Shown: positions 1 to 64,000 of the stretch, in pieces
Position numbering within the stretch: position 1 is the first letter of the stretch
Layout of the letters: every line of letters starts with the position of its first letter
Source: Candidatus Latescibacterota bacterium
GTDB taxonomy: Bacteria; Latescibacterota; UBA2968; GCA-2709665
Reading direction: 5' to 3'
Length of the DNA stretch: 64,000 nt
NCBI GenBank assembly: GCA_965203805.1
Contig: OZ241917.1
Coordinates: forward strand, 3,744,001-3,808,000
The notes under the pieces: model-generated
Told to the model about the DNA's origin: nothing
Database searches by the model: none
Seen by the model: only the letters and a program-made list of their open reading frames with translations
Position numbers and translations under genes: made by a program

Positions 1-455
1 ACCACCCGCTGGAACAGCAGATCTCCCGCGTCCACGCGCGCGGTCAGGCGGAATACGCTTATCCCTGTTTCAGTCTCTCCCCGGATAATCGCCCAGTTGA
101 TCGGGGCCGCTCCCCTGTACCTGGGCAACAGAGAAGGGTGAAGGTTAATGGACCCGAGCTTTGGTATTTTCAGCACGACCCGTGGCAATATTGCGAACGC
201 GACCACCACGAAAAGGTCGGCATCGAGGCGCCGGAGCCGGCACAGAAAGTCCCGCGCATCCAACAAGTCTGGCTGCAATACCGGAAGCGCCAATCGTTGA
301 GCGGCCGCCTTTACGGGCGGCGGCATCAGCTTCCGCCCCCGTCCCCGCGGACGGTCCGGCCGGGTCACGACCGCGGCGACTTCGTGGCCGCAAGCGACAA
401 GGCGCTCCAGGGACGGCACCGCGAAATCCGGCGTCCCCATAAACACCAGCTTCAC
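1..455 (-). CDS. fmt: methionyl-tRNA formyltransferase (3' end runs off the window)
   Basis: Not in the ORF track. Manual minus-strand translation from GTG at 455 gives MKLVFMGTPDFAVPSL...TRPDRPRGRG...NLHPSLLPRYRGAAPINWAI, the canonical Fmt motifs. Confidence 0.95.
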   Translation of the reverse strand, partial: MKLVFMGTPDFAVPSLERLVACGHEVAAVVTRPDRPRGRGRKLMPPPVKAAAQRLALPVLQPDLLDARDFLCRLRRLDADLFVVVAFAILPRVVLKIPKLGSINLHPSLLPRYRGAAPINWAIIRGETETGISVFRLTARVDAGDLLFQRV

Positions 456-522
456 GACAGTCTCCGATCAGGGATCCGTTCAGGCCGATATCTCCCGCCA
501 TCCATCCCGATCCGGTCTCCGA

Positions 523-849
523 TCACTTCTCTTCCACAACCCGGGAAACAGATCCCCTCGCGACCTCGAGGCGGACTTCCTTGGCGACCTGCACGACCAG
601 GATGCCAGCCTCTTCTTTAACGCCCACAATCGTCCCGTGAATCCCCCCCGAGGTCACGATTTTGTCGCCCTTCTGCAGTGCGTCGATCATCGCCTGTTGC
701 GCCTTCTGCTTCTTGATTTGAGGGCGAAAGATCAGCAGGTAGACGACAACGACCATCAATAGCAGGGGGAAAATCTGCATCAGAAATCCCGGCTGGGACC
801 CGTCGGCCGGCTGGCCGCCCATGGCAAATGCTTCGGTTACGCCAAACAA
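523..849 (-). CDS. yajC: preprotein translocase subunit YajC
   Basis: TM helix followed by RPQxKKQK...LQKGDKIVTSGGIHG. TTG start at 849 follows an AGGAGG SD. Lies downstream of tgt. Confidence 0.93.
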   Translation of the reverse strand: MFGVTEAFAMGGQPADGSQPGFLMQIFPLLLMVVVVYLLIFRPQIKKQKAQQAMIDALQKGDKIVTSGGIHGTIVGVKEEAGILVVQVAKEVRLEVARGSVSRVVEEK

Positions 850-999
850 AGGAGCCCTCCTTGAAGGAATCAGGAATGTGAATTGAACCGAAGAATCCCT
901 ACCAGCCCGTTGGAAAAGTCCATCCGGTCTGCGTCCGGCCCTTGTGACCGAAATACGGCGTTGCGCTCCCTCCCCGAATCCAGGGATTCGCGTCGGTCG

Positions 1000-1029
1000 C
1001 CTGCCTGTGCGTGTCCGCACGCAGACAGG
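1000..1029. repeat. short CCTGYCTG...CAGRCAGG palindromic element
   Basis: CCTGCCTGTGCGTGTCCGCACGCAGACAGG between tgt and yajC. Same termini as the elements at 7211, 11636 and 38598. Confidence 0.7.
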
Positions 1030-1092
1030 CGCGCCTTGTCTTCGACCACAATGGCTCGGCCTCGCCTACAGAGCGACTTTTCCAACGGACTG

Positions 1093-2280
<1,188 letters not shown>

Positions 2281-2499
2281 TCAACCAGAACAAACGAGTC
2301 TTCGGTTATACTACCGAAGACTTCGTTGCGCGATTGCCGCAGTGCAATGGTTTTCTGCGCCCTTTCTCTCCACGGGAAGCGGCCCCCGGCCCGGACGCGG
2401 CCCAAATATACCAAGCGTTCAGGTGCAAGTCAACGGGTATTGAAATCTGAGCAGCGTCGGATCGATATCCTGTCCTCAGCGACAATCATCGCCGACGGC

Positions 2500-3735
2500 T
2501 TACCTGACAGCTTCCCTGGCATCGATGAACACGAATCCGCGTTTTTCGAGTTCCGGCAGCACGCGTTCGAGCGCAGCCAGCGTGGCTGGCAACGCGCGTC
2601 CGATGCCGATAACGGTTCCCGAAATGCCGGCCGTTTCAGCCAGAGCCTCCACGGACCGTTCGACCGACTCCTGCGTTTCCTTCCTGTCCAGAAACATCGA
2701 GTTTCGTCCGGCAGGCATTCCCTTTTCCTCTGCGACAGACCATGCCTTCGAGCGCGGACTGGTAACGCTGTCTACGAAAAAGAGACCATAGCGGTCCACT
2801 TCTTCCAATACCCTGCCGATTGCCGTCGTATCCTCCGTCAACCGCGACCCCATATGGTTGTTCAATCCCGTTGCCTGAGGCAGGTTCGCACGCGCCGACC
2901 GAATCAGCGATCTGACTTTTTCCGGCGGATGGCCCGTCAACACCGTGTTGGGACCCGGGTCCGGGCGAGGATAACCCAGGGGTTCCATCGACATATACAC
3001 CATGACTCCGTGTCCGGCCGCGGCCGCCTGTTCGGCAATCCACGCGGATTTTTCCCGGCCGGGAAATACCGAGAGCGTTATCGTCTGTTTCAACGCGCAG
3101 AATCCTCGAACCAATGCCTCGTCCTGATGCCCGAAATCGGCCACTATAATGGCGATTCGGCCCGGCATTCGATCGAGCGCTCTTTTCCGTTTCAATATGA
3201 TCTGATTCGTGCGGACGCCGTCTATTCCCACAAACATCGACAGTCTGCCGCGCTTGCGATCCTCAACGGCTTCAATAACGTCGCCGCCCAGTCGACGGGC
3301 AAGCCGTGTCAGCTGAAGATTGCAGACCGCCAATGGCAACGCGCCGGGTATGTCGGAGGTCATCACCCAGCGGGCGGTACCGTCGGTGCGAGTCGCCGAC
3401 CGTTTCACGGACACGACCCTGTCGGGAACCCCGAGCCCTTTCAGTACCGCGGGCGCCCGTGATGCCACGGAATCTGCAAACGCCGGCGGACCCGCCGGAA
3501 GCGTCCGCAACCGCATCTGCTGATTTAACGCGATTTCCCCATCATAGGGAGGAGCTTCCATCGTGCGCCACCGCATCCATCCAGCCAGGCCGACGACCAA
3601 CGCCAGAAGAAGTGCCAGCGACCAGAGGCGAAACGACAACTTTCGCCGCCTGCGGGCCATCCTCTTTCGGCGAGACCGGCGAGTCTTTTCCGGCGCACCC
3701 GCAATACCGGGACGCCTGCGGAAGATCTTTGCCAT
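2500..3735 (-). CDS. divergent polysaccharide deacetylase family protein (YibQ-like), membrane anchored
   Basis: IAIIVADFG, MEP, GLNNHMGSRLT, FFVDSVT, RNSMFLD, VIGIG motifs and an N-terminal TM segment. Start codon uncertain (3795/3735/3660). Confidence 0.85.
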   Translation of the reverse strand: MAKIFRRRPGIAGAPEKTRRSRRKRMARRRRKLSFRLWSLALLLALVVGLAGWMRWRTMEAPPYDGEIALNQQMRLRTLPAGPPAFADSVASRAPAVLKGLGVPDRVVSVKRSATRTDGTARWVMTSDIPGALPLAVCNLQLTRLARRLGGDVIEAVEDRKRGRLSMFVGIDGVRTNQIILKRKRALDRMPGRIAIIVADFGHQDEALVRGFCALKQTITLSVFPGREKSAWIAEQAAAAGHGVMVYMSMEPLGYPRPDPGPNTVLTGHPPEKVRSLIRSARANLPQATGLNNHMGSRLTEDTTAIGRVLEEVDRYGLFFVDSVTSPRSKAWSVAEEKGMPAGRNSMFLDRKETQESVERSVEALAETAGISGTVIGIGRALPATLAALERVLPELEKRGFVFIDAREAVR

Positions 3736-3911
3736 AGGAGCCGGAGGAAGCGTGGAACGCGTGAGGCAGACCCGAACGCGAAGCAGCTCGGACAAACGGA
3801 GCCAGCTTCACTTCCGGATCAACCGAAACGTAAAACAAGCGGAATCAGATGGGAGAGAATTGTCGCGCCTGAATTCCGGAGCCGGGGAGATAGAGCGCGT
3901 CCGTGGGAAAT

Positions 3912-4868
3912 TCAGGGCACCGAGAAACTGACGGGCCGCGGCACAAAACACAGCAGGAAAATAACCAGCGAAACGTACGCCATCAGTTTCCGAAACGGAT
4001 CGAGGGCCGAATGGGGGTCTTCCGGCGGGGAATGCCGGCGCCCCAGCGCCAACGCGATCAGTATCCAGATGAGCCAACCCGGCCACCGCGTGTCGAGCCA
4101 GGTGGAAAATCCATGTTGGGCGTAAAGCCAGTCATACGGAGGCCCCACCGCCCACAAGGCGCCAAGCGTGACCATCGCCATCCTCGAAACGAGCGCGTGA
4201 ATCTTCCCGCCTCCGAAAGCATACACAATGTGCCCGCCGTCGAACTGTCCCAGCGGCATCAGATTCAGCGCCGTCACGAAGAGACCCAGCCATCCGGCCA
4301 CGAAGATCGGATGGTCGTAAATTGCATACCCGTCGGGAAGGTCTCCGATAATCTGATGCGACAGCCAGCCGCCCAGGATGGAATCTCCGAGCGAAATCCC
4401 GCCTTTCGCGAACATTGAAACCGGCACGACTGCCGACAGATGCAATCCGACGACCATGGCAAGCAGCGCGACCACGAAGCCGGCAAGAGGACCGGACGCA
4501 CCGATGTCCATCAGCGCGCGCCGGTTGGGAATGGGGGACCTGATCTTGATTACCGCGCCAAGGGTGCCGATGAAAGAAGGGAACGGAATGAAATAGGGCA
4601 GGGTTGCGCGCACGTTCCAGTGGCGTGAAGTAAGATAGTGCCCCATCTCGTGGATGCCAAGGATCAGAAGCAACGTTCCGGAAAACGGCAGCCCCATAAT
4701 CAGATATTTCGGATTCCACAGCAGGGAAAGCGAAAGGGAATCCGGCGGCAAGGACCCTGGAGAAACCGCCAGGCGCATGGCCACCGCCATTTGCACGCCA
4801 GCTGCTGTTGTCGTGTACGCCGTGAGGGCGAACAACAACACGTTGAGCCGGATGCGGTCTCCTGACAA
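3912..4868 (-). CDS. site-2 protease (M50 family zinc metalloprotease)
   Basis: HEMGH and NLMPLGQFDGGH motifs, multiple TM segments. Confidence 0.92.
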   Translation of the reverse strand: MSGDRIRLNVLLFALTAYTTTAAGVQMAVAMRLAVSPGSLPPDSLSLSLLWNPKYLIMGLPFSGTLLLILGIHEMGHYLTSRHWNVRATLPYFIPFPSFIGTLGAVIKIRSPIPNRRALMDIGASGPLAGFVVALLAMVVGLHLSAVVPVSMFAKGGISLGDSILGGWLSHQIIGDLPDGYAIYDHPIFVAGWLGLFVTALNLMPLGQFDGGHIVYAFGGGKIHALVSRMAMVTLGALWAVGPPYDWLYAQHGFSTWLDTRWPGWLIWILIALALGRRHSPPEDPHSALDPFRKLMAYVSLVIFLLCFVPRPVSFSVP

Positions 4869-4940
4869 AAAAGCCTCGTTCTCAGCGTGATTTTCGTAAA
4901 GCGCCAGGTTGAAGCAAAGCGGATCCGGTTTCCACGCCGG

Positions 4941-5837
4941 TTACCTGATTCCGAACTCCAGCCGATGTGAACCGTCGAGCCCCAGCGCGGCCGGCACATA
5001 GGCATATTCCATCCGCCAACCGCCCGGCCGAATCCCGAATCCAAAGGACCAGTCGCGGATGTCATTCCCCGTTCGGTACCCGCCCCGCAGGCACAACGCA
5101 CGCTTTACGCGCAGTTCCAAACCTGCATGCATACCCGCGGACCCGTGTCTGGGAGCGCGCATGTCGAGAGAACCGGTCAGCCATTTCGCCCGCCACGCAA
5201 TCCCGGCTCGAAAGGTCCCCGGCAGAGGCGCCCGCTGTGCGTCCATTGCCTCCATCCGACCCAGGTTCCGATAGCTGACTCCCGCACTCAGACCCTTATT
5301 CTCGAAGCGGTAGAGTAAGCCGAGATCCACGCTGACTCCGGATGCCCGCTCGGGTCCGATGGATTCGTGCAATGCGCGCAAGGTTGTGCCGGCGTAAAAC
5401 CCCTCCTTGATCCGTCTTGCATACGTGAGCCCCGTGTTGATTTCGTAGATGCCAAACGTCCCCTGTGGCTGCGCGGATGGCCCCGTGCGCGCTTCGATTC
5501 CGCTAACGGAATAGATGCCCAGGCTCAGTGCCACGCCGGACCGGGTGTTGCCATATGCCCATCCGCCATATATCTGCTGGATTTCCTGAAACGAACTGTG
5601 ATGGGTGATCAGAAAGTCCTTTCCCGTCAGCGCGCCGATGCCCGCCGGATTCCAGGACGCCGCCGTCTGATCGACCGCAACCGCGGTATACGCGCCGCCC
5701 ATCGCCTCCGCGCGGGCGCCTACTCCCTCCCGAAGCAGCACGAATCCGGCGCCCTTACCGGACGCCTCTGCCGCGCCTGCCGATCCCAGTACCATTAAAA
5801 TACCGAAGACCGATAAACCTTGTCTGAAGGACCTCAC
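4941..5837 (-). CDS. PorV/PorQ-like (UPF0164) outer-membrane beta-barrel protein
   Basis: Signal peptide, GARAEAMGGAYTAVA, WNPAG, and a C-terminal barrel with EYAY...SHR. Confidence 0.8.
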   Translation of the reverse strand: MRSFRQGLSVFGILMVLGSAGAAEASGKGAGFVLLREGVGARAEAMGGAYTAVAVDQTAASWNPAGIGALTGKDFLITHHSSFQEIQQIYGGWAYGNTRSGVALSLGIYSVSGIEARTGPSAQPQGTFGIYEINTGLTYARRIKEGFYAGTTLRALHESIGPERASGVSVDLGLLYRFENKGLSAGVSYRNLGRMEAMDAQRAPLPGTFRAGIAWRAKWLTGSLDMRAPRHGSAGMHAGLELRVKRALCLRGGYRTGNDIRDWSFGFGIRPGGWRMEYAYVPAALGLDGSHRLEFGIR

Positions 5838-5885
5838 GACACACTCCCTGCACGCGCGAAATATGACATGTCAATCAGCATTTAA

Positions 5886-6076
5886 CCTTGATTCGTAAGT
5901 CTTCGGGGACGTAAATTCGAATATGTGCTTGTAAATAAAGGCGATTAGACGGCGGATTACCAGGATACACCAGGTCACTGGACGTGAAGGGAAAGAACGT
6001 CCTTCTATACGTCGATAACACCCCGTTTCGGAGGGTTTTATCGCGTCGCCGCGTTGCTGTTTTTTTCGGATTGAGG
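5886..6076. mobile_element. MITE (191 bp) with IS1380-like termini
   Basis: Imperfect TIRs CCTTGATTCG / CGGATTGAGG, flanked on both sides by TTAA (5882-5885 and 6077-6080). Confidence 0.65.
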
Positions 6077-6139
6077 TTAAATTTTAAACAATGCTGGCGG
6101 AAGAGTCAATATTCAATGGAAATCGTCCGGGCGAAATTT

Positions 6140-7156
6140 TCATCTCAAGGCCACGTCGTGTGCATTCTCATCTGCCGCCTTCTGAATCCTGAGCACCGTT
6201 CTGGCAGCGCGAATCACCGACTCCGTGTGCCGTTCCCCGGATTCCGCGTCGCACTTGATATCCCTTAAAAACGCCTCCAGGTATCCTCCGGACCGATCTT
6301 CCGGTACCGGTCGCGTTTCCACCCGTTCCGAATCCTTCCACGCAACCTGGATGGTATCCTGTGTGGTACCTGCTTCGAGCACGCCGTCCCTGCCCCAGAA
6401 CGTGTAACGCCAGTAGAACGGCAGGGAATATCCCGTTTTGTCGGGCATGAAGTACGACACGTCTCCGAGAACGCCGCAACCGTTGTCCATCGTCAACATC
6501 ATCTGCGCACCGTCGTGAAAATGTGGAAACTCCGGTGCGAATGCATTCCAGCATCTGGCGGCGTTCACCGATTCGAATTCCAGGCCCGTAATCCACGGAA
6601 GGCAATCGATTGCGTGAATGGCGAGGTCGTTGATCGTGCCGCCGTGTTTGCCCTCCTCGAAATACCAGCCCGGGCGCTTGCCCAGCATCAGCGGATGCTG
6701 CCCGCCGAATGAAATCGCGTGGATCTCGCCGATCGTTCCCTCCCGGATCAGCTTCCTCGCGCCGATGGTCTGTCCGTGGTCCCGCATCGACAGCATGCAC
6801 CCTACCTTCAATTCCGTCTCACCCGCGATTCGTTCGATTTCGTCGAGTTCATCGAGACTGGTGCACAGCGGTTTATCCACGATGACATGCTTCCCTTCGT
6901 TCAACGCGTGTATGGCCGCACTGCCGCGCCGGGCGAAATACTCTCCGATGGCCACGACGTCGCAGTCCACGACGCGCAACATCCCCGATGGATCCGAATG
7001 CGTGATTCTTGCCCCGGCCGCCCCAGCCGCCGCACGCGCCGCCTCATCCGATTCGCAGGCGGCCACCACCTCCACGTCATCGTGCGCGACCGCCCTCTTG
7101 TACAGATCGTGAATGTGCGCATGACGAAATCCGACAAAAGCAAACCGAACCGACAT
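6140..7156 (-). CDS. Gfo/Idh/MocA family NAD(P)-dependent oxidoreductase
   Basis: GKHVIVDKP and GGTINDLAIHAID motifs. ATG at 7156 (MSVRFAF) follows a GAGGAGG SD; the longer ORF-track start is spurious. Confidence 0.9.
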   Translation of the reverse strand: MSVRFAFVGFRHAHIHDLYKRAVAHDDVEVVAACESDEAARAAAGAAGARITHSDPSGMLRVVDCDVVAIGEYFARRGSAAIHALNEGKHVIVDKPLCTSLDELDEIERIAGETELKVGCMLSMRDHGQTIGARKLIREGTIGEIHAISFGGQHPLMLGKRPGWYFEEGKHGGTINDLAIHAIDCLPWITGLEFESVNAARCWNAFAPEFPHFHDGAQMMLTMDNGCGVLGDVSYFMPDKTGYSLPFYWRYTFWGRDGVLEAGTTQDTIQVAWKDSERVETRPVPEDRSGGYLEAFLRDIKCDAESGERHTESVIRAARTVLRIQKAADENAHDVALR

Positions 7157-7210
7157 ATCGCCTCCTCTTTGTCCTTCTTTTATTCTAGAAACAGAACTTA
7201 CATGGATAGA

Positions 7211-7263
7211 CCTGTCTGCGTGCGTGCCACACTGCGTGCGCCAAGCCCCGCGCGGCAGGCAGG
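7211..7263. repeat. CCTGYCTG...GCAGGCAGG palindromic element
   Basis: CCTGTCTGCGTGCG...GCAGGCAGG, same family as 1000-1029. Confidence 0.55.
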
Positions 7264-7323
7264 CCACCTTCCTTCGGTCCCTGCGGTCGAGGACAGAAAC
7301 CGATCTTGGACAGGGGTGATCGA

Positions 7324-7412
7324 GTGTCTTTTTGTGCCTGTTGTGGCAATTGCGTTTGACGCGCCAAAACGGGTCGCGCGGGGAGCATAGCCACAAAAAG
7401 CACAAAAGACAC
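7324..7412. repeat. inverted repeat (GCCACAAAAAGCACAAAAG-type REP-like element)
   Basis: GTGTCTTTTTGTGCCTGTTGTGGC (7324-7347) pairs with GCCACAAAAAGCACAAAAGACAC (7390-7412). Confidence 0.6.
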
Positions 7413-7781
7413 AGATGGCGCGTTTCGCGGCTATCAGACAAATGACACGGCCTCTGCCAGCCAAGACAGAATCTGGTTCACTTCCGAGAAGCAAAGGCTC
7501 GATCAAGGTCGCCTGAAATTCACAAAATGCCTATTTTACGGGCTTATTGAGACGGGAACAGCGCAATTATGGCCGCTGGAAATGTCACTTTGTTATTGGA
7601 CAGCATTGCACAGGCAATGGCAACCTGGTTTTCATAGTTCGGGTCAAACCCATCCAAAAACGCCAATTGATGCCAATTTTCGAACCTTATCTCTGAGAAT
7701 CCCACGGTTCTTGGACAGCAGTGACCAAACTGATAAATCCACAACACAAAAAAGCGATCCTGAAATTTCCGAAAGGAAAAC

Positions 7782-7810
7782 TTGACAGTATAGGATTCGT
7801 TGATTATATT
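7782..7810 (+). promoter_or_regulatory. sigma70-type promoter
   Basis: TTGACA-N17-TATATT, just inside a CCTGAAATT IS1380-like end at ~7759. Confidence 0.5.
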
Positions 7811-7920
7811 CTTTGTTGTTGTCGGTAGCAGAACCCGACGCACTGGGTCAACTGAAGGAATTTTGTGAAGTATTCGGGGAGCAGCATGGGCATCATAAAT
7901 ACATTAAAAACAAGGCTTTA

Positions 7921-7944
7921 CCCCCCCCCCCCCCCCCCCCCCCC
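7921..7944. repeat. poly-C homopolymer (24 nt)
   Basis: Seen directly. May be a sequencing or assembly artifact. Confidence 0.9.
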
Positions 7945-8040
7945 GAAACATTCGACGGAGAGAACAGGGGAACTAGTGTAGCAGCGGATTTTCAGCTTGG
8001 TAGAGTTGGAAGCCGGACACCCTAGTGTCAATCGAAACAC

Positions 8041-8070
8041 GCCCACTCGTATTGGAGGTGGGCTTTTTTT
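8041..8070 (+). terminator. rho-independent terminator (insertion site of the class C intron)
   Basis: GCCCAC...GTGGGC hairpin followed by T7. Confidence 0.75.
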
Positions 8071-8654
8071 ATTTCCCAAGCATGAACGACAGCTTGGAGG
8101 TATAAGTCCTCTATCCAGCCTGATTGCGGCGAAAGATGAGCGAAGCGCAAGGGCGTCGTCGCAAGGCGATGTTAGTAGGAAGCGCACAGCAAAGGCGCGA
8201 CCCGATAGACAAGAACCCGATACGCGATCAACCCTGCGGGACGAGCGAGCCAATGATGGCGAAGTCCAAAGCCATCATTGCACGGAAAGGTGAATCCGGC
8301 GGGTGTGTGCTGAAGGCGGTCGGTCTTACCTCGGGAAGTCTGCGCCGTGTTTGGAAGGAAGGGGCCGCGCGGTCTGTCAAGGACCGTGGTTGTAGCGTAG
8401 AAGTCAACAGATGGCATAGTAGGCAATCAGTCGGCGGAGGACCGAACGACGGACAGGACAAGTAGGACGGCGCGCTTATGGATACCAAGCGGCAGAAAAC
8501 CCAGTTGGCACCGGCCTTGGTGCCGATGACGAAAGGTGAAGCCCCCGTCGCTGGCGTGGAACGGACGGAAGTGCGCGTAGCGCGTGGCGGACAAGCGTCT
8601 ACACAAGGAGATCAGCGGCTTTCTCAGCGTGGTCGGAATTGCAGTCTGACGTGA
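8071..8654 (+). mobile_element. truncated class C group II intron (domains I-III plus the start of the intron-encoded ORF)
   Basis: Sits right after a terminator. Degenerate 5' end (CCCAAGCATG), then GAGGTATAAGTCCTCT, AGCGAAGCGCAAGGG, CTTACCTCGGGA and a DIII-like AGAAGTCAACAGATGGCATAGTAG. ORF 8478-8654 MDTKRQKTQL...KGEAP resembles class C IEP N-termini. No RT domain, DV or DVI found. Confidence 0.8.
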
Positions 8655-8702
8655 TGGAACCAGACAGTCTCCGATGTGATAGTCGATATGACAGACAGTA
8701 AT

Positions 8703-8892
8703 CCTTGATTCCACAAAAACAGGCAGTTGACGGCTTTGTCACGCCGAGACACATGTGGGGTTAATTCCATTCGGATTCGCTTGATTTTCGGTCACATCCG
8801 GTGAACTCAAGAATTGCCTAATTGTAAAGTCAATTGCATTTGTTTTTCTGGGCAAATTAAAACTGACGTCGCCGAAATATGACAAATCAAGG
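8703..8892. mobile_element. MITE (190 bp) with CCTTGATT/AATCAAGG TIRs
   Basis: Perfect 8-bp TIRs. Internal sequence aligns by eye with 24183-24403. Confidence 0.7.
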
Positions 8893-8980
8893 GTGAGCGT
8901 ACATCGAAATGTCAGATTCGCTTATAAAGAAAAAGCAGAAAATTAAAGGTGTATCTGTGTAGCAACGTCATTGATGAAAC

Positions 8981-9340
8981 GTGGGGGCAGGAAGTAACAG
9001 GAGATGTTTAATTGGAATGTCTTGCTCACAGAATAAAACAAGGGATAGCAGTTTGCATTTCGAGTATTGCAAGGCTTATTCATTGAGCGAATTGCTTAGG
9101 TTCCCAGGGTTTGCGGAAAGAGAAACCAAATGCAAATCTAGTGACAAAGGGAATTCTGTGCGCTCACATCGAGGTTCTTCTAAGTTGGGGATTGTATATC
9201 TCCACGAAGACTTCACCGTCACAGCCTCAGGTCGCAGGGGTGAAGACTTAATATACCATCAAGTTACATCTGAATGGAGAGAGTTCTGTACGAAGGAACT
9301 GAAGTTTGAGATCCCGCCAATAACGAAGCCATCGACCTAA
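8981..9340 (+). CDS. small hypothetical protein of a type recalled next to MbtH-like genes in NRPS clusters
   Basis: CKAY.L..L..FPG...YLHEDFTVT...VTSEWREFC...L.F pattern, directly upstream of the MbtH gene. Start may be ATG 9017. Confidence 0.6.
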   Translation: MGAGSNRRCLIGMSCSQNKTRDSSLHFEYCKAYSLSELLRFPGFAERETKCKSSDKGNSVRSHRGSSKLGIVYLHEDFTVTASGRRGEDLIYHQVTSEWREFCTKELKFEIPPITKPST

Positions 9341-9354
9341 CACACTAGGCGCGG

Positions 9355-9960
9355 ATGAGATTATACGCACTGGAAAATTCAATGAGCAATACCGAAAAAG
9401 ACGTTAAAGTTGTTGTCAATGCTCATGGAGAATACTCCATTTGGTCGGCTTCACGTGATATCCCAGATGGCTGGCACGATGTTGGTAGAGTTGGAATAAA
9501 GGAGGAGTGCCTAGATTACATTGAAGGCGTGTGGCTGACAGAAACACCGCTACGAGCTCAATATCCATCAAAACATGCTTGTTGCGAGCATCTCTCCGAG
9601 GAACTAACGAAATTCGACGTAAACAAAAGACCCGAGACAGGCCCCAGAGACTTGGTCAAGCACCTCGCTCAAGGAAAGCACGCTATCGAGCTTTGTGCTC
9701 GTTCAAATAGACATACCACGATCAATGAAATCGCCAAGGAACCGTACGCCTTCGTCAATTTTCCCAATACCCAGGGCGGTACACTGCTCAGGGTCCCAAC
9801 CGACACTTTCCGTAACACGAAAATAAACAAGCACGAATGTGACGTGGGATACTGGCACTTGGAAGGTGAGACCGTACTTAATCACGTGAAGATACGGTGT
9901 ATCCTCCACATAGATGGCGACACTCTGGCCGGAGAGGGGTACGTAAAGATTCTCTCGTGA
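9355..9960 (+). CDS. MbtH-like NRPS accessory protein with an extra C-terminal (CBF-beta-like) domain
   Basis: VVVNAHGEYSIW...PDGW...CLDYIEGVW (three conserved Trp) plus a ~110-aa extension containing FPNTQGGTLL. Confidence 0.9.
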   Translation: MRLYALENSMSNTEKDVKVVVNAHGEYSIWSASRDIPDGWHDVGRVGIKEECLDYIEGVWLTETPLRAQYPSKHACCEHLSEELTKFDVNKRPETGPRDLVKHLAQGKHAIELCARSNRHTTINEIAKEPYAFVNFPNTQGGTLLRVPTDTFRNTKINKHECDVGYWHLEGETVLNHVKIRCILHIDGDTLAGEGYVKILS

Positions 9961-10414
9961 CTTGGCCCGACATGAGTGCTGTACTTATTGATGGACTGTT
10001 GTATTGTAGCCTGATTTATAAGGTGGGCGTTGGGATGTTGCGGGCGAAGTGTTGGGTTCTACGCCTAGAGTGATTGCTAGACACCGACGTAAAGTTGAGG
10101 AGCCACATCAAGCGCTTACGAGACTATAGTTGGCTTGGGCGACAGGTTGTTGTGTCATTCATTAAGACTAACGAGGCTGTCGCTTTGTTTGGCCGCAACC
10201 AAATGGGTTCTGGTAAATACACTGCCCGTAGTTTTTCGTTATGAAAAACTAAGGTTAACCTTATTTCGCAAATAATGCTGTTGAATTTCGGAGCATTGAA
10301 GACTAAGCAAAGATGGTGATAAGTCTATATTTTTCAATAGGAAAAGGCCTTCCATTTTGTTGTATTGGGAAGCGTCGAAACCCCCAATTCACCCAAAACG
10401 AAAAGCCACGTACA

Positions 10415-11813
10415 GTGAGACGAAAGAAAGCCGATTTGCGCGCGCGCGTCAACGACAATTTGAAGATCGAATTCACCGGTGAAGGCCTCACTTCGTATGT
10501 GGGTTTGGAATTGTTGATGCGATATTTGCGGAACGTGGATTGGAACAGGCAATTGCGCCGTCATTTGGGCAATGTGGGCTTTGGCGGCGATTTCGGTGTG
10601 GTGAGCCTTTCCCGTGTTGTATTGGGATTGCTGGTGGTGGGCGGCCGTCGGTTGCGACATCTGGATTTCTTGAAAGGAGATCCCCTGCTGCAGCGGTTCT
10701 GCGGTCTGACGGATCTACCGCCCCCCCGTAGCATGAGCGCGTTTCTGAGACGGTTTACCGACAAGGGTCTCAATGCCCTGAAAGCCCTCAACGCCGATGT
10801 TGTTGCCCATAAGATCAAGTTGTTGCGCGCCCGGAAATTGACGATCGACGTGGACGGCACCGTGTTGTGCACCGGAAAACGCGTCGGCGGCGCCCGCCGC
10901 GGGTATAATCCGCATCATCGCAAAGTCCCCAGTTACTATCCGATTACCGCCTACCTGGCCGACAGTGGTCATTTTCTGGGCGCCCACAACCGGCCCGGCA
11001 ACATCAACGATGGCAGTGCCTCCATCGAGTTTCTAAAGGATGTGTTTTCTCAGATCAAGGAAAGCTTGGGACACGCCTACTCCCTGCGATTCCGCATGGA
11101 TGGCGACTTTTTCAAGAAAGATGTGATCAACAGGCTCGACAAGAACAAGGCCTCGTATGCCATCAAGGTGCCCTTTTGGAAAGGCTTGGACTTACAGCAC
11201 AAAATCCGTCAATGCAGCAACTGGCAGCGCATCGAGAAAGGCGTCGACGGCTTCACGTCAACGCTGACGGTCAAAAAATGGGAACGCACCCTCAACATTG
11301 CCATCTTTCGAAAACGCGTGATGCATCAAACCCGCAAAAACTACCAGTTGGACCTATTCGATCTCGATGACGGTACCTTCGAATACTCTGCGGTGGCCAC
11401 CAATCTACCTTTCAAGTTGCGCTCGCTCCGGCGCTTCATGGCAGGGCGCGGCGTGCACGAGAGAGCCATCGGCGAACTCAAGACCGGACTCAGCTTCGAT
11501 ACCATCCCCACACACGATACCCACGCCAATAGTGCCTGGCAACAGTTCGTCATTCTCGCGTACAACCTCCTGGTCAACTTCCAGATCGAAACCGGACCGA
11601 CAAAACGCAATCGCACCTTGAAAAATACCAACCGACCTGCCTGCTGCAGGCAGGTGGCCACTCAAATCCATACGCACCCTACGGTTCGAACTCGTCAACC
11701 GAGCCGGACACCTCGTGCGACCCGAAGGACGCCTTACACTGCGCCTCCAACGCAACAAACACACCGAAAAACATTACCGTCAAAGTTGCAATGCGCTACA
11801 GAAAGCTGCCTGA
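10415..11813 (+). pseudogene. IS1380 transposase, frameshifted near its C-terminus by a 19-bp palindrome insertion
   Basis: TIDVDGT, RMDGDFF and GRGVHERAIGELK DDE motifs. The C-terminus LKSIRTLRFELVNRAG...QKAA* lies in another frame after 11654. Confidence 0.85.
11636..11654. repeat. 19-bp palindrome CCTGCCTGCTGCAGGCAGG inserted in the transposase
   Basis: Perfect 9-bp arms around a central T. Removing it restores the reading frame. Confidence 0.85.
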
Positions 11814-11834
11814 TTTATTTCAAATTTAGGTTAA

Positions 11835-11905
11835 ACACCAAATCGCCCGTGTTCTTGCGGGTATATCCAAGTTCATGTTGCTTAATTTTGTCGAATCTAA
11901 GTTAG
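11835..11905 (+). repeat. 71-bp IS1380/MITE-like right-end remnant, copy 1
   Basis: Aligns without gaps to 20174-20244 (13 mismatches by eye). Ends ...GTCGAATCTAAG|TTAG. Confidence 0.7.
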
Positions 11906-12396
11906 AGTCTAAGACCTTGAGACACAGACGGTGACGGGGTTGCGATCGCGATTTCCTCGGCAGAAGACACGTGACTATTACGGCATTTCTCGACTCTATG
12001 TTCGATCCGAGTACCGCCAATGAACCGCGCGTGGAGTCTCCCGCGCTGTAAGTTGCGAATATTCTTGAATGTCCAATGCGTGTGGAGGTGTCTTGGCCAT
12101 CCTCACCTTGTGCAGATTAATTGCAAATCTGGGTCTACGACCTCCGTCGCAACAAGGGATGTGTCCGTTTGAGGAATTGACTACTACCCGGCCGATTTCG
12201 TTGTTATTAAGGGGAGCGTCAAATAGTTGACAATATTAGAGGGCAGCGTAGCGTACGGATGGGACCTGACAGTAGCGTTAATTACCAAGAGCGGCAAATG
12301 GTTGACATCTATGCCCGGCTACGCCAGCAATATGCTCCCCGTAATAACGCGAAACATGGCCTCAGGCTGAACCGGAAACTCTGGTGACGGAATCTT

Positions 12397-14139
12397 ATGT
12401 TTCGTGACAGGACCGAAAACAGCCGCATCTTGCGGCCTTCATATCGCCAAATTCTGACCAAGTATCTGGGATTTCAAAAACGCCTAGTTGGCTTGCTAGC
12501 GACTCTGTTGATGGCTGCGATCGCCATGCAATTGATCAGCCCGCAAATTGTGCGGCAGTTCATCGATGAGGCCCTCGCAGGTGGCGAGCTAACTCTACTC
12601 GCTGTCGTCTTTATGCTAGTGACCGTATCGGCGCGGGTGCTTACAGTTCTTACAGTGTATACTAGTGAAAAAGTAGCTTGGGAGGCTACTAACGCGCTAC
12701 GCCACGATTTAGTTGAACATTGCCTAAGGCTAGATATAGAATTCCACGAAGAAAATTCGCCCGGTGTTCTAATCGAGCGGATCGACGGAGATGCGGCTAA
12801 GCTGGCGTCGTTTTTTTCTAGTCTTGTACTTCGCATTCTTGGCAATGTCCTGTTGTTGTCTGGAGTCTTGATCGCAATGTTTGTCGAGGATTGGCGTATA
12901 GGATTCTTGATGACCGTTTATGCGGCACTTACGATCAGCGTGATGTGGTTCTTCCGTAGTTTGGCAGTATCGCATTGGAAGGAAGCCCGTTCGGCGGCCA
13001 CAATGCTATTCGGATTTATTGAGGAGCGGATGGCGGGTGCCAGCGAGGTTCGCGCTGTAGGTGGGCTAAGACAAACCGTTCGTCAACTGCAGGAACATAC
13101 GCAACTGCGGATGAAAAGTGAACTCCGAGCTAGTATCATGAATGTAAGACTTAGGGTCTGCAACACGGGTTCATATGTTCTCGGCCAAGTGCTCGCAGTC
13201 GGGATGGGATACTATCTATACAATCAAGATGCGATCACTGTCGGCACGATTTTTCTGATCGTTAACTACGCCGATTTACTGTTTTGGCCACTTCGTGAGA
13301 TTAACTATCAAGTTGAGGGTCTTCAGCAGGCCGGCGGAAGTGTTGAACGAATTCTCGAATTGCACCATAGGCAAGGCAGAGTCTCCTCCGGGGTAAAGCG
13401 ATTTGGGTGGGGGGGACCGATGGAGGTGTCATTCGAAAAGGTGAGCTTTAGTTACAACCAGAAAAATACAGTTCTTGATGACGTATCCTTTTCTTTGGCA
13501 AGAGGTAGAGTGCTAAGTGTCTTAGGACGTACAGGATCAGGGAAAAGCACACTAGCGAAGCTCATCTCCAGACAAATACACCCTATGAGAGGCAATATCA
13601 CGATCGATCATATGGCAATTGGTGAAATCTCTGAGTGTGACTTTCGGAGATATGTTGGATCGACACCCCAGTCAGTTCAGTTATTCCGCGGTACGGTACG
13701 CGATAATTTGACATTCTTCGAAGGAAAAATTCCAGATCACTCTCTTCTAAGGGTTGTCGATGCCCTCGGACTCGGGGAGTGGTTTGACACACTTCCAATG
13801 GGGTTAGATACGCAAATAAAGGCATCTGGTGAAGGGTTTTCCGCTGGTGAAGGACAACTGATCGCTCTGATGCGGATATTTCTTAGAGATCCCGGACTGG
13901 TTGTCCTTGACGAGGTGTCATCACGGCTCGATCCAGTCACAAAAACCCATGTGGAACGCGCGGTCAGCGAACTAGTGAAAGGCCGCACCACGGTACTCGT
14001 TACGCACGATCCCGAGACTGTGAATCGCTCAGACGATGTCCTCATTTTGGAGAATGGGCGAATTCGTGAGTATGGAAAACGACAACGGCTATTTCAGAAT
14101 ATTGAATCATACCTAGCTTCCGTACCCATACAGAGATGA
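12397..14139 (+). CDS. ABC exporter half-transporter (TMD-NBD, MsbA/TM288-like)
   Basis: Six-TM N-terminus, Walker A GRTGSGKS, degenerate signature FSAGE, Walker B VVLDE, H-loop. Confidence 0.93.
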   Translation: MFRDRTENSRILRPSYRQILTKYLGFQKRLVGLLATLLMAAIAMQLISPQIVRQFIDEALAGGELTLLAVVFMLVTVSARVLTVLTVYTSEKVAWEATNALRHDLVEHCLRLDIEFHEENSPGVLIERIDGDAAKLASFFSSLVLRILGNVLLLSGVLIAMFVEDWRIGFLMTVYAALTISVMWFFRSLAVSHWKEARSAATMLFGFIEERMAGASEVRAVGGLRQTVRQLQEHTQLRMKSELRASIMNVRLRVCNTGSYVLGQVLAVGMGYYLYNQDAITVGTIFLIVNYADLLFWPLREINYQVEGLQQAGGSVERILELHHRQGRVSSGVKRFGWGGPMEVSFEKVSFSYNQKNTVLDDVSFSLARGRVLSVLGRTGSGKSTLAKLISRQIHPMRGNITIDHMAIGEISECDFRRYVGSTPQSVQLFRGTVRDNLTFFEGKIPDHSLLRVVDALGLGEWFDTLPMGLDTQIKASGEGFSAGEGQLIALMRIFLRDPGLVVLDEVSSRLDPVTKTHVERAVSELVKGRTTVLVTHDPETVNRSDDVLILENGRIREYGKRQRLFQNIESYLASVPIQR

Positions 14140-14152
14140 GGAAATTGTCAGG

Positions 14153-15901
14153 GTGTATGCTTTAAGAGCGGCACTGGTACTAATCCGAGTTCGGCGGGCA
14201 CTCTTCGTAGCCAACTTTGGTGCGATGGTGATGTATTTTGTGTCGGTACAAGCACCTGCTTGGCTGTTACGTGAATTCTTCGATATGCTTACGGGGGGCC
14301 CCGCTCGCTTGGGATTCTTTTCGGTTATTGCGTTGCTTGCAAGCGCGGGACTCGGTCGGATACTGGCGAACTACCTGATGGTCTCTACTCATGTACCATT
14401 TATGAACTCTGTCTCCAGTCTTCTACAAACAAATATGTTAGCACATGTACTGACGAAACCACAGGCAATTCCTAAGTCTCCTGGAGAATCGATTAGCCGA
14501 TTCAGAGATGATGTTGATTTCTCGCGACGCGTCCCGATGCGGATAAATGACCTCCTTGGGGGAGGTATTGCTGCTGTGGTCGCCGTCGGGGCTATGCTCA
14601 GCATTGATATTTCGATCACTATCGTTGCCCTACTTCCAATCTTGACAACTGTTGTCTTGTCGCACCTTGCTTCACCGAAGGTCGCGGAGGTTCGCAGACG
14701 AAGCCGTGAGGCCCACGGCGAAGTGACGAACTTCATTGGGGAGATTTTCGGGTCGGTTCAGAGTGTCAAGTTGAGCAACGCCGAGTCTCCCGTACTGTGC
14801 CAATTCGATAAGCTTGGCACAGTACGCTCCAAAACCGCTATAACAGACAGCTTCACTGCGGCAATCTTAAACGCTTGCAACGGAATCGCGGTCGGGCTTT
14901 CGACAGGAGGCGTTTTATTGTTCGCGGGTCCGTCTGCCTCATCTGGCGAAGTCTCAATGGGTGACCTTGTGCTCTTTCTATACTTTGCCGGTTTCATTAC
15001 GGAGTGGGCACAATTGATCGGTTCAAGTATTTTGACGTTCAGGCAGGCTGACGTTTCCTTCCAGCGGATGTTAAAGCTCATACCGGGTGCCCAATTAAAA
15101 GATCTCGTCGGACCCCGCCAGCTTTTCATAAATGGAAGCGGGCGAGGGCGGCCGTTTTATTGTGTTCCGGCGAAAGACCCATTGGAGTTGCTAAAGGTAC
15201 GCGGGCTGACTTTCAAATATCCCCGATCGAATAAGGGAATCCAAAATGTGAATCTAGATCTTCTCGGCGGCTCGTTAACGGTAATTGCCGGGAGAGTTGG
15301 ATCTGGGAAAAGCACAATTATAAGAGCGCTCTTGGGGCTAGTTCCCCAGCAGAGAGGCGAGGTCTATTGGAACGGCAAAATCGTGTCGGATCGTGGTTCC
15401 TTCTTCGTGCCTCCGCGTAGCTCCTATACTCCACAGCATATACATTTGTTCAGTGGGACGCTTCGCGAGAATATCGCCCTGGGTTTCTCAGATGATGACA
15501 GGAGTATTGAAAGGGCGATTAGACTAGCGGTGCTGGATGAGGATGTCAAGACTCTCGAAGAAGGGATAGATACAATAATAGGTCAACGGGGGCTAAAGCT
15601 CTCGGGTGGCCAGAAACAACGCGTGGCCATAGCGCGAATGTTGATTTCTCGATCAGAGTTCCTAGTCCTTGATGACCCTACAAGCTCCCTGGACATGACA
15701 ACCGAGAACGAGTTTTGGAAAAGGCTTTGCGATTGGGAAAGTTCGAGCATTCTTGCAGCCTCAAATAGCGCGGTTGCGTTGAAGAAATCCGATCAGGTTA
15801 TCGTAATGAAGGACGGTGAGGTGCACGCGGTTGGGAAGTCTATGTCACTGCTAACGTCGTGCGCCGAACTACAGCAAATATGGAACGGAGATCTTGGGTA
15901 G
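14153..15901 (+). CDS. ABC exporter half-transporter (TMD-NBD, TM287-like partner)
   Basis: Walker A GRVGSGKS, signature LSGGQ, Walker B LVLDD (Glu replaced by Asp), no H-loop His. Confidence 0.92.
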   Translation: MYALRAALVLIRVRRALFVANFGAMVMYFVSVQAPAWLLREFFDMLTGGPARLGFFSVIALLASAGLGRILANYLMVSTHVPFMNSVSSLLQTNMLAHVLTKPQAIPKSPGESISRFRDDVDFSRRVPMRINDLLGGGIAAVVAVGAMLSIDISITIVALLPILTTVVLSHLASPKVAEVRRRSREAHGEVTNFIGEIFGSVQSVKLSNAESPVLCQFDKLGTVRSKTAITDSFTAAILNACNGIAVGLSTGGVLLFAGPSASSGEVSMGDLVLFLYFAGFITEWAQLIGSSILTFRQADVSFQRMLKLIPGAQLKDLVGPRQLFINGSGRGRPFYCVPAKDPLELLKVRGLTFKYPRSNKGIQNVNLDLLGGSLTVIAGRVGSGKSTIIRALLGLVPQQRGEVYWNGKIVSDRGSFFVPPRSSYTPQHIHLFSGTLRENIALGFSDDDRSIERAIRLAVLDEDVKTLEEGIDTIIGQRGLKLSGGQKQRVAIARMLISRSEFLVLDDPTSSLDMTTENEFWKRLCDWESSSILAASNSAVALKKSDQVIVMKDGEVHAVGKSMSLLTSCAELQQIWNGDLG

Positions 15902-16078
15902 TGGTTGTTTGCGCTAAAGGGAACCTATGCTAAACTTCGTCCGATCGCATAGACAACCGAATTATGCACAAAAACCCAAGCGAAAGACTTCCTAAGGATT
16001 TTTGTATGGGTACCAAGAGTTTTTTACAAAGCGGGCACGAAACTTGTATAAACACTCACACACAGTTTGGAGGCGCAA

Positions 16079-17224
16079 ATGCCAAATCTTAAGGATCGTA
16101 TCAGCGTTGACCTCAATGAGAACCTGCAATACCGCCCGGTATTAGGAAAGTCTGTGGATGAGCGCCTTGATTTAGACATAGATAGAGTGATGAACAAGGT
16201 TCAGTACCCTGAAAGACTGTTCGCTGGCCTTGACGATATCGAGTTGCCTGCTCTTGAGCAACTGTTGAGAGAAACTCAATTGTATGTGCTCGGTCTGCGT
16301 TTGACCAATGTCTGTAACTACGACTGTGTATATTGTGGAACTGCAGCAAAGAGAGGCCGTGATTCCAAACTTGTCCTGAGAACCCGGGAGTACCGGGACG
16401 TAGTCGAACAAGCCTCCGAACTTGGAGTAAGCAGCATAATTTTCGGTGCAAATGGCGAACCACTAATGACCAAGGATCTATTGGAGATTGTGGAGTACAC
16501 GGCAAAACATAATATGACGCCGATAATCTTCACGAACTTGTCAATTTTAGGTCATGATCAACTGTGTGAACGTCTCCATGGAATTTCAGGCATATCTCTA
16601 ATGCAGAGACTGGATGATGCCGGTACCTCATTGATTATTGCGTGTGAGTCGCTAGAGGAAAGGACTTACAATGCGATCATGGGTGTCGACACGTTTAGAT
16701 ACTTCGAGGCCGGAATTGAGAGAATCCAATCAAGCTCCTCGTTCACGCAATACCGGGAGTTTGGGCTCTTGCCTTTGTGTAGAATTGCGGTCTCAACAGT
16801 GGTGATGCCGATCAACTACAAGGAATGTCATGCACTAAGAGATTTCGCACACAGTTTGAATGGACTGATAGTCCTCAAGCCGCCATCTTTGCACGGGTCG
16901 GCAAAAAAGAATGCGAAGGATATGTTTGCACCAGAGCAAGTTGCAGACATCCGTAAGGAATTGAATGAGCTCTCCGATAAGCGTGCAACCCTTCAGATTT
17001 TGACGCTCGCTTGCGCATCGTGGACCCTAGGATTGTCCATAGATAATGAGGGAAACTACATGAGTTGCATGACTGAGGAAGTAAACCCGTTCGGTGAAGG
17101 TCTGACCGTGAGAAACACGCGTTTGCGTTCAGTAGTGCAAAGACGAAATGAACTAGTCAAGCTCAGTAATACCATTTGTCCAGTAAAGGACAAATTCTAC
17201 ACGCCGGAACCGGCCCAAATCTAG
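16079..17224 (+). CDS. radical SAM protein with a short twitch/SPASM-like C-terminus
   Basis: CNYDCVYC motif, GEP, C-terminal C...SIDNEGNYMSC...C. ATG 16079 follows GGAGG. Confidence 0.9.
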   Translation: MPNLKDRISVDLNENLQYRPVLGKSVDERLDLDIDRVMNKVQYPERLFAGLDDIELPALEQLLRETQLYVLGLRLTNVCNYDCVYCGTAAKRGRDSKLVLRTREYRDVVEQASELGVSSIIFGANGEPLMTKDLLEIVEYTAKHNMTPIIFTNLSILGHDQLCERLHGISGISLMQRLDDAGTSLIIACESLEERTYNAIMGVDTFRYFEAGIERIQSSSSFTQYREFGLLPLCRIAVSTVVMPINYKECHALRDFAHSLNGLIVLKPPSLHGSAKKNAKDMFAPEQVADIRKELNELSDKRATLQILTLACASWTLGLSIDNEGNYMSCMTEEVNPFGEGLTVRNTRLRSVVQRRNELVKLSNTICPVKDKFYTPEPAQI

Positions 17225-17515
17225 GCTGCACAGGAAACGTCCCCCTTCGCGATCCGTACATGGAGTTCGGATTGAACTTTATGCATCAAGAATAGCCAAT
17301 CCACAAGGCGGTCGTCGAACGCAGGAGAATTGGGGAGTTTCGTTCGTCCGAGAAAGCATTCGTCCCACATTTAGCCGGTAGAGTTTTGAGAATCGTCGTC
17401 TTGTGACATTGATTCGCCGTTATTTTTCAGACCACATAACGCTGAAGACCTCCTGAATTATTCAATTCGGGGATAAGAGTTAATCGGTGGATTCCTAATT
17501 CCTGGCGATAGAAAA

Positions 17516-18808
17516 ATGAAAGAACATGGAAATCCCAATCTTGCAACTCTAAAGGACCCTAATGGACTTGTGCATGACTGGAACGTAGAACGATTTCCAC
17601 CTCGGTTTTGTGGATTTGTAGACGAGACAATAAGGGATGGTCTCCAGGCTCCCAACGCTCCAGCCTTAAGCACTTCGGATCGGATGGATTTTATCGATCT
17701 GATGGTGCGATCAGGAATAACAGATGTGATAGTTGGGATGGTTGGTCCCGGCCGTGAAAACAGAGATAGGATTGAGGCGCTCTTACGAAGCTGTGACGAG
17801 CGTTCCTATCCCATCCAAACTTGGCTGCTATCTCGGCATTCAGACGAGGATCTGCAAGAGTTGGTAGATATTAGTCAGTCAACTGGGTGTGATTTTGGCA
17901 TGAACATATTTCTTTGTGCGAGTAATATCCGACTGTTTGCGGAAGGCTGGGACTTGAAGAAGCTACTTAGAAAACTTGAAAGGTGTCTTCAGGTCCAAGG
18001 CCGTGAGTTTTCTGAAATACGAGTTGCAATTGAAGATGCCACGAGAACGTTCCCAAACACCTTGGCTGAAGTGGCCAAACTAGCGATTGAGAATGGAGCA
18101 ACAAGAATTACTGTAGCCGATACTGCTGGGATTTCTACTCCCGATGGAGTAAGGAGGATTTTTGAATTCCTACAAGCGTCGCACCTGGCCCTTGCTGACG
18201 GACTGGTGAAGCTAGAATGGCATGGACATAATGATCGGGGTTTGGCGGTTTCAAACAGCCTTGAAAGTATTCAGTGTGGTGCCAGCTACGTGCATGGAAC
18301 TATCCTTGGAGTAGGTGAGAGAAACGGTAATGCCGCACTTGACACGGTCATACTCAATCTTGCCGATATTCTATCGGACAAGATGAATTGGACGGCGCTG
18401 CAGAAGTATTATCATGTATGCTACGATAAATTCAGAGATGTAATAGCCAAAAACCATCCATTTCTTGGCGAGAATTCCTTCATTACTTCCACGGGAACAC
18501 ACTGTGCTGCAATCAAAAAGGCGCTGGAGAAGGGGTGCCCCGAGATTGCGCAAAGCCTCTTTTCCCCTGCCTCAGCGTACAACGATGTAGAGAGCATTTC
18601 ATTTCAGGTGTCTCCCAATAGCGGAAGACGAAGTGTGCAACTTGTACTCGAGCGTATTGGGATAGATTATCGGAACGAATGTCTGATCGAGGAGATATTG
18701 GATTTGGCAAACTGCCTGAATCGGACCCTGACTAATCGCGAGATAAGAAACATAACGGAGGCCTGTATTGGATCTAAGCGAGAGCAGTCTGTGAACGAAT
18801 CACAATAA
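17516..18808 (+). CDS. DRE-TIM metallolyase, 2-isopropylmalate/homocitrate synthase-like (LeuA family, no regulatory domain)
   Basis: DETIRDGLQ, ADTAG, WHGHNDRGLAVSN and GVGERNGNA motifs. Confidence 0.9.
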   Translation: MKEHGNPNLATLKDPNGLVHDWNVERFPPRFCGFVDETIRDGLQAPNAPALSTSDRMDFIDLMVRSGITDVIVGMVGPGRENRDRIEALLRSCDERSYPIQTWLLSRHSDEDLQELVDISQSTGCDFGMNIFLCASNIRLFAEGWDLKKLLRKLERCLQVQGREFSEIRVAIEDATRTFPNTLAEVAKLAIENGATRITVADTAGISTPDGVRRIFEFLQASHLALADGLVKLEWHGHNDRGLAVSNSLESIQCGASYVHGTILGVGERNGNAALDTVILNLADILSDKMNWTALQKYYHVCYDKFRDVIAKNHPFLGENSFITSTGTHCAAIKKALEKGCPEIAQSLFSPASAYNDVESISFQVSPNSGRRSVQLVLERIGIDYRNECLIEEILDLANCLNRTLTNREIRNITEACIGSKREQSVNESQ

Positions 18809-18991
18809 TGGATTCGGCATCGTCCTGCCGTTTACAGTTCTTCAACTATAAGGGTGCAGGGTAGTATGAAAAACTCTCCCGAGAAGGTGCCGGAGCAATG
18901 GAGGAGAACATACCTCTGTAGCTATAGAGTTGACGATAGAGTTGACGGGTGTAGAGAATTTGCTGCAAGGCATACCCGATGAACCGGGCTA

Positions 18992-20149
18992 GTACTTAAT
19001 TGGTTAAATTAGAGTATTTTTCTTCAAGGGCTTTGGGTCGGACTTTTGTGGATTTCCACTCGAAGGGATGTGCGTTCTCGTTGTAGGCGTCAATGAAGTG
19101 ATTGATGGCGGTGCGTAAGTCTCGAATCGAGGTGAAGGAGCCGCCTTTGAGCGCGCTTCTCCACAGGATGCTGAACCAGATTTCGATCTGGTTGAGCCAG
19201 GATGCGTGGGTGGGGGTGTAGTAGAAGTGGACATTGGGATGGCGTGGCAGCCAGCGGTCGTTCTTGGGCTTGTGGGTGTTCAGGTTGTCGAGGATGATGT
19301 GGAGTTCCTGATCGGGGTATTCGGCGACAAGTTCGTTCATAAAGCTCAGAAACTGGCGTCGTTTGCGCCTTTTGTAATGCCCGGCCTTGACGAGGCCGGT
19401 GGCGACGTTCAATGCAGCGAATAAGGTGGTGGTGCCGTTTCTCTTGTATTCGTGGTTAAAGCCGGTCACGGCCTTGCCGTTGGGCAGCTTGAGCCATCCC
19501 TGTACCCTTTCCAACGCCTGGATCGCGGGCTTTTCATCGACGCACAAGACAATCGCATTTTTGGGAGGTTCCAGATACAACCCCACGATGGCTGCGGCCT
19601 TGGTGGCAAATTCCGGATCGGTGCTGATACACCAGCTGCGCCTTCTGGCCAGCGAAATGCCGTGGTTGCGCAAGACCTGCCAGACATAGTGGACAGAAAT
19701 TCCCAGCTTGTCGGCCAACAACGGACCGGTCCAGTTTCCATAGCCCTTGGGCGGGGCATCGTCCAAGGCCTCCAAAATGCGCTTTTCGCTTGACTGGTCG
19801 TACTTGGCAGGCTTGCCCGATCTCGCCTTGTCCTGCAACCCGGAAAGACCCGACTCGTGAAAGCGCCGGCGCCACTTGCACACCGTGGCCTCGCGCGTTC
19901 CCAGATCCCTGGCGATGTCCCGGTTCGCATCGCCCTGGGACGCTGAAAGAACAATCCGGGCGCGCAGCACATAACGGTGTTGCGTCTTGCCTGAACGTGT
20001 CCAACTCAACAGCGTCTCTTTTTCCTCGTCACGCAACGTGATCAACACGGCGGGGCGGCTCATAGGCGGTCTCCTCTCCACAGTTGAACTGAGATCGATT
20101 CCCTATGAGCACAAGATATATTATTTCGCTTTTTTTGTCAAGTAAGTAC
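18992..20149 (-). mobile_element. IS630-family insertion sequence
   Basis: TIRs GTACTTA.../...TAAGTAC with a TA duplication (18990-91, 20150-51) and an internal TTGACA-N17-TATCTT promoter. Confidence 0.92.
18996..20081 (-). CDS. IS630 transposase (intact)
   Basis: N-terminal HTH, CVDEK, HEYKRNGT, ILDNLNTHK, WLNQIEIWF. Confidence 0.95.
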   Translation of the reverse strand: MERRPPMSRPAVLITLRDEEKETLLSWTRSGKTQHRYVLRARIVLSASQGDANRDIARDLGTREATVCKWRRRFHESGLSGLQDKARSGKPAKYDQSSEKRILEALDDAPPKGYGNWTGPLLADKLGISVHYVWQVLRNHGISLARRRSWCISTDPEFATKAAAIVGLYLEPPKNAIVLCVDEKPAIQALERVQGWLKLPNGKAVTGFNHEYKRNGTTTLFAALNVATGLVKAGHYKRRKRRQFLSFMNELVAEYPDQELHIILDNLNTHKPKNDRWLPRHPNVHFYYTPTHASWLNQIEIWFSILWRSALKGGSFTSIRDLRTAINHFIDAYNENAHPFEWKSTKVRPKALEEKYSNLTN

Positions 20150-20173
20150 TAGTAGTAGATCCATCGACTCATT

Positions 20174-20244
20174 ACATCAGATCGCCTGTGTTCTTGCGGA
20201 TAAATCCGAGCTAATGTCGCTCAAATTTGTCGAATCAAGGTTAG
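20174..20244 (+). repeat. 71-bp IS1380/MITE-like right-end remnant, copy 2
   Basis: Ends ...GTCGAATCAAGG|TTAG and is similar to 11835-11905. Confidence 0.7.
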
Positions 20245-20727
20245 ACCGTTGAACGGGCGCGCGCTTTTACTTCCACCTATTCGGTTTCGGCTGAGAACAG
20301 TGAAGCAATTCGGCAAGTTGCGCCACGATTTCTGCTGCCTTCACCCCGTTGTGGCCAAACGTCGTTACAGATGCATTTTACATTCTTCGCCGCTCCTTCG
20401 CACTCTACATGTTTCTCTAATTTCAAAGGAGAAATTGCCTCATTGGTATAGGTGCAGAGGGATACCATGGTTACGTGAAAGACTGGGTAGCTAAGAAGGT
20501 CGGGCGCTATCTTATGTGCGGGCGCAAGGGTAAGGTTTTTGGAGGGAAGATGTGGAGTAGGCCATGGCCGTACAAAATACTTGGACATTTTTCGGAATAT
20601 TGGGTTTACTACCACGCGCCGAAAGGCACCGCGGTATAATGGGTCCCATGCCCTTGAGAGGAAATTAAGGGGAAAGACCAGTGTGTTCAAACCGTGCGAT
20701 AGGTATTATTTGGCGGGAGTTGAAACC

Positions 20728-22113
20728 GTGACCAGAAGAGCCGGACAAAGGCACCTCGAGAAAAAGGCGGTATCGTCGCCGGACCCTACCGACGAACGAG
20801 ATGTGGTAATACTTGATCGGAAGGACGACAACAGCAAGGATTGGGAAGGCAGACTCGCGGTCCTTTCGGAGGAGCGACTATTGACGCACACACAAAGTAC
20901 TTGGGAAAGGCTCTGGCGTTTCTACAGATATTGTCGTGAGGCGTCACCATGGTACACTCGACATTTACCGCGATTCGACGATGCGGCTCAGATGATGTCG
21001 CGCTGGGCAGAGGTTCCGGTGCTAACAAAGGACGATCTCAGAGTTCATGGCTATGAGTTGCTAACGAACGCAGCAGGGAGCTCAATCGAAGTCAGTACAA
21101 GCGGAAGCACAGGGGTGCCCCTGTCATCCGTATGGACTCAGGACGAGTACAACCGATGTAGTATGGAAGTTTGGAAAGCGCGCATCGCTTTAGGCGCTCG
21201 GCTAAGTCATCCGGTCGTTTATTTCCTAGGGCTTCCGATGGAAGCGCCGACAGATTCAGCTGGGAAGATATGCAAGGTCGGCAGGACATATACACTGAGT
21301 CGAGTCTTTACTAAAGAAGCTATACGTCAATACACGGAGTTTCTCAATACCTTTAGTGGTGAGGTAGTTATCCATGGCTCACCAACTACTCTATATCGGT
21401 TCACTTGCCGGATTAAGGAGGAAGGGTATCCGATGCCCAGATTTAGCTGTGTCGAATTGAATGGTGAAATGTGTGAACCACATGAACTATTGGGAATTCA
21501 AGCTAGTCTCCGATCTCCTATGCTGAACAATTACGGTGCGCGCGAGATGTGGCCGATTGGCCTCACCTGTGCATGGGGGACGATGCATGTCTGCGACAAG
21601 CTAGTTTATGTTGAGGCTCCTGATAAGGAAGTGCTGATAACTTCAATCGTCAAGCGCCGCCAGCCTCTGATTAAATACTCAATTGGTGACCTTGCTGACG
21701 TCAGTTGGGCCGAATGCAATTGCGGAAAGCGTGGGATAGTAATTACTCGGCTTGTGGGTAGGAAAAACGACTTCCTATTTAGGGAAAAGGGTGTGAAGGA
21801 GCATTGGGCGCTCCTCTGTAATGCTATCAACAGTTGCATATTGGATAACCCAAATTTAGTTAGAGAATACGGAGTTCATCAGAAGAAGAACTATGACATT
21901 GAGATCAGTATCGTCAAAGGCGAATACTTCGATCCGAGAATCTGTCAAATCCTCTCGGACCGTGCTGGAGAAGTCTATCCGAAGTTGAAGTTTACTGTTA
22001 TAGTACGGGAGGCTATCGAGACCCACCGCAGTGGAAAGAAAATCTACTTCAAGTGCGATGTTGATGAAAGTGTGTTGCCTATCCCGCAAAGTGAGATTAT
22101 CAGTGCGGTTTAG
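20728..22113 (+). CDS. phenylacetate-CoA ligase (PaaK/CapK)-like adenylate-forming ligase
   Basis: VPVLTKDDLR, TSGSTG P-loop, NNYGARE, KYSIGDLA, GRKND, SGK. Likely start is GTG 20728 after GGGAG (ORF track starts at 20539). Confidence 0.85.
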   Translation: MTRRAGQRHLEKKAVSSPDPTDERDVVILDRKDDNSKDWEGRLAVLSEERLLTHTQSTWERLWRFYRYCREASPWYTRHLPRFDDAAQMMSRWAEVPVLTKDDLRVHGYELLTNAAGSSIEVSTSGSTGVPLSSVWTQDEYNRCSMEVWKARIALGARLSHPVVYFLGLPMEAPTDSAGKICKVGRTYTLSRVFTKEAIRQYTEFLNTFSGEVVIHGSPTTLYRFTCRIKEEGYPMPRFSCVELNGEMCEPHELLGIQASLRSPMLNNYGAREMWPIGLTCAWGTMHVCDKLVYVEAPDKEVLITSIVKRRQPLIKYSIGDLADVSWAECNCGKRGIVITRLVGRKNDFLFREKGVKEHWALLCNAINSCILDNPNLVREYGVHQKKNYDIEISIVKGEYFDPRICQILSDRAGEVYPKLKFTVIVREAIETHRSGKKIYFKCDVDESVLPIPQSEIISAV

Positions 22114-22184
22114 GAAGTGGGAGGTTTGTGGCGTTGCCCCGGATTTCTTTTGCCGATGCAATAATGCGATGTTCAGCCACCTAA

Positions 22185-22429
22185 GGTGAATTATTCACGA
22201 AAACCCTGGTCTTGATGTATAACGGGTTGTTTTTCAATAGATTCTGCGAAATATGACGCGTCAGCATTTCATGAATTACGAAAGTGATGGGTCAGGGTGA
22301 TGTTTTGTAGCCCACCGAGGTAAGGATCCATCGGTTTGGCCCGGAATCGTGGGCATTTGTCCTGCTCTTGGTCTTTTTCCTGTTCATCCTGTCCATCCAT
22401 GTAAGTTCATGTTTAGTGGATTATTCAGG
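22185..22429. mobile_element. MITE (245 bp)
   Basis: Imperfect TIRs GGTGAATTATTCAC / GTGGATTATTCAGG with CTAA on both sides. Its right part is shared with 63363-63430 in inverted orientation. Confidence 0.6.
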
Positions 22430-22562
22430 CTAAACGAGTTATCGTTCGCGTTGTACCGGCCTAGAAGCAGGGGCACCGCTACTTGACAGGCTCATCATTC
22501 ACACGTGATTTTATGTTCAACCTCCTGATACCCGAGCTACGTCAATCAAGAGACTCTCCGTC

Positions 22563-23949
22563 GAGATATTGTCAAATGTTGTGGATGGCGGCGAGCGTAT
22601 CCTGATGGATCAGGCGGCGGCTTTGACGTCTCCATCCTCGAATTCGACGCCCTGGACCACGAGTTCAATGAGCTTGTGACTGTGTAATCGTTGCCAGTGT
22701 TTCTGGGCTTGGTCGGCCAGTTTGTAAACCATCATCAACGTGGCGTTTCGAGAGCCGCATCCTTTGGTCTGGCGCGTGCGGTGGCGAACGGTGCTGAAAG
22801 TGGATTCAATGGGATTGGTGGACCGGAGGTGTCGCCAGTGAGCGGCCGGGAAATCGTAAAAGGTGAACAGCACGTCCTTGTCTTTTTCCAGGCACGCACA
22901 CGCTTTGGGGTATTTGGCTTCATAAAGGGACAGAAAGTCCTCGTAAGCGGCCAGGGCATCCTCTCTGGTGGGTGAGAGATACATCTCGTGGAGGCGCCCT
23001 TTGGCCTGCGCCTGGACCGTTTTGGGGAGGTTATCCAGCACGTTGGCACTCTTGTGCACCCAGCAGCGCTGATGGCTTGTCTCGGGGAAGACTTCCTCCA
23101 GCGCGGCCCAGAAACCCAGGCCGCCATCGCCAATGGCCAGGGCAGGCGCTTCTTTCAACCCTCTTCTTTTCAGGTCCCTGAGCACACCTTCCCAGGACAG
23201 CTTGCTTTCACGATGTCCATCCTCGATCGCCAACAGTTCCTTACGGCCATCCTTCGTGGCACCGATGATGACTAAGACGCAGGGCCGGTCCGGTTCCAGT
23301 CGCACCTGGAAATAGATGCCATCGGCCCAGACATACACGTAGTGTTTATCTGAAAGATCCCGTTGTTGCCACGCTCGATATTCTTCGTCCCAGATCTGCT
23401 TGAGCCGAACGATGTTGGCCGGTGACAGCCCCACCGCATTCTCACCCAAAATCGCAGAAAGTGCCTCGGGGAAGGACGACGTCGAGACCCCCTTGAGATA
23501 CAGTGCCGGAATCAACGCATCGATAGAGGGTGCCCGACGCATATATCTCGGCAAAATGGCTGAGCTGAATGTCTTTCCCTTACGCCTGTCGTGCACACGC
23601 GGCTGCCGGATCTCAAGGTGTCCTACGCCCGTGATCAGTTCCCGTGGCTTGTGAGATCCATTCCTGACCACTTGCCGGTGACCACGTTCATCCTTCTCCG
23701 CTTGCAACCCTTCAACGTAGGCGTCCACTTCAAACTCCAACGCGGCTTGCAGCATCCGCCTGGCCCCAACACGAATCAGATCTTCCAGGCTCAACGTCAC
23801 TTCATCTTTGACTATCGTCTCAACTTCGGAGGCCGTATATTGTCTCATCGAGCGTATCCTTCCTCCCTCGTCTGAGGGATCTCGGGTTAATAGTGATACT
23901 ATAGGATACGCTCTTTTTTTACCTCATCCACAACTTTTGAATATAACTC
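22563..23949 (-). mobile_element. IS256-family insertion sequence
   Basis: 25-bp imperfect TIRs GAGATATTGTCAAATGTTGTGGATG / CATCCACAACTTTTGAATATAACTC and a 9-bp TSD CTCTCCGTC (22554-62, 23950-58). Confidence 0.95.
22610..23848 (-). CDS. IS256 (mutator-type) transposase (intact)
   Basis: VWADGIY, AIGDGGLGF, QRCWVHK, STNPIES. Confidence 0.96.
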   Translation of the reverse strand: MRQYTASEVETIVKDEVTLSLEDLIRVGARRMLQAALEFEVDAYVEGLQAEKDERGHRQVVRNGSHKPRELITGVGHLEIRQPRVHDRRKGKTFSSAILPRYMRRAPSIDALIPALYLKGVSTSSFPEALSAILGENAVGLSPANIVRLKQIWDEEYRAWQQRDLSDKHYVYVWADGIYFQVRLEPDRPCVLVIIGATKDGRKELLAIEDGHRESKLSWEGVLRDLKRRGLKEAPALAIGDGGLGFWAALEEVFPETSHQRCWVHKSANVLDNLPKTVQAQAKGRLHEMYLSPTREDALAAYEDFLSLYEAKYPKACACLEKDKDVLFTFYDFPAAHWRHLRSTNPIESTFSTVRHRTRQTKGCGSRNATLMMVYKLADQAQKHWQRLHSHKLIELVVQGVEFEDGDVKAAA

Positions 23950-24182
23950 CTCTCCGTCTGCCTGCGTCCAATAGGCCTACTCAACGCAGGCAATCCAGAT
24001 CTTGCTTCGACCTCTTTTAGGTTTGTCAGCCGACCTTTGACAAGATTAACATTCAAGGAATGATAATAGTAGTCCATGAAGAGGGTGTCCGTTTCAATGC
24101 CTTCTTCCCCATTGGTGCGATGCAGGCGTTCCTTCGCCACATACCTCGTTCTTTATTCTCAAAGGGGATGTTGTCTCATTAA

Positions 24183-24403
24183 CTTTGATTCGAAAAGAGT
24201 AGGTAGTTGAACTATTCTGTGGAGAGAATAGGTAGTTGACGGCGATCTAAACGCCCCGACAAAAGCGGGGTAAATCCCGTGTGGATTGGTTTGATCTTCG
24301 GTCACATCCTGTGAAATTAACTATCATCCAATTGCAGAGTCTATCGCGTTTGTCTTACTTGGCAGATTCAATCTCTCGTCGGTGGAGTTTTAACGAATCA
24401 AGG
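24183..24403. mobile_element. MITE, diverged relative of 8703-8892
   Basis: CTTTGATTCG...CGAATCAAGG termini. Shares AGTTGACGGC and TTCGGTCACATCC.GTGAA blocks, with a short internal duplication. Confidence 0.65.
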
Positions 24404-24514
24404 CAAAATGCCCACAAAGCATCCTTTCCGAACTCGTTAGGAAGCGCAAATCCTTAGTTCGAAAGATCGTGTTATTTCGTCTATATTTCATCAAAGAAAT
24501 ACAAGGAGTACGCA

Positions 24515-24805
24515 GTGAGTAACGAAACAACGTCGCTAGTTGTCGAGAGGGTCAACACGATACTTGCCGCTAACAATCAAGCAGTCCTTCCAACTAACTT
24601 GGCAGGTGATGACACTCTTCTGAAGTCGGAGAAATACTCCCTCGGATTGATCGGATTGGACTCACAAGCGATTATGGAGCTGTTCTTAGTCATTGAACAA
24701 GACTTTAATGTGGATTTGGTAGACGATGATCTTTCCTATGAGGCAGTAGGCACTCTGGGCCACCTCGTTGATTATGTCGACCGAAAATTGGAGAATGTCA
24801 CATGA
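24515..24805 (+). CDS. stand-alone acyl/aminoacyl carrier protein
   Basis: Small acidic protein with the GLDS phosphopantetheine site. AAGGAG SD; overlaps the next gene (ATGA). Confidence 0.88.
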   Translation: MSNETTSLVVERVNTILAANNQAVLPTNLAGDDTLLKSEKYSLGLIGLDSQAIMELFLVIEQDFNVDLVDDDLSYEAVGTLGHLVDYVDRKLENVT

Positions 24806-25680
24806 GAATCGGGTTAGCACAGATGCAAATAGGAGATAGTCTGACAGGAAACGCGGAAAAAGTGGTGTCCTTCATAAGAGAAGCAAGCTCGGACAAGGTT
24901 GACTTTATCGCATTTCCAGAGACTTGCTTGACCGGTTACCTTGGAATTTCACTGAACTGCCTGTCTTCTGTAAAAATGAAGAGTCTGTATAAGGCTCTCA
25001 ACGAAATACAGGATCTCTGCCGGGAATTATGCATCAGTGTCGCAACCGGTCAATATTTCAGGAGATGTGGGCGGTGGTATAACAACGCCGTAGTATTCGG
25101 AAGTGATGGGAAGTGTAAAACTAGCTACGACAAGAATCACCTTATTGACCGGGATTGTTTCGATGTAGTAGCTGGGAGAGAACCGCCTGAAGTGTTTCAA
25201 CTGCAAAAAGCTAGGGTGTCGATTGGGATTTGCCATGATATTCGGTATCCCGAGCCGTGGCGATGGGCCGCAATAAAAGGAAGCCAGATACAAGCCTGTT
25301 TGTTCTACGGTGTCCGATCCGAAAGCGATTTGCGAGATCAAGAGATATATGATGCGCATTTGTCCACACGTGCGGCAGAAAACGGCGTATTCTTGGTCGC
25401 TACCAATGTAGCGGCTAAGGAGCAAATGGTTCGATCGCAGATACGCGATCCCGAAGGCCGTCTGCTGGTCCGCGCGAACTCCTGGAAGGAAGAACTCTTA
25501 GTAAGCGACATTGAACCCGATCTAGGAGGCCAAGGTTGGGTAGAGCGGCGTCGCGGGGATCTGTATACACTAAAGCTTCAACCGAAGGAACGAGGAAGTG
25601 TGTTTGATGAGGGATTCTGGGAACGTCCGTACTATATAATTGAGCATGATCGAAGATTGATGGGGGATCAGGAAACTTGA
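24802..25680 (+). CDS. carbon-nitrogen hydrolase (nitrilase superfamily)
   Basis: E-K-C triad in FPE, YDK and ICHDIRYPE; also RAAEN. Confidence 0.92.
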   Translation: MRIGLAQMQIGDSLTGNAEKVVSFIREASSDKVDFIAFPETCLTGYLGISLNCLSSVKMKSLYKALNEIQDLCRELCISVATGQYFRRCGRWYNNAVVFGSDGKCKTSYDKNHLIDRDCFDVVAGREPPEVFQLQKARVSIGICHDIRYPEPWRWAAIKGSQIQACLFYGVRSESDLRDQEIYDAHLSTRAAENGVFLVATNVAAKEQMVRSQIRDPEGRLLVRANSWKEELLVSDIEPDLGGQGWVERRRGDLYTLKLQPKERGSVFDEGFWERPYYIIEHDRRLMGDQET

Positions 25681-25730
25681 ACATCCTTTCGAAGAGACGT
25701 TGATGGGATGGGATTTCTAAAGGCTCTAAA

Positions 25731-26570
25731 ATGGCACTGCATGATATTGTGGTCGGTGACTTCGGACGCCAAGGGACATTAAGGTATTTGATTGAATTCT
25801 CCAAAGCGGAAAGAGAGCTAATTTCAGCCCAATTGGAAAATGGCGAGTTTCTGGATGAGTACAGGCGCATTCGTTATACGGTGATTGGGAGACTTAGAGA
25901 GATAAAGCACAAGTTGGTTGGTCGCTGCAATGGACAGCTTGACCGTAGCGTCTTAATAGGTGTCAGACACGGTGTTTCTCCTCACGAGATTTTAACTCCA
26001 CTTCTTGCGACCGTGCTGCCGTTCATCCGTCTTGTAGCCAATTCGAAGACTGAACGGATACGGCTAATATTGCCGTGCAATACGCTGGGAAGGCTAGCAT
26101 CGACTCTACAATCGATCTTTGATGACCGCCACGATCGAAAAGAATTGGAAATGGCCATGGGCCAAAATGCAAAGGCCGACTTGGAATGGGTGTCAAGGTG
26201 GCTACGTGAAGGAGGGGATATTGAAGTTCCTGGTATACCAGAGACTGTGGTTGGAGAGCTAGCATGTCCAAGCACTCGGACGCTTTCTATTCTCGGGTCA
26301 CAAGAGAGCTTGTTTGCTTACAAACAAGCGGTTCAAAAACAACGCCTTTCGATTGCCGTTCAATCGTATCTGCCAAATGGGGTGCAAAGTTTCGAGCGAT
26401 TACTTATCGGAGTCATTAACGGCCGAATCTCCCTAAAGGGAATAGATCCGCCCGCCAAAAATGAAGTCCGCATTTGCGGATGTACCGATTTGAAAGTGCC
26501 GATTATAGCAGATTCGATCAGGATCTTTGCTAGACACCTAGTCACCCACGCGTATAAGTATCTTTCGTAA
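25731..26570 (+). CDS. divergent aspartate/glutamate racemase-like protein
   Basis: Two-cysteine motifs LPCNT and GCTDL; the rest of the sequence is divergent. Confidence 0.65.
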   Translation: MALHDIVVGDFGRQGTLRYLIEFSKAERELISAQLENGEFLDEYRRIRYTVIGRLREIKHKLVGRCNGQLDRSVLIGVRHGVSPHEILTPLLATVLPFIRLVANSKTERIRLILPCNTLGRLASTLQSIFDDRHDRKELEMAMGQNAKADLEWVSRWLREGGDIEVPGIPETVVGELACPSTRTLSILGSQESLFAYKQAVQKQRLSIAVQSYLPNGVQSFERLLIGVINGRISLKGIDPPAKNEVRICGCTDLKVPIIADSIRIFARHLVTHAYKYLS

Positions 26571-26578
26571 GGTTCCCG

Positions 26579-29353
26579 ATGAAAATTGAGATCCCGTTAA
26601 TATTCGACAATGAGTCACATACCTGTTTAGAGGATCTGGGAGCATCGATAGTAAACTGGTACGGACGTCCATTTCAGCTTATGTATGCAGAATCGTGGGG
26701 GTTTGCTTTTGATACCGCTACCATCACTTCTCGGAAATTGCTTGGCGAGAGACTTAATCCGAACATAGGTAACCAGTGGAGTCTCCTGGAGCGACACCAG
26801 GGCATAAGGCTAGATAAACGTGAACATGAACTAGCTTTTGACAGGTACGTGTGCGACCAAGTTACAGACGGTACACCTGTTATCTTTAAACTCGCGAGTA
26901 AGTTGAATGAAAAATGCTCGTGGGGGATTGCTATCGGATTTGACAGAAAAAGGGGGAGCATTCACTATCTGACTCAGAACAGAGAATCGAGCTTCCGCCG
27001 GTCGACAAAGGCTGGTTCAATTCGACTTGATGAGTTTGCTAACAGAACAGTGTATACACTCACGCCCACGGTCCTTAGCTCCGACGAGATACTTAACGTT
27101 AATTTCCAACAGCTTGTTATTGCAGGTGTTATGCGTTCAATGTGTGGTGGAATTGAGCCGACAAGCTATCAAAGTAAACTGAAGTTTGCTGACGCGATTG
27201 AGCGTTCATTGGATATTGAAGCTGAGCTAAGAGGGTATTCTGAACTGTTTTGGCCGCCCCTCCTGTACAATCTTATGCGTGTCAGCCATGGCAGGTCACA
27301 GTTCTCGCGTTTTCTAGACTTCACTCATGAGTTGTTTCCGCTGCCTGGACTAAGGGATGGTTCGTCAGAAATCAAACGGCTAGGTCGCGAGTGGTGGTTG
27401 ATCCGTAGCCTTCTTATCAAATTGGCAATGGCGCCAAAAGATAGTAAGCTTGTTTCTCATATTGCGAATCGAATTCGGAGTTTGGCAAGTGAGGAGGCGA
27501 ATGTAGCCAAGAGGTTACAGCAGATCGACTGGATTTGCTTAGGCAAACTCGAATCTTCCAAAGCTAATTTACAGATAGCCAGTGTAGTTGCAAGGTCAAA
27601 GAACGAGCCGCCTTACCCTAATCCAAGCCACCCGCGACCCAGGTTGGCATTTTCGCCTGCTCTTCCATTGAACGGTACTGAATTTCGACTATGCGGGATT
27701 TGGGCTGAAGTGTTGGGAGTGGATGTTATTGGCACAATGGATGATTTCTTTGAACTTGGGGGCGATTCGTTATCGGCCGTACGAGTATTGGGGCGTGTAT
27801 GTGAGGAATTTGGTGTGAAGCTCTCGTTGCGGCGGCTGTTTGAGAGTCCGACGGTATCTGGGTTGGCGATTCTCATTGACGCGGAGGGTGGTTTGCAGGG
27901 AAAGGTCGGAAATTCGTCCATGATACCTCGGGCCAATAGAAGCGAGGATGCACTGCCGCTTTCGTTTGCACAGCAGCGGCTGTGGTTTTTTGATCAACTG
28001 GAGCCAGGAAATGTCTTCTATAATATACCGTCTGCGGTTCGTCTACGTGGTCCACTTTGTATGACTGCTCTTTGGTGGAGTGTAAATGAGATAATCCGGC
28101 GACATGAGTCTCTGCGCACAACCTTTGCGAGGCGTGAAGGACAGCCTATACAAGTAGTGGCAGATGAGTTACAGCTGCCGTTGAGGGTGATAGACTTACG
28201 AGGTCTTCCAGATGCAGAACAGCGCGCTCAACAATTAGCCCGCAGGGAGGCTGAGCGTGCTTTTTCACTGGAATGCGGTCCGTTGTTAAGGATCGTGTTA
28301 TTGTGGATAGGTGACGAGGATTACCTGCTGGTACGGATAACACACCACATAATCTCTGATGGTTGGTCTGAGAGTATTTTTCTTAAAGAGTTGGCTGTTT
28401 TCTACAATGGTCGTGTAAGTGGTCGGCATACAACTCTTCCAGCGCTACCCATCCAATATGTTGATTTCTCGGTTTGGCAGCGACAACAGTTGCAGGGTGA
28501 AATGCTGGCGAAACAACAAGCATATTGGAATGAGCAACTGCGAGATAGCCCACCTATTTTAAAGCTACCTATTGATCGTCCCAGACCAGAGATACAATCG
28601 TTTCGAGGTGGTGTATGCTCCCTGAAGTTACCGAAAGAGCAGACCGAAGAACTGAAGAAATTGAGCCGTCAAGAAGGGACGACATTGTTCATGACATTGC
28701 TGACGGCACTCAAGGTTTTGCTGTACAGACTCAGTGGTCAGAGCGATATCTGCGTGGGGACTCCAATTTCCAATCGCACACGCCCTGAAACAGAGGGGAT
28801 CATAGGGCTATTTCTAAACATGCTGCCCTTGCGAACACATGTGCAAGAGGATATGAGCTTTCGCGACCTGCTTAGAACGGTGCAAAAGACTTGCCTAGAT
28901 GCATTCGCAAATAAAGATATCCCATTCGAAATGTTGGTACGCGCCGTATCGGGACGGAACGGCTTAGCGATCAGTCCAATCTTCCAGGTTGTATTCCAGT
29001 TTCAAAATACGCCGAAAGCCCATAAGAGAATTGCTGGCATCGACACGTCTAAAGTGAGGATCATGGCACCAGTGGCAAAATTTGATCTCCTGCTAAACAT
29101 GTGCGAGGAAGATGACGGTGAACTGTTCGGCCTTCTGGAGTATTGCATAGATATATTCAAGCATGACAGCGCACTACGACTGATGCGGCAGCTCAAGAGG
29201 ATAATTGACTTGGTCGCGATTCGACCGGACGATACCCTATTCGATATGTACAGGAATTTCCAGCGTGAAGAGGATGAGAACACGGCAAGAAGTACGAAAA
29301 GATATGAGGAGATTTTGAGGAGTCAGTTGAGGACTCTTGTAAAGCAAGAGTAG
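26579..29353 (+). CDS. NRPS with an N-terminal BtrH-like domain, T domain and terminal LCL-type C domain (no A domain)
   Basis: N-terminal CLEDL...MYAESWGF (BtrH_N-like); T domain FFELGGDSL; C domain LSFAQQRLWF...HHIISDGWS. Confidence 0.88.
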   Translation: MKIEIPLIFDNESHTCLEDLGASIVNWYGRPFQLMYAESWGFAFDTATITSRKLLGERLNPNIGNQWSLLERHQGIRLDKREHELAFDRYVCDQVTDGTPVIFKLASKLNEKCSWGIAIGFDRKRGSIHYLTQNRESSFRRSTKAGSIRLDEFANRTVYTLTPTVLSSDEILNVNFQQLVIAGVMRSMCGGIEPTSYQSKLKFADAIERSLDIEAELRGYSELFWPPLLYNLMRVSHGRSQFSRFLDFTHELFPLPGLRDGSSEIKRLGREWWLIRSLLIKLAMAPKDSKLVSHIANRIRSLASEEANVAKRLQQIDWICLGKLESSKANLQIASVVARSKNEPPYPNPSHPRPRLAFSPALPLNGTEFRLCGIWAEVLGVDVIGTMDDFFELGGDSLSAVRVLGRVCEEFGVKLSLRRLFESPTVSGLAILIDAEGGLQGKVGNSSMIPRANRSEDALPLSFAQQRLWFFDQLEPGNVFYNIPSAVRLRGPLCMTALWWSVNEIIRRHESLRTTFARREGQPIQVVADELQLPLRVIDLRGLPDAEQRAQQLARREAERAFSLECGPLLRIVLLWIGDEDYLLVRITHHIISDGWSESIFLKELAVFYNGRVSGRHTTLPALPIQYVDFSVWQRQQLQGEMLAKQQAYWNEQLRDSPPILKLPIDRPRPEIQSFRGGVCSLKLPKEQTEELKKLSRQEGTTLFMTLLTALKVLLYRLSGQSDICVGTPISNRTRPETEGIIGLFLNMLPLRTHVQEDMSFRDLLRTVQKTCLDAFANKDIPFEMLVRAVSGRNGLAISPIFQVVFQFQNTPKAHKRIAGIDTSKVRIMAPVAKFDLLLNMCEEDDGELFGLLEYCIDIFKHDSALRLMRQLKRIIDLVAIRPDDTLFDMYRNFQREEDENTARSTKRYEEILRSQLRTLVKQE
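27690..28938 (+). repeat. 1249-bp T-C didomain duplication, copy 1
   Basis: Matches 33381-34629. One difference seen (T28014 vs C33705, Val/Ala). Confidence 0.95.
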
Positions 29354-29399
29354 AAGCGAAAAAGACAGAATATTGGGTTGACTTGAGGGGGAGGTTGAA

Positions 29400-30434
29400 A
29401 TGACACTTAAAGGCCCTAGTGATGTGAAACGGAATAGAATTTCGGTGTCTAGTAATGAGCTTGCGGCGATAGGCTACATTGAAAGGGAGAGCATATTACC
29501 TCTCGTTGTACGGGCAAAGTCTCCAGGAGTAGACATCACTCATTGGTACAGTGACAACGCAGTCCTCGTTCGGAACGGTTTAAGCAAATTTGGTGCCGTT
29601 CTGTTCAGAGGATTTGAGATCGAATGTTTGGGAGAATTCCAGAAGTTCGTAGCAGTCTCTTCTGGGGAACTTTTGGAGTACTACGAGCGATCTTCCCCAA
29701 GAAGAAAAATAACAGGGAAAATCTACACTTCCACCGAATATCCGGCAACCCGCCCCATCTTTCTGCATAATGAGAACTCGTACCAACATCAGTTCCCTAG
29801 CAAGATCTATTTTTTCTGTCAATCGCCCCCACAGGCAGGAGGCGAAACTCCGATAGCAGATTGTCGGAGTGTCTACAAATCAATTGATCCAGCGATTCGA
29901 GAGAAATTCATCAATAAAGGTGTAATGTATGTCCGAAATTTCTACAAGGGCTTAAATCCTTCGTGGCAGACGGTCTTTCAGACGCAAGAAAAGTTGGTTG
30001 TTGAGGCGTATTGCCACAATGCCAATATTGCGGTTGAGTGGAAGGCGGATGACAGTCTGCGAATTAGCCAGATCCGTCCCGCCGTCATCGACCATCCTCA
30101 GACCTCTGAGAAGGTATGGTTTAACCACGCGGTCTTCTTTCATGCGTCGTCCGTGGAAGTCTCAGCTCGAACGCAGCTTGGCCAGATATTGAACGAGGAG
30201 GATCTTCCAAGCAACACATTTTACGGAGATGGTTCTATTATTGAGCCATCGGTTGTATCGCGGATACGAAGCATTTACCTGCAGAATAAAGTGTCTTTCA
30301 CTTGGGAGAAGAATGACATCCTGATGCTCGATAATATTAGCGTTGCTCATGGGAGAGAGCCATTTGTTGGGCGTAGGGAGATAATGGTTGCAATGACGGA
30401 GCCTACGAAACACCTCAACGTGAAGGAGGATTAA
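29400..30434 (+). CDS. TauD/TfdA-family Fe(II)/2-oxoglutarate dioxygenase, SyrP-like amino-acid beta-hydroxylase
   Basis: YTSTEYP, HNE, GGETPIAD, WFNH, DN...HGR. Its stop overlaps the NRPS start (TAATG). Confidence 0.92.
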   Translation: MTLKGPSDVKRNRISVSSNELAAIGYIERESILPLVVRAKSPGVDITHWYSDNAVLVRNGLSKFGAVLFRGFEIECLGEFQKFVAVSSGELLEYYERSSPRRKITGKIYTSTEYPATRPIFLHNENSYQHQFPSKIYFFCQSPPQAGGETPIADCRSVYKSIDPAIREKFINKGVMYVRNFYKGLNPSWQTVFQTQEKLVVEAYCHNANIAVEWKADDSLRISQIRPAVIDHPQTSEKVWFNHAVFFHASSVEVSARTQLGQILNEEDLPSNTFYGDGSIIEPSVVSRIRSIYLQNKVSFTWEKNDILMLDNISVAHGREPFVGRREIMVAMTEPTKHLNVKED

Positions 30435-33400
30435 TGAACTCGGACACAATTGTGGGAACTCGACTCTCTCCACAACAGGACCACGTTTGGCGTCTGCAAG
30501 TAGCTGCTTCAGGTCGAATATTTGGTGTACATTGTCTAGTGAATATTCGGGGTGTTTTAGATGGGGAATCTCTGAGGAGTGCCCTATTGTCCGTAGTCGA
30601 GCGACACGAGATCCTTCGGACAGAGTTTCAATTCATTCCTGGCCTGAAGGTACCACTTCAGGTAATACAAGAGACAGTCGATCTATCGTTTAATAAATGT
30701 GACATCAGCCACTTGAGTTCGCTGGCTCAAACTGAAAAGATTGAATCGACATTCTATATGGACAAGCCCAATGTGACGAAGACTGAACAGCGTGAAGTGC
30801 CGACCTTTCAACTGCTGAAGCTCACTAAAAAGGAGCATTTGCTGTCGGTCAACTTACCAGCAATGTGTGCGGACGCAAAGTCATGTGACATTCTGGCGAG
30901 GGAGCTAAGTTGCTTCTACAATCGAGGCATTAGTTCAGAGTGTATTACATCCGACCAACTTCAGTTCGCTGATGTTGGGGAATGGGAGCACAGCGTGTTA
31001 GAATCAGAGGATAGTGAAATTGGGAGAGCGTACTGGCGAGATTGTAAATTGGATAGTTTGCTCAACACGAAGTTGCCAATCCAACGTGAACAAGCCGACA
31101 GTCGCTTGTTTGATCCTCGCGCACTTGAACTTGCGGTTCCGGCTGAATTGCACTCAGCAATTGTAAATGCTTGTCGTAACTGGAGAGTCTCAATTGCTGA
31201 TTTTCTCTTGACGTGCTGGTACGTGTTTCTTTGGCGATTGAACCGGCAGAGTGGTCTGGCCGTCGGTGTCGCTGTGGACGGGCGGAATTATGAAGAGATA
31301 GAAGGATTGGTCGGACCACTTACAAGCTACGTACCGGTGAGAGTCGGCATGTCTAAACACTCGCCGTTCAAGCAGATTCTGGCTACGGTAGCTAAGGCGA
31401 CGAAGGACGCAAGGCGATGGCGAGAGTCCTTCTCATGGCAGGAGAGACTGAGTTCAGCAAACGTCGACGAACCCTACTTTCCATATATTTTCGATTTCTA
31501 CGGCGCCGAACGTGAATATTGCTGCGGTAAGGTCGAGTTCTCTGCTGACGTAATTCAATGGCGAACCGAACGATTCAAACTAAGGTTTTTAGGGCGAATG
31601 CAGAAAAGGTCGTTGCAAATTGGGATCGAGTACGACTCCGCCTGCTTTAGTGAAGAGGATGTTCGATCGCTACGCCGACCGTTAACCGAACTGGTCAAGA
31701 GTTGTCTCGACAGGCCGGATGTTCCCATATCTGCCATTAAACTCGTCGATGATGCGATGCAGTATCATTCAACAATCAATCGGAACGAGAGACCGGCGAA
31801 AAATCTTGAAGAGAAGTGTATTCACCGGCTTTTCCAGTGCCAAGTTCAGAAAGTGTCAGACCGAATTGCAATCGAGTTTGCGGCAGGACACCTGACGTAC
31901 AGCGCCCTTGAAACCCGTGCTAACCAGTTAGCAAATCACCTTCGTAGGCTGGGGGTTGGCCCTGGAGTACAAGTTGGAATACTCATTGAGCGCTCTCCGG
32001 AGATGGTAGTGGGATTGCTCGGAATTCTTAGTGCGGGCGGAGCATATCTACCTTTGGACACTACCTTCCCCAAAGAGCGGCTGGCTTTTGTCCTTAGGAA
32101 TTCGAAAGCGGATATTGTTGTCACCTCCCTGCAGACCGGCAGGCTATTGCCGAAGGATGTGCACAAAGTATTTCTCGATCCAGCCTATCAGTCCATCGCT
32201 TCTGAAAGCGCAGATGCCCCAGAAAGTGGAGTCAGAAGCTCTGATCTCGCCTATACGATCTATACTTCTGGTTCAACTGGTCGTCCAAGGGGAGTCATGG
32301 TTACGCACAAATGTCTTGTGAATTATGTGACTTGGAGCATCAGAGCTTATCGACTCAGCGAAAGGTCTGCAGTTGCGGTGAATTCGCCTCTGGCCTTCGA
32401 CCTTACTGTCACTAGCTTATTAAGCCCTCTGATTGCGGGGGGCAGGCTAGTACTGCTGTCGGAGCAAGACCCCATTGGGGAACTGAAAAATGCCGCTAAA
32501 ATGGGTTTACGATTTGACCTTCTAAAGTTGACTCCTGCACATCTAGATTTGCTTTCGGATCTGGTGTCGCCAAGCGAAGCTAAGGATTTCGCAAAAACCA
32601 TCGTAATTGGAGGAGAGGGCCTTTATGGACGCCATGTCGCCTTCTGGATCCGCAATTCTCCACATACTCGGCTAATCAATGAGTATGGTCCTACTGAGAC
32701 GGTTGTTGGATGCTGTGTCTCAGAGGTTGTTCCTTCGCAACCCCACGAACTTCCTGTGCCAATTGGCATGCCAATAAAAAACGCTCGGATGTATGTGTTA
32801 GATGACGAACTGCAGCCCTTGCCGGTAAATGTGCCTGGTGAAATATACATTGGGGGGCAGGTGGTTAGTAGCGGATATTGCAACGACTCTCGAGGCACAG
32901 CAGACAGGTTCATCCCAGACCCATTCAACCCAATTTCTGGATCGAGAATGTACCGTAGTGGTGACCTCGGCCGCATTCGTGCGGACGGCCAGATCGAATT
33001 TCTTGGCAGGTTGGACTGGCAGATCAAGGTCCGTGGATATCGAATTGAACTCGGGGAGATTGAAGCAACCCTCAATAACCACCCAAACGTGAGTAGTTCG
33101 GTTGTGATCAATTGCTGTAGTGGTGACAAAATTGTTCAGGCACGCCTAGTAGCGTATTTTATGCCAATAGTAGGCGCAGACGTTGATCAAGAGACATTGT
33201 TGTCATTCGCTCGTAGTTGGCTGCCCGAATATATGGTGCCATCCGACGTCATATTGGTGCGTGAGTGGCCGCTAACAAGCAATGGCAAGATAGACCGCAG
33301 TGCACTGACAACAATGCACCCCGGTATCCGAGCCTCTAAATCAAGATACGTCGCCCCAACTACAAATGCTGAGCGATCCATATGCGGGATTTGGGCTGAA

Positions 33401-36400
33401 GTGTTGGGAGTGGATGTTATTGGCACAATGGATGATTTCTTTGAACTTGGGGGCGATTCGTTATCGGCCGTACGAGTATTGGGGCGTGTATGTGAGGAAT
33501 TTGGTGTGAAGCTCTCGTTGCGGCGGCTGTTTGAGAGTCCGACGGTATCTGGGTTGGCGATTCTCATTGACGCGGAGGGTGGTTTGCAGGGAAAGGTCGG
33601 AAATTCGTCCATGATACCTCGGGCCAATAGAAGCGAGGATGCACTGCCGCTTTCGTTTGCACAGCAGCGGCTGTGGTTTTTTGATCAACTGGAGCCAGGA
33701 AATGCCTTCTATAATATACCGTCTGCGGTTCGTCTACGTGGTCCACTTTGTATGACTGCTCTTTGGTGGAGTGTAAATGAGATAATCCGGCGACATGAGT
33801 CTCTGCGCACAACCTTTGCGAGGCGTGAAGGACAGCCTATACAAGTAGTGGCAGATGAGTTACAGCTGCCGTTGAGGGTGATAGACTTACGAGGTCTTCC
33901 AGATGCAGAACAGCGCGCTCAACAATTAGCCCGCAGGGAGGCTGAGCGTGCTTTTTCACTGGAATGCGGTCCGTTGTTAAGGATCGTGTTATTGTGGATA
34001 GGTGACGAGGATTACCTGCTGGTACGGATAACACACCACATAATCTCTGATGGTTGGTCTGAGAGTATTTTTCTTAAAGAGTTGGCTGTTTTCTACAATG
34101 GTCGTGTAAGTGGTCGGCATACAACTCTTCCAGCGCTACCCATCCAATATGTTGATTTCTCGGTTTGGCAGCGACAACAGTTGCAGGGTGAAATGCTGGC
34201 GAAACAACAAGCATATTGGAATGAGCAACTGCGAGATAGCCCACCTATTTTAAAGCTACCTATTGATCGTCCCAGACCAGAGATACAATCGTTTCGAGGT
34301 GGTGTATGCTCCCTGAAGTTACCGAAAGAGCAGACCGAAGAACTGAAGAAATTGAGCCGTCAAGAAGGGACGACATTGTTCATGACATTGCTGACGGCAC
34401 TCAAGGTTTTGCTGTACAGACTCAGTGGTCAGAGCGATATCTGCGTGGGGACTCCAATTTCCAATCGCACACGCCCTGAAACAGAGGGGATCATAGGGCT
34501 ATTTCTAAACATGCTGCCCTTGCGAACACATGTGCAAGAGGATATGAGCTTTCGCGACCTGCTTAGAACGGTGCAAAAGACTTGCCTAGATGCATTCGCA
34601 AATAAAGATATCCCATTCGAAATGTTGGTTGACACCTCAGATGTTGAAAGGAACCTAAGCAATACCCCGCTATTTCAAGTGACTTTCAACATGCTAAATT
34701 TCGAGTCGACTGATGGCAACTTCCAAGCGTTGGAATCTGAAAGGCTTTCAATCTATGGAGATTTGGTTTCGAAATTTGATCTCACACTCTATGCCCGAGG
34801 GGGAGATCGTCTAGAGTTTGCCTGGGTTTACAATTCAGAACTGTTTCAGGAGGAAACAGTGCGTATGCTGTTAAGCCAGCTACAAGCATTACTGACGCAA
34901 GTTTTGTGTGATCCTAACCAGATCATCTCACGCATACACTTGGCTTTCAGGGAACATGAGGGAGAACTTGGGCAAAGTAACAGCAAAATTTGGCCAGATC
35001 GAAAGCGTATTCACTTTGGAAGGGAAGATACTGAGCAGCTGATTACAGCTTGCTTCGCTAAACAAGCTAAACGAAAAAGGAATCACATAGCCGTAGCCTC
35101 TAAAGGCACCCAGTGGACCTATGGATCCCTGGATAAGCGGGCAAACACTATCGCGTCGATGATTCTGCAGCGATGCGGATCGGACTCTGGTCGGATTGGG
35201 CTAATCATCTCACATGATGCGCCGATGGTGGCGAGTATTTTGGGTGTCCTGAAAGCAGGTAAGACCTACGTACCGCTAAACCCGCTGCACCCGTTCGAAC
35301 GTCTTTCAAAAATGGCTTCTCACGCGCGACTTGACGCAGTCGTCACCGACAGCGCTCACGAAGAAATGTCGCGGATGGCAGTAGACGCACAAACATGCAT
35401 CATAAATGTCGAGGACTTGCGGACGAACTCTCTACCGGTAATGTGTAACGGATCACCAGATGAGTTAGCATACATTCTCTATACATCGGGATCAACGGGA
35501 GAGCCAAAGGGAGTGATGCAAAGTCACCGAAATGTGCTGCGCCATATTAGAAACTATACAAACGCGCTGAATATTGCCGATACGGATCGTCTCACACTTC
35601 TATCTTCATACAGTTTTGATGCATCAGTGATGGACATTTTCGGAGCACTTATGAACGGTGCGAGATTACATCTTTTCGATCTAAGGGAGATAGGATTCAG
35701 TCAGTTACCGGAGCAATTCCGGAGGGCTGGAATAACTATCTATCACTCAACACCAACAGTTTATAGACGCTTAATATACCACCTCGGTGACCACAGGCAG
35801 CTTTCCAAAATACGACTGATTGTACTAGGCGGAGAACAGGCAAACAGAAGTGATTTCGACTCATACAAGATGCATTTTTCGAGTAATTGCCTATTCGTAA
35901 ACGGCTTCGGTCCGACGGAATCAACGCTTGCTCTGCAGAGTATCATAAACCAGAACATGACATTTGATGAGAACCATATTTCGGTGGGCTTTCCAGTTGA
36001 GGATATGGATGTAGCGATCGTTGGGGATGATATGGAAGAGCTAGGAGCGGGAGCGACTGGAGAGATAATCCTCAAGAGTAGTGCGTTGGCACTGGGCTAT
36101 TGGGCTAATCCCGATGAGACCCAAAGAGTCTTCCGACAAGACCCGACAAACCCAGATCACCGCCAGTATCGCACTGGAGACCTGGGACGTCGCTTGCCGG
36201 ATGGCAGCATTGAGTTCAGGGGACGGAGAGATCGCCAGGTTAAAGTCGATGGTCACCGGGTCGAACTGGGCGAAGTAGAGCTAAACCTCAGGTCCCTGGA
36301 TGGAATAGACGAAGCGGCCGTGGTCGTAACCAATAGTAGCGAGGGGACGCGTCTGATTGCCTACATTGTAGTCAAAGAGTCAGCACAACTCTCAGAAAGA

Positions 36401-36778
36401 GAGTACCGCAAAATCCTGGCTCGAAAACTGCCTCGCTATATGTTGCCCTCACGCTTTGTTCGATTGCCGACCTTACCACTTAATCCTAATGGCAAGATAG
36501 ACTACGCTTTGCTGCCTTTACAAGAGACCACTGGCCAAAAACAGATACATAAAGTGAGCGCTCCTAGGAACAATAATGAGTGTCAATTAGCCGATATCTG
36601 GTGCGACCTCCTTGAATTAGATCAGGTTGGTATTGATGACGATTTCTTCGACCTTGGTGGGGACTCTCTGTTGTTAATCCAGGTTTATGACCGGTTAAGG
36701 GAAGTTTTGGACGATCAGATAATGGTAATTGACCTATTCAGGTATCCAACAATACGATCATTTTTCGACGCAATCTAA
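30434..36778 (+). CDS. bimodular NRPS: I(C-like interface)-A-T-C-A-T, with no TE, R or E domain
   Basis: The first C-like domain has LPAMCAD in place of HHxxxDG. A-domain cores YTSGSTG, YGPTE, YRSGD/YRTGD and NGK are present twice. Two GGDS T domains. Manual A1 code DLTKVGEVGK (Asn-type); A2 code DAMHVGGLAK (uncertain). Confidence 0.95.
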   Translation: MNSDTIVGTRLSPQQDHVWRLQVAASGRIFGVHCLVNIRGVLDGESLRSALLSVVERHEILRTEFQFIPGLKVPLQVIQETVDLSFNKCDISHLSSLAQTEKIESTFYMDKPNVTKTEQREVPTFQLLKLTKKEHLLSVNLPAMCADAKSCDILARELSCFYNRGISSECITSDQLQFADVGEWEHSVLESEDSEIGRAYWRDCKLDSLLNTKLPIQREQADSRLFDPRALELAVPAELHSAIVNACRNWRVSIADFLLTCWYVFLWRLNRQSGLAVGVAVDGRNYEEIEGLVGPLTSYVPVRVGMSKHSPFKQILATVAKATKDARRWRESFSWQERLSSANVDEPYFPYIFDFYGAEREYCCGKVEFSADVIQWRTERFKLRFLGRMQKRSLQIGIEYDSACFSEEDVRSLRRPLTELVKSCLDRPDVPISAIKLVDDAMQYHSTINRNERPAKNLEEKCIHRLFQCQVQKVSDRIAIEFAAGHLTYSALETRANQLANHLRRLGVGPGVQVGILIERSPEMVVGLLGILSAGGAYLPLDTTFPKERLAFVLRNSKADIVVTSLQTGRLLPKDVHKVFLDPAYQSIASESADAPESGVRSSDLAYTIYTSGSTGRPRGVMVTHKCLVNYVTWSIRAYRLSERSAVAVNSPLAFDLTVTSLLSPLIAGGRLVLLSEQDPIGELKNAAKMGLRFDLLKLTPAHLDLLSDLVSPSEAKDFAKTIVIGGEGLYGRHVAFWIRNSPHTRLINEYGPTETVVGCCVSEVVPSQPHELPVPIGMPIKNARMYVLDDELQPLPVNVPGEIYIGGQVVSSGYCNDSRGTADRFIPDPFNPISGSRMYRSGDLGRIRADGQIEFLGRLDWQIKVRGYRIELGEIEATLNNHPNVSSSVVINCCSGDKIVQARLVAYFMPIVGADVDQETLLSFARSWLPEYMVPSDVILVREWPLTSNGKIDRSALTTMHPGIRASKSRYVAPTTNAERSICGIWAEVLGVDVIGTMDDFFELGGDSLSAVRVLGRVCEEFGVKLSLRRLFESPTVSGLAILIDAEGGLQGKVGNSSMIPRANRSEDALPLSFAQQRLWFFDQLEPGNAFYNIPSAVRLRGPLCMTALWWSVNEIIRRHESLRTTFARREGQPIQVVADELQLPLRVIDLRGLPDAEQRAQQLARREAERAFSLECGPLLRIVLLWIGDEDYLLVRITHHIISDGWSESIFLKELAVFYNGRVSGRHTTLPALPIQYVDFSVWQRQQLQGEMLAKQQAYWNEQLRDSPPILKLPIDRPRPEIQSFRGGVCSLKLPKEQTEELKKLSRQEGTTLFMTLLTALKVLLYRLSGQSDICVGTPISNRTRPETEGIIGLFLNMLPLRTHVQEDMSFRDLLRTVQKTCLDAFANKDIPFEMLVDTSDVERNLSNTPLFQVTFNMLNFESTDGNFQALESERLSIYGDLVSKFDLTLYARGGDRLEFAWVYNSELFQEETVRMLLSQLQALLTQVLCDPNQIISRIHLAFREHEGELGQSNSKIWPDRKRIHFGREDTEQLITACFAKQAKRKRNHIAVASKGTQWTYGSLDKRANTIASMILQRCGSDSGRIGLIISHDAPMVASILGVLKAGKTYVPLNPLHPFERLSKMASHARLDAVVTDSAHEEMSRMAVDAQTCIINVEDLRTNSLPVMCNGSPDELAYILYTSGSTGEPKGVMQSHRNVLRHIRNYTNALNIADTDRLTLLSSYSFDASVMDIFGALMNGARLHLFDLREIGFSQLPEQFRRAGITIYHSTPTVYRRLIYHLGDHRQLSKIRLIVLGGEQANRSDFDSYKMHFSSNCLFVNGFGPTESTLALQSIINQNMTFDENHISVGFPVEDMDVAIVGDDMEELGAGATGEIILKSSALALGYWANPDETQRVFRQDPTNPDHRQYRTGDLGRRLPDGSIEFRGRRDRQVKVDGHRVELGEVELNLRSLDGIDEAAVVVTNSSEGTRLIAYIVVKESAQLSEREYRKILARKLPRYMLPSRFVRLPTLPLNPNGKIDYALLPLQETTGQKQIHKVSAPRNNNECQLADIWCDLLELDQVGIDDDFFDLGGDSLLLIQVYDRLREVLDDQIMVIDLFRYPTIRSFFDAI
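33381..34629 (+). repeat. 1249-bp T-C didomain duplication, copy 2
   Basis: Near-identical to 27690-28938 at an offset of 5691. Confidence 0.95.
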
Positions 36779-36924
36779 ACCTTTTTTATCGACACGTGAA
36801 AAAGACACGATTTCGTGGACAACCTTCTTGTTGTTGTTTTAAGAAAACACAAGGTTTACTATGCCACAGAAACGCCCTGTCGTCTTATTGAAACGCTTTG
36901 TCATACAAAGTACCAACGACACAT

Positions 36925-37180
36925 CATTTTGTGCGGTCGGATGAACTCACGCAGGATCGTGATCCCGACGTTATAGCCTTGTGAACGCAGTTCCTGCAAC
37001 AGCAACGTGTCGGAAAATTTTCCGCACCAAACGCGGCTGGGTTGTATTCTTGCGCGCATCTAGCGTTGAAACAAGCCTCGCCCTGAGCATGGGAAATACG
37101 TCCCGACGTTTGAGGTGGGTTATACACTGGGTTTGACCCGAGACTCCCGAATGCCTAGCTATCCACGCGTAATGCTTGTT
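36925..37180 (-). pseudogene. IS21 IstA transposase N-terminal remnant
   Basis: Minus-strand fragments IARHSGVS and LLQELRSQGYNVGITILREFIRP, broken by frameshifts. Confidence 0.65.
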
Positions 37181-37385
37181 TTGCGAGGATATCACAATCG
37201 GCAATGGCTCTTCTGCTCCAAACGCTGGATTCTTCGCGGAAGTTTCCATCTTTATACCGTCGTTTCTATCTAATTTACACCGATTCTGAGAGTAACTTTC
37301 CTATGCAAAGATCACACTCAATGGGGACCGTGACACAGGGTCAATACACCTTCGCTAACAGAGGTGGTCATCGGAAAGGAGAATC

Positions 37386-38597
37386 TTGGCAATGTGGGCA
37401 GGCCTATGTGAAAAATTAAGAAAAGAGACAGAATACTGCGAGGGTCGCTCTGATCTATATCGCGATCTGTTCAAAGTGTTCCAAAGCTGGAGCATGAGTA
37501 TTCGAGACGAAAAAAAACAGTTGCACAGATCTGTCGAAAATTTCCGAACAATCGTAGGTGAAGTGTGGCATGACAAGACATTTACGACCGCTATGGAACA
37601 GCCCCTACTGTTGGGTGCCCTGGTACACGGGTTCGCACTCTCAGGGATCGCACCTTTGCTCCGGTCGAAGTTTCCTACGACCGGTGGATCTTACGATTCA
37701 CTGAAGGACCACCGAAAACTAGCAGAATTGGTGGCAATGTTGTTCGTGGATCATGATGACGTCATTCGCTCGGTTCTTCATTCTCGACGACTTCAAACAA
37801 ACGAAGTGTCCCGAAGCATCACTTGGCTTGTTCCATACCTGCTCCTAAATAGCAAAAAAAAGCTGCCATGCATACTCATAGAGCTAGGATGTAGCGCGGG
37901 TCTCAACCTAATAGCTGACAAGCTTGAATGGGACTGGGAAGTGGATATGCAGCACGTTCGATTTGGGAACAAGTGCAACATTAAGCAAAGGCTCACGGCG
38001 GACAGTGACCTTCAGTTAGCCAGTGTTTTGGAACAACTACCGATACTCTCTTCTTTGGTAACGAAACGACTTGGATGCGATTTAAGCGTACCGAATGTGT
38101 TCGATGATGGGGATATGCTGGATTTGAGCGCCTGCATCTGGGGGGATGATCCTGGACGTCTTTCAAGGTTTCAAGATTCCGTATCCATTCGAAGATCCTT
38201 TGGCCCAAACGGTGGTGTTGTGGATTTGACTGAGATCGACTTATTTGAGTTCCTTCCGTCGATAGACCCTCGCGTCCTTCTGGAAGCCAATGAGCCACAC
38301 TTGCTAATCGTATATAACACGATTGTAACGACATACTTTGATCGTGAAAGCTACAATCATCTGAGATCGCAAATAGATCGCCTGTTTGCCAGATTTAGAA
38401 ATCATCATTGCATTTGGCTTGAGCACGAAACGCTCAGAGAAGAGACATCTGACGAAAATGTCCCCCAAACCGAGAGTCATATAAGTGCTCACTTTGTAGA
38501 CAAGGGCGACCTAAAGACTGAATGCATCGCATCTACCGAGATGCACCCTCGGAATATACATTGGCATTTCTCAGGCAGTGGCTTGCTCGATAGATAG
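37386..38597 (+). CDS. DUF2332-family protein
   Basis: LQTNEVSRS, IELGCSAGLNL, RLGCDL, LSACIWGD...RL. Confidence 0.8.
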   Translation: MAMWAGLCEKLRKETEYCEGRSDLYRDLFKVFQSWSMSIRDEKKQLHRSVENFRTIVGEVWHDKTFTTAMEQPLLLGALVHGFALSGIAPLLRSKFPTTGGSYDSLKDHRKLAELVAMLFVDHDDVIRSVLHSRRLQTNEVSRSITWLVPYLLLNSKKKLPCILIELGCSAGLNLIADKLEWDWEVDMQHVRFGNKCNIKQRLTADSDLQLASVLEQLPILSSLVTKRLGCDLSVPNVFDDGDMLDLSACIWGDDPGRLSRFQDSVSIRRSFGPNGGVVDLTEIDLFEFLPSIDPRVLLEANEPHLLIVYNTIVTTYFDRESYNHLRSQIDRLFARFRNHHCIWLEHETLREETSDENVPQTESHISAHFVDKGDLKTECIASTEMHPRNIHWHFSGSGLLDR

Positions 38598-38622
38598 CCT
38601 GCCTGTTCGGCAGACAGGCAGG
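38598..38622. repeat. CCTGCCTGT...ACAGGCAGG palindromic element
   Basis: Perfect 9-bp arms directly after the DUF2332 stop codon. Confidence 0.75.
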
Positions 38623-38794
38623 ATGCTCGCCAGTGAGATCAGTAGCAACATTAGCGGTGACGAAGGCAACGAAGTCTCCAATATTGAGGGTCGCGATCTG
38701 ACTCCCTGAGTATGCAGGACGTAACGTGAGCGAACGCTGCGTAGGCTTACCAGTGACTTTGTGGTATGCAGGCTTTGATAATCGTAATACGTGA

Positions 38795-39009
38795 GCCCAC
38801 CTCTTCACCCTGTTCGCCTTGGCCAACTTCCATCTCGTCCCGCGGGAAATGACCACCTCCTAAGGAAAAGTCCGTCCGGACGGGGCACAGCACCCCGGAC
38901 GGGACGCATCTCTGCCTCGAATAACCCCTACAACCATCCTAAATCACGTCCTTTTCAACACACTCATTTCGCACCGCGTCTTCGTATAATCGCGTTGATC
39001 AGAGGTTCC
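38795..39009 (+). mobile_element. IS5-family 3' remnant
   Basis: AHLFTLFALANF transposase C-terminal motif, followed by the IS5-like right end TTGATCAGAGGTTCC. Confidence 0.65.
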
Positions 39010-39135
39010 TTCATTGTTTCGCCCACGAATGACAGAAAGTACGATTTGCCAGACGGAATGCGAGTCACCTAGACCGTTACCTTTAGTAGATAGTTCACGC
39101 GGCTTCTTCTTGCACGCAAATTAGGTCGTTTTCCA

Positions 39136-41667
39136 ATGCTCTACTGCATCGCACATAGCGAACCGCTCCAGCTTAACCTTAAGCGGATTCTTCTTCTCAA
39201 CGGAAGCATTTGGGTATGTTGGTTCACTCTAGTGCCGTGTATTCCCGCGATTGGTCATGAATCGAACCTGCCCACGAGGACTGCTGCCACCGTACGTATA
39301 CGTGAGACCCCTCCCAGAATAGATGGGATAATAGATGATCCTGTTTGGCAGATCGTTCCAGTGACTAGCGAGTTCAGGCAACGTGAACCCGATGTAGGTA
39401 AGGCCGCCACAGAAAAAACTACAGTTCAGATTGTCTACGACAACAAGGCGATTTACATCGCTATCCGGTGTCACGACGAAAATTCTGGTGAGATTGTAGC
39501 GCGGAGAACGCGTCGCGACTACTGGGTCGATATGGATTGGGTTGCCGTGCACATTGATCCGCTTCATGACCATGAAACTGGCTACGTGTTCCAAGTTGGT
39601 GCCTCTGGATCGATGTTGGATGGAATTCTATTTGACGACAGTCTCCGTGATGTAACGTGGGACGGTGTCTGGGACGCAAAGGTTTCAATCGACGAATATG
39701 GATGGAGCACCGAAATTCACATACCCTTCCACGTGGTGCGGTTCGTTAGTGAGAGTAGCCGATCAGATAATTATTGGGGTATTAATTTCGAGCGACATGT
39801 GTTGCGTCGACAAGAGCGCAGCCACTGGAATCTTGTTCCTCAAGGACAGAGCGGGTGGGTCTCCCGTTTTGGGCACTTAGAAGGGCTTGAGAATGTCGGC
39901 GACCCAACACATTTGGAAGTTAGTCCTTTACTAGTCACGCGCATTGCTGTCAGTAAGTTTGATAACCGAGATCCAATGATCCAAGCCGGACTAAATGCTC
40001 GCTACAACATCACTCCAAATCTCACCTTAGACGTTGTGCTTAACCCTGACTTTGCCCAAGTCGAAGCCGACCCCGCGGAACTGAATCTAACAGTCTTCGA
40101 GACGTTTTTGGAGGAGAGGCGCCCCTTTTTCGTTAAAGGGAAAACCTTGTTCAAGTCACCAGAGCCCCAGATCCATGGGATAGGCAAGCCATCTCAGCTT
40201 TTCTATTCACGTAGAATTGGACGCCCACCCAACCGTTTCCCAATCCCGTTAGAGAGCGAGGAGTGGAGCCGTCCATCGGCAACAACTATCCTCGGTGCCG
40301 GGAGGTTCTTTGGTAAGACGCGTCAAGGGACATCTTTCGCTTTTATCGACGCACTTACTGCAAAAGAAAAAGTTGATATTACAGCAGTTCCTTCAGCAGG
40401 GACGGAACACATTGTGGCTCGTCGAAACTTCCTCATAGAACCTTTGACAAACTACTTTGTTGGAAGAGTAAAGCATGACTTTCGGAGGAAATCCTCAATT
40501 GGATTCACACTTACAACCGTCAACTATTCAGGGTCCAATGGTTCCTATGTTGGAAGTTTTGACAGTTCGACAAAGTGGAAGGAGAATGTATATCGACTCT
40601 ACACGAGATTATCGGGTAGCAGCACGGATCCTGCTGACGAACGATCGAACGGATATGAAGCAATTGCGTACTTCTCGAAGCTATCGGGCTTTCTAGGTGG
40701 TCAGATATACCTTGATGCACGTTCTCCCGGCTTCAACGCCAATGATCTTGGTTTTATGAAACGCAGCAATCGTACGCAGTTGGGCGCCCATGTCTTTGCA
40801 AAGAAGCTTAAGCCATGGAAACTAGGACGAAGATCCGCACTAAATGTAAACGTCTGGGAACATCGATCCTTTCGGGGACTCCGACTTGCGAGAGGCGCGA
40901 ACGTCAACGTCTGGAACCGTTCACATAGGTATTGGCTCTTTAGAATTGGACTTAGCAGGTGGTTCTCGTCTGAAAGTGATCTAGAAACCAGAGGAGGACC
41001 TGTAATGAAACAACCTGCAACTGTAGCCTACTGGCTAAATTTCAACACCGACGACCGCAAACATATCAGTTTGCTATTTTCGCTTTCGGGTTCCGTACGC
41101 GATGGCTCACTAGACCACTCAAGGGTGATCCGTTCGAGAGCAACAGGAAGAATAGGCTTAAATTCGCAGATTCAGCTCTCCGTTGAATCTTCGTACAAAG
41201 TGTATAGAAATGGTGCCCAATGGGTTGCGAACATGGAGCGGGCTACATCTACGCATTACGTATTTGGCGCATTGGAAAGTAAGATCATCGACCTAACGAT
41301 ACGCGGACAAATCGCGTTCAGGACGAATCTGACATTACAAACATATCTGCAGGGCTTTTCCACAACAGGAAAGTACTCCAACTTCAAGGAACTATCTAGA
41401 CCCTACTCCTACGAATTCCTCCCGTTTTTGTACTCGGGTGAGAATCCAGACTTTCGACGCCGTTCGGTCCGGAGCCACATTGTGTTGCGGTGGGAATTCA
41501 AACCCGGGAGCAGCGTGTATCTTGTGTGGTCCCAATTGCGCGAAGCGATGAAAGAAGGTACGTCGCAGTTTACTTTTCGGCCTCTGTCTGAGCTACTGCG
41601 GAGTTTCGCTGATGAAGGGAGGAATATCTTTTATATGAAGTGCAACTTTTGGATGGACTTGAAGTGA
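39136..41667 (+). CDS. DUF5916-type protein: CBM9/DOMON-like N-terminus plus a predicted outer-membrane beta-barrel
   Basis: PRIDGIIDDPVW, WSTEIHIPF, NPDFAQVEAD, EERRPFF, LFYSRRIG, LRWEFKPGS. Confidence 0.85.
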   Translation: MLYCIAHSEPLQLNLKRILLLNGSIWVCWFTLVPCIPAIGHESNLPTRTAATVRIRETPPRIDGIIDDPVWQIVPVTSEFRQREPDVGKAATEKTTVQIVYDNKAIYIAIRCHDENSGEIVARRTRRDYWVDMDWVAVHIDPLHDHETGYVFQVGASGSMLDGILFDDSLRDVTWDGVWDAKVSIDEYGWSTEIHIPFHVVRFVSESSRSDNYWGINFERHVLRRQERSHWNLVPQGQSGWVSRFGHLEGLENVGDPTHLEVSPLLVTRIAVSKFDNRDPMIQAGLNARYNITPNLTLDVVLNPDFAQVEADPAELNLTVFETFLEERRPFFVKGKTLFKSPEPQIHGIGKPSQLFYSRRIGRPPNRFPIPLESEEWSRPSATTILGAGRFFGKTRQGTSFAFIDALTAKEKVDITAVPSAGTEHIVARRNFLIEPLTNYFVGRVKHDFRRKSSIGFTLTTVNYSGSNGSYVGSFDSSTKWKENVYRLYTRLSGSSTDPADERSNGYEAIAYFSKLSGFLGGQIYLDARSPGFNANDLGFMKRSNRTQLGAHVFAKKLKPWKLGRRSALNVNVWEHRSFRGLRLARGANVNVWNRSHRYWLFRIGLSRWFSSESDLETRGGPVMKQPATVAYWLNFNTDDRKHISLLFSLSGSVRDGSLDHSRVIRSRATGRIGLNSQIQLSVESSYKVYRNGAQWVANMERATSTHYVFGALESKIIDLTIRGQIAFRTNLTLQTYLQGFSTTGKYSNFKELSRPYSYEFLPFLYSGENPDFRRRSVRSHIVLRWEFKPGSSVYLVWSQLREAMKEGTSQFTFRPLSELLRSFADEGRNIFYMKCNFWMDLK

Positions 41668-42241
41668 GGAACTGCCGAAAGATCCGAATTTGAGATCTCT
41701 GTTTCAAAGTGAGACAATTTTACCCAAAATGAGAGAACGAAGTAAAGGGCGAGGAGCAGCAGAGCTGGCCTGCGAACCGTGCGATCTGTCGTCGCTATTG
41801 CGGTATAGCTAAAAGGTTTGTCCATCCCCGGATACGGTGCATACTTTCAGTTAACCGGCTTTCACGCACTGAATGCAACTTGGTGAGGCCGTCGTTGATC
41901 CTGTGGGCACCAAGCGCCCGATACAAGACCTATTGGCAGGCACAAGGTGCTATCTCGGCACAAAAAAAGGACGGTTGACCATGGTATTGGTGCCCAACAA
42001 AGTGCTGGAGGCGATGCGAGATCTCGAGCGCTTTAACCGACGATTCACTCACGTCGATGCGCCAGGGCGCATAGGCATCCGGCGGGGAATCCACTCCACT
42101 TCCGCATTCCGAACAGGACGGCGCATAAGACTCAACGGCCATTCCGTTACCAGCCTGCCAAGACACGTCGAGCGAAGGCTATGTGGCCGACAATCCTCAT
42201 TTTCATAGGAATGCCGTGCCGATATTGGGAGATTTCAGATT

Positions 42242-42871
42242 ATGTGGCACGTTAGCGACCTCTATGTGATGCTGGATCTGACGGCATACTTTAACAACGA
42301 CGGGATCTCTTGCGATGCAGACCGCACAGACGGCGACTTTACGGGTCTAGGAAATACGTACCCTGAGGAGGATTTGCCGGCATCCAATTCAGTCTTAGTA
42401 TGCGACGGTGTGGTATTCCGATTTCCTGACAAGAAAGACGGCCTTAATAACAACATCTGTCTCGAGGGCCAATGCATCCCGGTCCCTGAGGATCGGTACG
42501 ACGGCCTCTGCCTTCTCGGAGCGTCTAGTGGCTTCAGCGTGGAAGATAGCGTTCGTTTTCGATTGGCGGATGGTAGGTGCGAGAATGAGTTTCTCGGACT
42601 GAGTTCCTGGCGGTTATGTCACAGTTTAAAGTACGGTGAACGAGTGGCAATCAAGTGTTCCGGGTATCACTTTCCGTCACAGCATGTGTATACCGACCGA
42701 ATCGATGTGGACTATGGAATTTGGATGCAAGTCATCCCAATTCGCAGCCTCGGGCTTGTGACCTATATCGAATTCCCCGACAATCCGGATCTGCATATTT
42801 TCTCAATCACCATGCGTCGGGTACCCGTATTTGAGAGCGATGTCAATGATCTGCTTGATGATGCGACTTGA
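42242..42871 (+). CDS. hypothetical beta-sandwich protein (LDL..YFNNDGIS type, resembles glycosidase accessory domains)
   Basis: LDLTAYFNNDGIS...GDFTG.GNTYP...GVVFRFP...NNI...GQ...LLGAS; GGAG SD. Confidence 0.65.
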   Translation: MWHVSDLYVMLDLTAYFNNDGISCDADRTDGDFTGLGNTYPEEDLPASNSVLVCDGVVFRFPDKKDGLNNNICLEGQCIPVPEDRYDGLCLLGASSGFSVEDSVRFRLADGRCENEFLGLSSWRLCHSLKYGERVAIKCSGYHFPSQHVYTDRIDVDYGIWMQVIPIRSLGLVTYIEFPDNPDLHIFSITMRRVPVFESDVNDLLDDAT

Positions 42872-43179
42872 GGATCGCTGTAATGGTGCCGCGTCAGGTA
42901 AGAGTAAAGTGGACTTGGGGATCAAGAACACAATTGTATCTTTAGACGATTCTGTCGATAACCATTTCCCGCCGGGATTGTGCCTATATTGTCGTCAAAT
43001 AAGCGAGTTTCGTTTGCAGCACATCGATCTGTGCTTGTCGTGGTTGCTACCGTGAATAGAGTACCCGAAGTGGCGGTCAGACCGACCCGTTGACGGGTGT
43101 GGGAATCGCACCGAGTGTTTGTCGTCGGTGGTGCTGTGGATGAAGCGCCGGAACTCCATTCGGCCTCACTGTTGTCGGT

Positions 43180-44170
43180 CACGGTGTTGGTGCATCATCA
43201 TAGCAATCCAGCAATTGAGGTCCTAGGGCAGGGCGATGGCGATGTAGCCTCAGTTGCCGACCAAGTCATACGGGGGCACGCGCAAGGCATTGACGCCGTT
43301 TATGAGTTGCTCCATGACTTTCTCGTGATCACATCGCTGGTTGGCACACGCGACGACGATGTCTTGGGGCTAACGTCCGTGCGCGTGGTGATATAGGAGA
43401 AATTACGGTACTCGTCGAACAGGACAAAGTCACCCTTCCTTTTGCTGATGTTCTTGCGCAGAACCGAGACGCCATACCCACGTTGACAGCGCAAGGGTTG
43501 TTAGTTGAACTCGGCCGGGTGTTCTTGGTTCAGGACCATGTTGGCGGAGGCCCGCGTGTGGTCGATGTGCTGTTTCCCAGGGGGGTAGTTGCGCTTGTGG
43601 TCGGTCACGGTGTGATAACGGGGTTCGCGTTGCGGGCTCTGCCATTGTGCCTGGTCGAAGGCTCAGCACAGGAACCATCGCCGCATTGGCGTCCATCTCG
43701 AAGATGAAGTCGACGTTTTTCGCCCAGCGATCCAAATGTCTGGTCAAGGAAAATTCGGTGTCGCCTCGTACACACATACGCTTGGCGTGGGACTGTACCA
43801 GGGCGATCGCGGCGTGTCGATACACTGTGCTGAGTCGGTGTGGCTGGGCACATTCCCCTGTCGATTGACCAGGAAAAGCACTTCCTTCGTGTTGGCCAGT
43901 GAGATCACCAGCGGATGGTAGCCCCAGGTGCCCTTGTATGAAATGTCCACACCGGTTTTGCGCTTTCCATACGTCGGCACGTTTGTGCCCTCTACGTCGA
44001 TACAGGTAATGTCACCAAGCAAGTTGCGCCCTCGCGATGCCAAAAACGGAGATCGCATCGCATTGATGTACGCCATTAGTTCGAAGATGTCTCGTTCCGA
44101 GAGGTGCCAGCAAGAGTCACCCGCTGTGGCCGGATCGGGTATCGACTCAGCACCTAAGGCATTTTTGAAC
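43180..44170 (-). pseudogene. degraded IS1380-family transposase
   Basis: Fragments IPDPATAGD, IDVEGT, WGYHPLVISLANTKEVL, VRGDTEFS and EQLINGVNAL, with several frameshifts and stops. Confidence 0.85.
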
Positions 44171-44368
44171 CAAAACGGCTGTATATCTGGTTACTGGCGT
44201 GTAGCCAGTAAATGATCCGCGGGCGGTAAATGTGCATCTATGTCACGACTGTTATCGGACTCTCGTCGGGAGATGCGGCGCGGGTGGATTTCGGCACGTG
44301 TCTGCCTTAGGCCTCAATTTCGCCCTCCCTCTCTGGCCCCGTTACCGACTATATTTGAGGTAAGCAGC

Positions 44369-45382
44369 ATGAAGCGGCTTATTTCGGGTGTTCCGTTCAG
44401 CGATTGTGAATATTACCCGTGTGGTCACGTCGCATTAGATGCCCTACTTGGCTTCTACGGTTACGCCACACCACTGGTTCTACACGACCAGTGGATACTT
44501 CTTTACCAGCGCCCACAAAACGGTAAGGTTCGCATTAAGACGCGTGTCGATTCCGAGCTTCAAAGCTTAAAACAAGTGGGAATCGGTGTCGTAACACATC
44601 GCGAACGCGATAGTGAGACTGCTTGGAAGGAACTAAAATCGAGGATTGATGACGAAAGACCCGTCGCCGCGATGCTTGATACGTTTAACCTTGAGATGTA
44701 TTATTATCCAGGTCTCGGGCACCATTCGGGCCATTACGTGATTGTCGATGGATACGACGAATCGTTACAAACAGTCCATATCGTGGATCCCTCTTGGATT
44801 GTTCGATTTCGAGGAGATCTGCCGTTTTCGGGGTTCAGAGAGGGTTGGGGGTCGAAGCATATTCCACAGTACAAATGGATGGAATTCAAGATATCAGAGC
44901 CACGTTGGTCAGTCTCCGCCGACTGGATATTTGCAACCCTCCGACGAAATATAAAAATGATGCATTTGAAAGAGGTACCGTCGCCCGAAGTATTCGTCGG
45001 ACTGAACGGAATGAAAACTCTCTCGGAAGACCTTAACCGCTGGAATGAGGGGGGTGACAATAAAGCGCCGGCGTATTTGAAGCAAATGTACGATCAGATC
45101 CGGTTCCTTATTATCGAAAGGGACGGTCATGGTAGGTTCCTTAAACTGGCTGCTGACATACTTGGTTTGCCGATGTTGGCAAACGTCGGAGAAGATCTCC
45201 GCACCCTAACTCAGAAATGGATTGTTTTCAGAAATCTCTGTCTGCAAGGGTACCGGAGAAACCCACCCGGGATATTTGAAAAGCTTCTCGCGCGCATTCT
45301 GGAGCTTGAATCTTTGGAAGAAGCTGCGCTTGATGGATTGCGGGAGATTGTAGAAGCAAGAGAACGCAGAGAATGTAAGTAA
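44369..45382 (+). CDS. stand-alone BtrH-like (papain/C39-fold) acyltransferase
   Basis: YPCGH (Cys), RPV...DTF.L.Y, GHYVIVDGYD (His), VDP (Asp), helical C-terminal domain with GLNG. ATG 44369 follows GAGGT. Confidence 0.82.
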   Translation: MKRLISGVPFSDCEYYPCGHVALDALLGFYGYATPLVLHDQWILLYQRPQNGKVRIKTRVDSELQSLKQVGIGVVTHRERDSETAWKELKSRIDDERPVAAMLDTFNLEMYYYPGLGHHSGHYVIVDGYDESLQTVHIVDPSWIVRFRGDLPFSGFREGWGSKHIPQYKWMEFKISEPRWSVSADWIFATLRRNIKMMHLKEVPSPEVFVGLNGMKTLSEDLNRWNEGGDNKAPAYLKQMYDQIRFLIIERDGHGRFLKLAADILGLPMLANVGEDLRTLTQKWIVFRNLCLQGYRRNPPGIFEKLLARILELESLEEAALDGLREIVEARERRECK

Positions 45383-45530
45383 TCTTGCTCACGCGATAGG
45401 TGTCTCAAGTATAACGTGAGCTTGAAATGTCCTATCGTGACGATCGCGGCCGCTAATGATAAGGTTTGAGCGGTCATTTTGGTTTTGCCAGAGTTAAGGC
45501 GTGGTTCCTGAACGGCGCCGGTTTGGTGAT

Positions 45531-45734
45531 TCACTGAAGGAGGGATTTGATTAGAGGAACAACGACGCATGCCAGGACAACGCCAAGCGTCCACTTGATC
45601 AGCTTGATGTCGCTTTGCATTGCTGATAGCTTCTGCTCGAAATCGGCTATTTCTTCGGCGGCTTCGCTGGCGGCTTCTTCCGGGGCGCCGGCGGCGACCA
45701 GAGCGGCGTATGTCTTCGAAAGCATGATGGGCAT
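45531..45734 (-). CDS. small coiled-coil protein with a C-terminal TM helix (DUF1640/CCDC90-like)
   Basis: TYAALVAAGAPEEAA.EAAEEIA...IKWTLG followed by a hydrophobic tail. Confidence 0.7.
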   Translation of the reverse strand: MPIMLSKTYAALVAAGAPEEAASEAAEEIADFEQKLSAMQSDIKLIKWTLGVVLACVVVPLIKSLLQ

Positions 45735-46089
45735 TTGCTATCCCTTCCTATTGAATGTTGGAGAATGGTACAATGCCCTTGACACGCAGATCATCGAGGC
45801 CTTGTCCATTCGTCAGGAGCCATCGATACAAGATACACACTTGCCGCCTAATTGAAAAGATACTTGGTCGTTCACGCGAGTACGGTTTGCAGGAATCTCT
45901 GGTCTTGGCCTGTCGTACGATCCCTGTGCCAGTGTCCTGTCCCAGAAATACCTCACCATTCTTCCGCAGGTTCATCCCGTCTCGCTGCGTTGCCATCGCT
46001 CGCCGACCGTGCCAGGTCGGTGGCGCCTTGCGAGCCGGGCGACTCTGCGGCCGAATTCAGGCAACTTTTTTCCGGGACAGAACATCAGG

Positions 46090-47352
46090 TCATTCAATAT
46101 ATCCCAGGTTTCTCAATCTTGACGCCAGAATGTCGGCCTCGGCCCGTGTGGTTTCCTGTGCCTGAAGGTGTTTGTAATTCGACCCGTTCAGGATCTCGTT
46201 CCGGACAGCCCTGTACGGACCGGGATCTTCGCACCGCAGGTTTGCACCGCCGAACACGTCCCGCAGCACATAGTCCTCGCCGTCCTCTCCTTCTCTGTAG
46301 AATACCCGTCCGTCCGAAATCGACCACATCCGTAAACCATCGACGTCCCGCTTCAGTTCCACGCCGTCCATCGCCACGCGCGAAGTCACCCGTTCGCGGG
46401 CGACCTCCAGGTTTCCCGGATTCAGGAATCCCGAGCCGTAGGAATTGTCGAGTTCCGAATACACCCAGCGGCGCCGAAAGGGTTCCGCACTCCCCAGAAA
46501 ATCCAGGCCATATCCATTATAGTCTACCTCGAGTCCGGCCAGGTTGACGATCGTGGGGAACAGATCGATCATCGACATGGGCCCCTCCGGCAACCTCAAC
46601 CCGTCGTGTGCCGGAACGGATGCCAGCAGCGGCACGTGGATTACGTTCTCATGCAGGAAATCACCGTGCGCCATCACCTCGCCGCAGAAACCCTCGCCAT
46701 GGTCTCCAAGGACAAATACCGCCCAATCGTCCAGGTCCACTCGCTTGAGGATCTCCACGAGCAGGAATTCCTGTACGTGCGTCGCCGCCGCGTAATAGAA
46801 CCGCAGCGCCTCTTTCGCGCGCCCCGCATCCACCAGCGCTTTCAGGTTCGGCGCACCTCGAATCCCCCTCGCCCCGTACCCGCCGTGGGTATACCAGAAA
46901 TGCAGAAAACAGAACCGGGGCCGGTCCTCTCCGTCGAACGTCGTATGCAACAGGTCTTCCATGGATCCCAGATGCTGGTCTTTCGCGGCGGGATCCATCG
47001 GTCCGATAAACCGCTCATAGTCCAGAAACCGGAAAACGTCCCTGCGCTCGGACCGGGCATGGATTTCGAACCCCGCATCCGAAAACAGCTGAAACAGATT
47101 CGGTATCCCGGCGAACATCTTCAGATACGTCTGCCCGTTCAATCCGTGCTCAAATGCATATAACCCCGTGAACAGGGACGTGTGAGACGGGCGCGTTGCC
47201 GGGGCCGTCACGAAAAACCGCTCGCCGAAAGCGAAGTCCCTGGTCAGCACGTCGAACTTTGGCGTGTTCAGCCGGCGATTGACCCGGCTCACCGCGTCGT
47301 ACCGCAGGCAGTCGACGGAGATCAGAAGAAACTTGTCAACCGGGCGACCCAT
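46090..47352 (-). CDS. sulfatase-like hydrolase/transferase (alkaline phosphatase superfamily, Thr nucleophile)
   Basis: ISVDCLRYD, TRPSHTSLFTG, HFWYTH, GDHGE, HG...HVPL, LRNLGY. Confidence 0.85.
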   Translation of the reverse strand: MGRPVDKFLLISVDCLRYDAVSRVNRRLNTPKFDVLTRDFAFGERFFVTAPATRPSHTSLFTGLYAFEHGLNGQTYLKMFAGIPNLFQLFSDAGFEIHARSERRDVFRFLDYERFIGPMDPAAKDQHLGSMEDLLHTTFDGEDRPRFCFLHFWYTHGGYGARGIRGAPNLKALVDAGRAKEALRFYYAAATHVQEFLLVEILKRVDLDDWAVFVLGDHGEGFCGEVMAHGDFLHENVIHVPLLASVPAHDGLRLPEGPMSMIDLFPTIVNLAGLEVDYNGYGLDFLGSAEPFRRRWVYSELDNSYGSGFLNPGNLEVARERVTSRVAMDGVELKRDVDGLRMWSISDGRVFYREGEDGEDYVLRDVFGGANLRCEDPGPYRAVRNEILNGSNYKHLQAQETTRAEADILASRLRNLGYIE

Positions 47353-47474
47353 AGCAATTCGAAATTCGCATGAATGGACAGGAAGGACCGGATAAGAACC
47401 CAAAAGCCGGAAGACTCCAATTAAGTCCAGAATTCGCCTTTTGGCAAGTACATCAGTTCCGATTTATTCATAAG

Positions 47475-47502
47475 TTGACATCCGCCGGATCGCACTTATC
47501 AT
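47475..47502 (+). promoter_or_regulatory. sigma70-type promoter of the 47.5-58.1 kb operon
   Basis: TTGACA-N16-TATCAT just upstream of ATG 47517/47526. Confidence 0.55.
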
Positions 47503-47516
47503 GTTGCTCATTCTCA

Positions 47517-48605
47517 ATGACGAATATGAACTCAATAAAGCGCGGGTTCGATCTGCGCGGCACGCTCGAATGCGGCTGGAATATCTTCAAACGCAAGGGA
47601 TATTCGAATCATCCGCGGGACATATCGGTCAACCACGACTATATCGACCACCTTGCCGAGTCCGGCCTGAACTGCATTGTCGTGTTCTGGACCAATGCCG
47701 GAGGTTTCAACGACGCCTGGCATGAGGCGGTCGAACATGCGCACGCCGTCGGTCTGAAGCTCATCCGCGCCATCTACGGATTCAGCGGCGGCGGTTCCGA
47801 ATACACCATGGCGGAACCGGACGCGCCTGCGCACCTGCTGCGGACCGGCGTGAAGGGGCCGGATATCGCCCTCTGTCCGCACGACGCTGAAACACGCGCC
47901 TGGATGGGTGATATTCTGGCCGATCGACTCGCGCCCGGCGTGGACGGCATCGACATCGAGCCCGCGCGTGAAATCGGCCGTAACTGCGTATGCGACCGCT
48001 GCAGGATCCTTCGCCCCTATCAGTGGGACGCCTTTGTAATCGGTATTATCGCCGAACGCCTGTACGCCATCAAACCGGATGCCGAAATCCTGCTGCACCT
48101 CAGCATGGCGACCGATAGACCCGGAAAACAGCAGATGTCGACGGACCTCCAGGGTCTGCCCGAATCCATCCGCCACATTTTCGCCTGGGGCGCTGACGAC
48201 GAATCAAGCCTCGTCGACTGGCTGGACGCCGATCCCAGATTCGAACCCTTCGCCAAACTCGGCCGCGTCCTTCTGTTTCCGGATGGGACGACGCCGGTCC
48301 TCTCCGTCCAGGAGCGCGTTGCACGCACCTTTCGGTGGTGCAAGCTGGCCGCGGATCGGGGGAAGACCGGCTATCTGTTTGACTACCGCATCTTCGGCGG
48401 AAGGGAGTGGCAGGGGCACGAGGCGGATGTCCCCCGGACCCGAACGGGCGGCAAACGGCCCGCATCGGTCACACTGATGGGTGCGGCTATGAAGAATCCG
48501 TATCTGGATGAAGCGGGACGGCATGAACTTATCGCCCGCCTGAAGTCCGAGTGCGACTGGGATCTGGATCATCCCGCTCGCTTCTACAATTCACCCGCCG
48601 GATAA
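47517..48605 (+). CDS. hypothetical protein, possible glycoside-hydrolase-like TIM barrel
   Basis: DYIDHLAESGLN, LCP, VDGIDIE and CxCxxC motifs; host-like codon usage. Confidence 0.55.
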   Translation: MTNMNSIKRGFDLRGTLECGWNIFKRKGYSNHPRDISVNHDYIDHLAESGLNCIVVFWTNAGGFNDAWHEAVEHAHAVGLKLIRAIYGFSGGGSEYTMAEPDAPAHLLRTGVKGPDIALCPHDAETRAWMGDILADRLAPGVDGIDIEPAREIGRNCVCDRCRILRPYQWDAFVIGIIAERLYAIKPDAEILLHLSMATDRPGKQQMSTDLQGLPESIRHIFAWGADDESSLVDWLDADPRFEPFAKLGRVLLFPDGTTPVLSVQERVARTFRWCKLAADRGKTGYLFDYRIFGGREWQGHEADVPRTRTGGKRPASVTLMGAAMKNPYLDEAGRHELIARLKSECDWDLDHPARFYNSPAG

Positions 48606-48623
48606 AGTCTCCCATTCAATTCA

Positions 48624-50591
48624 ATGCCGGAAACGTCCAGGCCTCTCATCGCCCCCCAGACTGAATCCGCGTTGGTTCCCGCCCCCCGCGGCGTCACGCT
48701 CCGGTCCCTTTTTCTGGCCATTCTCGTCTCCGTCGCCGCCTGCCTGTGGGTGAACTACATCGAGTACGTCATCCATGCCTCCCGAATGACCCTCAGCCAC
48801 TTTCCCATGGGTTCGCTGATGGTCTACCTGGCGCTGGCCCTGATTCTCAATCCGCTGTGCAAAAAACTCGCCGCGAGTTATGCGCTCTCGCCCACGGAAC
48901 TCAAGGTTATCCTGGCCGGCGGTCTGGTTGGCGGCGCCATCCCTTCGGTTGGGCTGACGGGCTATTTTCTGGGCGCGATCGCCGCGCCGTACTATTTCGC
49001 AACACCGGTGAACCAGTGGGGCGAGTTCTTCCACCCCTACATTCCCCAATGGCTGGCGCCGCGCAATGTCAATCACGCGCTGGACCACCTGTTTGAAGGC
49101 GGTCCGCCCGGCATGGACATTCCCTGGGACGTCTGGTACATCCCCCTTGCCGCGTGGATGGCGTTGATTACGGCCCTCTTCGTGGCCTCGACAAGCCTGT
49201 CGGTCATTCTTCGGAAACAATGGGTGGAAAGCGAACGGCTGAGTTACCCGATCCTGCGCCCGGTTCTGGATCTCACCGACCCGGTGAAGCCCGGTTTTTC
49301 AAGGCGTTTCTGGATCGGTTTCGCCGTTGCCCTGGGAATTATCAGCTGGAACATGATCCACTACTTTGTACCCGGATTTCCGCAGATTCCCAATATCCGC
49401 TGGGGTCCCTGGGTGCATTTCGAACGATACTTTCCCGGTATCTGGACCCGCGTCAATATGTTCACCATCTCCTTCGCCTACTTCGCCAACATCGACGTTC
49501 TCTTCAGCCTGTGGTTCTTCTGTGTCCTCTTCATCCTTCGAAGCGGCGTCCTCAACCGATACGGATTTAACGCCAGCAGCACCTATACGACAACGGGCGA
49601 ATTTGCCTGGCTTCAACTCGGCGGATTCGTCACGCTGGTCGGCTGGGGATTGTGGATCGCGCGACACCATCTGAGATCGGTGATGAGGATCGCCATCGGC
49701 CGAAGCGCGCCCCTGGACGATGCTGACGAAATGATGAGATACCGCACGGCCGTGCTCGGTTTTATCCTGAGCACCCTTTTCGCCATATTCTGGTTCTGGC
49801 GCGCCGGTATGGGGTTCGGGGTTGCTTGCCTGTCCGTTCTGGCGACTCTGATCATTTTCCTTGGCGTCTCCCGAATCGTGGCCGAAGTCGGCCTGGTGTT
49901 TGTCTGCACGCCGATCGGCCAGCAGGAAATCGTCACCCGGCTGATCGGGCCGAGGAATCTCTCCGGACCCAGCCTTACCGTGCTCGCCTTTTCGAATGCT
50001 CTCACCTCGTTCGGGAAGGGCCTGTTCATGCCCTCCGTCGTCCACGCCACGAAAATCGCCGACCTCTGTCCTCGCGAAGACCGCCCCCGGGTCCTGACCG
50101 CAATCTTCCTGGCGTTTGCCGCGGGCGTGGCTGCGTCCATCGCCTACACCTTGTACCTGGGATACACGCACGGGGCCTACAATTTCAACGATTTTCCTTT
50201 CACTCGATACAGCCGGAGCGGCTTCGCGAATGCGCTTTCGAAAATGAAGGATCCGGCGGTCGAGACCAATATCCGCCCGATCCTTCTGGGCATCGGCGCC
50301 GCGGTCATGTCCGCCCTGACCTTCCTCAAATACCGCTTTCCCTGGTGGCCGCTGCACCCGGTGGGCTTTGCCATTGCCGGCATCTCATACGTCCATTTTT
50401 CCACTTTTTCCGTGTTCATCGCGTGGTGCATCAAATTCATCATCCTTCGCATCGGCGCCGCCGCCCTGTATCGACGTTATATCCCGTTTTTTCTGGGGGT
50501 CCTGACGGGCTATACCGCCGGCGTGGGGCTCTCCCTCGTCGTGGACATCATCTGGTTCCCCGGCGCGGGCCATTCAATACACGGGTACTAA
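48624..50591 (+). CDS. polytopic membrane protein (DUF6785/DUF6784-type putative transporter)
   Basis: Many TM segments, RKQWVESERLSYP, RIVAEVG, WWPLHPVG. Confidence 0.75.
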   Translation: MPETSRPLIAPQTESALVPAPRGVTLRSLFLAILVSVAACLWVNYIEYVIHASRMTLSHFPMGSLMVYLALALILNPLCKKLAASYALSPTELKVILAGGLVGGAIPSVGLTGYFLGAIAAPYYFATPVNQWGEFFHPYIPQWLAPRNVNHALDHLFEGGPPGMDIPWDVWYIPLAAWMALITALFVASTSLSVILRKQWVESERLSYPILRPVLDLTDPVKPGFSRRFWIGFAVALGIISWNMIHYFVPGFPQIPNIRWGPWVHFERYFPGIWTRVNMFTISFAYFANIDVLFSLWFFCVLFILRSGVLNRYGFNASSTYTTTGEFAWLQLGGFVTLVGWGLWIARHHLRSVMRIAIGRSAPLDDADEMMRYRTAVLGFILSTLFAIFWFWRAGMGFGVACLSVLATLIIFLGVSRIVAEVGLVFVCTPIGQQEIVTRLIGPRNLSGPSLTVLAFSNALTSFGKGLFMPSVVHATKIADLCPREDRPRVLTAIFLAFAAGVAASIAYTLYLGYTHGAYNFNDFPFTRYSRSGFANALSKMKDPAVETNIRPILLGIGAAVMSALTFLKYRFPWWPLHPVGFAIAGISYVHFSTFSVFIAWCIKFIILRIGAAALYRRYIPFFLGVLTGYTAGVGLSLVVDIIWFPGAGHSIHGY

Positions 50592-50622
50592 GGTATCGAG
50601 CGGGAATCCGGGAGATGCCGTT

Positions 50623-51861
50623 ATGGTTGACATCCATCAGACGTTCAACTGGCACGATATCCATGGGAACCAGGACTATGTCGTCGGAGAAGACGGCTAC
50701 CTGAAAATGGACGCATCCAGGACGCCGGTCCAATGTCACCGTCAACTCAAAGAGAAGATCACCAACAGGTCCGGCTCCCTTGAACTGGCCATGAGAGTTG
50801 TGCTGGACGAGCCGGAATACCACACCCTTTACACGCTGCGCCTTTACGACAGTGCGGGCCGCCCGGCCATCGTCTGTCACATCCGGAGGGACGGCCGGCT
50901 GCTGTTCCAGGGCAGGAACGAACTGATGGATTCCGGCAGGGTACTCACGTTCCAGGGCAACTGTCCTTTCAACGATCGCACCAGGCGCAAATGGTACGTC
51001 GTCGAATCCGATGAACACACGTACACCTTCGAAGCGTTCGACTTTGCAAACCAGACCGCCGTGTTTCTTCTGGACGGCCGACAACCCGTCACCGTACCGT
51101 TCCGGAACCCTGTCCGGGATATCGCAAAACTGGAACTCCGGACCGGCGGTGTCGGAATCGGCCGGTATATCCGCGTGAAACATATGAAGCAGTTCGTCGG
51201 CGGCGAACAGATCGATCGGGAAGACCACCCGCTCTGCTGGAAACCGGTCCCGCCGCCCCGCGACGGGGAACCGGACGACAACGTCTGTGAAAGCAGGCTC
51301 AGACCCGTTGAAAACCGATGGCTTGAGGTCATCACCCGGTACGGATTCGTAACAACGACCTTTCCGGTGATCCCGAAGGGAACGCTGGAATTCGACGTCA
51401 AATCCCCGGACGTATCGGCGGAAGCCTGCATCCTGCTGGGCGAATGCGACGGCTCCATCAAGTGTTTTCGCAAGATTCAGACGGGCATCCTGACAAACCG
51501 AATGACCATTGCCACCGGTCATCCCGAGCCGGGTTTCAATACGTTCGACAACTCCGTCGCTCCCGAAAACGACCGGGCGTACCGGTTCAGGATCGCATGG
51601 GATGCGGAGACCAACAAGCAGCGGATCTGGATCGACGACGTTCCACAGATATACCTCGGCGAAACGGAGATCGAAATCCACGGCCTATGGGGCAGGGACA
51701 ACCGGATGACGCGGGGAATCGACACCATCTCCCTGCATCCCGGCCTGCTCGGGACCGCGCGTCTCACGTCCATCCAGAAAGCAGAAGGCCGGACGCTCGA
51801 AAACCCGCCGGAGCCCCTTCGCACCTGGTGGGGCAGTTTCAGGCTGCGAGCCCTGGTATAA
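50623..51861 (+). CDS. hypothetical protein with two ConA-like beta-sandwich halves
   Basis: Repeated G(S/T)LE pattern and YRFRIAWD...IWID; position within the operon. Confidence 0.55.
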   Translation: MVDIHQTFNWHDIHGNQDYVVGEDGYLKMDASRTPVQCHRQLKEKITNRSGSLELAMRVVLDEPEYHTLYTLRLYDSAGRPAIVCHIRRDGRLLFQGRNELMDSGRVLTFQGNCPFNDRTRRKWYVVESDEHTYTFEAFDFANQTAVFLLDGRQPVTVPFRNPVRDIAKLELRTGGVGIGRYIRVKHMKQFVGGEQIDREDHPLCWKPVPPPRDGEPDDNVCESRLRPVENRWLEVITRYGFVTTTFPVIPKGTLEFDVKSPDVSAEACILLGECDGSIKCFRKIQTGILTNRMTIATGHPEPGFNTFDNSVAPENDRAYRFRIAWDAETNKQRIWIDDVPQIYLGETEIEIHGLWGRDNRMTRGIDTISLHPGLLGTARLTSIQKAEGRTLENPPEPLRTWWGSFRLRALV

Positions 51862-51909
51862 CCATTGTGAGTCGAAGCAAGCCGACGCGCCGAATCGCGA
51901 AAGGTAGAT

Positions 51910-54258
51910 ATGCAAACCCATCGAACGCCATGCACGATGTACAAGCCCGTCGACCTCGCGCGCGCCAGGGAGAACATCAAACGCCACGCGTGGGCGAAGG
52001 AACGCTACCGTCAGATCAAATCGCAGGCCGGATATTATCTGATGATGGACCGGGATCGAATGCGGGCTTTCATCAGCGACCGGACGCCGCTGGTCACCGT
52101 CGTCTGCCCCAACTGCGGATGCGGACCCTGGTACGCGTACAGCCTGATCAACGACGGGGATATCCTTCAATGTACGGACTGCAGGACCGCGTGGGACTGG
52201 GACCCGGACGACGCCTCCGAAACTTGGAATATCCAGGCGGTGATCCGCACCTACCGCCTGAAATACATCCTTGGCGGTCTGGAAAGCGCCGGCATCGTGT
52301 ACGGTGTCGAAGGCGACGTGCGATACGCCGAAAAAGCCGCCATTCTGGTCGAACGTTTCGCGGAAGTCTTTGAGGACTACCGGCTGAACCAGGTGAACAG
52401 GAACGTCTGGCACGATCAGAATGACCCCTATTACGGGAAAATCGACGGTTGGAAACAGCGGGATGCCTGGTGCGTCCGAAACGTGCTGCTGGCGTATGAT
52501 CTGATCCGGGACTCGGGTGTCCTTAAGGGCGATCAGCGCCGGTCCATCGACGCCTTTGTCGAATACGTTCGAGACTATTTCGTCGAGTCGTTCAACAATC
52601 CGGGGGACTCGACCCTGAGCGGATACACCTGGTCCGATGACCTTTCACCCTACCTCTCCCACTACTCCATTCAGGACCACGGAGGCGCGTGGTGGTGCAT
52701 CGCGGCTTCCGCCGCGCTGACGGGCGACAGGGAAATCCTGCAATCCGTCGTCACGTTATACGAAGACATGCTCAAGCCTGAAGCCGGCGTGTTCTTCCCG
52801 GACGGCGCGTTTTACGAATGCACGGCCGACTACACCCTGGGACTGCTCCAGACGACCATCGGCATCCCCGAAATCATCCGCGGAAACCTGGACGCCGACG
52901 TGTATGCCAATCCCCGATGCGACCTTCTGGAAAAGTGTTACACCTGGTTCCTGGATGCCGCCTTTCCGAACGACACCAACCCCGCGATCAACGATTCGCA
53001 CGTTGGCAGTCCGCTGCGTCCTTTCTGTTCGGAAATCGCCTTTATCGTCTATAACAACCGAAAGGCGCTGCGCCATCTCAAGACCCTCTGGGGTCCCGGC
53101 CTGAACGGCGGTACCGAATACTCACTCTTCTACAGAGATCCGGATGCCGCGGTCGAAGGCGACGGCGAACCCTACGCCGAGGAAAGCGTCCACCTGCCCG
53201 ATATCGGACTCATGATTTTTCGTCATGGCGAAGACAAACCGTCGCGGACCATGGCCTTCATCGATTACGGCCCGTATATACCCGCCGCCCACAAGCAGAA
53301 AGACTATCTCAATTTCGTCCTGTGGTCCCACGGACAGGAACTCGTCACGGAAATGGGATACAACTGGAATCCGGAATGGGCGCGCCTGTGGGAACGCGGT
53401 CCGCTGTCGCACAATACCGTCCTGGAATGCGCGGAACAGGGCGAGGGAGGAAAACCGCTCCTCTGGTGCGTTACTCCCGGCCCGAAACTGGCCGAAGCGG
53501 GCCTGCCGCCGGGCAATGCGCGCCTGATCGCACTGCTGCCGCGAAGTTCGGGTGATCCCCTTATCGTCGACATCTTCCGCGTCTCCGGAGACAGCAGTTC
53601 GTACACGTGGATGCTGCACGCCCGGTCGGGAGACCTGGAGGTCGCGGGCCTGGACGACCTCTCGCCGGCAGACGTCCCCGAACCCCTGCGTTCCGGCCGT
53701 ACGGCCCGCGCGATCGACGACGTTACGGCCACGTGGACCATGGATCGCGCCGGCCTGCGGACGACTGTCCCGAATATCTGCGACACGACGGTGACGATGT
53801 CCGAGTGTCCTCCCGAAGAGGACGTTATTGAGGACCTCCATGCCGAGGGCGGCACGTTGAGACCCGGCGCCGTGCTGCCGTATCGCGGCCACCTCCAGGT
53901 CTCCCGTCCCGGTCCGGACGCCGTATTCGCCGCCGTACACGCGCCATTCCGGGACAGCCCACCCGCCGCAGATATCGCATGCCGCATCCTGCCGGACGAC
54001 ACGCTTGCGCTCGGAATTACCACGGGACAGGAACACCTCCTCCTCGTGCATACCCTCGCACAGGGAGCGGTGCACGCGGACGGACTTACCCTGAACGGGC
54101 GCGCCGCTGTCGCCACGATGAAAGACGGCGTGCTCAAATCGCTATGTCTCGCTGCGGGCACGTATCTGGCTTACGACGAATCCGAACTCCACCTCGACAG
54201 GACCGGCAACGCCTACGCGATACGTTCCGGAGACACGTTCAAAAGGGTGGAGCTATAG
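51910..54258 (+). CDS. heparinase II/III-like polysaccharide lyase
   Basis: Helical N-terminus, DGAFYE, PAINDS, H..KD.LNF...G.ELVTEMGY, SHNTV; also a CxxC...CxxC insert. Confidence 0.78.
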   Translation: MQTHRTPCTMYKPVDLARARENIKRHAWAKERYRQIKSQAGYYLMMDRDRMRAFISDRTPLVTVVCPNCGCGPWYAYSLINDGDILQCTDCRTAWDWDPDDASETWNIQAVIRTYRLKYILGGLESAGIVYGVEGDVRYAEKAAILVERFAEVFEDYRLNQVNRNVWHDQNDPYYGKIDGWKQRDAWCVRNVLLAYDLIRDSGVLKGDQRRSIDAFVEYVRDYFVESFNNPGDSTLSGYTWSDDLSPYLSHYSIQDHGGAWWCIAASAALTGDREILQSVVTLYEDMLKPEAGVFFPDGAFYECTADYTLGLLQTTIGIPEIIRGNLDADVYANPRCDLLEKCYTWFLDAAFPNDTNPAINDSHVGSPLRPFCSEIAFIVYNNRKALRHLKTLWGPGLNGGTEYSLFYRDPDAAVEGDGEPYAEESVHLPDIGLMIFRHGEDKPSRTMAFIDYGPYIPAAHKQKDYLNFVLWSHGQELVTEMGYNWNPEWARLWERGPLSHNTVLECAEQGEGGKPLLWCVTPGPKLAEAGLPPGNARLIALLPRSSGDPLIVDIFRVSGDSSSYTWMLHARSGDLEVAGLDDLSPADVPEPLRSGRTARAIDDVTATWTMDRAGLRTTVPNICDTTVTMSECPPEEDVIEDLHAEGGTLRPGAVLPYRGHLQVSRPGPDAVFAAVHAPFRDSPPAADIACRILPDDTLALGITTGQEHLLLVHTLAQGAVHADGLTLNGRAAVATMKDGVLKSLCLAAGTYLAYDESELHLDRTGNAYAIRSGDTFKRVEL

Positions 54259-54320
54259 GATTCAGTCCCTTATATTGCGCCGTTCAGAACCGCAATCCTA
54301 CCTCTAAACGGGAGATTTGC

Positions 54321-55265
54321 ATGCCGTCCAACTTTCTCGACCGGGTCACCGAGGGCCACGTGCTTTGCGATGGCGGTTACTATCTCGAATTCGAACGACG
54401 TTGCCTCGGCAGCTACGCGTCCAGAATACCCATGGGGGTACTCGACTATCCGGAAGGCGTCCTCGAACTCCACAAGGAATTCGCGCGGGCCGGCGCCGAG
54501 GTCCTCCAGGCCATGGTCTGGGGGGTGCGGCCGATGGATCGCGAAGAGGAACTCCACAGGACGGCCGTGGAACTCGCGCGGGAAGCGGCCGGACCGGACC
54601 GGTTTGTGGCCGGTACCCTCAGCCCCTTCGTTTATTCGGGCCGCTCCAAATGGGATCCCATGTCAGAGGAAGACAAGACCGGCGCCAGGGAATTCTTCGA
54701 ACGCCGCGTTACCCAGCAGACCGCGGCCGGCGTGGACCTCTTCATCATCGAGACCTTCTATTCCGTGGATGAAGTCAGCCTGGCCATTCCCTTTGTCAAA
54801 CAGGCGGGGATCCCGGCTGTAGTGACAATGACCTATCGCGACGGGGAATTCACCCGGGAAGGCTATCGCCCCGGCGAAGCCGCCAAACGACTCGTGGACG
54901 CAGGGGCCGACGTGGTCGGCATCAATTGCATGCGCCCGTGGTCAACCATGCGGCCCCTGATGTACGAGGTCGGGGAAGCCGTTTCCGTGCCCCTGTGCGC
55001 GCAGCCCACGGGATACGAACTCGAACCCGGCGAGACCTTCAACCGTCCGCTGAGCGTCGCCAACCTCTGGACGCAGGTCGAGCCACGCGTTGTCACGCGC
55101 TTTTCCATGGCGGAGTATACCGCCGAAGCGACACGTATGGGAATCGGCCTGATCGGCTCCTGCTGCGGCGCCCTGCCGTACCACGTCCGGGCCATGGCAG
55201 AGGCGCTCGGCAAACCCACCGACCTGCCCGACGTCGACCGCGGATACCACGGTCTGGCGGGGTGA
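54321..55265 (+). CDS. homocysteine S-methyltransferase family protein (BHMT-like)
   Basis: CDGG, HKEFARAGA, IET, GINC and GSCCG zinc ligands. ATG 54321 follows GGAG. Confidence 0.88.
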   Translation: MPSNFLDRVTEGHVLCDGGYYLEFERRCLGSYASRIPMGVLDYPEGVLELHKEFARAGAEVLQAMVWGVRPMDREEELHRTAVELAREAAGPDRFVAGTLSPFVYSGRSKWDPMSEEDKTGAREFFERRVTQQTAAGVDLFIIETFYSVDEVSLAIPFVKQAGIPAVVTMTYRDGEFTREGYRPGEAAKRLVDAGADVVGINCMRPWSTMRPLMYEVGEAVSVPLCAQPTGYELEPGETFNRPLSVANLWTQVEPRVVTRFSMAEYTAEATRMGIGLIGSCCGALPYHVRAMAEALGKPTDLPDVDRGYHGLAG

Positions 55266-55426
55266 GAAGCGACCATGGAATCGTGAGGGTCCGTGCTGAG
55301 GTCTATCCCGCGTCCGTGGACAGAAGGATTCAGGGGGGTGACATCCGTTCCGCCAACAGGTCGTAAGTCGGGCGGGTAGTCGCCTCATCCCGCCGCCCAC
55401 GCTGCGCCAACGGGAGGAAACCACTC

Positions 55427-57094
55427 ATGTTGAATGAAATCACCGCCTGTCTCCAAAAGGGGTTCGAACTCGGCGTCCGGTGGACGGATGAGAGCGGCGT
55501 CCTGAACGACCCATACGAAAGCAACCGGCCGGAGAACTTCGCGCCTGCCTGCTGGGCCGTCATCGGCGCGTCCCTGTACCGGCTGACCGGCGAGGACGTT
55601 TATCTGGAGTGGACCGACCGGTGGATGCAGCGCACCGCCGGGATTATGGAAGGCGCCCGGAATTCGCCGGGTTTCAGAGAATACGTGATGGGGTACGGCG
55701 TGATGGTCTTCCCCATTCTTTCCGACGTCGTGGAAAGGGATGTCCTGGAAGGCTGGGAAGCCGCCTTTGCAGCGTCCTATACGGACGACGCCGGATTGTC
55801 CGACTGCCACGTCTCGGCCGCGTCGCTGCTGTGCGACCTGTTCCTGGACAGCGGGCGGGAGAAGATTGCCCGGGAGCGATCCGGAGAATTCATTGCGGCG
55901 TTCAACAGGCGAGTCACATCCGGGGGTTTCCTGCGCGACGACGACGTGAACGGGAATTCTGTTGCGCACGTCTATCTGACCGGCACCTTCCTGGCCGCCA
56001 CCCTTCTCAAGAACAAATCAGACGTCGCGTTCGGGTCAGAGGTCGAACGACTCCTGGAGACGATCTGCGGCTGGTTCAAACGGGCGAACGGGCGTTTCCA
56101 TCTCCCGTTCCTGGCCAGCAGGAGCATCTACCAGATGTACGTGTATCCCATGGTCGCGCTTCTCTCGTACATCGGAGAGGGTGGAAAGGCCGGAGACAGA
56201 GTCCTCGCGCTGCTCGAATTCTGTCAGTCATTCAATCCCGAAAACGACGTTTTCTCCCATACGCCCAACCACCTGTCGCCCTTCGCCCTCGCGGGCCTGG
56301 AGTGGACTTATAATCGTCTGAACACGGACCTCGGCGCGGGTCTTGTCGCCTGGGCGCTGCTCGCGCTCCTGATCGAAAAGGAATGGCCGGGGTTCGACAC
56401 GGTCGCCGCCGCCCCCGTGCAGGACGTTGTCGATCCGGAAGCCGGGTACGCGATCCTGCACGGCGAGAAGTCCCGCGTGGCCTTCGCGCTTTGCAATCAC
56501 GACTGGGGCTATCACCTGCCGCTCCAGCCGGTTTCACTCAAACTCGGCAATACCCCGATGATCGAACCCGTAGCCGATGCCAAACGCGACGGTGTCAAAC
56601 ACGCCTTTCACGAACAGATCCTGGAACCGCGCACGGCCGATCCGCTGCTTGAGCCGTACTTCGGCATTCTCGTTCAAGAGGCAGACGGCGCTTTTCGCAT
56701 CATGGAAGGCAGCGCGGAGGTCGTCGCAGCCGATGAATACAGGTTGACCGGGCCGGTATCGCTGAACCTGAAACTCGATCTGAAGAACGAACTCATTCGG
56801 CTGACGTATCGCGTCACGGAAATCAAGAACGACGATCAGCCCATTTTCTCCATCCCGGTCCTGCTGTGGGACGGGAAGGAGGAACTGACGTACGGAATTG
56901 ACAACGGCACCCTGGTTCTGGGCTGGAAAAGCGCGGCCTACCGGGTATCGATCACCGGCAACAGCGGTCCGTGGGACCTTGACATGGCGCGTTATCTGCA
57001 CGCCGGATGCGGTCTGACCGCGAATATGACCGTTCCACTGGCGCACAACGCCGCCAAACTGGATTCGGCTGTCACGATTGAACGGACGGCGTGA
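55427..57094 (+). CDS. hypothetical protein (predicted helical toroid plus beta domain, possible glycan-active enzyme)
   Basis: GGAGG SD, host codon usage, operon context. No diagnostic motif recognised. Confidence 0.6.
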   Translation: MLNEITACLQKGFELGVRWTDESGVLNDPYESNRPENFAPACWAVIGASLYRLTGEDVYLEWTDRWMQRTAGIMEGARNSPGFREYVMGYGVMVFPILSDVVERDVLEGWEAAFAASYTDDAGLSDCHVSAASLLCDLFLDSGREKIARERSGEFIAAFNRRVTSGGFLRDDDVNGNSVAHVYLTGTFLAATLLKNKSDVAFGSEVERLLETICGWFKRANGRFHLPFLASRSIYQMYVYPMVALLSYIGEGGKAGDRVLALLEFCQSFNPENDVFSHTPNHLSPFALAGLEWTYNRLNTDLGAGLVAWALLALLIEKEWPGFDTVAAAPVQDVVDPEAGYAILHGEKSRVAFALCNHDWGYHLPLQPVSLKLGNTPMIEPVADAKRDGVKHAFHEQILEPRTADPLLEPYFGILVQEADGAFRIMEGSAEVVAADEYRLTGPVSLNLKLDLKNELIRLTYRVTEIKNDDQPIFSIPVLLWDGKEELTYGIDNGTLVLGWKSAAYRVSITGNSGPWDLDMARYLHAGCGLTANMTVPLAHNAAKLDSAVTIERTA

Positions 57095-57119
57095 GGATCT
57101 CACTTCTGAGGGGCCGGTC

Positions 57120-58103
57120 ATGAACCTCGGATTCGTCGGTCTGGGCAACTATTCCAGAAACCACCTGCGGGCCGTCCAGGAGAATCCGGACCTGGTCCTG
57201 GCATCCGTCTATGATATTGTACGCGAACGCGCTGACGAAGCAGCCCGGGCGTTCGGTGCAAAACGGGCGTCAAGTATCGAAGATCTGGCCGGCGACCCGG
57301 ACGTTGAGGCGGTAGTGATCACAACGCCCAACAACCGCCACTTTGACGACTTCAATGTCTGCGCGGCCCACGGCAAACATGTTTTTGTCAACGTGCCCGT
57401 CACGACAAGCCGCGCCGAGGCCGCGGATATGATGCGGCTCGCCAACGAAAAAGACCTCACCTATATGGCCGGCCACAACCTCCGCAAGAATCCGGCCGTC
57501 TCCCACCTGAAGAAGCGTCTGGACGCCGGCGACGTGGGCATCCTGCACTCGGTCGAAGCCTCTGTCGGAGGCGCCACCGCCTATGAACTCACGCCGGACA
57601 ACTGGCGGTACCAACTGAAAAATGCGCCGCTTCTTCCTTTTGCGCAGATGGCCGTCGTCTTCATCGACCTTGTCCTGGATATCATGGGCGCGCCAGAGAA
57701 AATCTCCGCCTTCATGTCCAAGAGAGACGGGGCCGGGGAATCCCCGGATCTGGGCGCGGTTATCGGCCGCTACGCCGATGGACGGCTTTCCTATATCGGC
57801 GCGTCTTACGTCTCTCTTCTGGGCTACGAAATCACCTTTGCGGGCAGCGACGCCAGAATCACGTGGGACAGCCACGACGAAAACGCCGTCACCCTGATCG
57901 GTACCGAGACTCGCCAGCGCGAATCCTTCGACCGGGTCGACGAACAGTACGAGGAGCTCGCCGAATTCGCGCGCTGCGTGGAAACCGGCGCCGCACCCTC
58001 GGCAAATGGCGTGGATGCCTTCAATGTTGCCGCCTACTTCGAGGCGATCGAAGAATCCATCAACACGGAGCGGTCAGTCCGCTTCAGGTCTCTCCATGAA
58101 TAG
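57120..58103 (+). CDS. Gfo/Idh/MocA family oxidoreductase
   Basis: GFVGLG, ITTPNNRH, GKHVF.NVP, GHNLR. Confidence 0.88.
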   Translation: MNLGFVGLGNYSRNHLRAVQENPDLVLASVYDIVRERADEAARAFGAKRASSIEDLAGDPDVEAVVITTPNNRHFDDFNVCAAHGKHVFVNVPVTTSRAEAADMMRLANEKDLTYMAGHNLRKNPAVSHLKKRLDAGDVGILHSVEASVGGATAYELTPDNWRYQLKNAPLLPFAQMAVVFIDLVLDIMGAPEKISAFMSKRDGAGESPDLGAVIGRYADGRLSYIGASYVSLLGYEITFAGSDARITWDSHDENAVTLIGTETRQRESFDRVDEQYEELAEFARCVETGAAPSANGVDAFNVAAYFEAIEESINTERSVRFRSLHE

Positions 58104-58134
58104 AAAAAAGCCTTGGAGATCGTGTCTCCAGGGC
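58104..58134. terminator. hairpin terminator between convergent genes
   Basis: A-run followed by GCCTTGGAGA-N5-TCTCCAGGGC. Confidence 0.6.
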
Positions 58135-58231
58135 ATTGACCGGAATCCAATCTGACCGGACTCAGATCACATCGATTTGTCCAACCGACCTGAATCGAGT
58201 TAAACAGTATGCCAAGAATAATGGGATGATC

Positions 58232-58759
58232 CTAAGCCTCAAGTTCTTTAATTTCGTGAATAATGCCTCGATATAAAGCCTGTTTCGCCGAAATAGGCAC
58301 TATGTTTTGTGCAGTTGTGAATTCTTGTGCCTCAGATAAAGAAATATCAGTATGTTTAATGAGACAATCCAGGACACGTCGATTACATTCCTTTACACCA
58401 TTGAGGCGATGTTCAAGCCAAAACTGATCAAGCCGCTCATCTTGTGGTGTTAAGTAATAAATGGAGTGAATGCCAAAATCGGCTTCGGGCGTGGCAAATC
58501 GTGTTTTACCACCCAAAAATGGTAAAATGCCGGTAGAATAAATCCGATGTGAGTTATGAGTAATCGTCTGTATAGATTGCCCAATCAAGAAATGATAAAG
58601 AAAAATAGCAGATTCAAATTGTCCACCATCGGTGGAGATTTCTACATACAGTGTGGAAGGTTGCTGTTTTGTTATTTGTGGTCTCACTTTATCGATGAAA
58701 TCACCTACTGTGTCCCGACTAATGATATCTTTAAATTCACATCTTAAAATTGAATCCAT
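58232..58759 (-). CDS. ClpP-like serine protease (small, AT-rich gene)
   Basis: ISTDGG, THN...IYSTG (Ser), RFATP.A.FGIH (His), SA.QAL..GII. ATG at 58759. Confidence 0.78.
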   Translation of the reverse strand: MDSILRCEFKDIISRDTVGDFIDKVRPQITKQQPSTLYVEISTDGGQFESAIFLYHFLIGQSIQTITHNSHRIYSTGILPFLGGKTRFATPEADFGIHSIYYLTPQDERLDQFWLEHRLNGVKECNRRVLDCLIKHTDISLSEAQEFTTAQNIVPISAKQALYRGIIHEIKELEA

Positions 58760-58811
58760 TAATTCGTTCCGCCTGGAAAGGAAGCGGTCTGACGCAATAC
58801 TGGGGAGTAAA

Positions 58812-59036
58812 CTAACCGAAGGGAGAAGGGGGCACATTCTCGTAATCTATTCGTTTGGCTAATTGACCATCTGTACAATGAATGTGCAGTTCCGTGCCTA
58901 AACCGCTTGCTAATTCCTTTCCGTGCGAAATCGCATAGGCTTGTGTAGGGTGAACACCGAGTGGGTTATCCATGCCCGCTAGCTTAACTTCCCATTTGCC
59001 ACCCTTTGGTGTGACATGGATATTATTTCTTGCCAC
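58812..59036 (-). CDS. DUF2188-family small protein
   Basis: HVTP..G.WEVK..G...TQ..AI..GKELA...ELHIH..DG; AGGAGG SD. Confidence 0.82.
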   Translation of the reverse strand: MARNNIHVTPKGGKWEVKLAGMDNPLGVHPTQAYAISHGKELASGLGTELHIHCTDGQLAKRIDYENVPPSPFG

Positions 59037-59095
59037 CAAATGCACCTCCTGTGGACGGTACTTCAGGGACTGCCTTATCGCGTCAGACCTGCCGT

Positions 59096-59123
59096 AATAT
59101 ACTCACGGGAGGGCTTTCGTCAA
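59096..59123 (-). promoter_or_regulatory. putative sigma70 promoter for DUF2188-ClpP
   Basis: TTGACG-N16-TATATT on the minus strand. Confidence 0.45.
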
Positions 59124-59408
59124 TAGTCACGTTCGATTTCCAAATTGTTCAGGCACCTGTTTTTTCCGTACAGATCTCCAACGGTCGGTTTGGCGTTGTT
59201 GTGGCCCTACTGATACTATACCAGAGAAACCAATCACTGCGCCGGCAACGCACAGGTGGTAACTGATTGAAACACACAAATCAAGTCCCTGGGCTGGTCG
59301 GCCCAGGCGCTTCGTTTTGCGCGCCAGGCAGGGCGCGAAGCGCTATCAGAAGGCGGAGTTGTTTGGAACCGCCAGGGGCGTCGCCTGTGGGCGCGAGTTA
59401 CCCGTGAT

Positions 59409-59870
59409 TTACCCGCGAACCTCCGCAATGACCGAGAGTTCCACGGATGCGCCCAGCGGCAATTCGTTCGCCCCGATGGCCAGCCGGGCGTGGCTGCCTT
59501 TGTCGCCCAGCACCTGTGCGAACAACTCCGACGCCCCGTTAATCACCTTCGGCTGGTCCGTGAATCCCTCCGCCGAACGGACAAATCCCTCCACGCGCAC
59601 CAGTTGAACGACGGCTTCGAGCGAACCGGCCGCGGCGTTCAATACACTCAACGCGTTCAACGCGCAGAGCTTCGCCGCTTCATAGCCTTCCTCGACGGAC
59701 ACGTCCGCCCCCACCCTGCCCGCAGACTTCAGTTCGCCCGCGGACATCGGAAGCTGGCCCGCCACGAAAATCAGATTACCCGATCGCTTCGCGGGCACGT
59801 ACCCGCCCGCGGGCGACGGCGGCTCCGGCAGCGCGAGTCCGAGTGCGGCGAGACGCTCCTCTACAGACAT
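59409..59870 (-). CDS. RidA/YjgF family protein
   Basis: YVP...VAGQLP, DQPKVINGAS, HARLAIG...LP...VE. Confidence 0.92.
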   Translation of the reverse strand: MSVEERLAALGLALPEPPSPAGGYVPAKRSGNLIFVAGQLPMSAGELKSAGRVGADVSVEEGYEAAKLCALNALSVLNAAAGSLEAVVQLVRVEGFVRSAEGFTDQPKVINGASELFAQVLGDKGSHARLAIGANELPLGASVELSVIAEVRG

Positions 59871-59921
59871 CGGTGCCTCCCATACGAAACGTCCTGATTA
59901 CAGTGAATCTCGATCGCGACT

Positions 59922-61658
59922 TCAGTATGCTTCCTGTCCTTTGCGCACGATTTCCTTCACGTACCCCGCCAGCGCTTCGATCGCGACGTCTTTTCTTTCC
60001 TGTTCGTTCCTCATCTTCACCTCCACTTCGCCTTTCGCCAGCCCCCTGGAACCCACCGTTATCCGGATCGGGATGCCGATCAGGTCTGCATCGTTGAACT
60101 TCACGCCTGCCCGCTCATCGCGGTCATCCAGAAGCACTTCGATCTCCTCGGCTTCCAGGTCGCAACGGATCTTCTCCGCCGCCTCCAACTCCCCCTTCGG
60201 GCGATTTCCCGAGAGGACAACGATATGCGCGTGGAACGGCGCGACAGAAATCGGCCAGACGATGCCCTGCCCGTCGTGGTGTTCCTCGATCACGCAGGCC
60301 AGCAGGCGCCCGACTCCGATCCCGTAGGAACCCATCACCAGCGGACGGGCTTTGCCGTTCTCGTCCAGGAAATTCGCGCCCAGTTTCTCGCTGTACCTCG
60401 TGCCCAGCTTGAAGATATTCCCCACCTCGACCCCACGCGCCGACCGGAGCCCGGCGCCGCAGGAGGCGCAGGGCATCCCCGCCTCCACCGCCACCAGATC
60501 GGCGACGATGTCCGCTTCGAAATCCCTGCCCGCGTTCACGTTCAGGCAATGATAGTCCACCTTGTTCGCCCCGGACACAAGGTTGGCGGATGCCGCTACC
60601 AGGTCATCCACGACAATCAGAGCATCCTCGGCGATGCCGATGGGAGATCCGTATCCGGGTTCCGCGCCGATCGCGCGAATTTCCTCCTCCGTCGCCGGCC
60701 GCATTTCGACGGCCCCCGCGGCATTGGCCAATTTGGTTTCGCTGAGTTCGTGGTCTCCCCGTACCAGCGCGAAGATAAACCGCTCTTCTCCCTGTATTGA
60801 ACCTGTCATAAACACCGCTTTGGCGGTGCGGCTCGCGGGAATGTCCAGGAACCTCGCAAGATCTTCAATGGTCGTGCATCCCGGCGTTGCGACTTCCTGG
60901 AGTTCCTTTGGCGCCTCCCCGACGGCCTCCTCCCTCTCACACACGGCAATCTGCCGGTTCGCACGGTACCCGCATCCGTGGCAAATGAGCAGCGTATCCT
61001 CACCCACCGGATTCAAGTACATGAATTCGTGCGCCCCGGTCCCGCCCATCATGCCGGTATCGCTCTCCACCGAAACCACCTGGCCCGCCAGGCCCACGCG
61101 CCGGAAGATATTCTCATAGGCCCTGTACATATCCTGATAGACCGAATCCAGGCCGGACTCGTCCAGGTCGAAACTGTACGCGTCCTTCATGGTAAACTCG
61201 CGGACGCGGATCAGACCTCCCCGGCTCCGCGGCTCGTCGCGGAATTTCGTCTGAATCTGGAACACGCACATGGGCAGCTGCCGGTAGCTCCGAATCTGAT
61301 GCCGCGCCAGGTCCGTGACCGCTTCTTCGTGGGTCATCGCCAGGCACATGTCCCGGTCGGATCGATCCTGCATTCGAAGCATTTCCGGACCCACCTCGTT
61401 CCATCGCCGGCTCTCCCGCCACAACTCGGCCGGCTGTACGATCGGCATCATCAGCTCGATACAATCGATCGCCGCCATTTCCTCCCGAAAAATCGCCTCG
61501 ATCTTCCGTGCGACCCGGAGTCCCAGCGGCAGCGCGCTGAAAATACCCGCTGCCAGCGGACGGATCAAACCCGCCCGCAACGCCAGCTGGTGGCTCACCA
61601 GTTCCGCGTCCGCCGGCGCTTCCCGAAGCGTCTGGGTAAACAACCTGCTGTACCGCAT
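59922..61658 (-). CDS. proS: proline--tRNA ligase (bacterial type with insertion editing domain)
   Basis: THEE, KFRDEPR.RGG.IRVREF, EVGNIFKLG, MGSYGIG, GVKFNDADLIG. Confidence 0.97.
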   Translation of the reverse strand: MRYSRLFTQTLREAPADAELVSHQLALRAGLIRPLAAGIFSALPLGLRVARKIEAIFREEMAAIDCIELMMPIVQPAELWRESRRWNEVGPEMLRMQDRSDRDMCLAMTHEEAVTDLARHQIRSYRQLPMCVFQIQTKFRDEPRSRGGLIRVREFTMKDAYSFDLDESGLDSVYQDMYRAYENIFRRVGLAGQVVSVESDTGMMGGTGAHEFMYLNPVGEDTLLICHGCGYRANRQIAVCEREEAVGEAPKELQEVATPGCTTIEDLARFLDIPASRTAKAVFMTGSIQGEERFIFALVRGDHELSETKLANAAGAVEMRPATEEEIRAIGAEPGYGSPIGIAEDALIVVDDLVAASANLVSGANKVDYHCLNVNAGRDFEADIVADLVAVEAGMPCASCGAGLRSARGVEVGNIFKLGTRYSEKLGANFLDENGKARPLVMGSYGIGVGRLLACVIEEHHDGQGIVWPISVAPFHAHIVVLSGNRPKGELEAAEKIRCDLEAEEIEVLLDDRDERAGVKFNDADLIGIPIRITVGSRGLAKGEVEVKMRNEQERKDVAIEALAGYVKEIVRKGQEAY

Positions 61659-61712
61659 CCGGACTCCCTTCAATGTCTATCGATCCCCACTGCCCGCCCC
61701 CGGTTGGCGTTT

Positions 61713-62462
61713 TTAGAAACTGAAGAGTTTCAGGGCGGTGCGGCCCATGATCCATTCAAGTTCATTTTCGGACAGGAACGTCCAGCGGCGGGGCATTCCC
61801 ACCGCCATCTCGCAGGTCTCGTGAAGACTCACGGGCGGGAAGTCGCTCCCCCACATGATCCGGTCCGCGCCGAACCGTTCCAGCGCGCGTTCGATGAACG
61901 GCGTTGCCTCGTCGTAGGGGTATCCCTTTCCGAATCCATAGAATCCTGACACCATGAATATCGTATTATCGTAATTCGCGTACCCCATCAGACGCTCATA
62001 TTCCGGCTCGTCCGGGGTCTTCTCCACGTCCGGAAACCATCCCATATGTTCAATGCGAAACACCGCGCGCGAGTGACGCCGAATCCGTTGCTCCATCGCG
62101 GGGCGAAGCATGCCTGCCATGCCTCCGCTCAGACTGGCCATGATGCCGAGTTCTCCGGCGGTATCCCAGACCGCCTCATTGTCGACGGAAGCCGGAATTC
62201 GCAGTCCCGCGAGTCCGAACTCCGCCACTTCCCGCCGGATTCGCTCGCCGGCGTCCGCCGCTTCGTAGTCCACGGCGCCCAGAGAAGCGAAGCGTCCCGG
62301 ATAACGGACCATACAGTCCTTCAAATAGGCGTTATCGTGACACCCGCCGTACTGCACGAGCAGCGCCTTGTCGATGCCGGCCGAATCCATCTGGGCCAGC
62401 AGCACTTCAACGGCTACGTACTTTGTCAGCCCCACGTGCACATGTCCGTCGACAATGGTCAT
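61713..62462 (-). CDS. amidohydrolase family (amidohydro_2) protein
   Basis: DGHVH, IEHMG, WGSDFP. ATG 62462 follows AAGGAGG. Confidence 0.88.
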   Translation of the reverse strand: MTIVDGHVHVGLTKYVAVEVLLAQMDSAGIDKALLVQYGGCHDNAYLKDCMVRYPGRFASLGAVDYEAADAGERIRREVAEFGLAGLRIPASVDNEAVWDTAGELGIMASLSGGMAGMLRPAMEQRIRRHSRAVFRIEHMGWFPDVEKTPDEPEYERLMGYANYDNTIFMVSGFYGFGKGYPYDEATPFIERALERFGADRIMWGSDFPPVSLHETCEMAVGMPRRWTFLSENELEWIMGRTALKLFSF

Positions 62463-62526
62463 TCCATCCCTCCTTGCCGGGCGATGCGGGACCCGAACCG
62501 TCCGGCGTTTTTTCGACGGCGGGTGT

Positions 62527-63351
62527 TCAGTCAATCTCAACGACCAGCCCGTCCTCCGCCACGAGCACCTCGCCGCCGTATCCGCCCCTGATCTCGTCCG
62601 CCATCTGATACGGGGCCGTCCGGTCTCCCGTAATGTCTTCGATCACCAGGTGTTTGATGATGACGCGCTTCACTTCGGATTCCCGTGCAATATCCGCAAT
62701 ATCAGCGGGCGTGATGTGCCAGGCGCCCCACGGCTGTGTCGCCAGGAACTCCGGCGTGCCTGAACACTCGATGGCCAGGACGTCCGCGCCTCGGCAAAAG
62801 TCCGGGAAGTCCTCATCTGGCGTTCCGTCTCCCGTAATGACCACGCGACGGTCGCCCGCGTCCACCCGATAGGCCAGCGTCGGGATATTCCCGTGATCGG
62901 TGAATGTCGCGGAAACCCGGTAATCGTCCAGTTCCAGGAAGGGATGGTTTCCGTCCACTTCGATCACCTCCGGATCCAGCGGGCGGATGTCCTTTCCGTG
63001 GCTCAGCCGGCTGTTGATATCCTGTTCAAAGGGCGGCCGGATGACTCGCTCCACGAAATCCCGGGTGCCCGCAGGACCGTAAATTCCCAATCGACGATTC
63101 CGTTCCTTCACCCATCCCACGAAAACCAGATAGGGCACATCGACAATATGATCGAAATGCAGGTGGGTCAAAAACAGCCGGTCCACCTCCTCGCATCCCA
63201 CGCCCGCGCGCGCCAGGTTCGTGCCGGCGCTCCGGCCGCAGTCGAACATCAACACTTCGTTGCCGACCCGAAGCATCTGCGCCGGACCGCCCCTGACCGG
63301 GTTATCCCGAACGGCGCCGCTGCCCAGCATGACAAACGTCATTCCAGCCAT
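62527..63351 (-). CDS. MBL-fold hydrolase (RNase Z/AtsA-like)
   Basis: LGSG, FDCG, THLHFDH, TGD, WHIT, KHL. True start is ATG 63351. Confidence 0.88.
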   Translation of the reverse strand: MAGMTFVMLGSGAVRDNPVRGGPAQMLRVGNEVLMFDCGRSAGTNLARAGVGCEEVDRLFLTHLHFDHIVDVPYLVFVGWVKERNRRLGIYGPAGTRDFVERVIRPPFEQDINSRLSHGKDIRPLDPEVIEVDGNHPFLELDDYRVSATFTDHGNIPTLAYRVDAGDRRVVITGDGTPDEDFPDFCRGADVLAIECSGTPEFLATQPWGAWHITPADIADIARESEVKRVIIKHLVIEDITGDRTAPYQMADEIRGGYGGEVLVAEDGLVVEID

Positions 63352-63362
63352 GTGTCTCGCTT

Positions 63363-63430
63363 CCTGAAGAAAACTTGAACTTACATGGATGGACGGGATG
63401 AACAGGATAAAAGACCAAAAAGCGCGACAA
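63363..63430. repeat. MITE/REP-like end shared with 22185-22429
   Basis: GAACTTACATGGATGGACGGGATGAACAGGA is nearly identical to the reverse complement of 22378-22408. Confidence 0.7.
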
Positions 63431-63451
63431 AAGAACGAGAAGACGAGAAAG

Positions 63452-63633
63452 GCACGAGAAGACGAGAAGACGAAAAAGCACGAGAAGACGAGAAGACGAA
63501 AAAGCACGAGAAGACGAGAAGACGAAAAAGCACGAGAAGACGAGAAGACGAAAAAGCACGAGAAGACGAGAAGACGAGAAAGCACGAGAAGACGAGAAAA
63601 CGAGAAAGCACGAGAAGACGAGAAAACGAGAAA
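63452..63633 (+). repeat. 26-bp tandem repeat, 7 copies (GCACGAGAAGACGAGAAGACGAAAAA)
   Basis: Units start at 63452, 63478, 63504, 63530, 63556, 63582 and 63608 and are built from ACGAGAAG sub-repeats. No spacers. Confidence 0.92.
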
Positions 63634-63715
63634 CGGCAGTATGTTCGCCTGGTACGTCGGAAGCAACGCCCCCGCGAATGGAACGCAAACTGCCTGTTTG
63701 CGGTACGGAAACCGG

Positions 63716-64000
63716 TTACTTCGACGTGCGGGTTTCATGTTGATATGCTTCCAGCGTCTTCTCCGCAATCGACGCCCATGACAACGCTTTCGCCCGCTGA
63801 AACGCGCCTTCCGATATGGCCGGCTGGTCGCGCTCCCGGATCTCTTCCATCGCCAGCTCGAGCCCATCCCCGGCCCGGGCGTCGTATATGATCCCGGAGG
63901 TGTCGTCCAACAGTTCCGGAAGACAGCCGATGCCCGGTGCGATGACCGGCCGCGCGAAAGACAATGCCGTGATCGCCGAGCCGGAAGTCAGCATATCCAC
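63716..64000 (-). CDS. GT-B (GT4-like) glycosyltransferase, C-terminal part
   Basis: TSGS...ALSFARPVIAP.IG.LPE...SW.SIA...LEAY. Confidence 0.75.
   Translation of the reverse strand: MDMLTSGSAITALSFARPVIAPGIGCLPELLDDTSGIIYDARAGDGLELAMEEIRERDQPAISEGAFQRAKALSWASIAEKTLEAYQHETRTSK

Follow-up and report, generated by a model that had tools for sequence, protein, structure and literature searches.

Papain-fold ligases that depend on carrier proteins, such as CtaG, CcbD, BtrH and AsbE, have been recognised as a class only recently. BtrH, the butirosin ACP:aminoglycoside acyltransferase, consists of BtrH_N and DUF4872 and uses a free amine as acceptor, and the lincosamide condensation enzyme CcbD/LmbD (PDB 7YN1; 9DKR with PCP), a stand-alone protein that according to the entry titles receives its acyl donor from a PCP and has been solved in complex with it, transfers the acyl group to the amine of an amino sugar. 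Thioester transfer from carrier to carrier is found in a different fold, in the cysteine aminoacyl shuttles SyrC/CmaE, which act between T domains as stand-alone proteins of the alpha/beta-hydrolase fold with a full triad. The closthioamide PCP-dependent ligase CtaG (PDB 9QUZ and variants) is also a stand-alone protein, with Cys11-His128-Asp144 as catalytic residues; the accessible part of its description reports a ping-pong mechanism between two carrier proteins via an acyl-S-Cys intermediate, with aminolysis as a later step (PMC12865890). The same text describes MllDE of methylolanthanin biosynthesis, in which a carrier protein is fused to a CtaG-like transacylase (PMC12865890). Going by that text, which reports a conserved triad and in its accessible part makes no mention of an E or C domain, MllDE is the sole published carrier-domain fusion of this fold found in the literature searched.

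The domain described here, designated X, resembles CtaG in its bipartite fold and N-terminal Cys and shares its fold with CcbD (Foldseek 4e-6), but is only about 11-13% and 13-14% identical to them, respectively. Unlike both, it has neither the His nor the Asp, which also sets it apart from MllDE, and it is fused in front of a T-C pair where CtaG stands alone. By transitive homology it belongs to the same superfamily as BtrH, although its triad is incomplete, it has no match to BtrH_N and its match to DUF4872 is sub-threshold. With SyrC/CmaE it shows no homology, and would have in common only the carrier-to-carrier thioester transfer proposed below. No N-terminal fusion of this kind is described in the literature searched.

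The X-T-C gene and its island

Within the window, i.e. the whole 64 kb stretch of DNA that was analysed, the open frame at 26579-29353 (+ strand) encodes a protein of 924 aa with, in this order, a domain X of the BtrH/CtaG/CcbD fold, a T domain (motif GGDS) and a C domain (motif HHIISDG), hereafter X-T-C. The X domain (aa 1-340; 26579..27598, +) is bipartite, its N-lobe being papain-like and its C-lobe helical, as seen from phmmer searches, Pfam matches of its homologues, an AF2 model and Foldseek. The linker that follows (aa 341-370; 27599..27688, +) carries an HPRP motif like the [FY]xRP that precedes T in aligned orthologues, and on this correspondence it looks like the native one. The T, or PP-binding, domain (27686..27871, +; aa 370-431, Pfam 3.3e-18, 66 bits) contains FFELGGDSL with S397 of GGDS at 27767-27769, and thus has both the profile and the GGxS serine of a PCP. 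The C domain (27944..29242, +; aa 456-888, Pfam Condensation 1.5e-103) is of the ordinary condensation type: HHIISDG, an instance of HHxxxDG, lies at aa 589 (nt 28343-28363), and in the PDB it is matched best by Txo1/2 and TycC (1e-79 to 1e-89), with TycA/GrsA, whose entries we take to be E-domain structures, at only about 1e-13, so that it is nearer to C than to E domains. Pfam detects no A domain in the protein. The suggestion of an earlier note on this DNA, that a BtrH-like N-terminus occupies the place of a loading domain without an A domain, is thus borne out by the fold of X and by the T-C pair downstream of it.

The gene is part of a same-strand series (ACP, CN-hydrolase, racemase-like protein, X-T-C, TauD, NRPS) in which gaps between genes are small or the genes overlap. 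The free ACP (24515..24805, +; 96 aa, Pfam), with Ser50 in GLDS according to the alignment, shows weak homology to the carrier proteins found upstream of orthologous X-T-E genes (tblastn ~1e-4), and nothing else in the 64 kb matches these. Its stop codon is overlapped by the start of a carbon-nitrogen hydrolase gene of the nitrilase superfamily (24802..25680, +; Pfam 1.3e-31). Next comes a 279-aa protein that belongs, distantly, to the Asp/Glu racemase superfamily (25731..26570, +; profile search against PDB: 2zsk, 1.8e-4) and has the Cys motifs PCNTLG and ACTDLS; its gene stops 8 nt short of the start codon of X-T-C. An Atlas match (0.79) of this protein is a lead only, its assignment as a racemase coming from the match to the aspartate racemase 2zsk; one source names it accordingly. 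Downstream of X-T-C, a TauD/TfdA-family dioxygenase gene (29400..30434, +; Pfam 4.5e-42) precedes that of a 2114-aa NRPS with the organisation C*-A1-T1-C2-A2-T2 (30434..36778, +; Pfam, motif scan, PDB search). In its first C domain, C*, the motif scan shows 'PA' in place of HH, the histidines of HHxxxDG being gone, and the NRPS has no TE.

Apart from the NRPS, the sole adenylating enzyme of the island is a PaaK/F390-synthetase-like adenylate-forming ligase of 524 aa (20539..22113, +; NCBIfam matches from 2.8e-19, all below cutoffs), which is a candidate for loading the ACP. A free BtrH-like enzyme, P0002, is encoded further downstream (44240..45382, +), probably starting at Met44 (44369); it matches BtrH_N (6.5e-13), DUF4872 (3e-9) and also Peptidase_C39_2 in Pfam, and has Cys, His and Asp all in the right columns of the alignment. 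The island differs in GC content (46-53%) from its flanks (about 60%) and contains three transposase genes.

As far as sequence can tell, the operon order and the histidine-less first C domain of the NRPS are consistent with X-T-C acting as an initiation module. It is conceivable, if short of probable, that the protein is an A-less starter heading a small NRPS line.

Fold and active-site residues of the X domain

The AF2 model of aa 1-360 (pLDDT 88.2, pTM 0.87) adopts the papain/BtrH fold, the outcome on which the earlier note had made its proposal depend. Foldseek against PDB with this model retrieved AziU3 (2.4e-7), CtaG (about 1e-6) and CcbD (4e-6), each with probability 1.0 over about 350 columns and TM of 0.5-0.6, followed by C39 peptidase domains; X therefore has the bipartite fold of the BtrH/CtaG/CcbD transacylases. 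For aa 1-360, Pfam gave no match to BtrH_N (PF14399) even at E<=10 and a sub-threshold one to DUF4872 (PF16169; 15.3 bits with the cutoff at 28, E 0.017), a domain on which no literature was found. Direct BLASTP of X against the free copy P0002 gave nothing better than E 0.002, for a match near noise that lies in the helical part, and this pairwise likeness was set aside as evidence of family membership. The homology follows instead from an exhaustive phmmer search with X (392 representatives at E<=1e-3, 141 at <=1e-10), because matched proteins such as P0009, P0010, P0021 and P0047 carry PF14399 of their own, with or without PF16169. By this transitive route, X is a member of the BtrH/CtaG/CcbD papain-fold family. 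The best 150 of the 392 phmmer matches were examined, and tallies for the clade of X, clade B, are among the matches listed.

The nearest sequence relatives (clade A, E 1e-11 to 1e-21) have the full triad in the aligned rows. Like X in the window, several are fused into assembly lines, as T-X at the C-termini of NRPS/PKS proteins (P0021, P0047, P0059, P0062, P0079, P0090, P0094, P0096, P0125, P0136) or as X-A-T (P0080). The C-terminal forms come after T, as off-loading domains do, and those that were aligned have Cys, His and Asp; no published characterisation of clade-A fusion proteins was found.

The Cys in HTCLEDL (aa 14-20) of X-T-C, which the earlier note had considered to be retained, is indeed Cys16 (codon 26624..26626, +), located in the family column that holds Cys in 140 of 153 alignment rows; the helix predicted for residues 16-27 in the AF2 model begins with it, as for the nucleophile of this fold. 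The column of the catalytic His (HxxLxxGxD in clade A and the free copy) is occupied by Ser114 (codon 26918..26920, +) within CSWGIAIGFD (aa 113-122), and the whole stretch from P100 to D122 is devoid of His. Thr132 stands in the column of the Asp (CxD, next strand), where clade B has an insertion of about 9 residues. The apparent loss of His and Asp noted earlier is thus real, but does not reflect decay of this copy, being a trait of the whole monophyletic clade; the His is missing in all clade-B rows shown in the alignment. H73/H74, H129 and H237 were considered as a substitute His in clade B and rejected, as they are not conserved across the clade. Arg234 is invariant in clade B (10/10 listed) as against 5% in clade A, which suggests, at the level of sequence conservation, a site that may have been remodelled and not abandoned.

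Clade B

Clade B forms one branch with SH-like support of 100 and at least 13 rows (12 assigned and the fragment P0020). Its N-domains are 27-36% identical to X of the window, and the Cys of [SA]RxCxED is kept in all 10 listed proteins that have the N-terminus, so that this residue appears to be under constraint. The dN/dS of the N-domain is 0.31 and 0.33 in two pairs of orthologues, and that of the T-E part 0.23-0.24. Window X has the longest terminal branch in the clade (1.47) and does not match three of its consensus residues.

The order X-linker-T recurs in 9 other clade-B proteins. All 9 other listed members with a downstream region are X-T-E proteins, in which E is an epimerase-like domain, with HGR[ED]...[ST]RTVG, presumably the E-type motifs, and a PDB search with three of them (L001, L022, L023) returned E-domain entries on top. 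The motif is absent from the window protein, which is the sole X-T-C among the 10 listed clade-B proteins with a downstream region. Of the new starter architecture proposed in the earlier note, the fusion as such is without precedent in the literature searched, but the norm of the clade is X-T-E and not X-T-C. Clade B thus represents a natural and conserved branch in which His and Asp have been dropped and Cys kept, N-terminal to T-E or T-C. The same X head is found on an NRPS-like C domain here and on an E-like domain elsewhere, which amounts to a natural experiment.

A free carrier protein is encoded directly upstream of X-T-E at four of five orthologous loci (L001, L023, L024, L025); none was found upstream at L022, nor within 20 kb in genome G041. 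No adenylation domain was seen in the orthologous X-T-E cassettes, although their E domains would imply alpha-amino-acyl or peptidyl cargo. Scanning genome contigs with a 4-row clade-B alignment yielded L001 as its one clade-B locus, besides five distant ones from Bacillota; a metagenome scan gave only two distant loci (L007 and L008, 24-25% identity), which add nothing to the context of clade B. Clade B is absent from all 14 same-genus genomes. Its carriers are uncultured Latescibacterota-type genomes, the window genome and G107 belonging to the same phylum-level group.

A possible thioester relay and competing readings

We tentatively propose that X replaces adenylation, acting as a Cys-only relay that moves a thioester off the free ACP and onto the T domain in cis. 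The PaaK-like ligase would place an acid on the free ACP, and Cys16 would accept the acyl group by thiol-thioester exchange. With no His to activate an amine, the acyl would then be passed to the phosphopantetheine thiol of the protein's own T domain, and the C domain in cis would join it to the amino acid on T1 of the NRPS, a step for which it would be needed because the NRPS's own first C domain is histidine-less. Elsewhere in clade B, an equivalent relay would supply the T-E pair. In the accessible text on CtaG, the H128A variant can still be loaded by a thioester donor, its Cys11 becoming covalently acylated and keeping the acyl group as a stable thioester (PMC12865890). Several observations speak against a relay: the position of the window ACP, two genes away from X-T-C, the failure to find a carrier protein within 20 kb in G041, the long terminal branch and deviating consensus residues of window X, and the E domains of orthologues whose cassettes show no A domain. 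The stand-alone ligase could also load T directly, in which case X would have no catalytic role. If the relay were true, loss of the His would have made of a transacylase a mere relay between carriers, providing a new A-free way to start a non-ribosomal line and a compact part for re-routing cargo among carrier proteins in engineered pathways. It is tempting to extend this, with a little more reserve, to clade B as a whole, which might constitute an undescribed class of NRPS loading domain, a Cys-only papain-fold transthiolase that transfers cargo from a stand-alone carrier to an assembly-line T domain.

Alternatively, X may be a pseudo-enzyme that serves as a dock or scaffold and recruits the free carrier or another partner in trans to the T-E/T-C unit, its Cys being a structural residue at the start of the core helix; we regard this as rather doubtful. 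The absence of both His and Asp from all clade-B rows would be accounted for, and a single change in CtaG, D144N, is described in the accessible text as leaving the active site disordered and preventing loading (PMC12865890), so that the missing Asp could cripple the pocket of X. CxED is conserved in clade A also and so perhaps partly structural, yet a merely structural role fits poorly with a Cys kept in 10/10 listed complete N-termini at overall identities of 27-36%. The dN/dS of the N-domain, somewhat above that of the T-E part, is in keeping with a scaffold; the clade-specific Arg234, suggestive of a remodelled site, is not. Little speaks for the specific partner named in the earlier note, the free BtrH-like enzyme: a P0002-like gene was found in only one of five other clade-B genomes, far from the X gene, and was not found with P0002 as query in the other four (91-93% complete).

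The relay would have to operate in a protein whose T-C part has a recent history of its own. A tract of 1249 nt from the first helix of T to inside C (27690..28938, +; aa 371-787) recurs in the NRPS from T1 to C2 (33381..34629, +; aa 983-1399), and the two copies differ at one base (position 28014). Across 417 residues the window C domain is identical to C2, as against an identity of only 28% between A1 and A2, and the acceptor specificity of the proposed condensation is therefore uncertain. Judging from these sequences, the T-C part has undergone recent homogenisation with T1-C2 of the NRPS, by conversion in either direction. Since window T-C nearly equals T1-C2 while the relatives are X-T-E, X-T-C is a local recombinant of the X-T-E family. 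It would be improbable, in our estimation, that this recombinant, its T-E replaced by or converted to NRPS T-C, has in addition lost the function of its family and is decaying within a transposon-rich, horizontally acquired island. Its isolation as the only X-T-C, the nearly perfect repeat, the three transposases and deviating GC content of the island, the absence of the clade from the same-genus genomes and the long branch of X would all agree with such a fate. Nevertheless, all 924 codons are intact, with Cys16, GGDS and HHIISDG in place. The part of C located 3' of the repeat is C-type and only about 22% identical to the tail of C2, so that the C-type domain predates the latest conversion, and the histidine-less first C domain of the NRPS offers a plausible job for an extra one. 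A strain about 99% identical, from an independent metagenome, has parts of the X-T-C gene, with 5 substitutions in aa 1-370 of which 3 are synonymous, too few for a test.

X could also be an enzyme that performs another reaction on cargo tethered to T or to the carrier, and no acyl shuttle, much as the fold serves in AziU3/U2 to make aziridines by sulfate displacement; in our view this reading is decidedly improbable. Its best Foldseek match, AziU3, belongs to the aziridine synthase AziU3/U2 according to the accessible part of the source (PMC12559475), and the fold is thus not confined to transacylation; genes for possible tailoring (CN-hydrolase, racemase-like protein, TauD) surround X-T-C. 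However, X is 10% identical to AziU3, CtaG and CcbD have nearly equal Foldseek scores, and clade A with its full triad follows directly after T in the manner of off-loading transacylases; moreover, the sequence names no candidate chemistry.

Compared with these readings, that of a fusion created in assembly by the 1249-bp repeat, raised in the earlier note as a threat to the proposal, is hardly credible, and a misassembly of X-T-C is unlikely. The X-T boundary does fall on the repeat's left end. In the independent run X1, whose low depth (3-7x) leaves parts of the stretch without cover so that a missing bridge is not evidence of absence, no contig crosses 27690 from the X side, the last stopping at 27681, and one contig of 2415 nt leads from the NRPS-side flank through the repeat to the tail of the X-T-C gene, as is compatible with a collapsed-repeat walk at this depth. 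The X-linker-T order is, however, kept in 9 other proteins, and the genome is a single contig of 5.87 Mb. In runs X2-X4, which may derive from the genome's own source sample and hence not be independent of the assembly, a unitig of 3799 nt extends from upstream via X to 30 nt inside the repeat. Coverage of the repeat unitig exceeds that of its flanks by a factor of 1.4-2.5, and a middle segment of 4502 nt overlaps both repeat ends; given these joins and depths, A-R-B-R-C, with two direct copies, is the sole linear route on which every unique segment occurs a single time.

Fold and family of the N-terminal domain

The X-T-C gene is an open frame of 924 aa on the forward strand (26579-29353), and its product carries a PP-binding (T) domain at aa 370-431 (Pfam, 3.3e-18) and a condensation (C) domain at aa 456-888 (Pfam, 1.5e-103). 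The first 360 aa gave no BtrH_N match in Pfam, and a DUF4872 match in the same stretch stayed below threshold (E 0.017, 15.3 bits vs a cutoff of 28). BLASTP comparison of the X domain (aa 1-340) with the free BtrH-like copy of the window, P0002, was almost noise (best E 0.002); P0002 itself, encoded at 44240-45382 with a probable start at 44369, is a regular BtrH_N + DUF4872 + Peptidase_C39_2 protein. Searched exhaustively with phmmer against 1.84 billion representatives, the X domain matched 392 of them at E<=1e-3 (141 of these at <=1e-10, 7 at <=1e-30), including proteins that carry PF14399, with or without PF16169 (such as P0009, P0010, P0021 and P0047). The AF2 model of aa 1-360, built from a 71-row alignment, had a mean pLDDT of 88.2 and a pTM of 0.87, and matched AziU3 (2.4e-7), CtaG (9QUZ and variants, about 1e-6) and CcbD (4e-6, including a complex with PCP) in a Foldseek search of the PDB. 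These matches span about 350 columns at TM 0.5-0.6, and isolated C39 peptidase domains rank after them. Together, the phmmer relatives, the predicted model and the Foldseek matches confirm a papain/BtrH fold for the modelled domain. The earlier note's view of the N-terminal region as BtrH-like thus holds, and the outcome it named as a refutation, a region without this fold, is not what AF2 and Foldseek show.

Among the best 150 of the 392 family matches, X is followed by T and a C-superfamily domain in seven proteins including the query, by A-T in one (P0080, with the His and Asp columns filled), and lies right after T at the C-terminal end of NRPS/PKS proteins in ten; the remaining members are stand-alone, of about 320 or about 525 aa. 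Many BtrH-like proteins of clade A, the bulk of the family, have a C-terminal extension of ~200 aa starting with a conserved F.DL..Y.NN.GFG motif (P0009, P0011, P0014-P0016 and about 60 others, 500-620 aa), which gave no Pfam match in P0009, the one protein scanned. The motif also follows the X domain in several megasynthase-fused forms (P0021, P0047, P0059, P0062, P0096 and P0136).

A clade with a lone active-site cysteine

Cys16 of the window protein, the first residue of a helix predicted by AF2 at 16-27, falls in the Cys column of the family alignment, where 140 of 153 rows carry this residue. Clade A shows the pattern ...PW...HxxHxxLxxGxD...CxD, and P0002 has H, G.D and D in these columns. 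The window's X domain has Ser114 at the His position and Thr132 at the Asp position, with no His anywhere from P100 to D122. The earlier proposal that the Cys was kept and the His and Asp lost is therefore upheld, and the two short strings quoted for it occur at aa 14-20 and 113-122. The aligned P0003, P0004, P0005, P0006, P0007, P0008, P0012 and P0013 have lost these residues too; as judged from this alignment, the loss is a clade-wide trait and not an oddity of the window copy. With FastTree, a quick method, applied to 154 domain rows and rooted on P0002, the 12 rows assigned to this Cys-only clade B group with the fragment P0020 on a single branch (support 100), in which the terminal branch of the window protein is long (1.47).

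Identity of the clade-B N-domains to the query is only 27-36%. The cysteine of the [SA]RxCxED motif is kept in 10/10 clade-B proteins with an N-terminus, and Arg234 is clade-specific (10/10 clade-B rows vs 5% of clade-A rows); no substitute His is conserved across the clade-B alignment. In two orthologue pairs, dN/dS of the N-domain is 0.31 and 0.33, compared with 0.24 and 0.23 outside it.

The motif HGR[ED]...[ST]RTVG occurs in all nine other clade-B proteins with a downstream region (P0003 of genome G107, P0004, P0005 of G041, P0006, P0008, P0012 and the genes of G097, G098 and G106), and G[IV]G[YF] in the same proteins except the truncated P0012; we take both to be core motifs of epimerisation (E) domains. 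The C-like parts at the orthologous loci L001, L022 and L023 find their best PDB matches in PvdL, bacitracin synthase 3, tyrocidine synthases 1/2 and gramicidin S synthase 1 (best 1e-28 to 1e-65), with ordinary C domains next (1e-8 to 1e-17); 2XHG and 5ISW are E-domain structures. The window's protein has neither motif and a C5-type IGLFLNM, and its C part matches ordinary C domains best (Txo1/2 and TycC 2JGP, 1e-79 to 1e-89), with TycA and GrsA entries scoring only about 1e-13. By these motifs and matches, the predicted architecture of the clade-B family is X-T-E, not X-T-C.

Genomic island and orthologous loci

Strong full-length matches were found in 6 of 168 genomes of the phylum (G000, G041, G097, G098, G106 and G107), all as open frames of 898-935 aa, and the X domain gene is absent from 14/14 same-genus genomes. 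In the window, the gene lies within an island of 46-53% GC (about 8-46 kb) flanked by DNA of about 60% GC, with three transposase genes among the biosynthetic genes (10313-11905; 18996-20081 and 22610-23848, both on the minus strand). The low-GC island with its transposases and the absence from same-genus genomes suggest horizontal acquisition. The island reads, in order: MbtH-like protein, DDE transposase, two ABC exporters, radical-SAM protein, HMGL-like synthase, second transposase, PaaK/F390-like adenylate-forming ligase (20539-22113), Mutator transposase, free ACP (starting at 24515), CN-hydrolase, 279-aa protein (25731-26570), X-T-C, TauD-family dioxygenase, 2114-aa NRPS and, after further genes, the free BtrH-like gene. 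The NRPS is C-A-T-C-A-T with no TE, and its A1 and A2 are 28% identical. In its first C domain (30434-31840), 'PA' replaces the HH of HHxxxDG ('LPAMCADA'), and matches to PDB C domains are weak (about 1e-20), compared with 1e-89 for the C of X-T-C, which within the repeat has the same sequence as C2.

The MbtH-like protein (9355-9960) has 201 aa, with the MbtH domain only at aa 9-57 and ~140 unassigned aa beyond, and the NRPS is separated from the free BtrH-like gene by DUF2332 and DUF5916/CBM9 genes (37386-41667). The 279-aa protein, with no Pfam or NCBIfam match, is a distant Asp/Glu racemase superfamily member and contains both Cys motifs; its profile matches aspartate racemase 2ZSK (1.8e-4) in an alignment that runs through the second of them. 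Its gene lies directly upstream of the sole clade member without a fused E-like domain, and with the adjacent CN-hydrolase it strikes us as reminiscent of hydantoin-route D-amino-acid enzymes.

In G097, G098, G106 and G107, genomes of another family of the phylum, a cassette (L001:4144-12703; L023:4445-12381; L024:7795-15792; L025:5770-12534) comprises an Rce1-like protein (CAAX protease) and an ABC exporter, both inspected in some of the four only, a subtilase (Peptidase_S8) fused to DUF1611, a free carrier protein and X-T-E. The genes examined in these cassettes include no adenylation domain. A carrier protein lies directly upstream of X-T-E in 4/5 orthologous loci, with none found in the 20 kb covered in G041. 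Within the 64 kb of the window, only the ACP matches these carrier proteins (about 1e-4, 28-31% identity). A P0002-like free enzyme is present in one of the five other genomes (G041, far from X-T-E), and the P0002 query found none in the other four (completeness 91-93%).

Possible loading role and alternative explanations

The closest characterised enzymes take an acyl group from a carrier-protein thioester onto their own Cys and pass it to an amine; for CtaG, transfer is reported to run from CtaH through CtaG to CtaE (PMC12865890). The same paper reports that a thioester donor still acylates Cys11 of CtaG H128A, with a stable thioester in crystal structures, and that D144N is not loaded because the pocket rearranges. 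By analogy with H128A, a Cys without His would be chemically suited to thiol-thioester exchange, and poorly to aminolysis or hydrolysis. Since the cysteine is conserved without its His, a carrier protein precedes the gene and T follows X in the same chain, we tentatively favour a relay, each step of it inferred, in which the acyl group would pass from ACP to Cys16 and on to T; the in-cis C domain would then serve the NRPS, whose first C lacks its histidines. Clade B, rare, conserved and triad-degenerate, would on this entirely computational evidence be a candidate loading device. MllDE, a carrier-transacylase fusion named in the CtaG paper, differs from clade B in its intact triad (PMC12865890). 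Among the papers listed in full-text searches on BtrH and BtrH-like, CcbD/LmbD/CtaG and AziU3 proteins, none was found to describe a BtrH-like domain at the N-terminus of T-E or T-C proteins.

The main rival, possible but on the unlikely side, is that X is a non-catalytic docking domain; the missing His and Asp would suit this, and the conserved cysteine is what speaks for the relay.

Positions 27690-28938 equal 33381-34629 save for one base, at 28014; copy 1 runs from the first T helix (aa 371, CGIWAEVLG) to aa 787 within the C domain, and copy 2 takes in the T1-C2 part (aa 983-1399) of the NRPS downstream. On the 5' side, the X-T-C linker keeps the [FYH]xRP motif found ahead of T in orthologues; on the 3' side, the last 137 aa are C-type and about 22% identical to the NRPS C2 tail. 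The simplest history is a pre-existing X-linker-T-(C-superfamily) gene whose T-C was recently homogenised with T1-C2 of the NRPS by gene conversion. That the window gene is best explained as a recently recombined, possibly non-functional local copy seems improbable.

Other chemistry on a tethered cargo, suggested by the aziridine synthase that the same fold forms in AziU3/U2 (PMC12559475), is possible but improbable as the role of X.

An X-T fusion created by misassembly through the 1249-nt repeat, which the earlier note had named as a refutation, is barely credible given the unitig paths in sequencing runs X2-X4, which fit the window's order. X1, an independent coral-metagenome run (about 99% identity, depth 3-7), contains parts of the X-T-C gene, and its contig from the X side ends at 27681. 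Its 2415-nt contig leads from the NRPS-side flank (APTTNAERSI...) through the repeat into the X-T-C tail (27690-29242), with the copy-2 base at 28014. Such a contig reflects either a low-depth walk through a collapsed repeat or another gene order in the X1 strain, and since the former would give the same contig, X1 neither confirms nor contradicts the X-T join. In X2-X4, three runs of one study and possibly the source sample, a 3799-nt unitig crosses the X domain and enters the repeat by 30 nt, the repeat is a separate unitig whose depth is 1.4-2.5-fold that of the flanks, and a 4502-nt unitig overlaps the repeat end on one side and the repeat start on the other. With two direct copies, no linear path other than the window's order passes through every unique segment exactly once. 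The genome assembly is a single 5.87-Mb contig.
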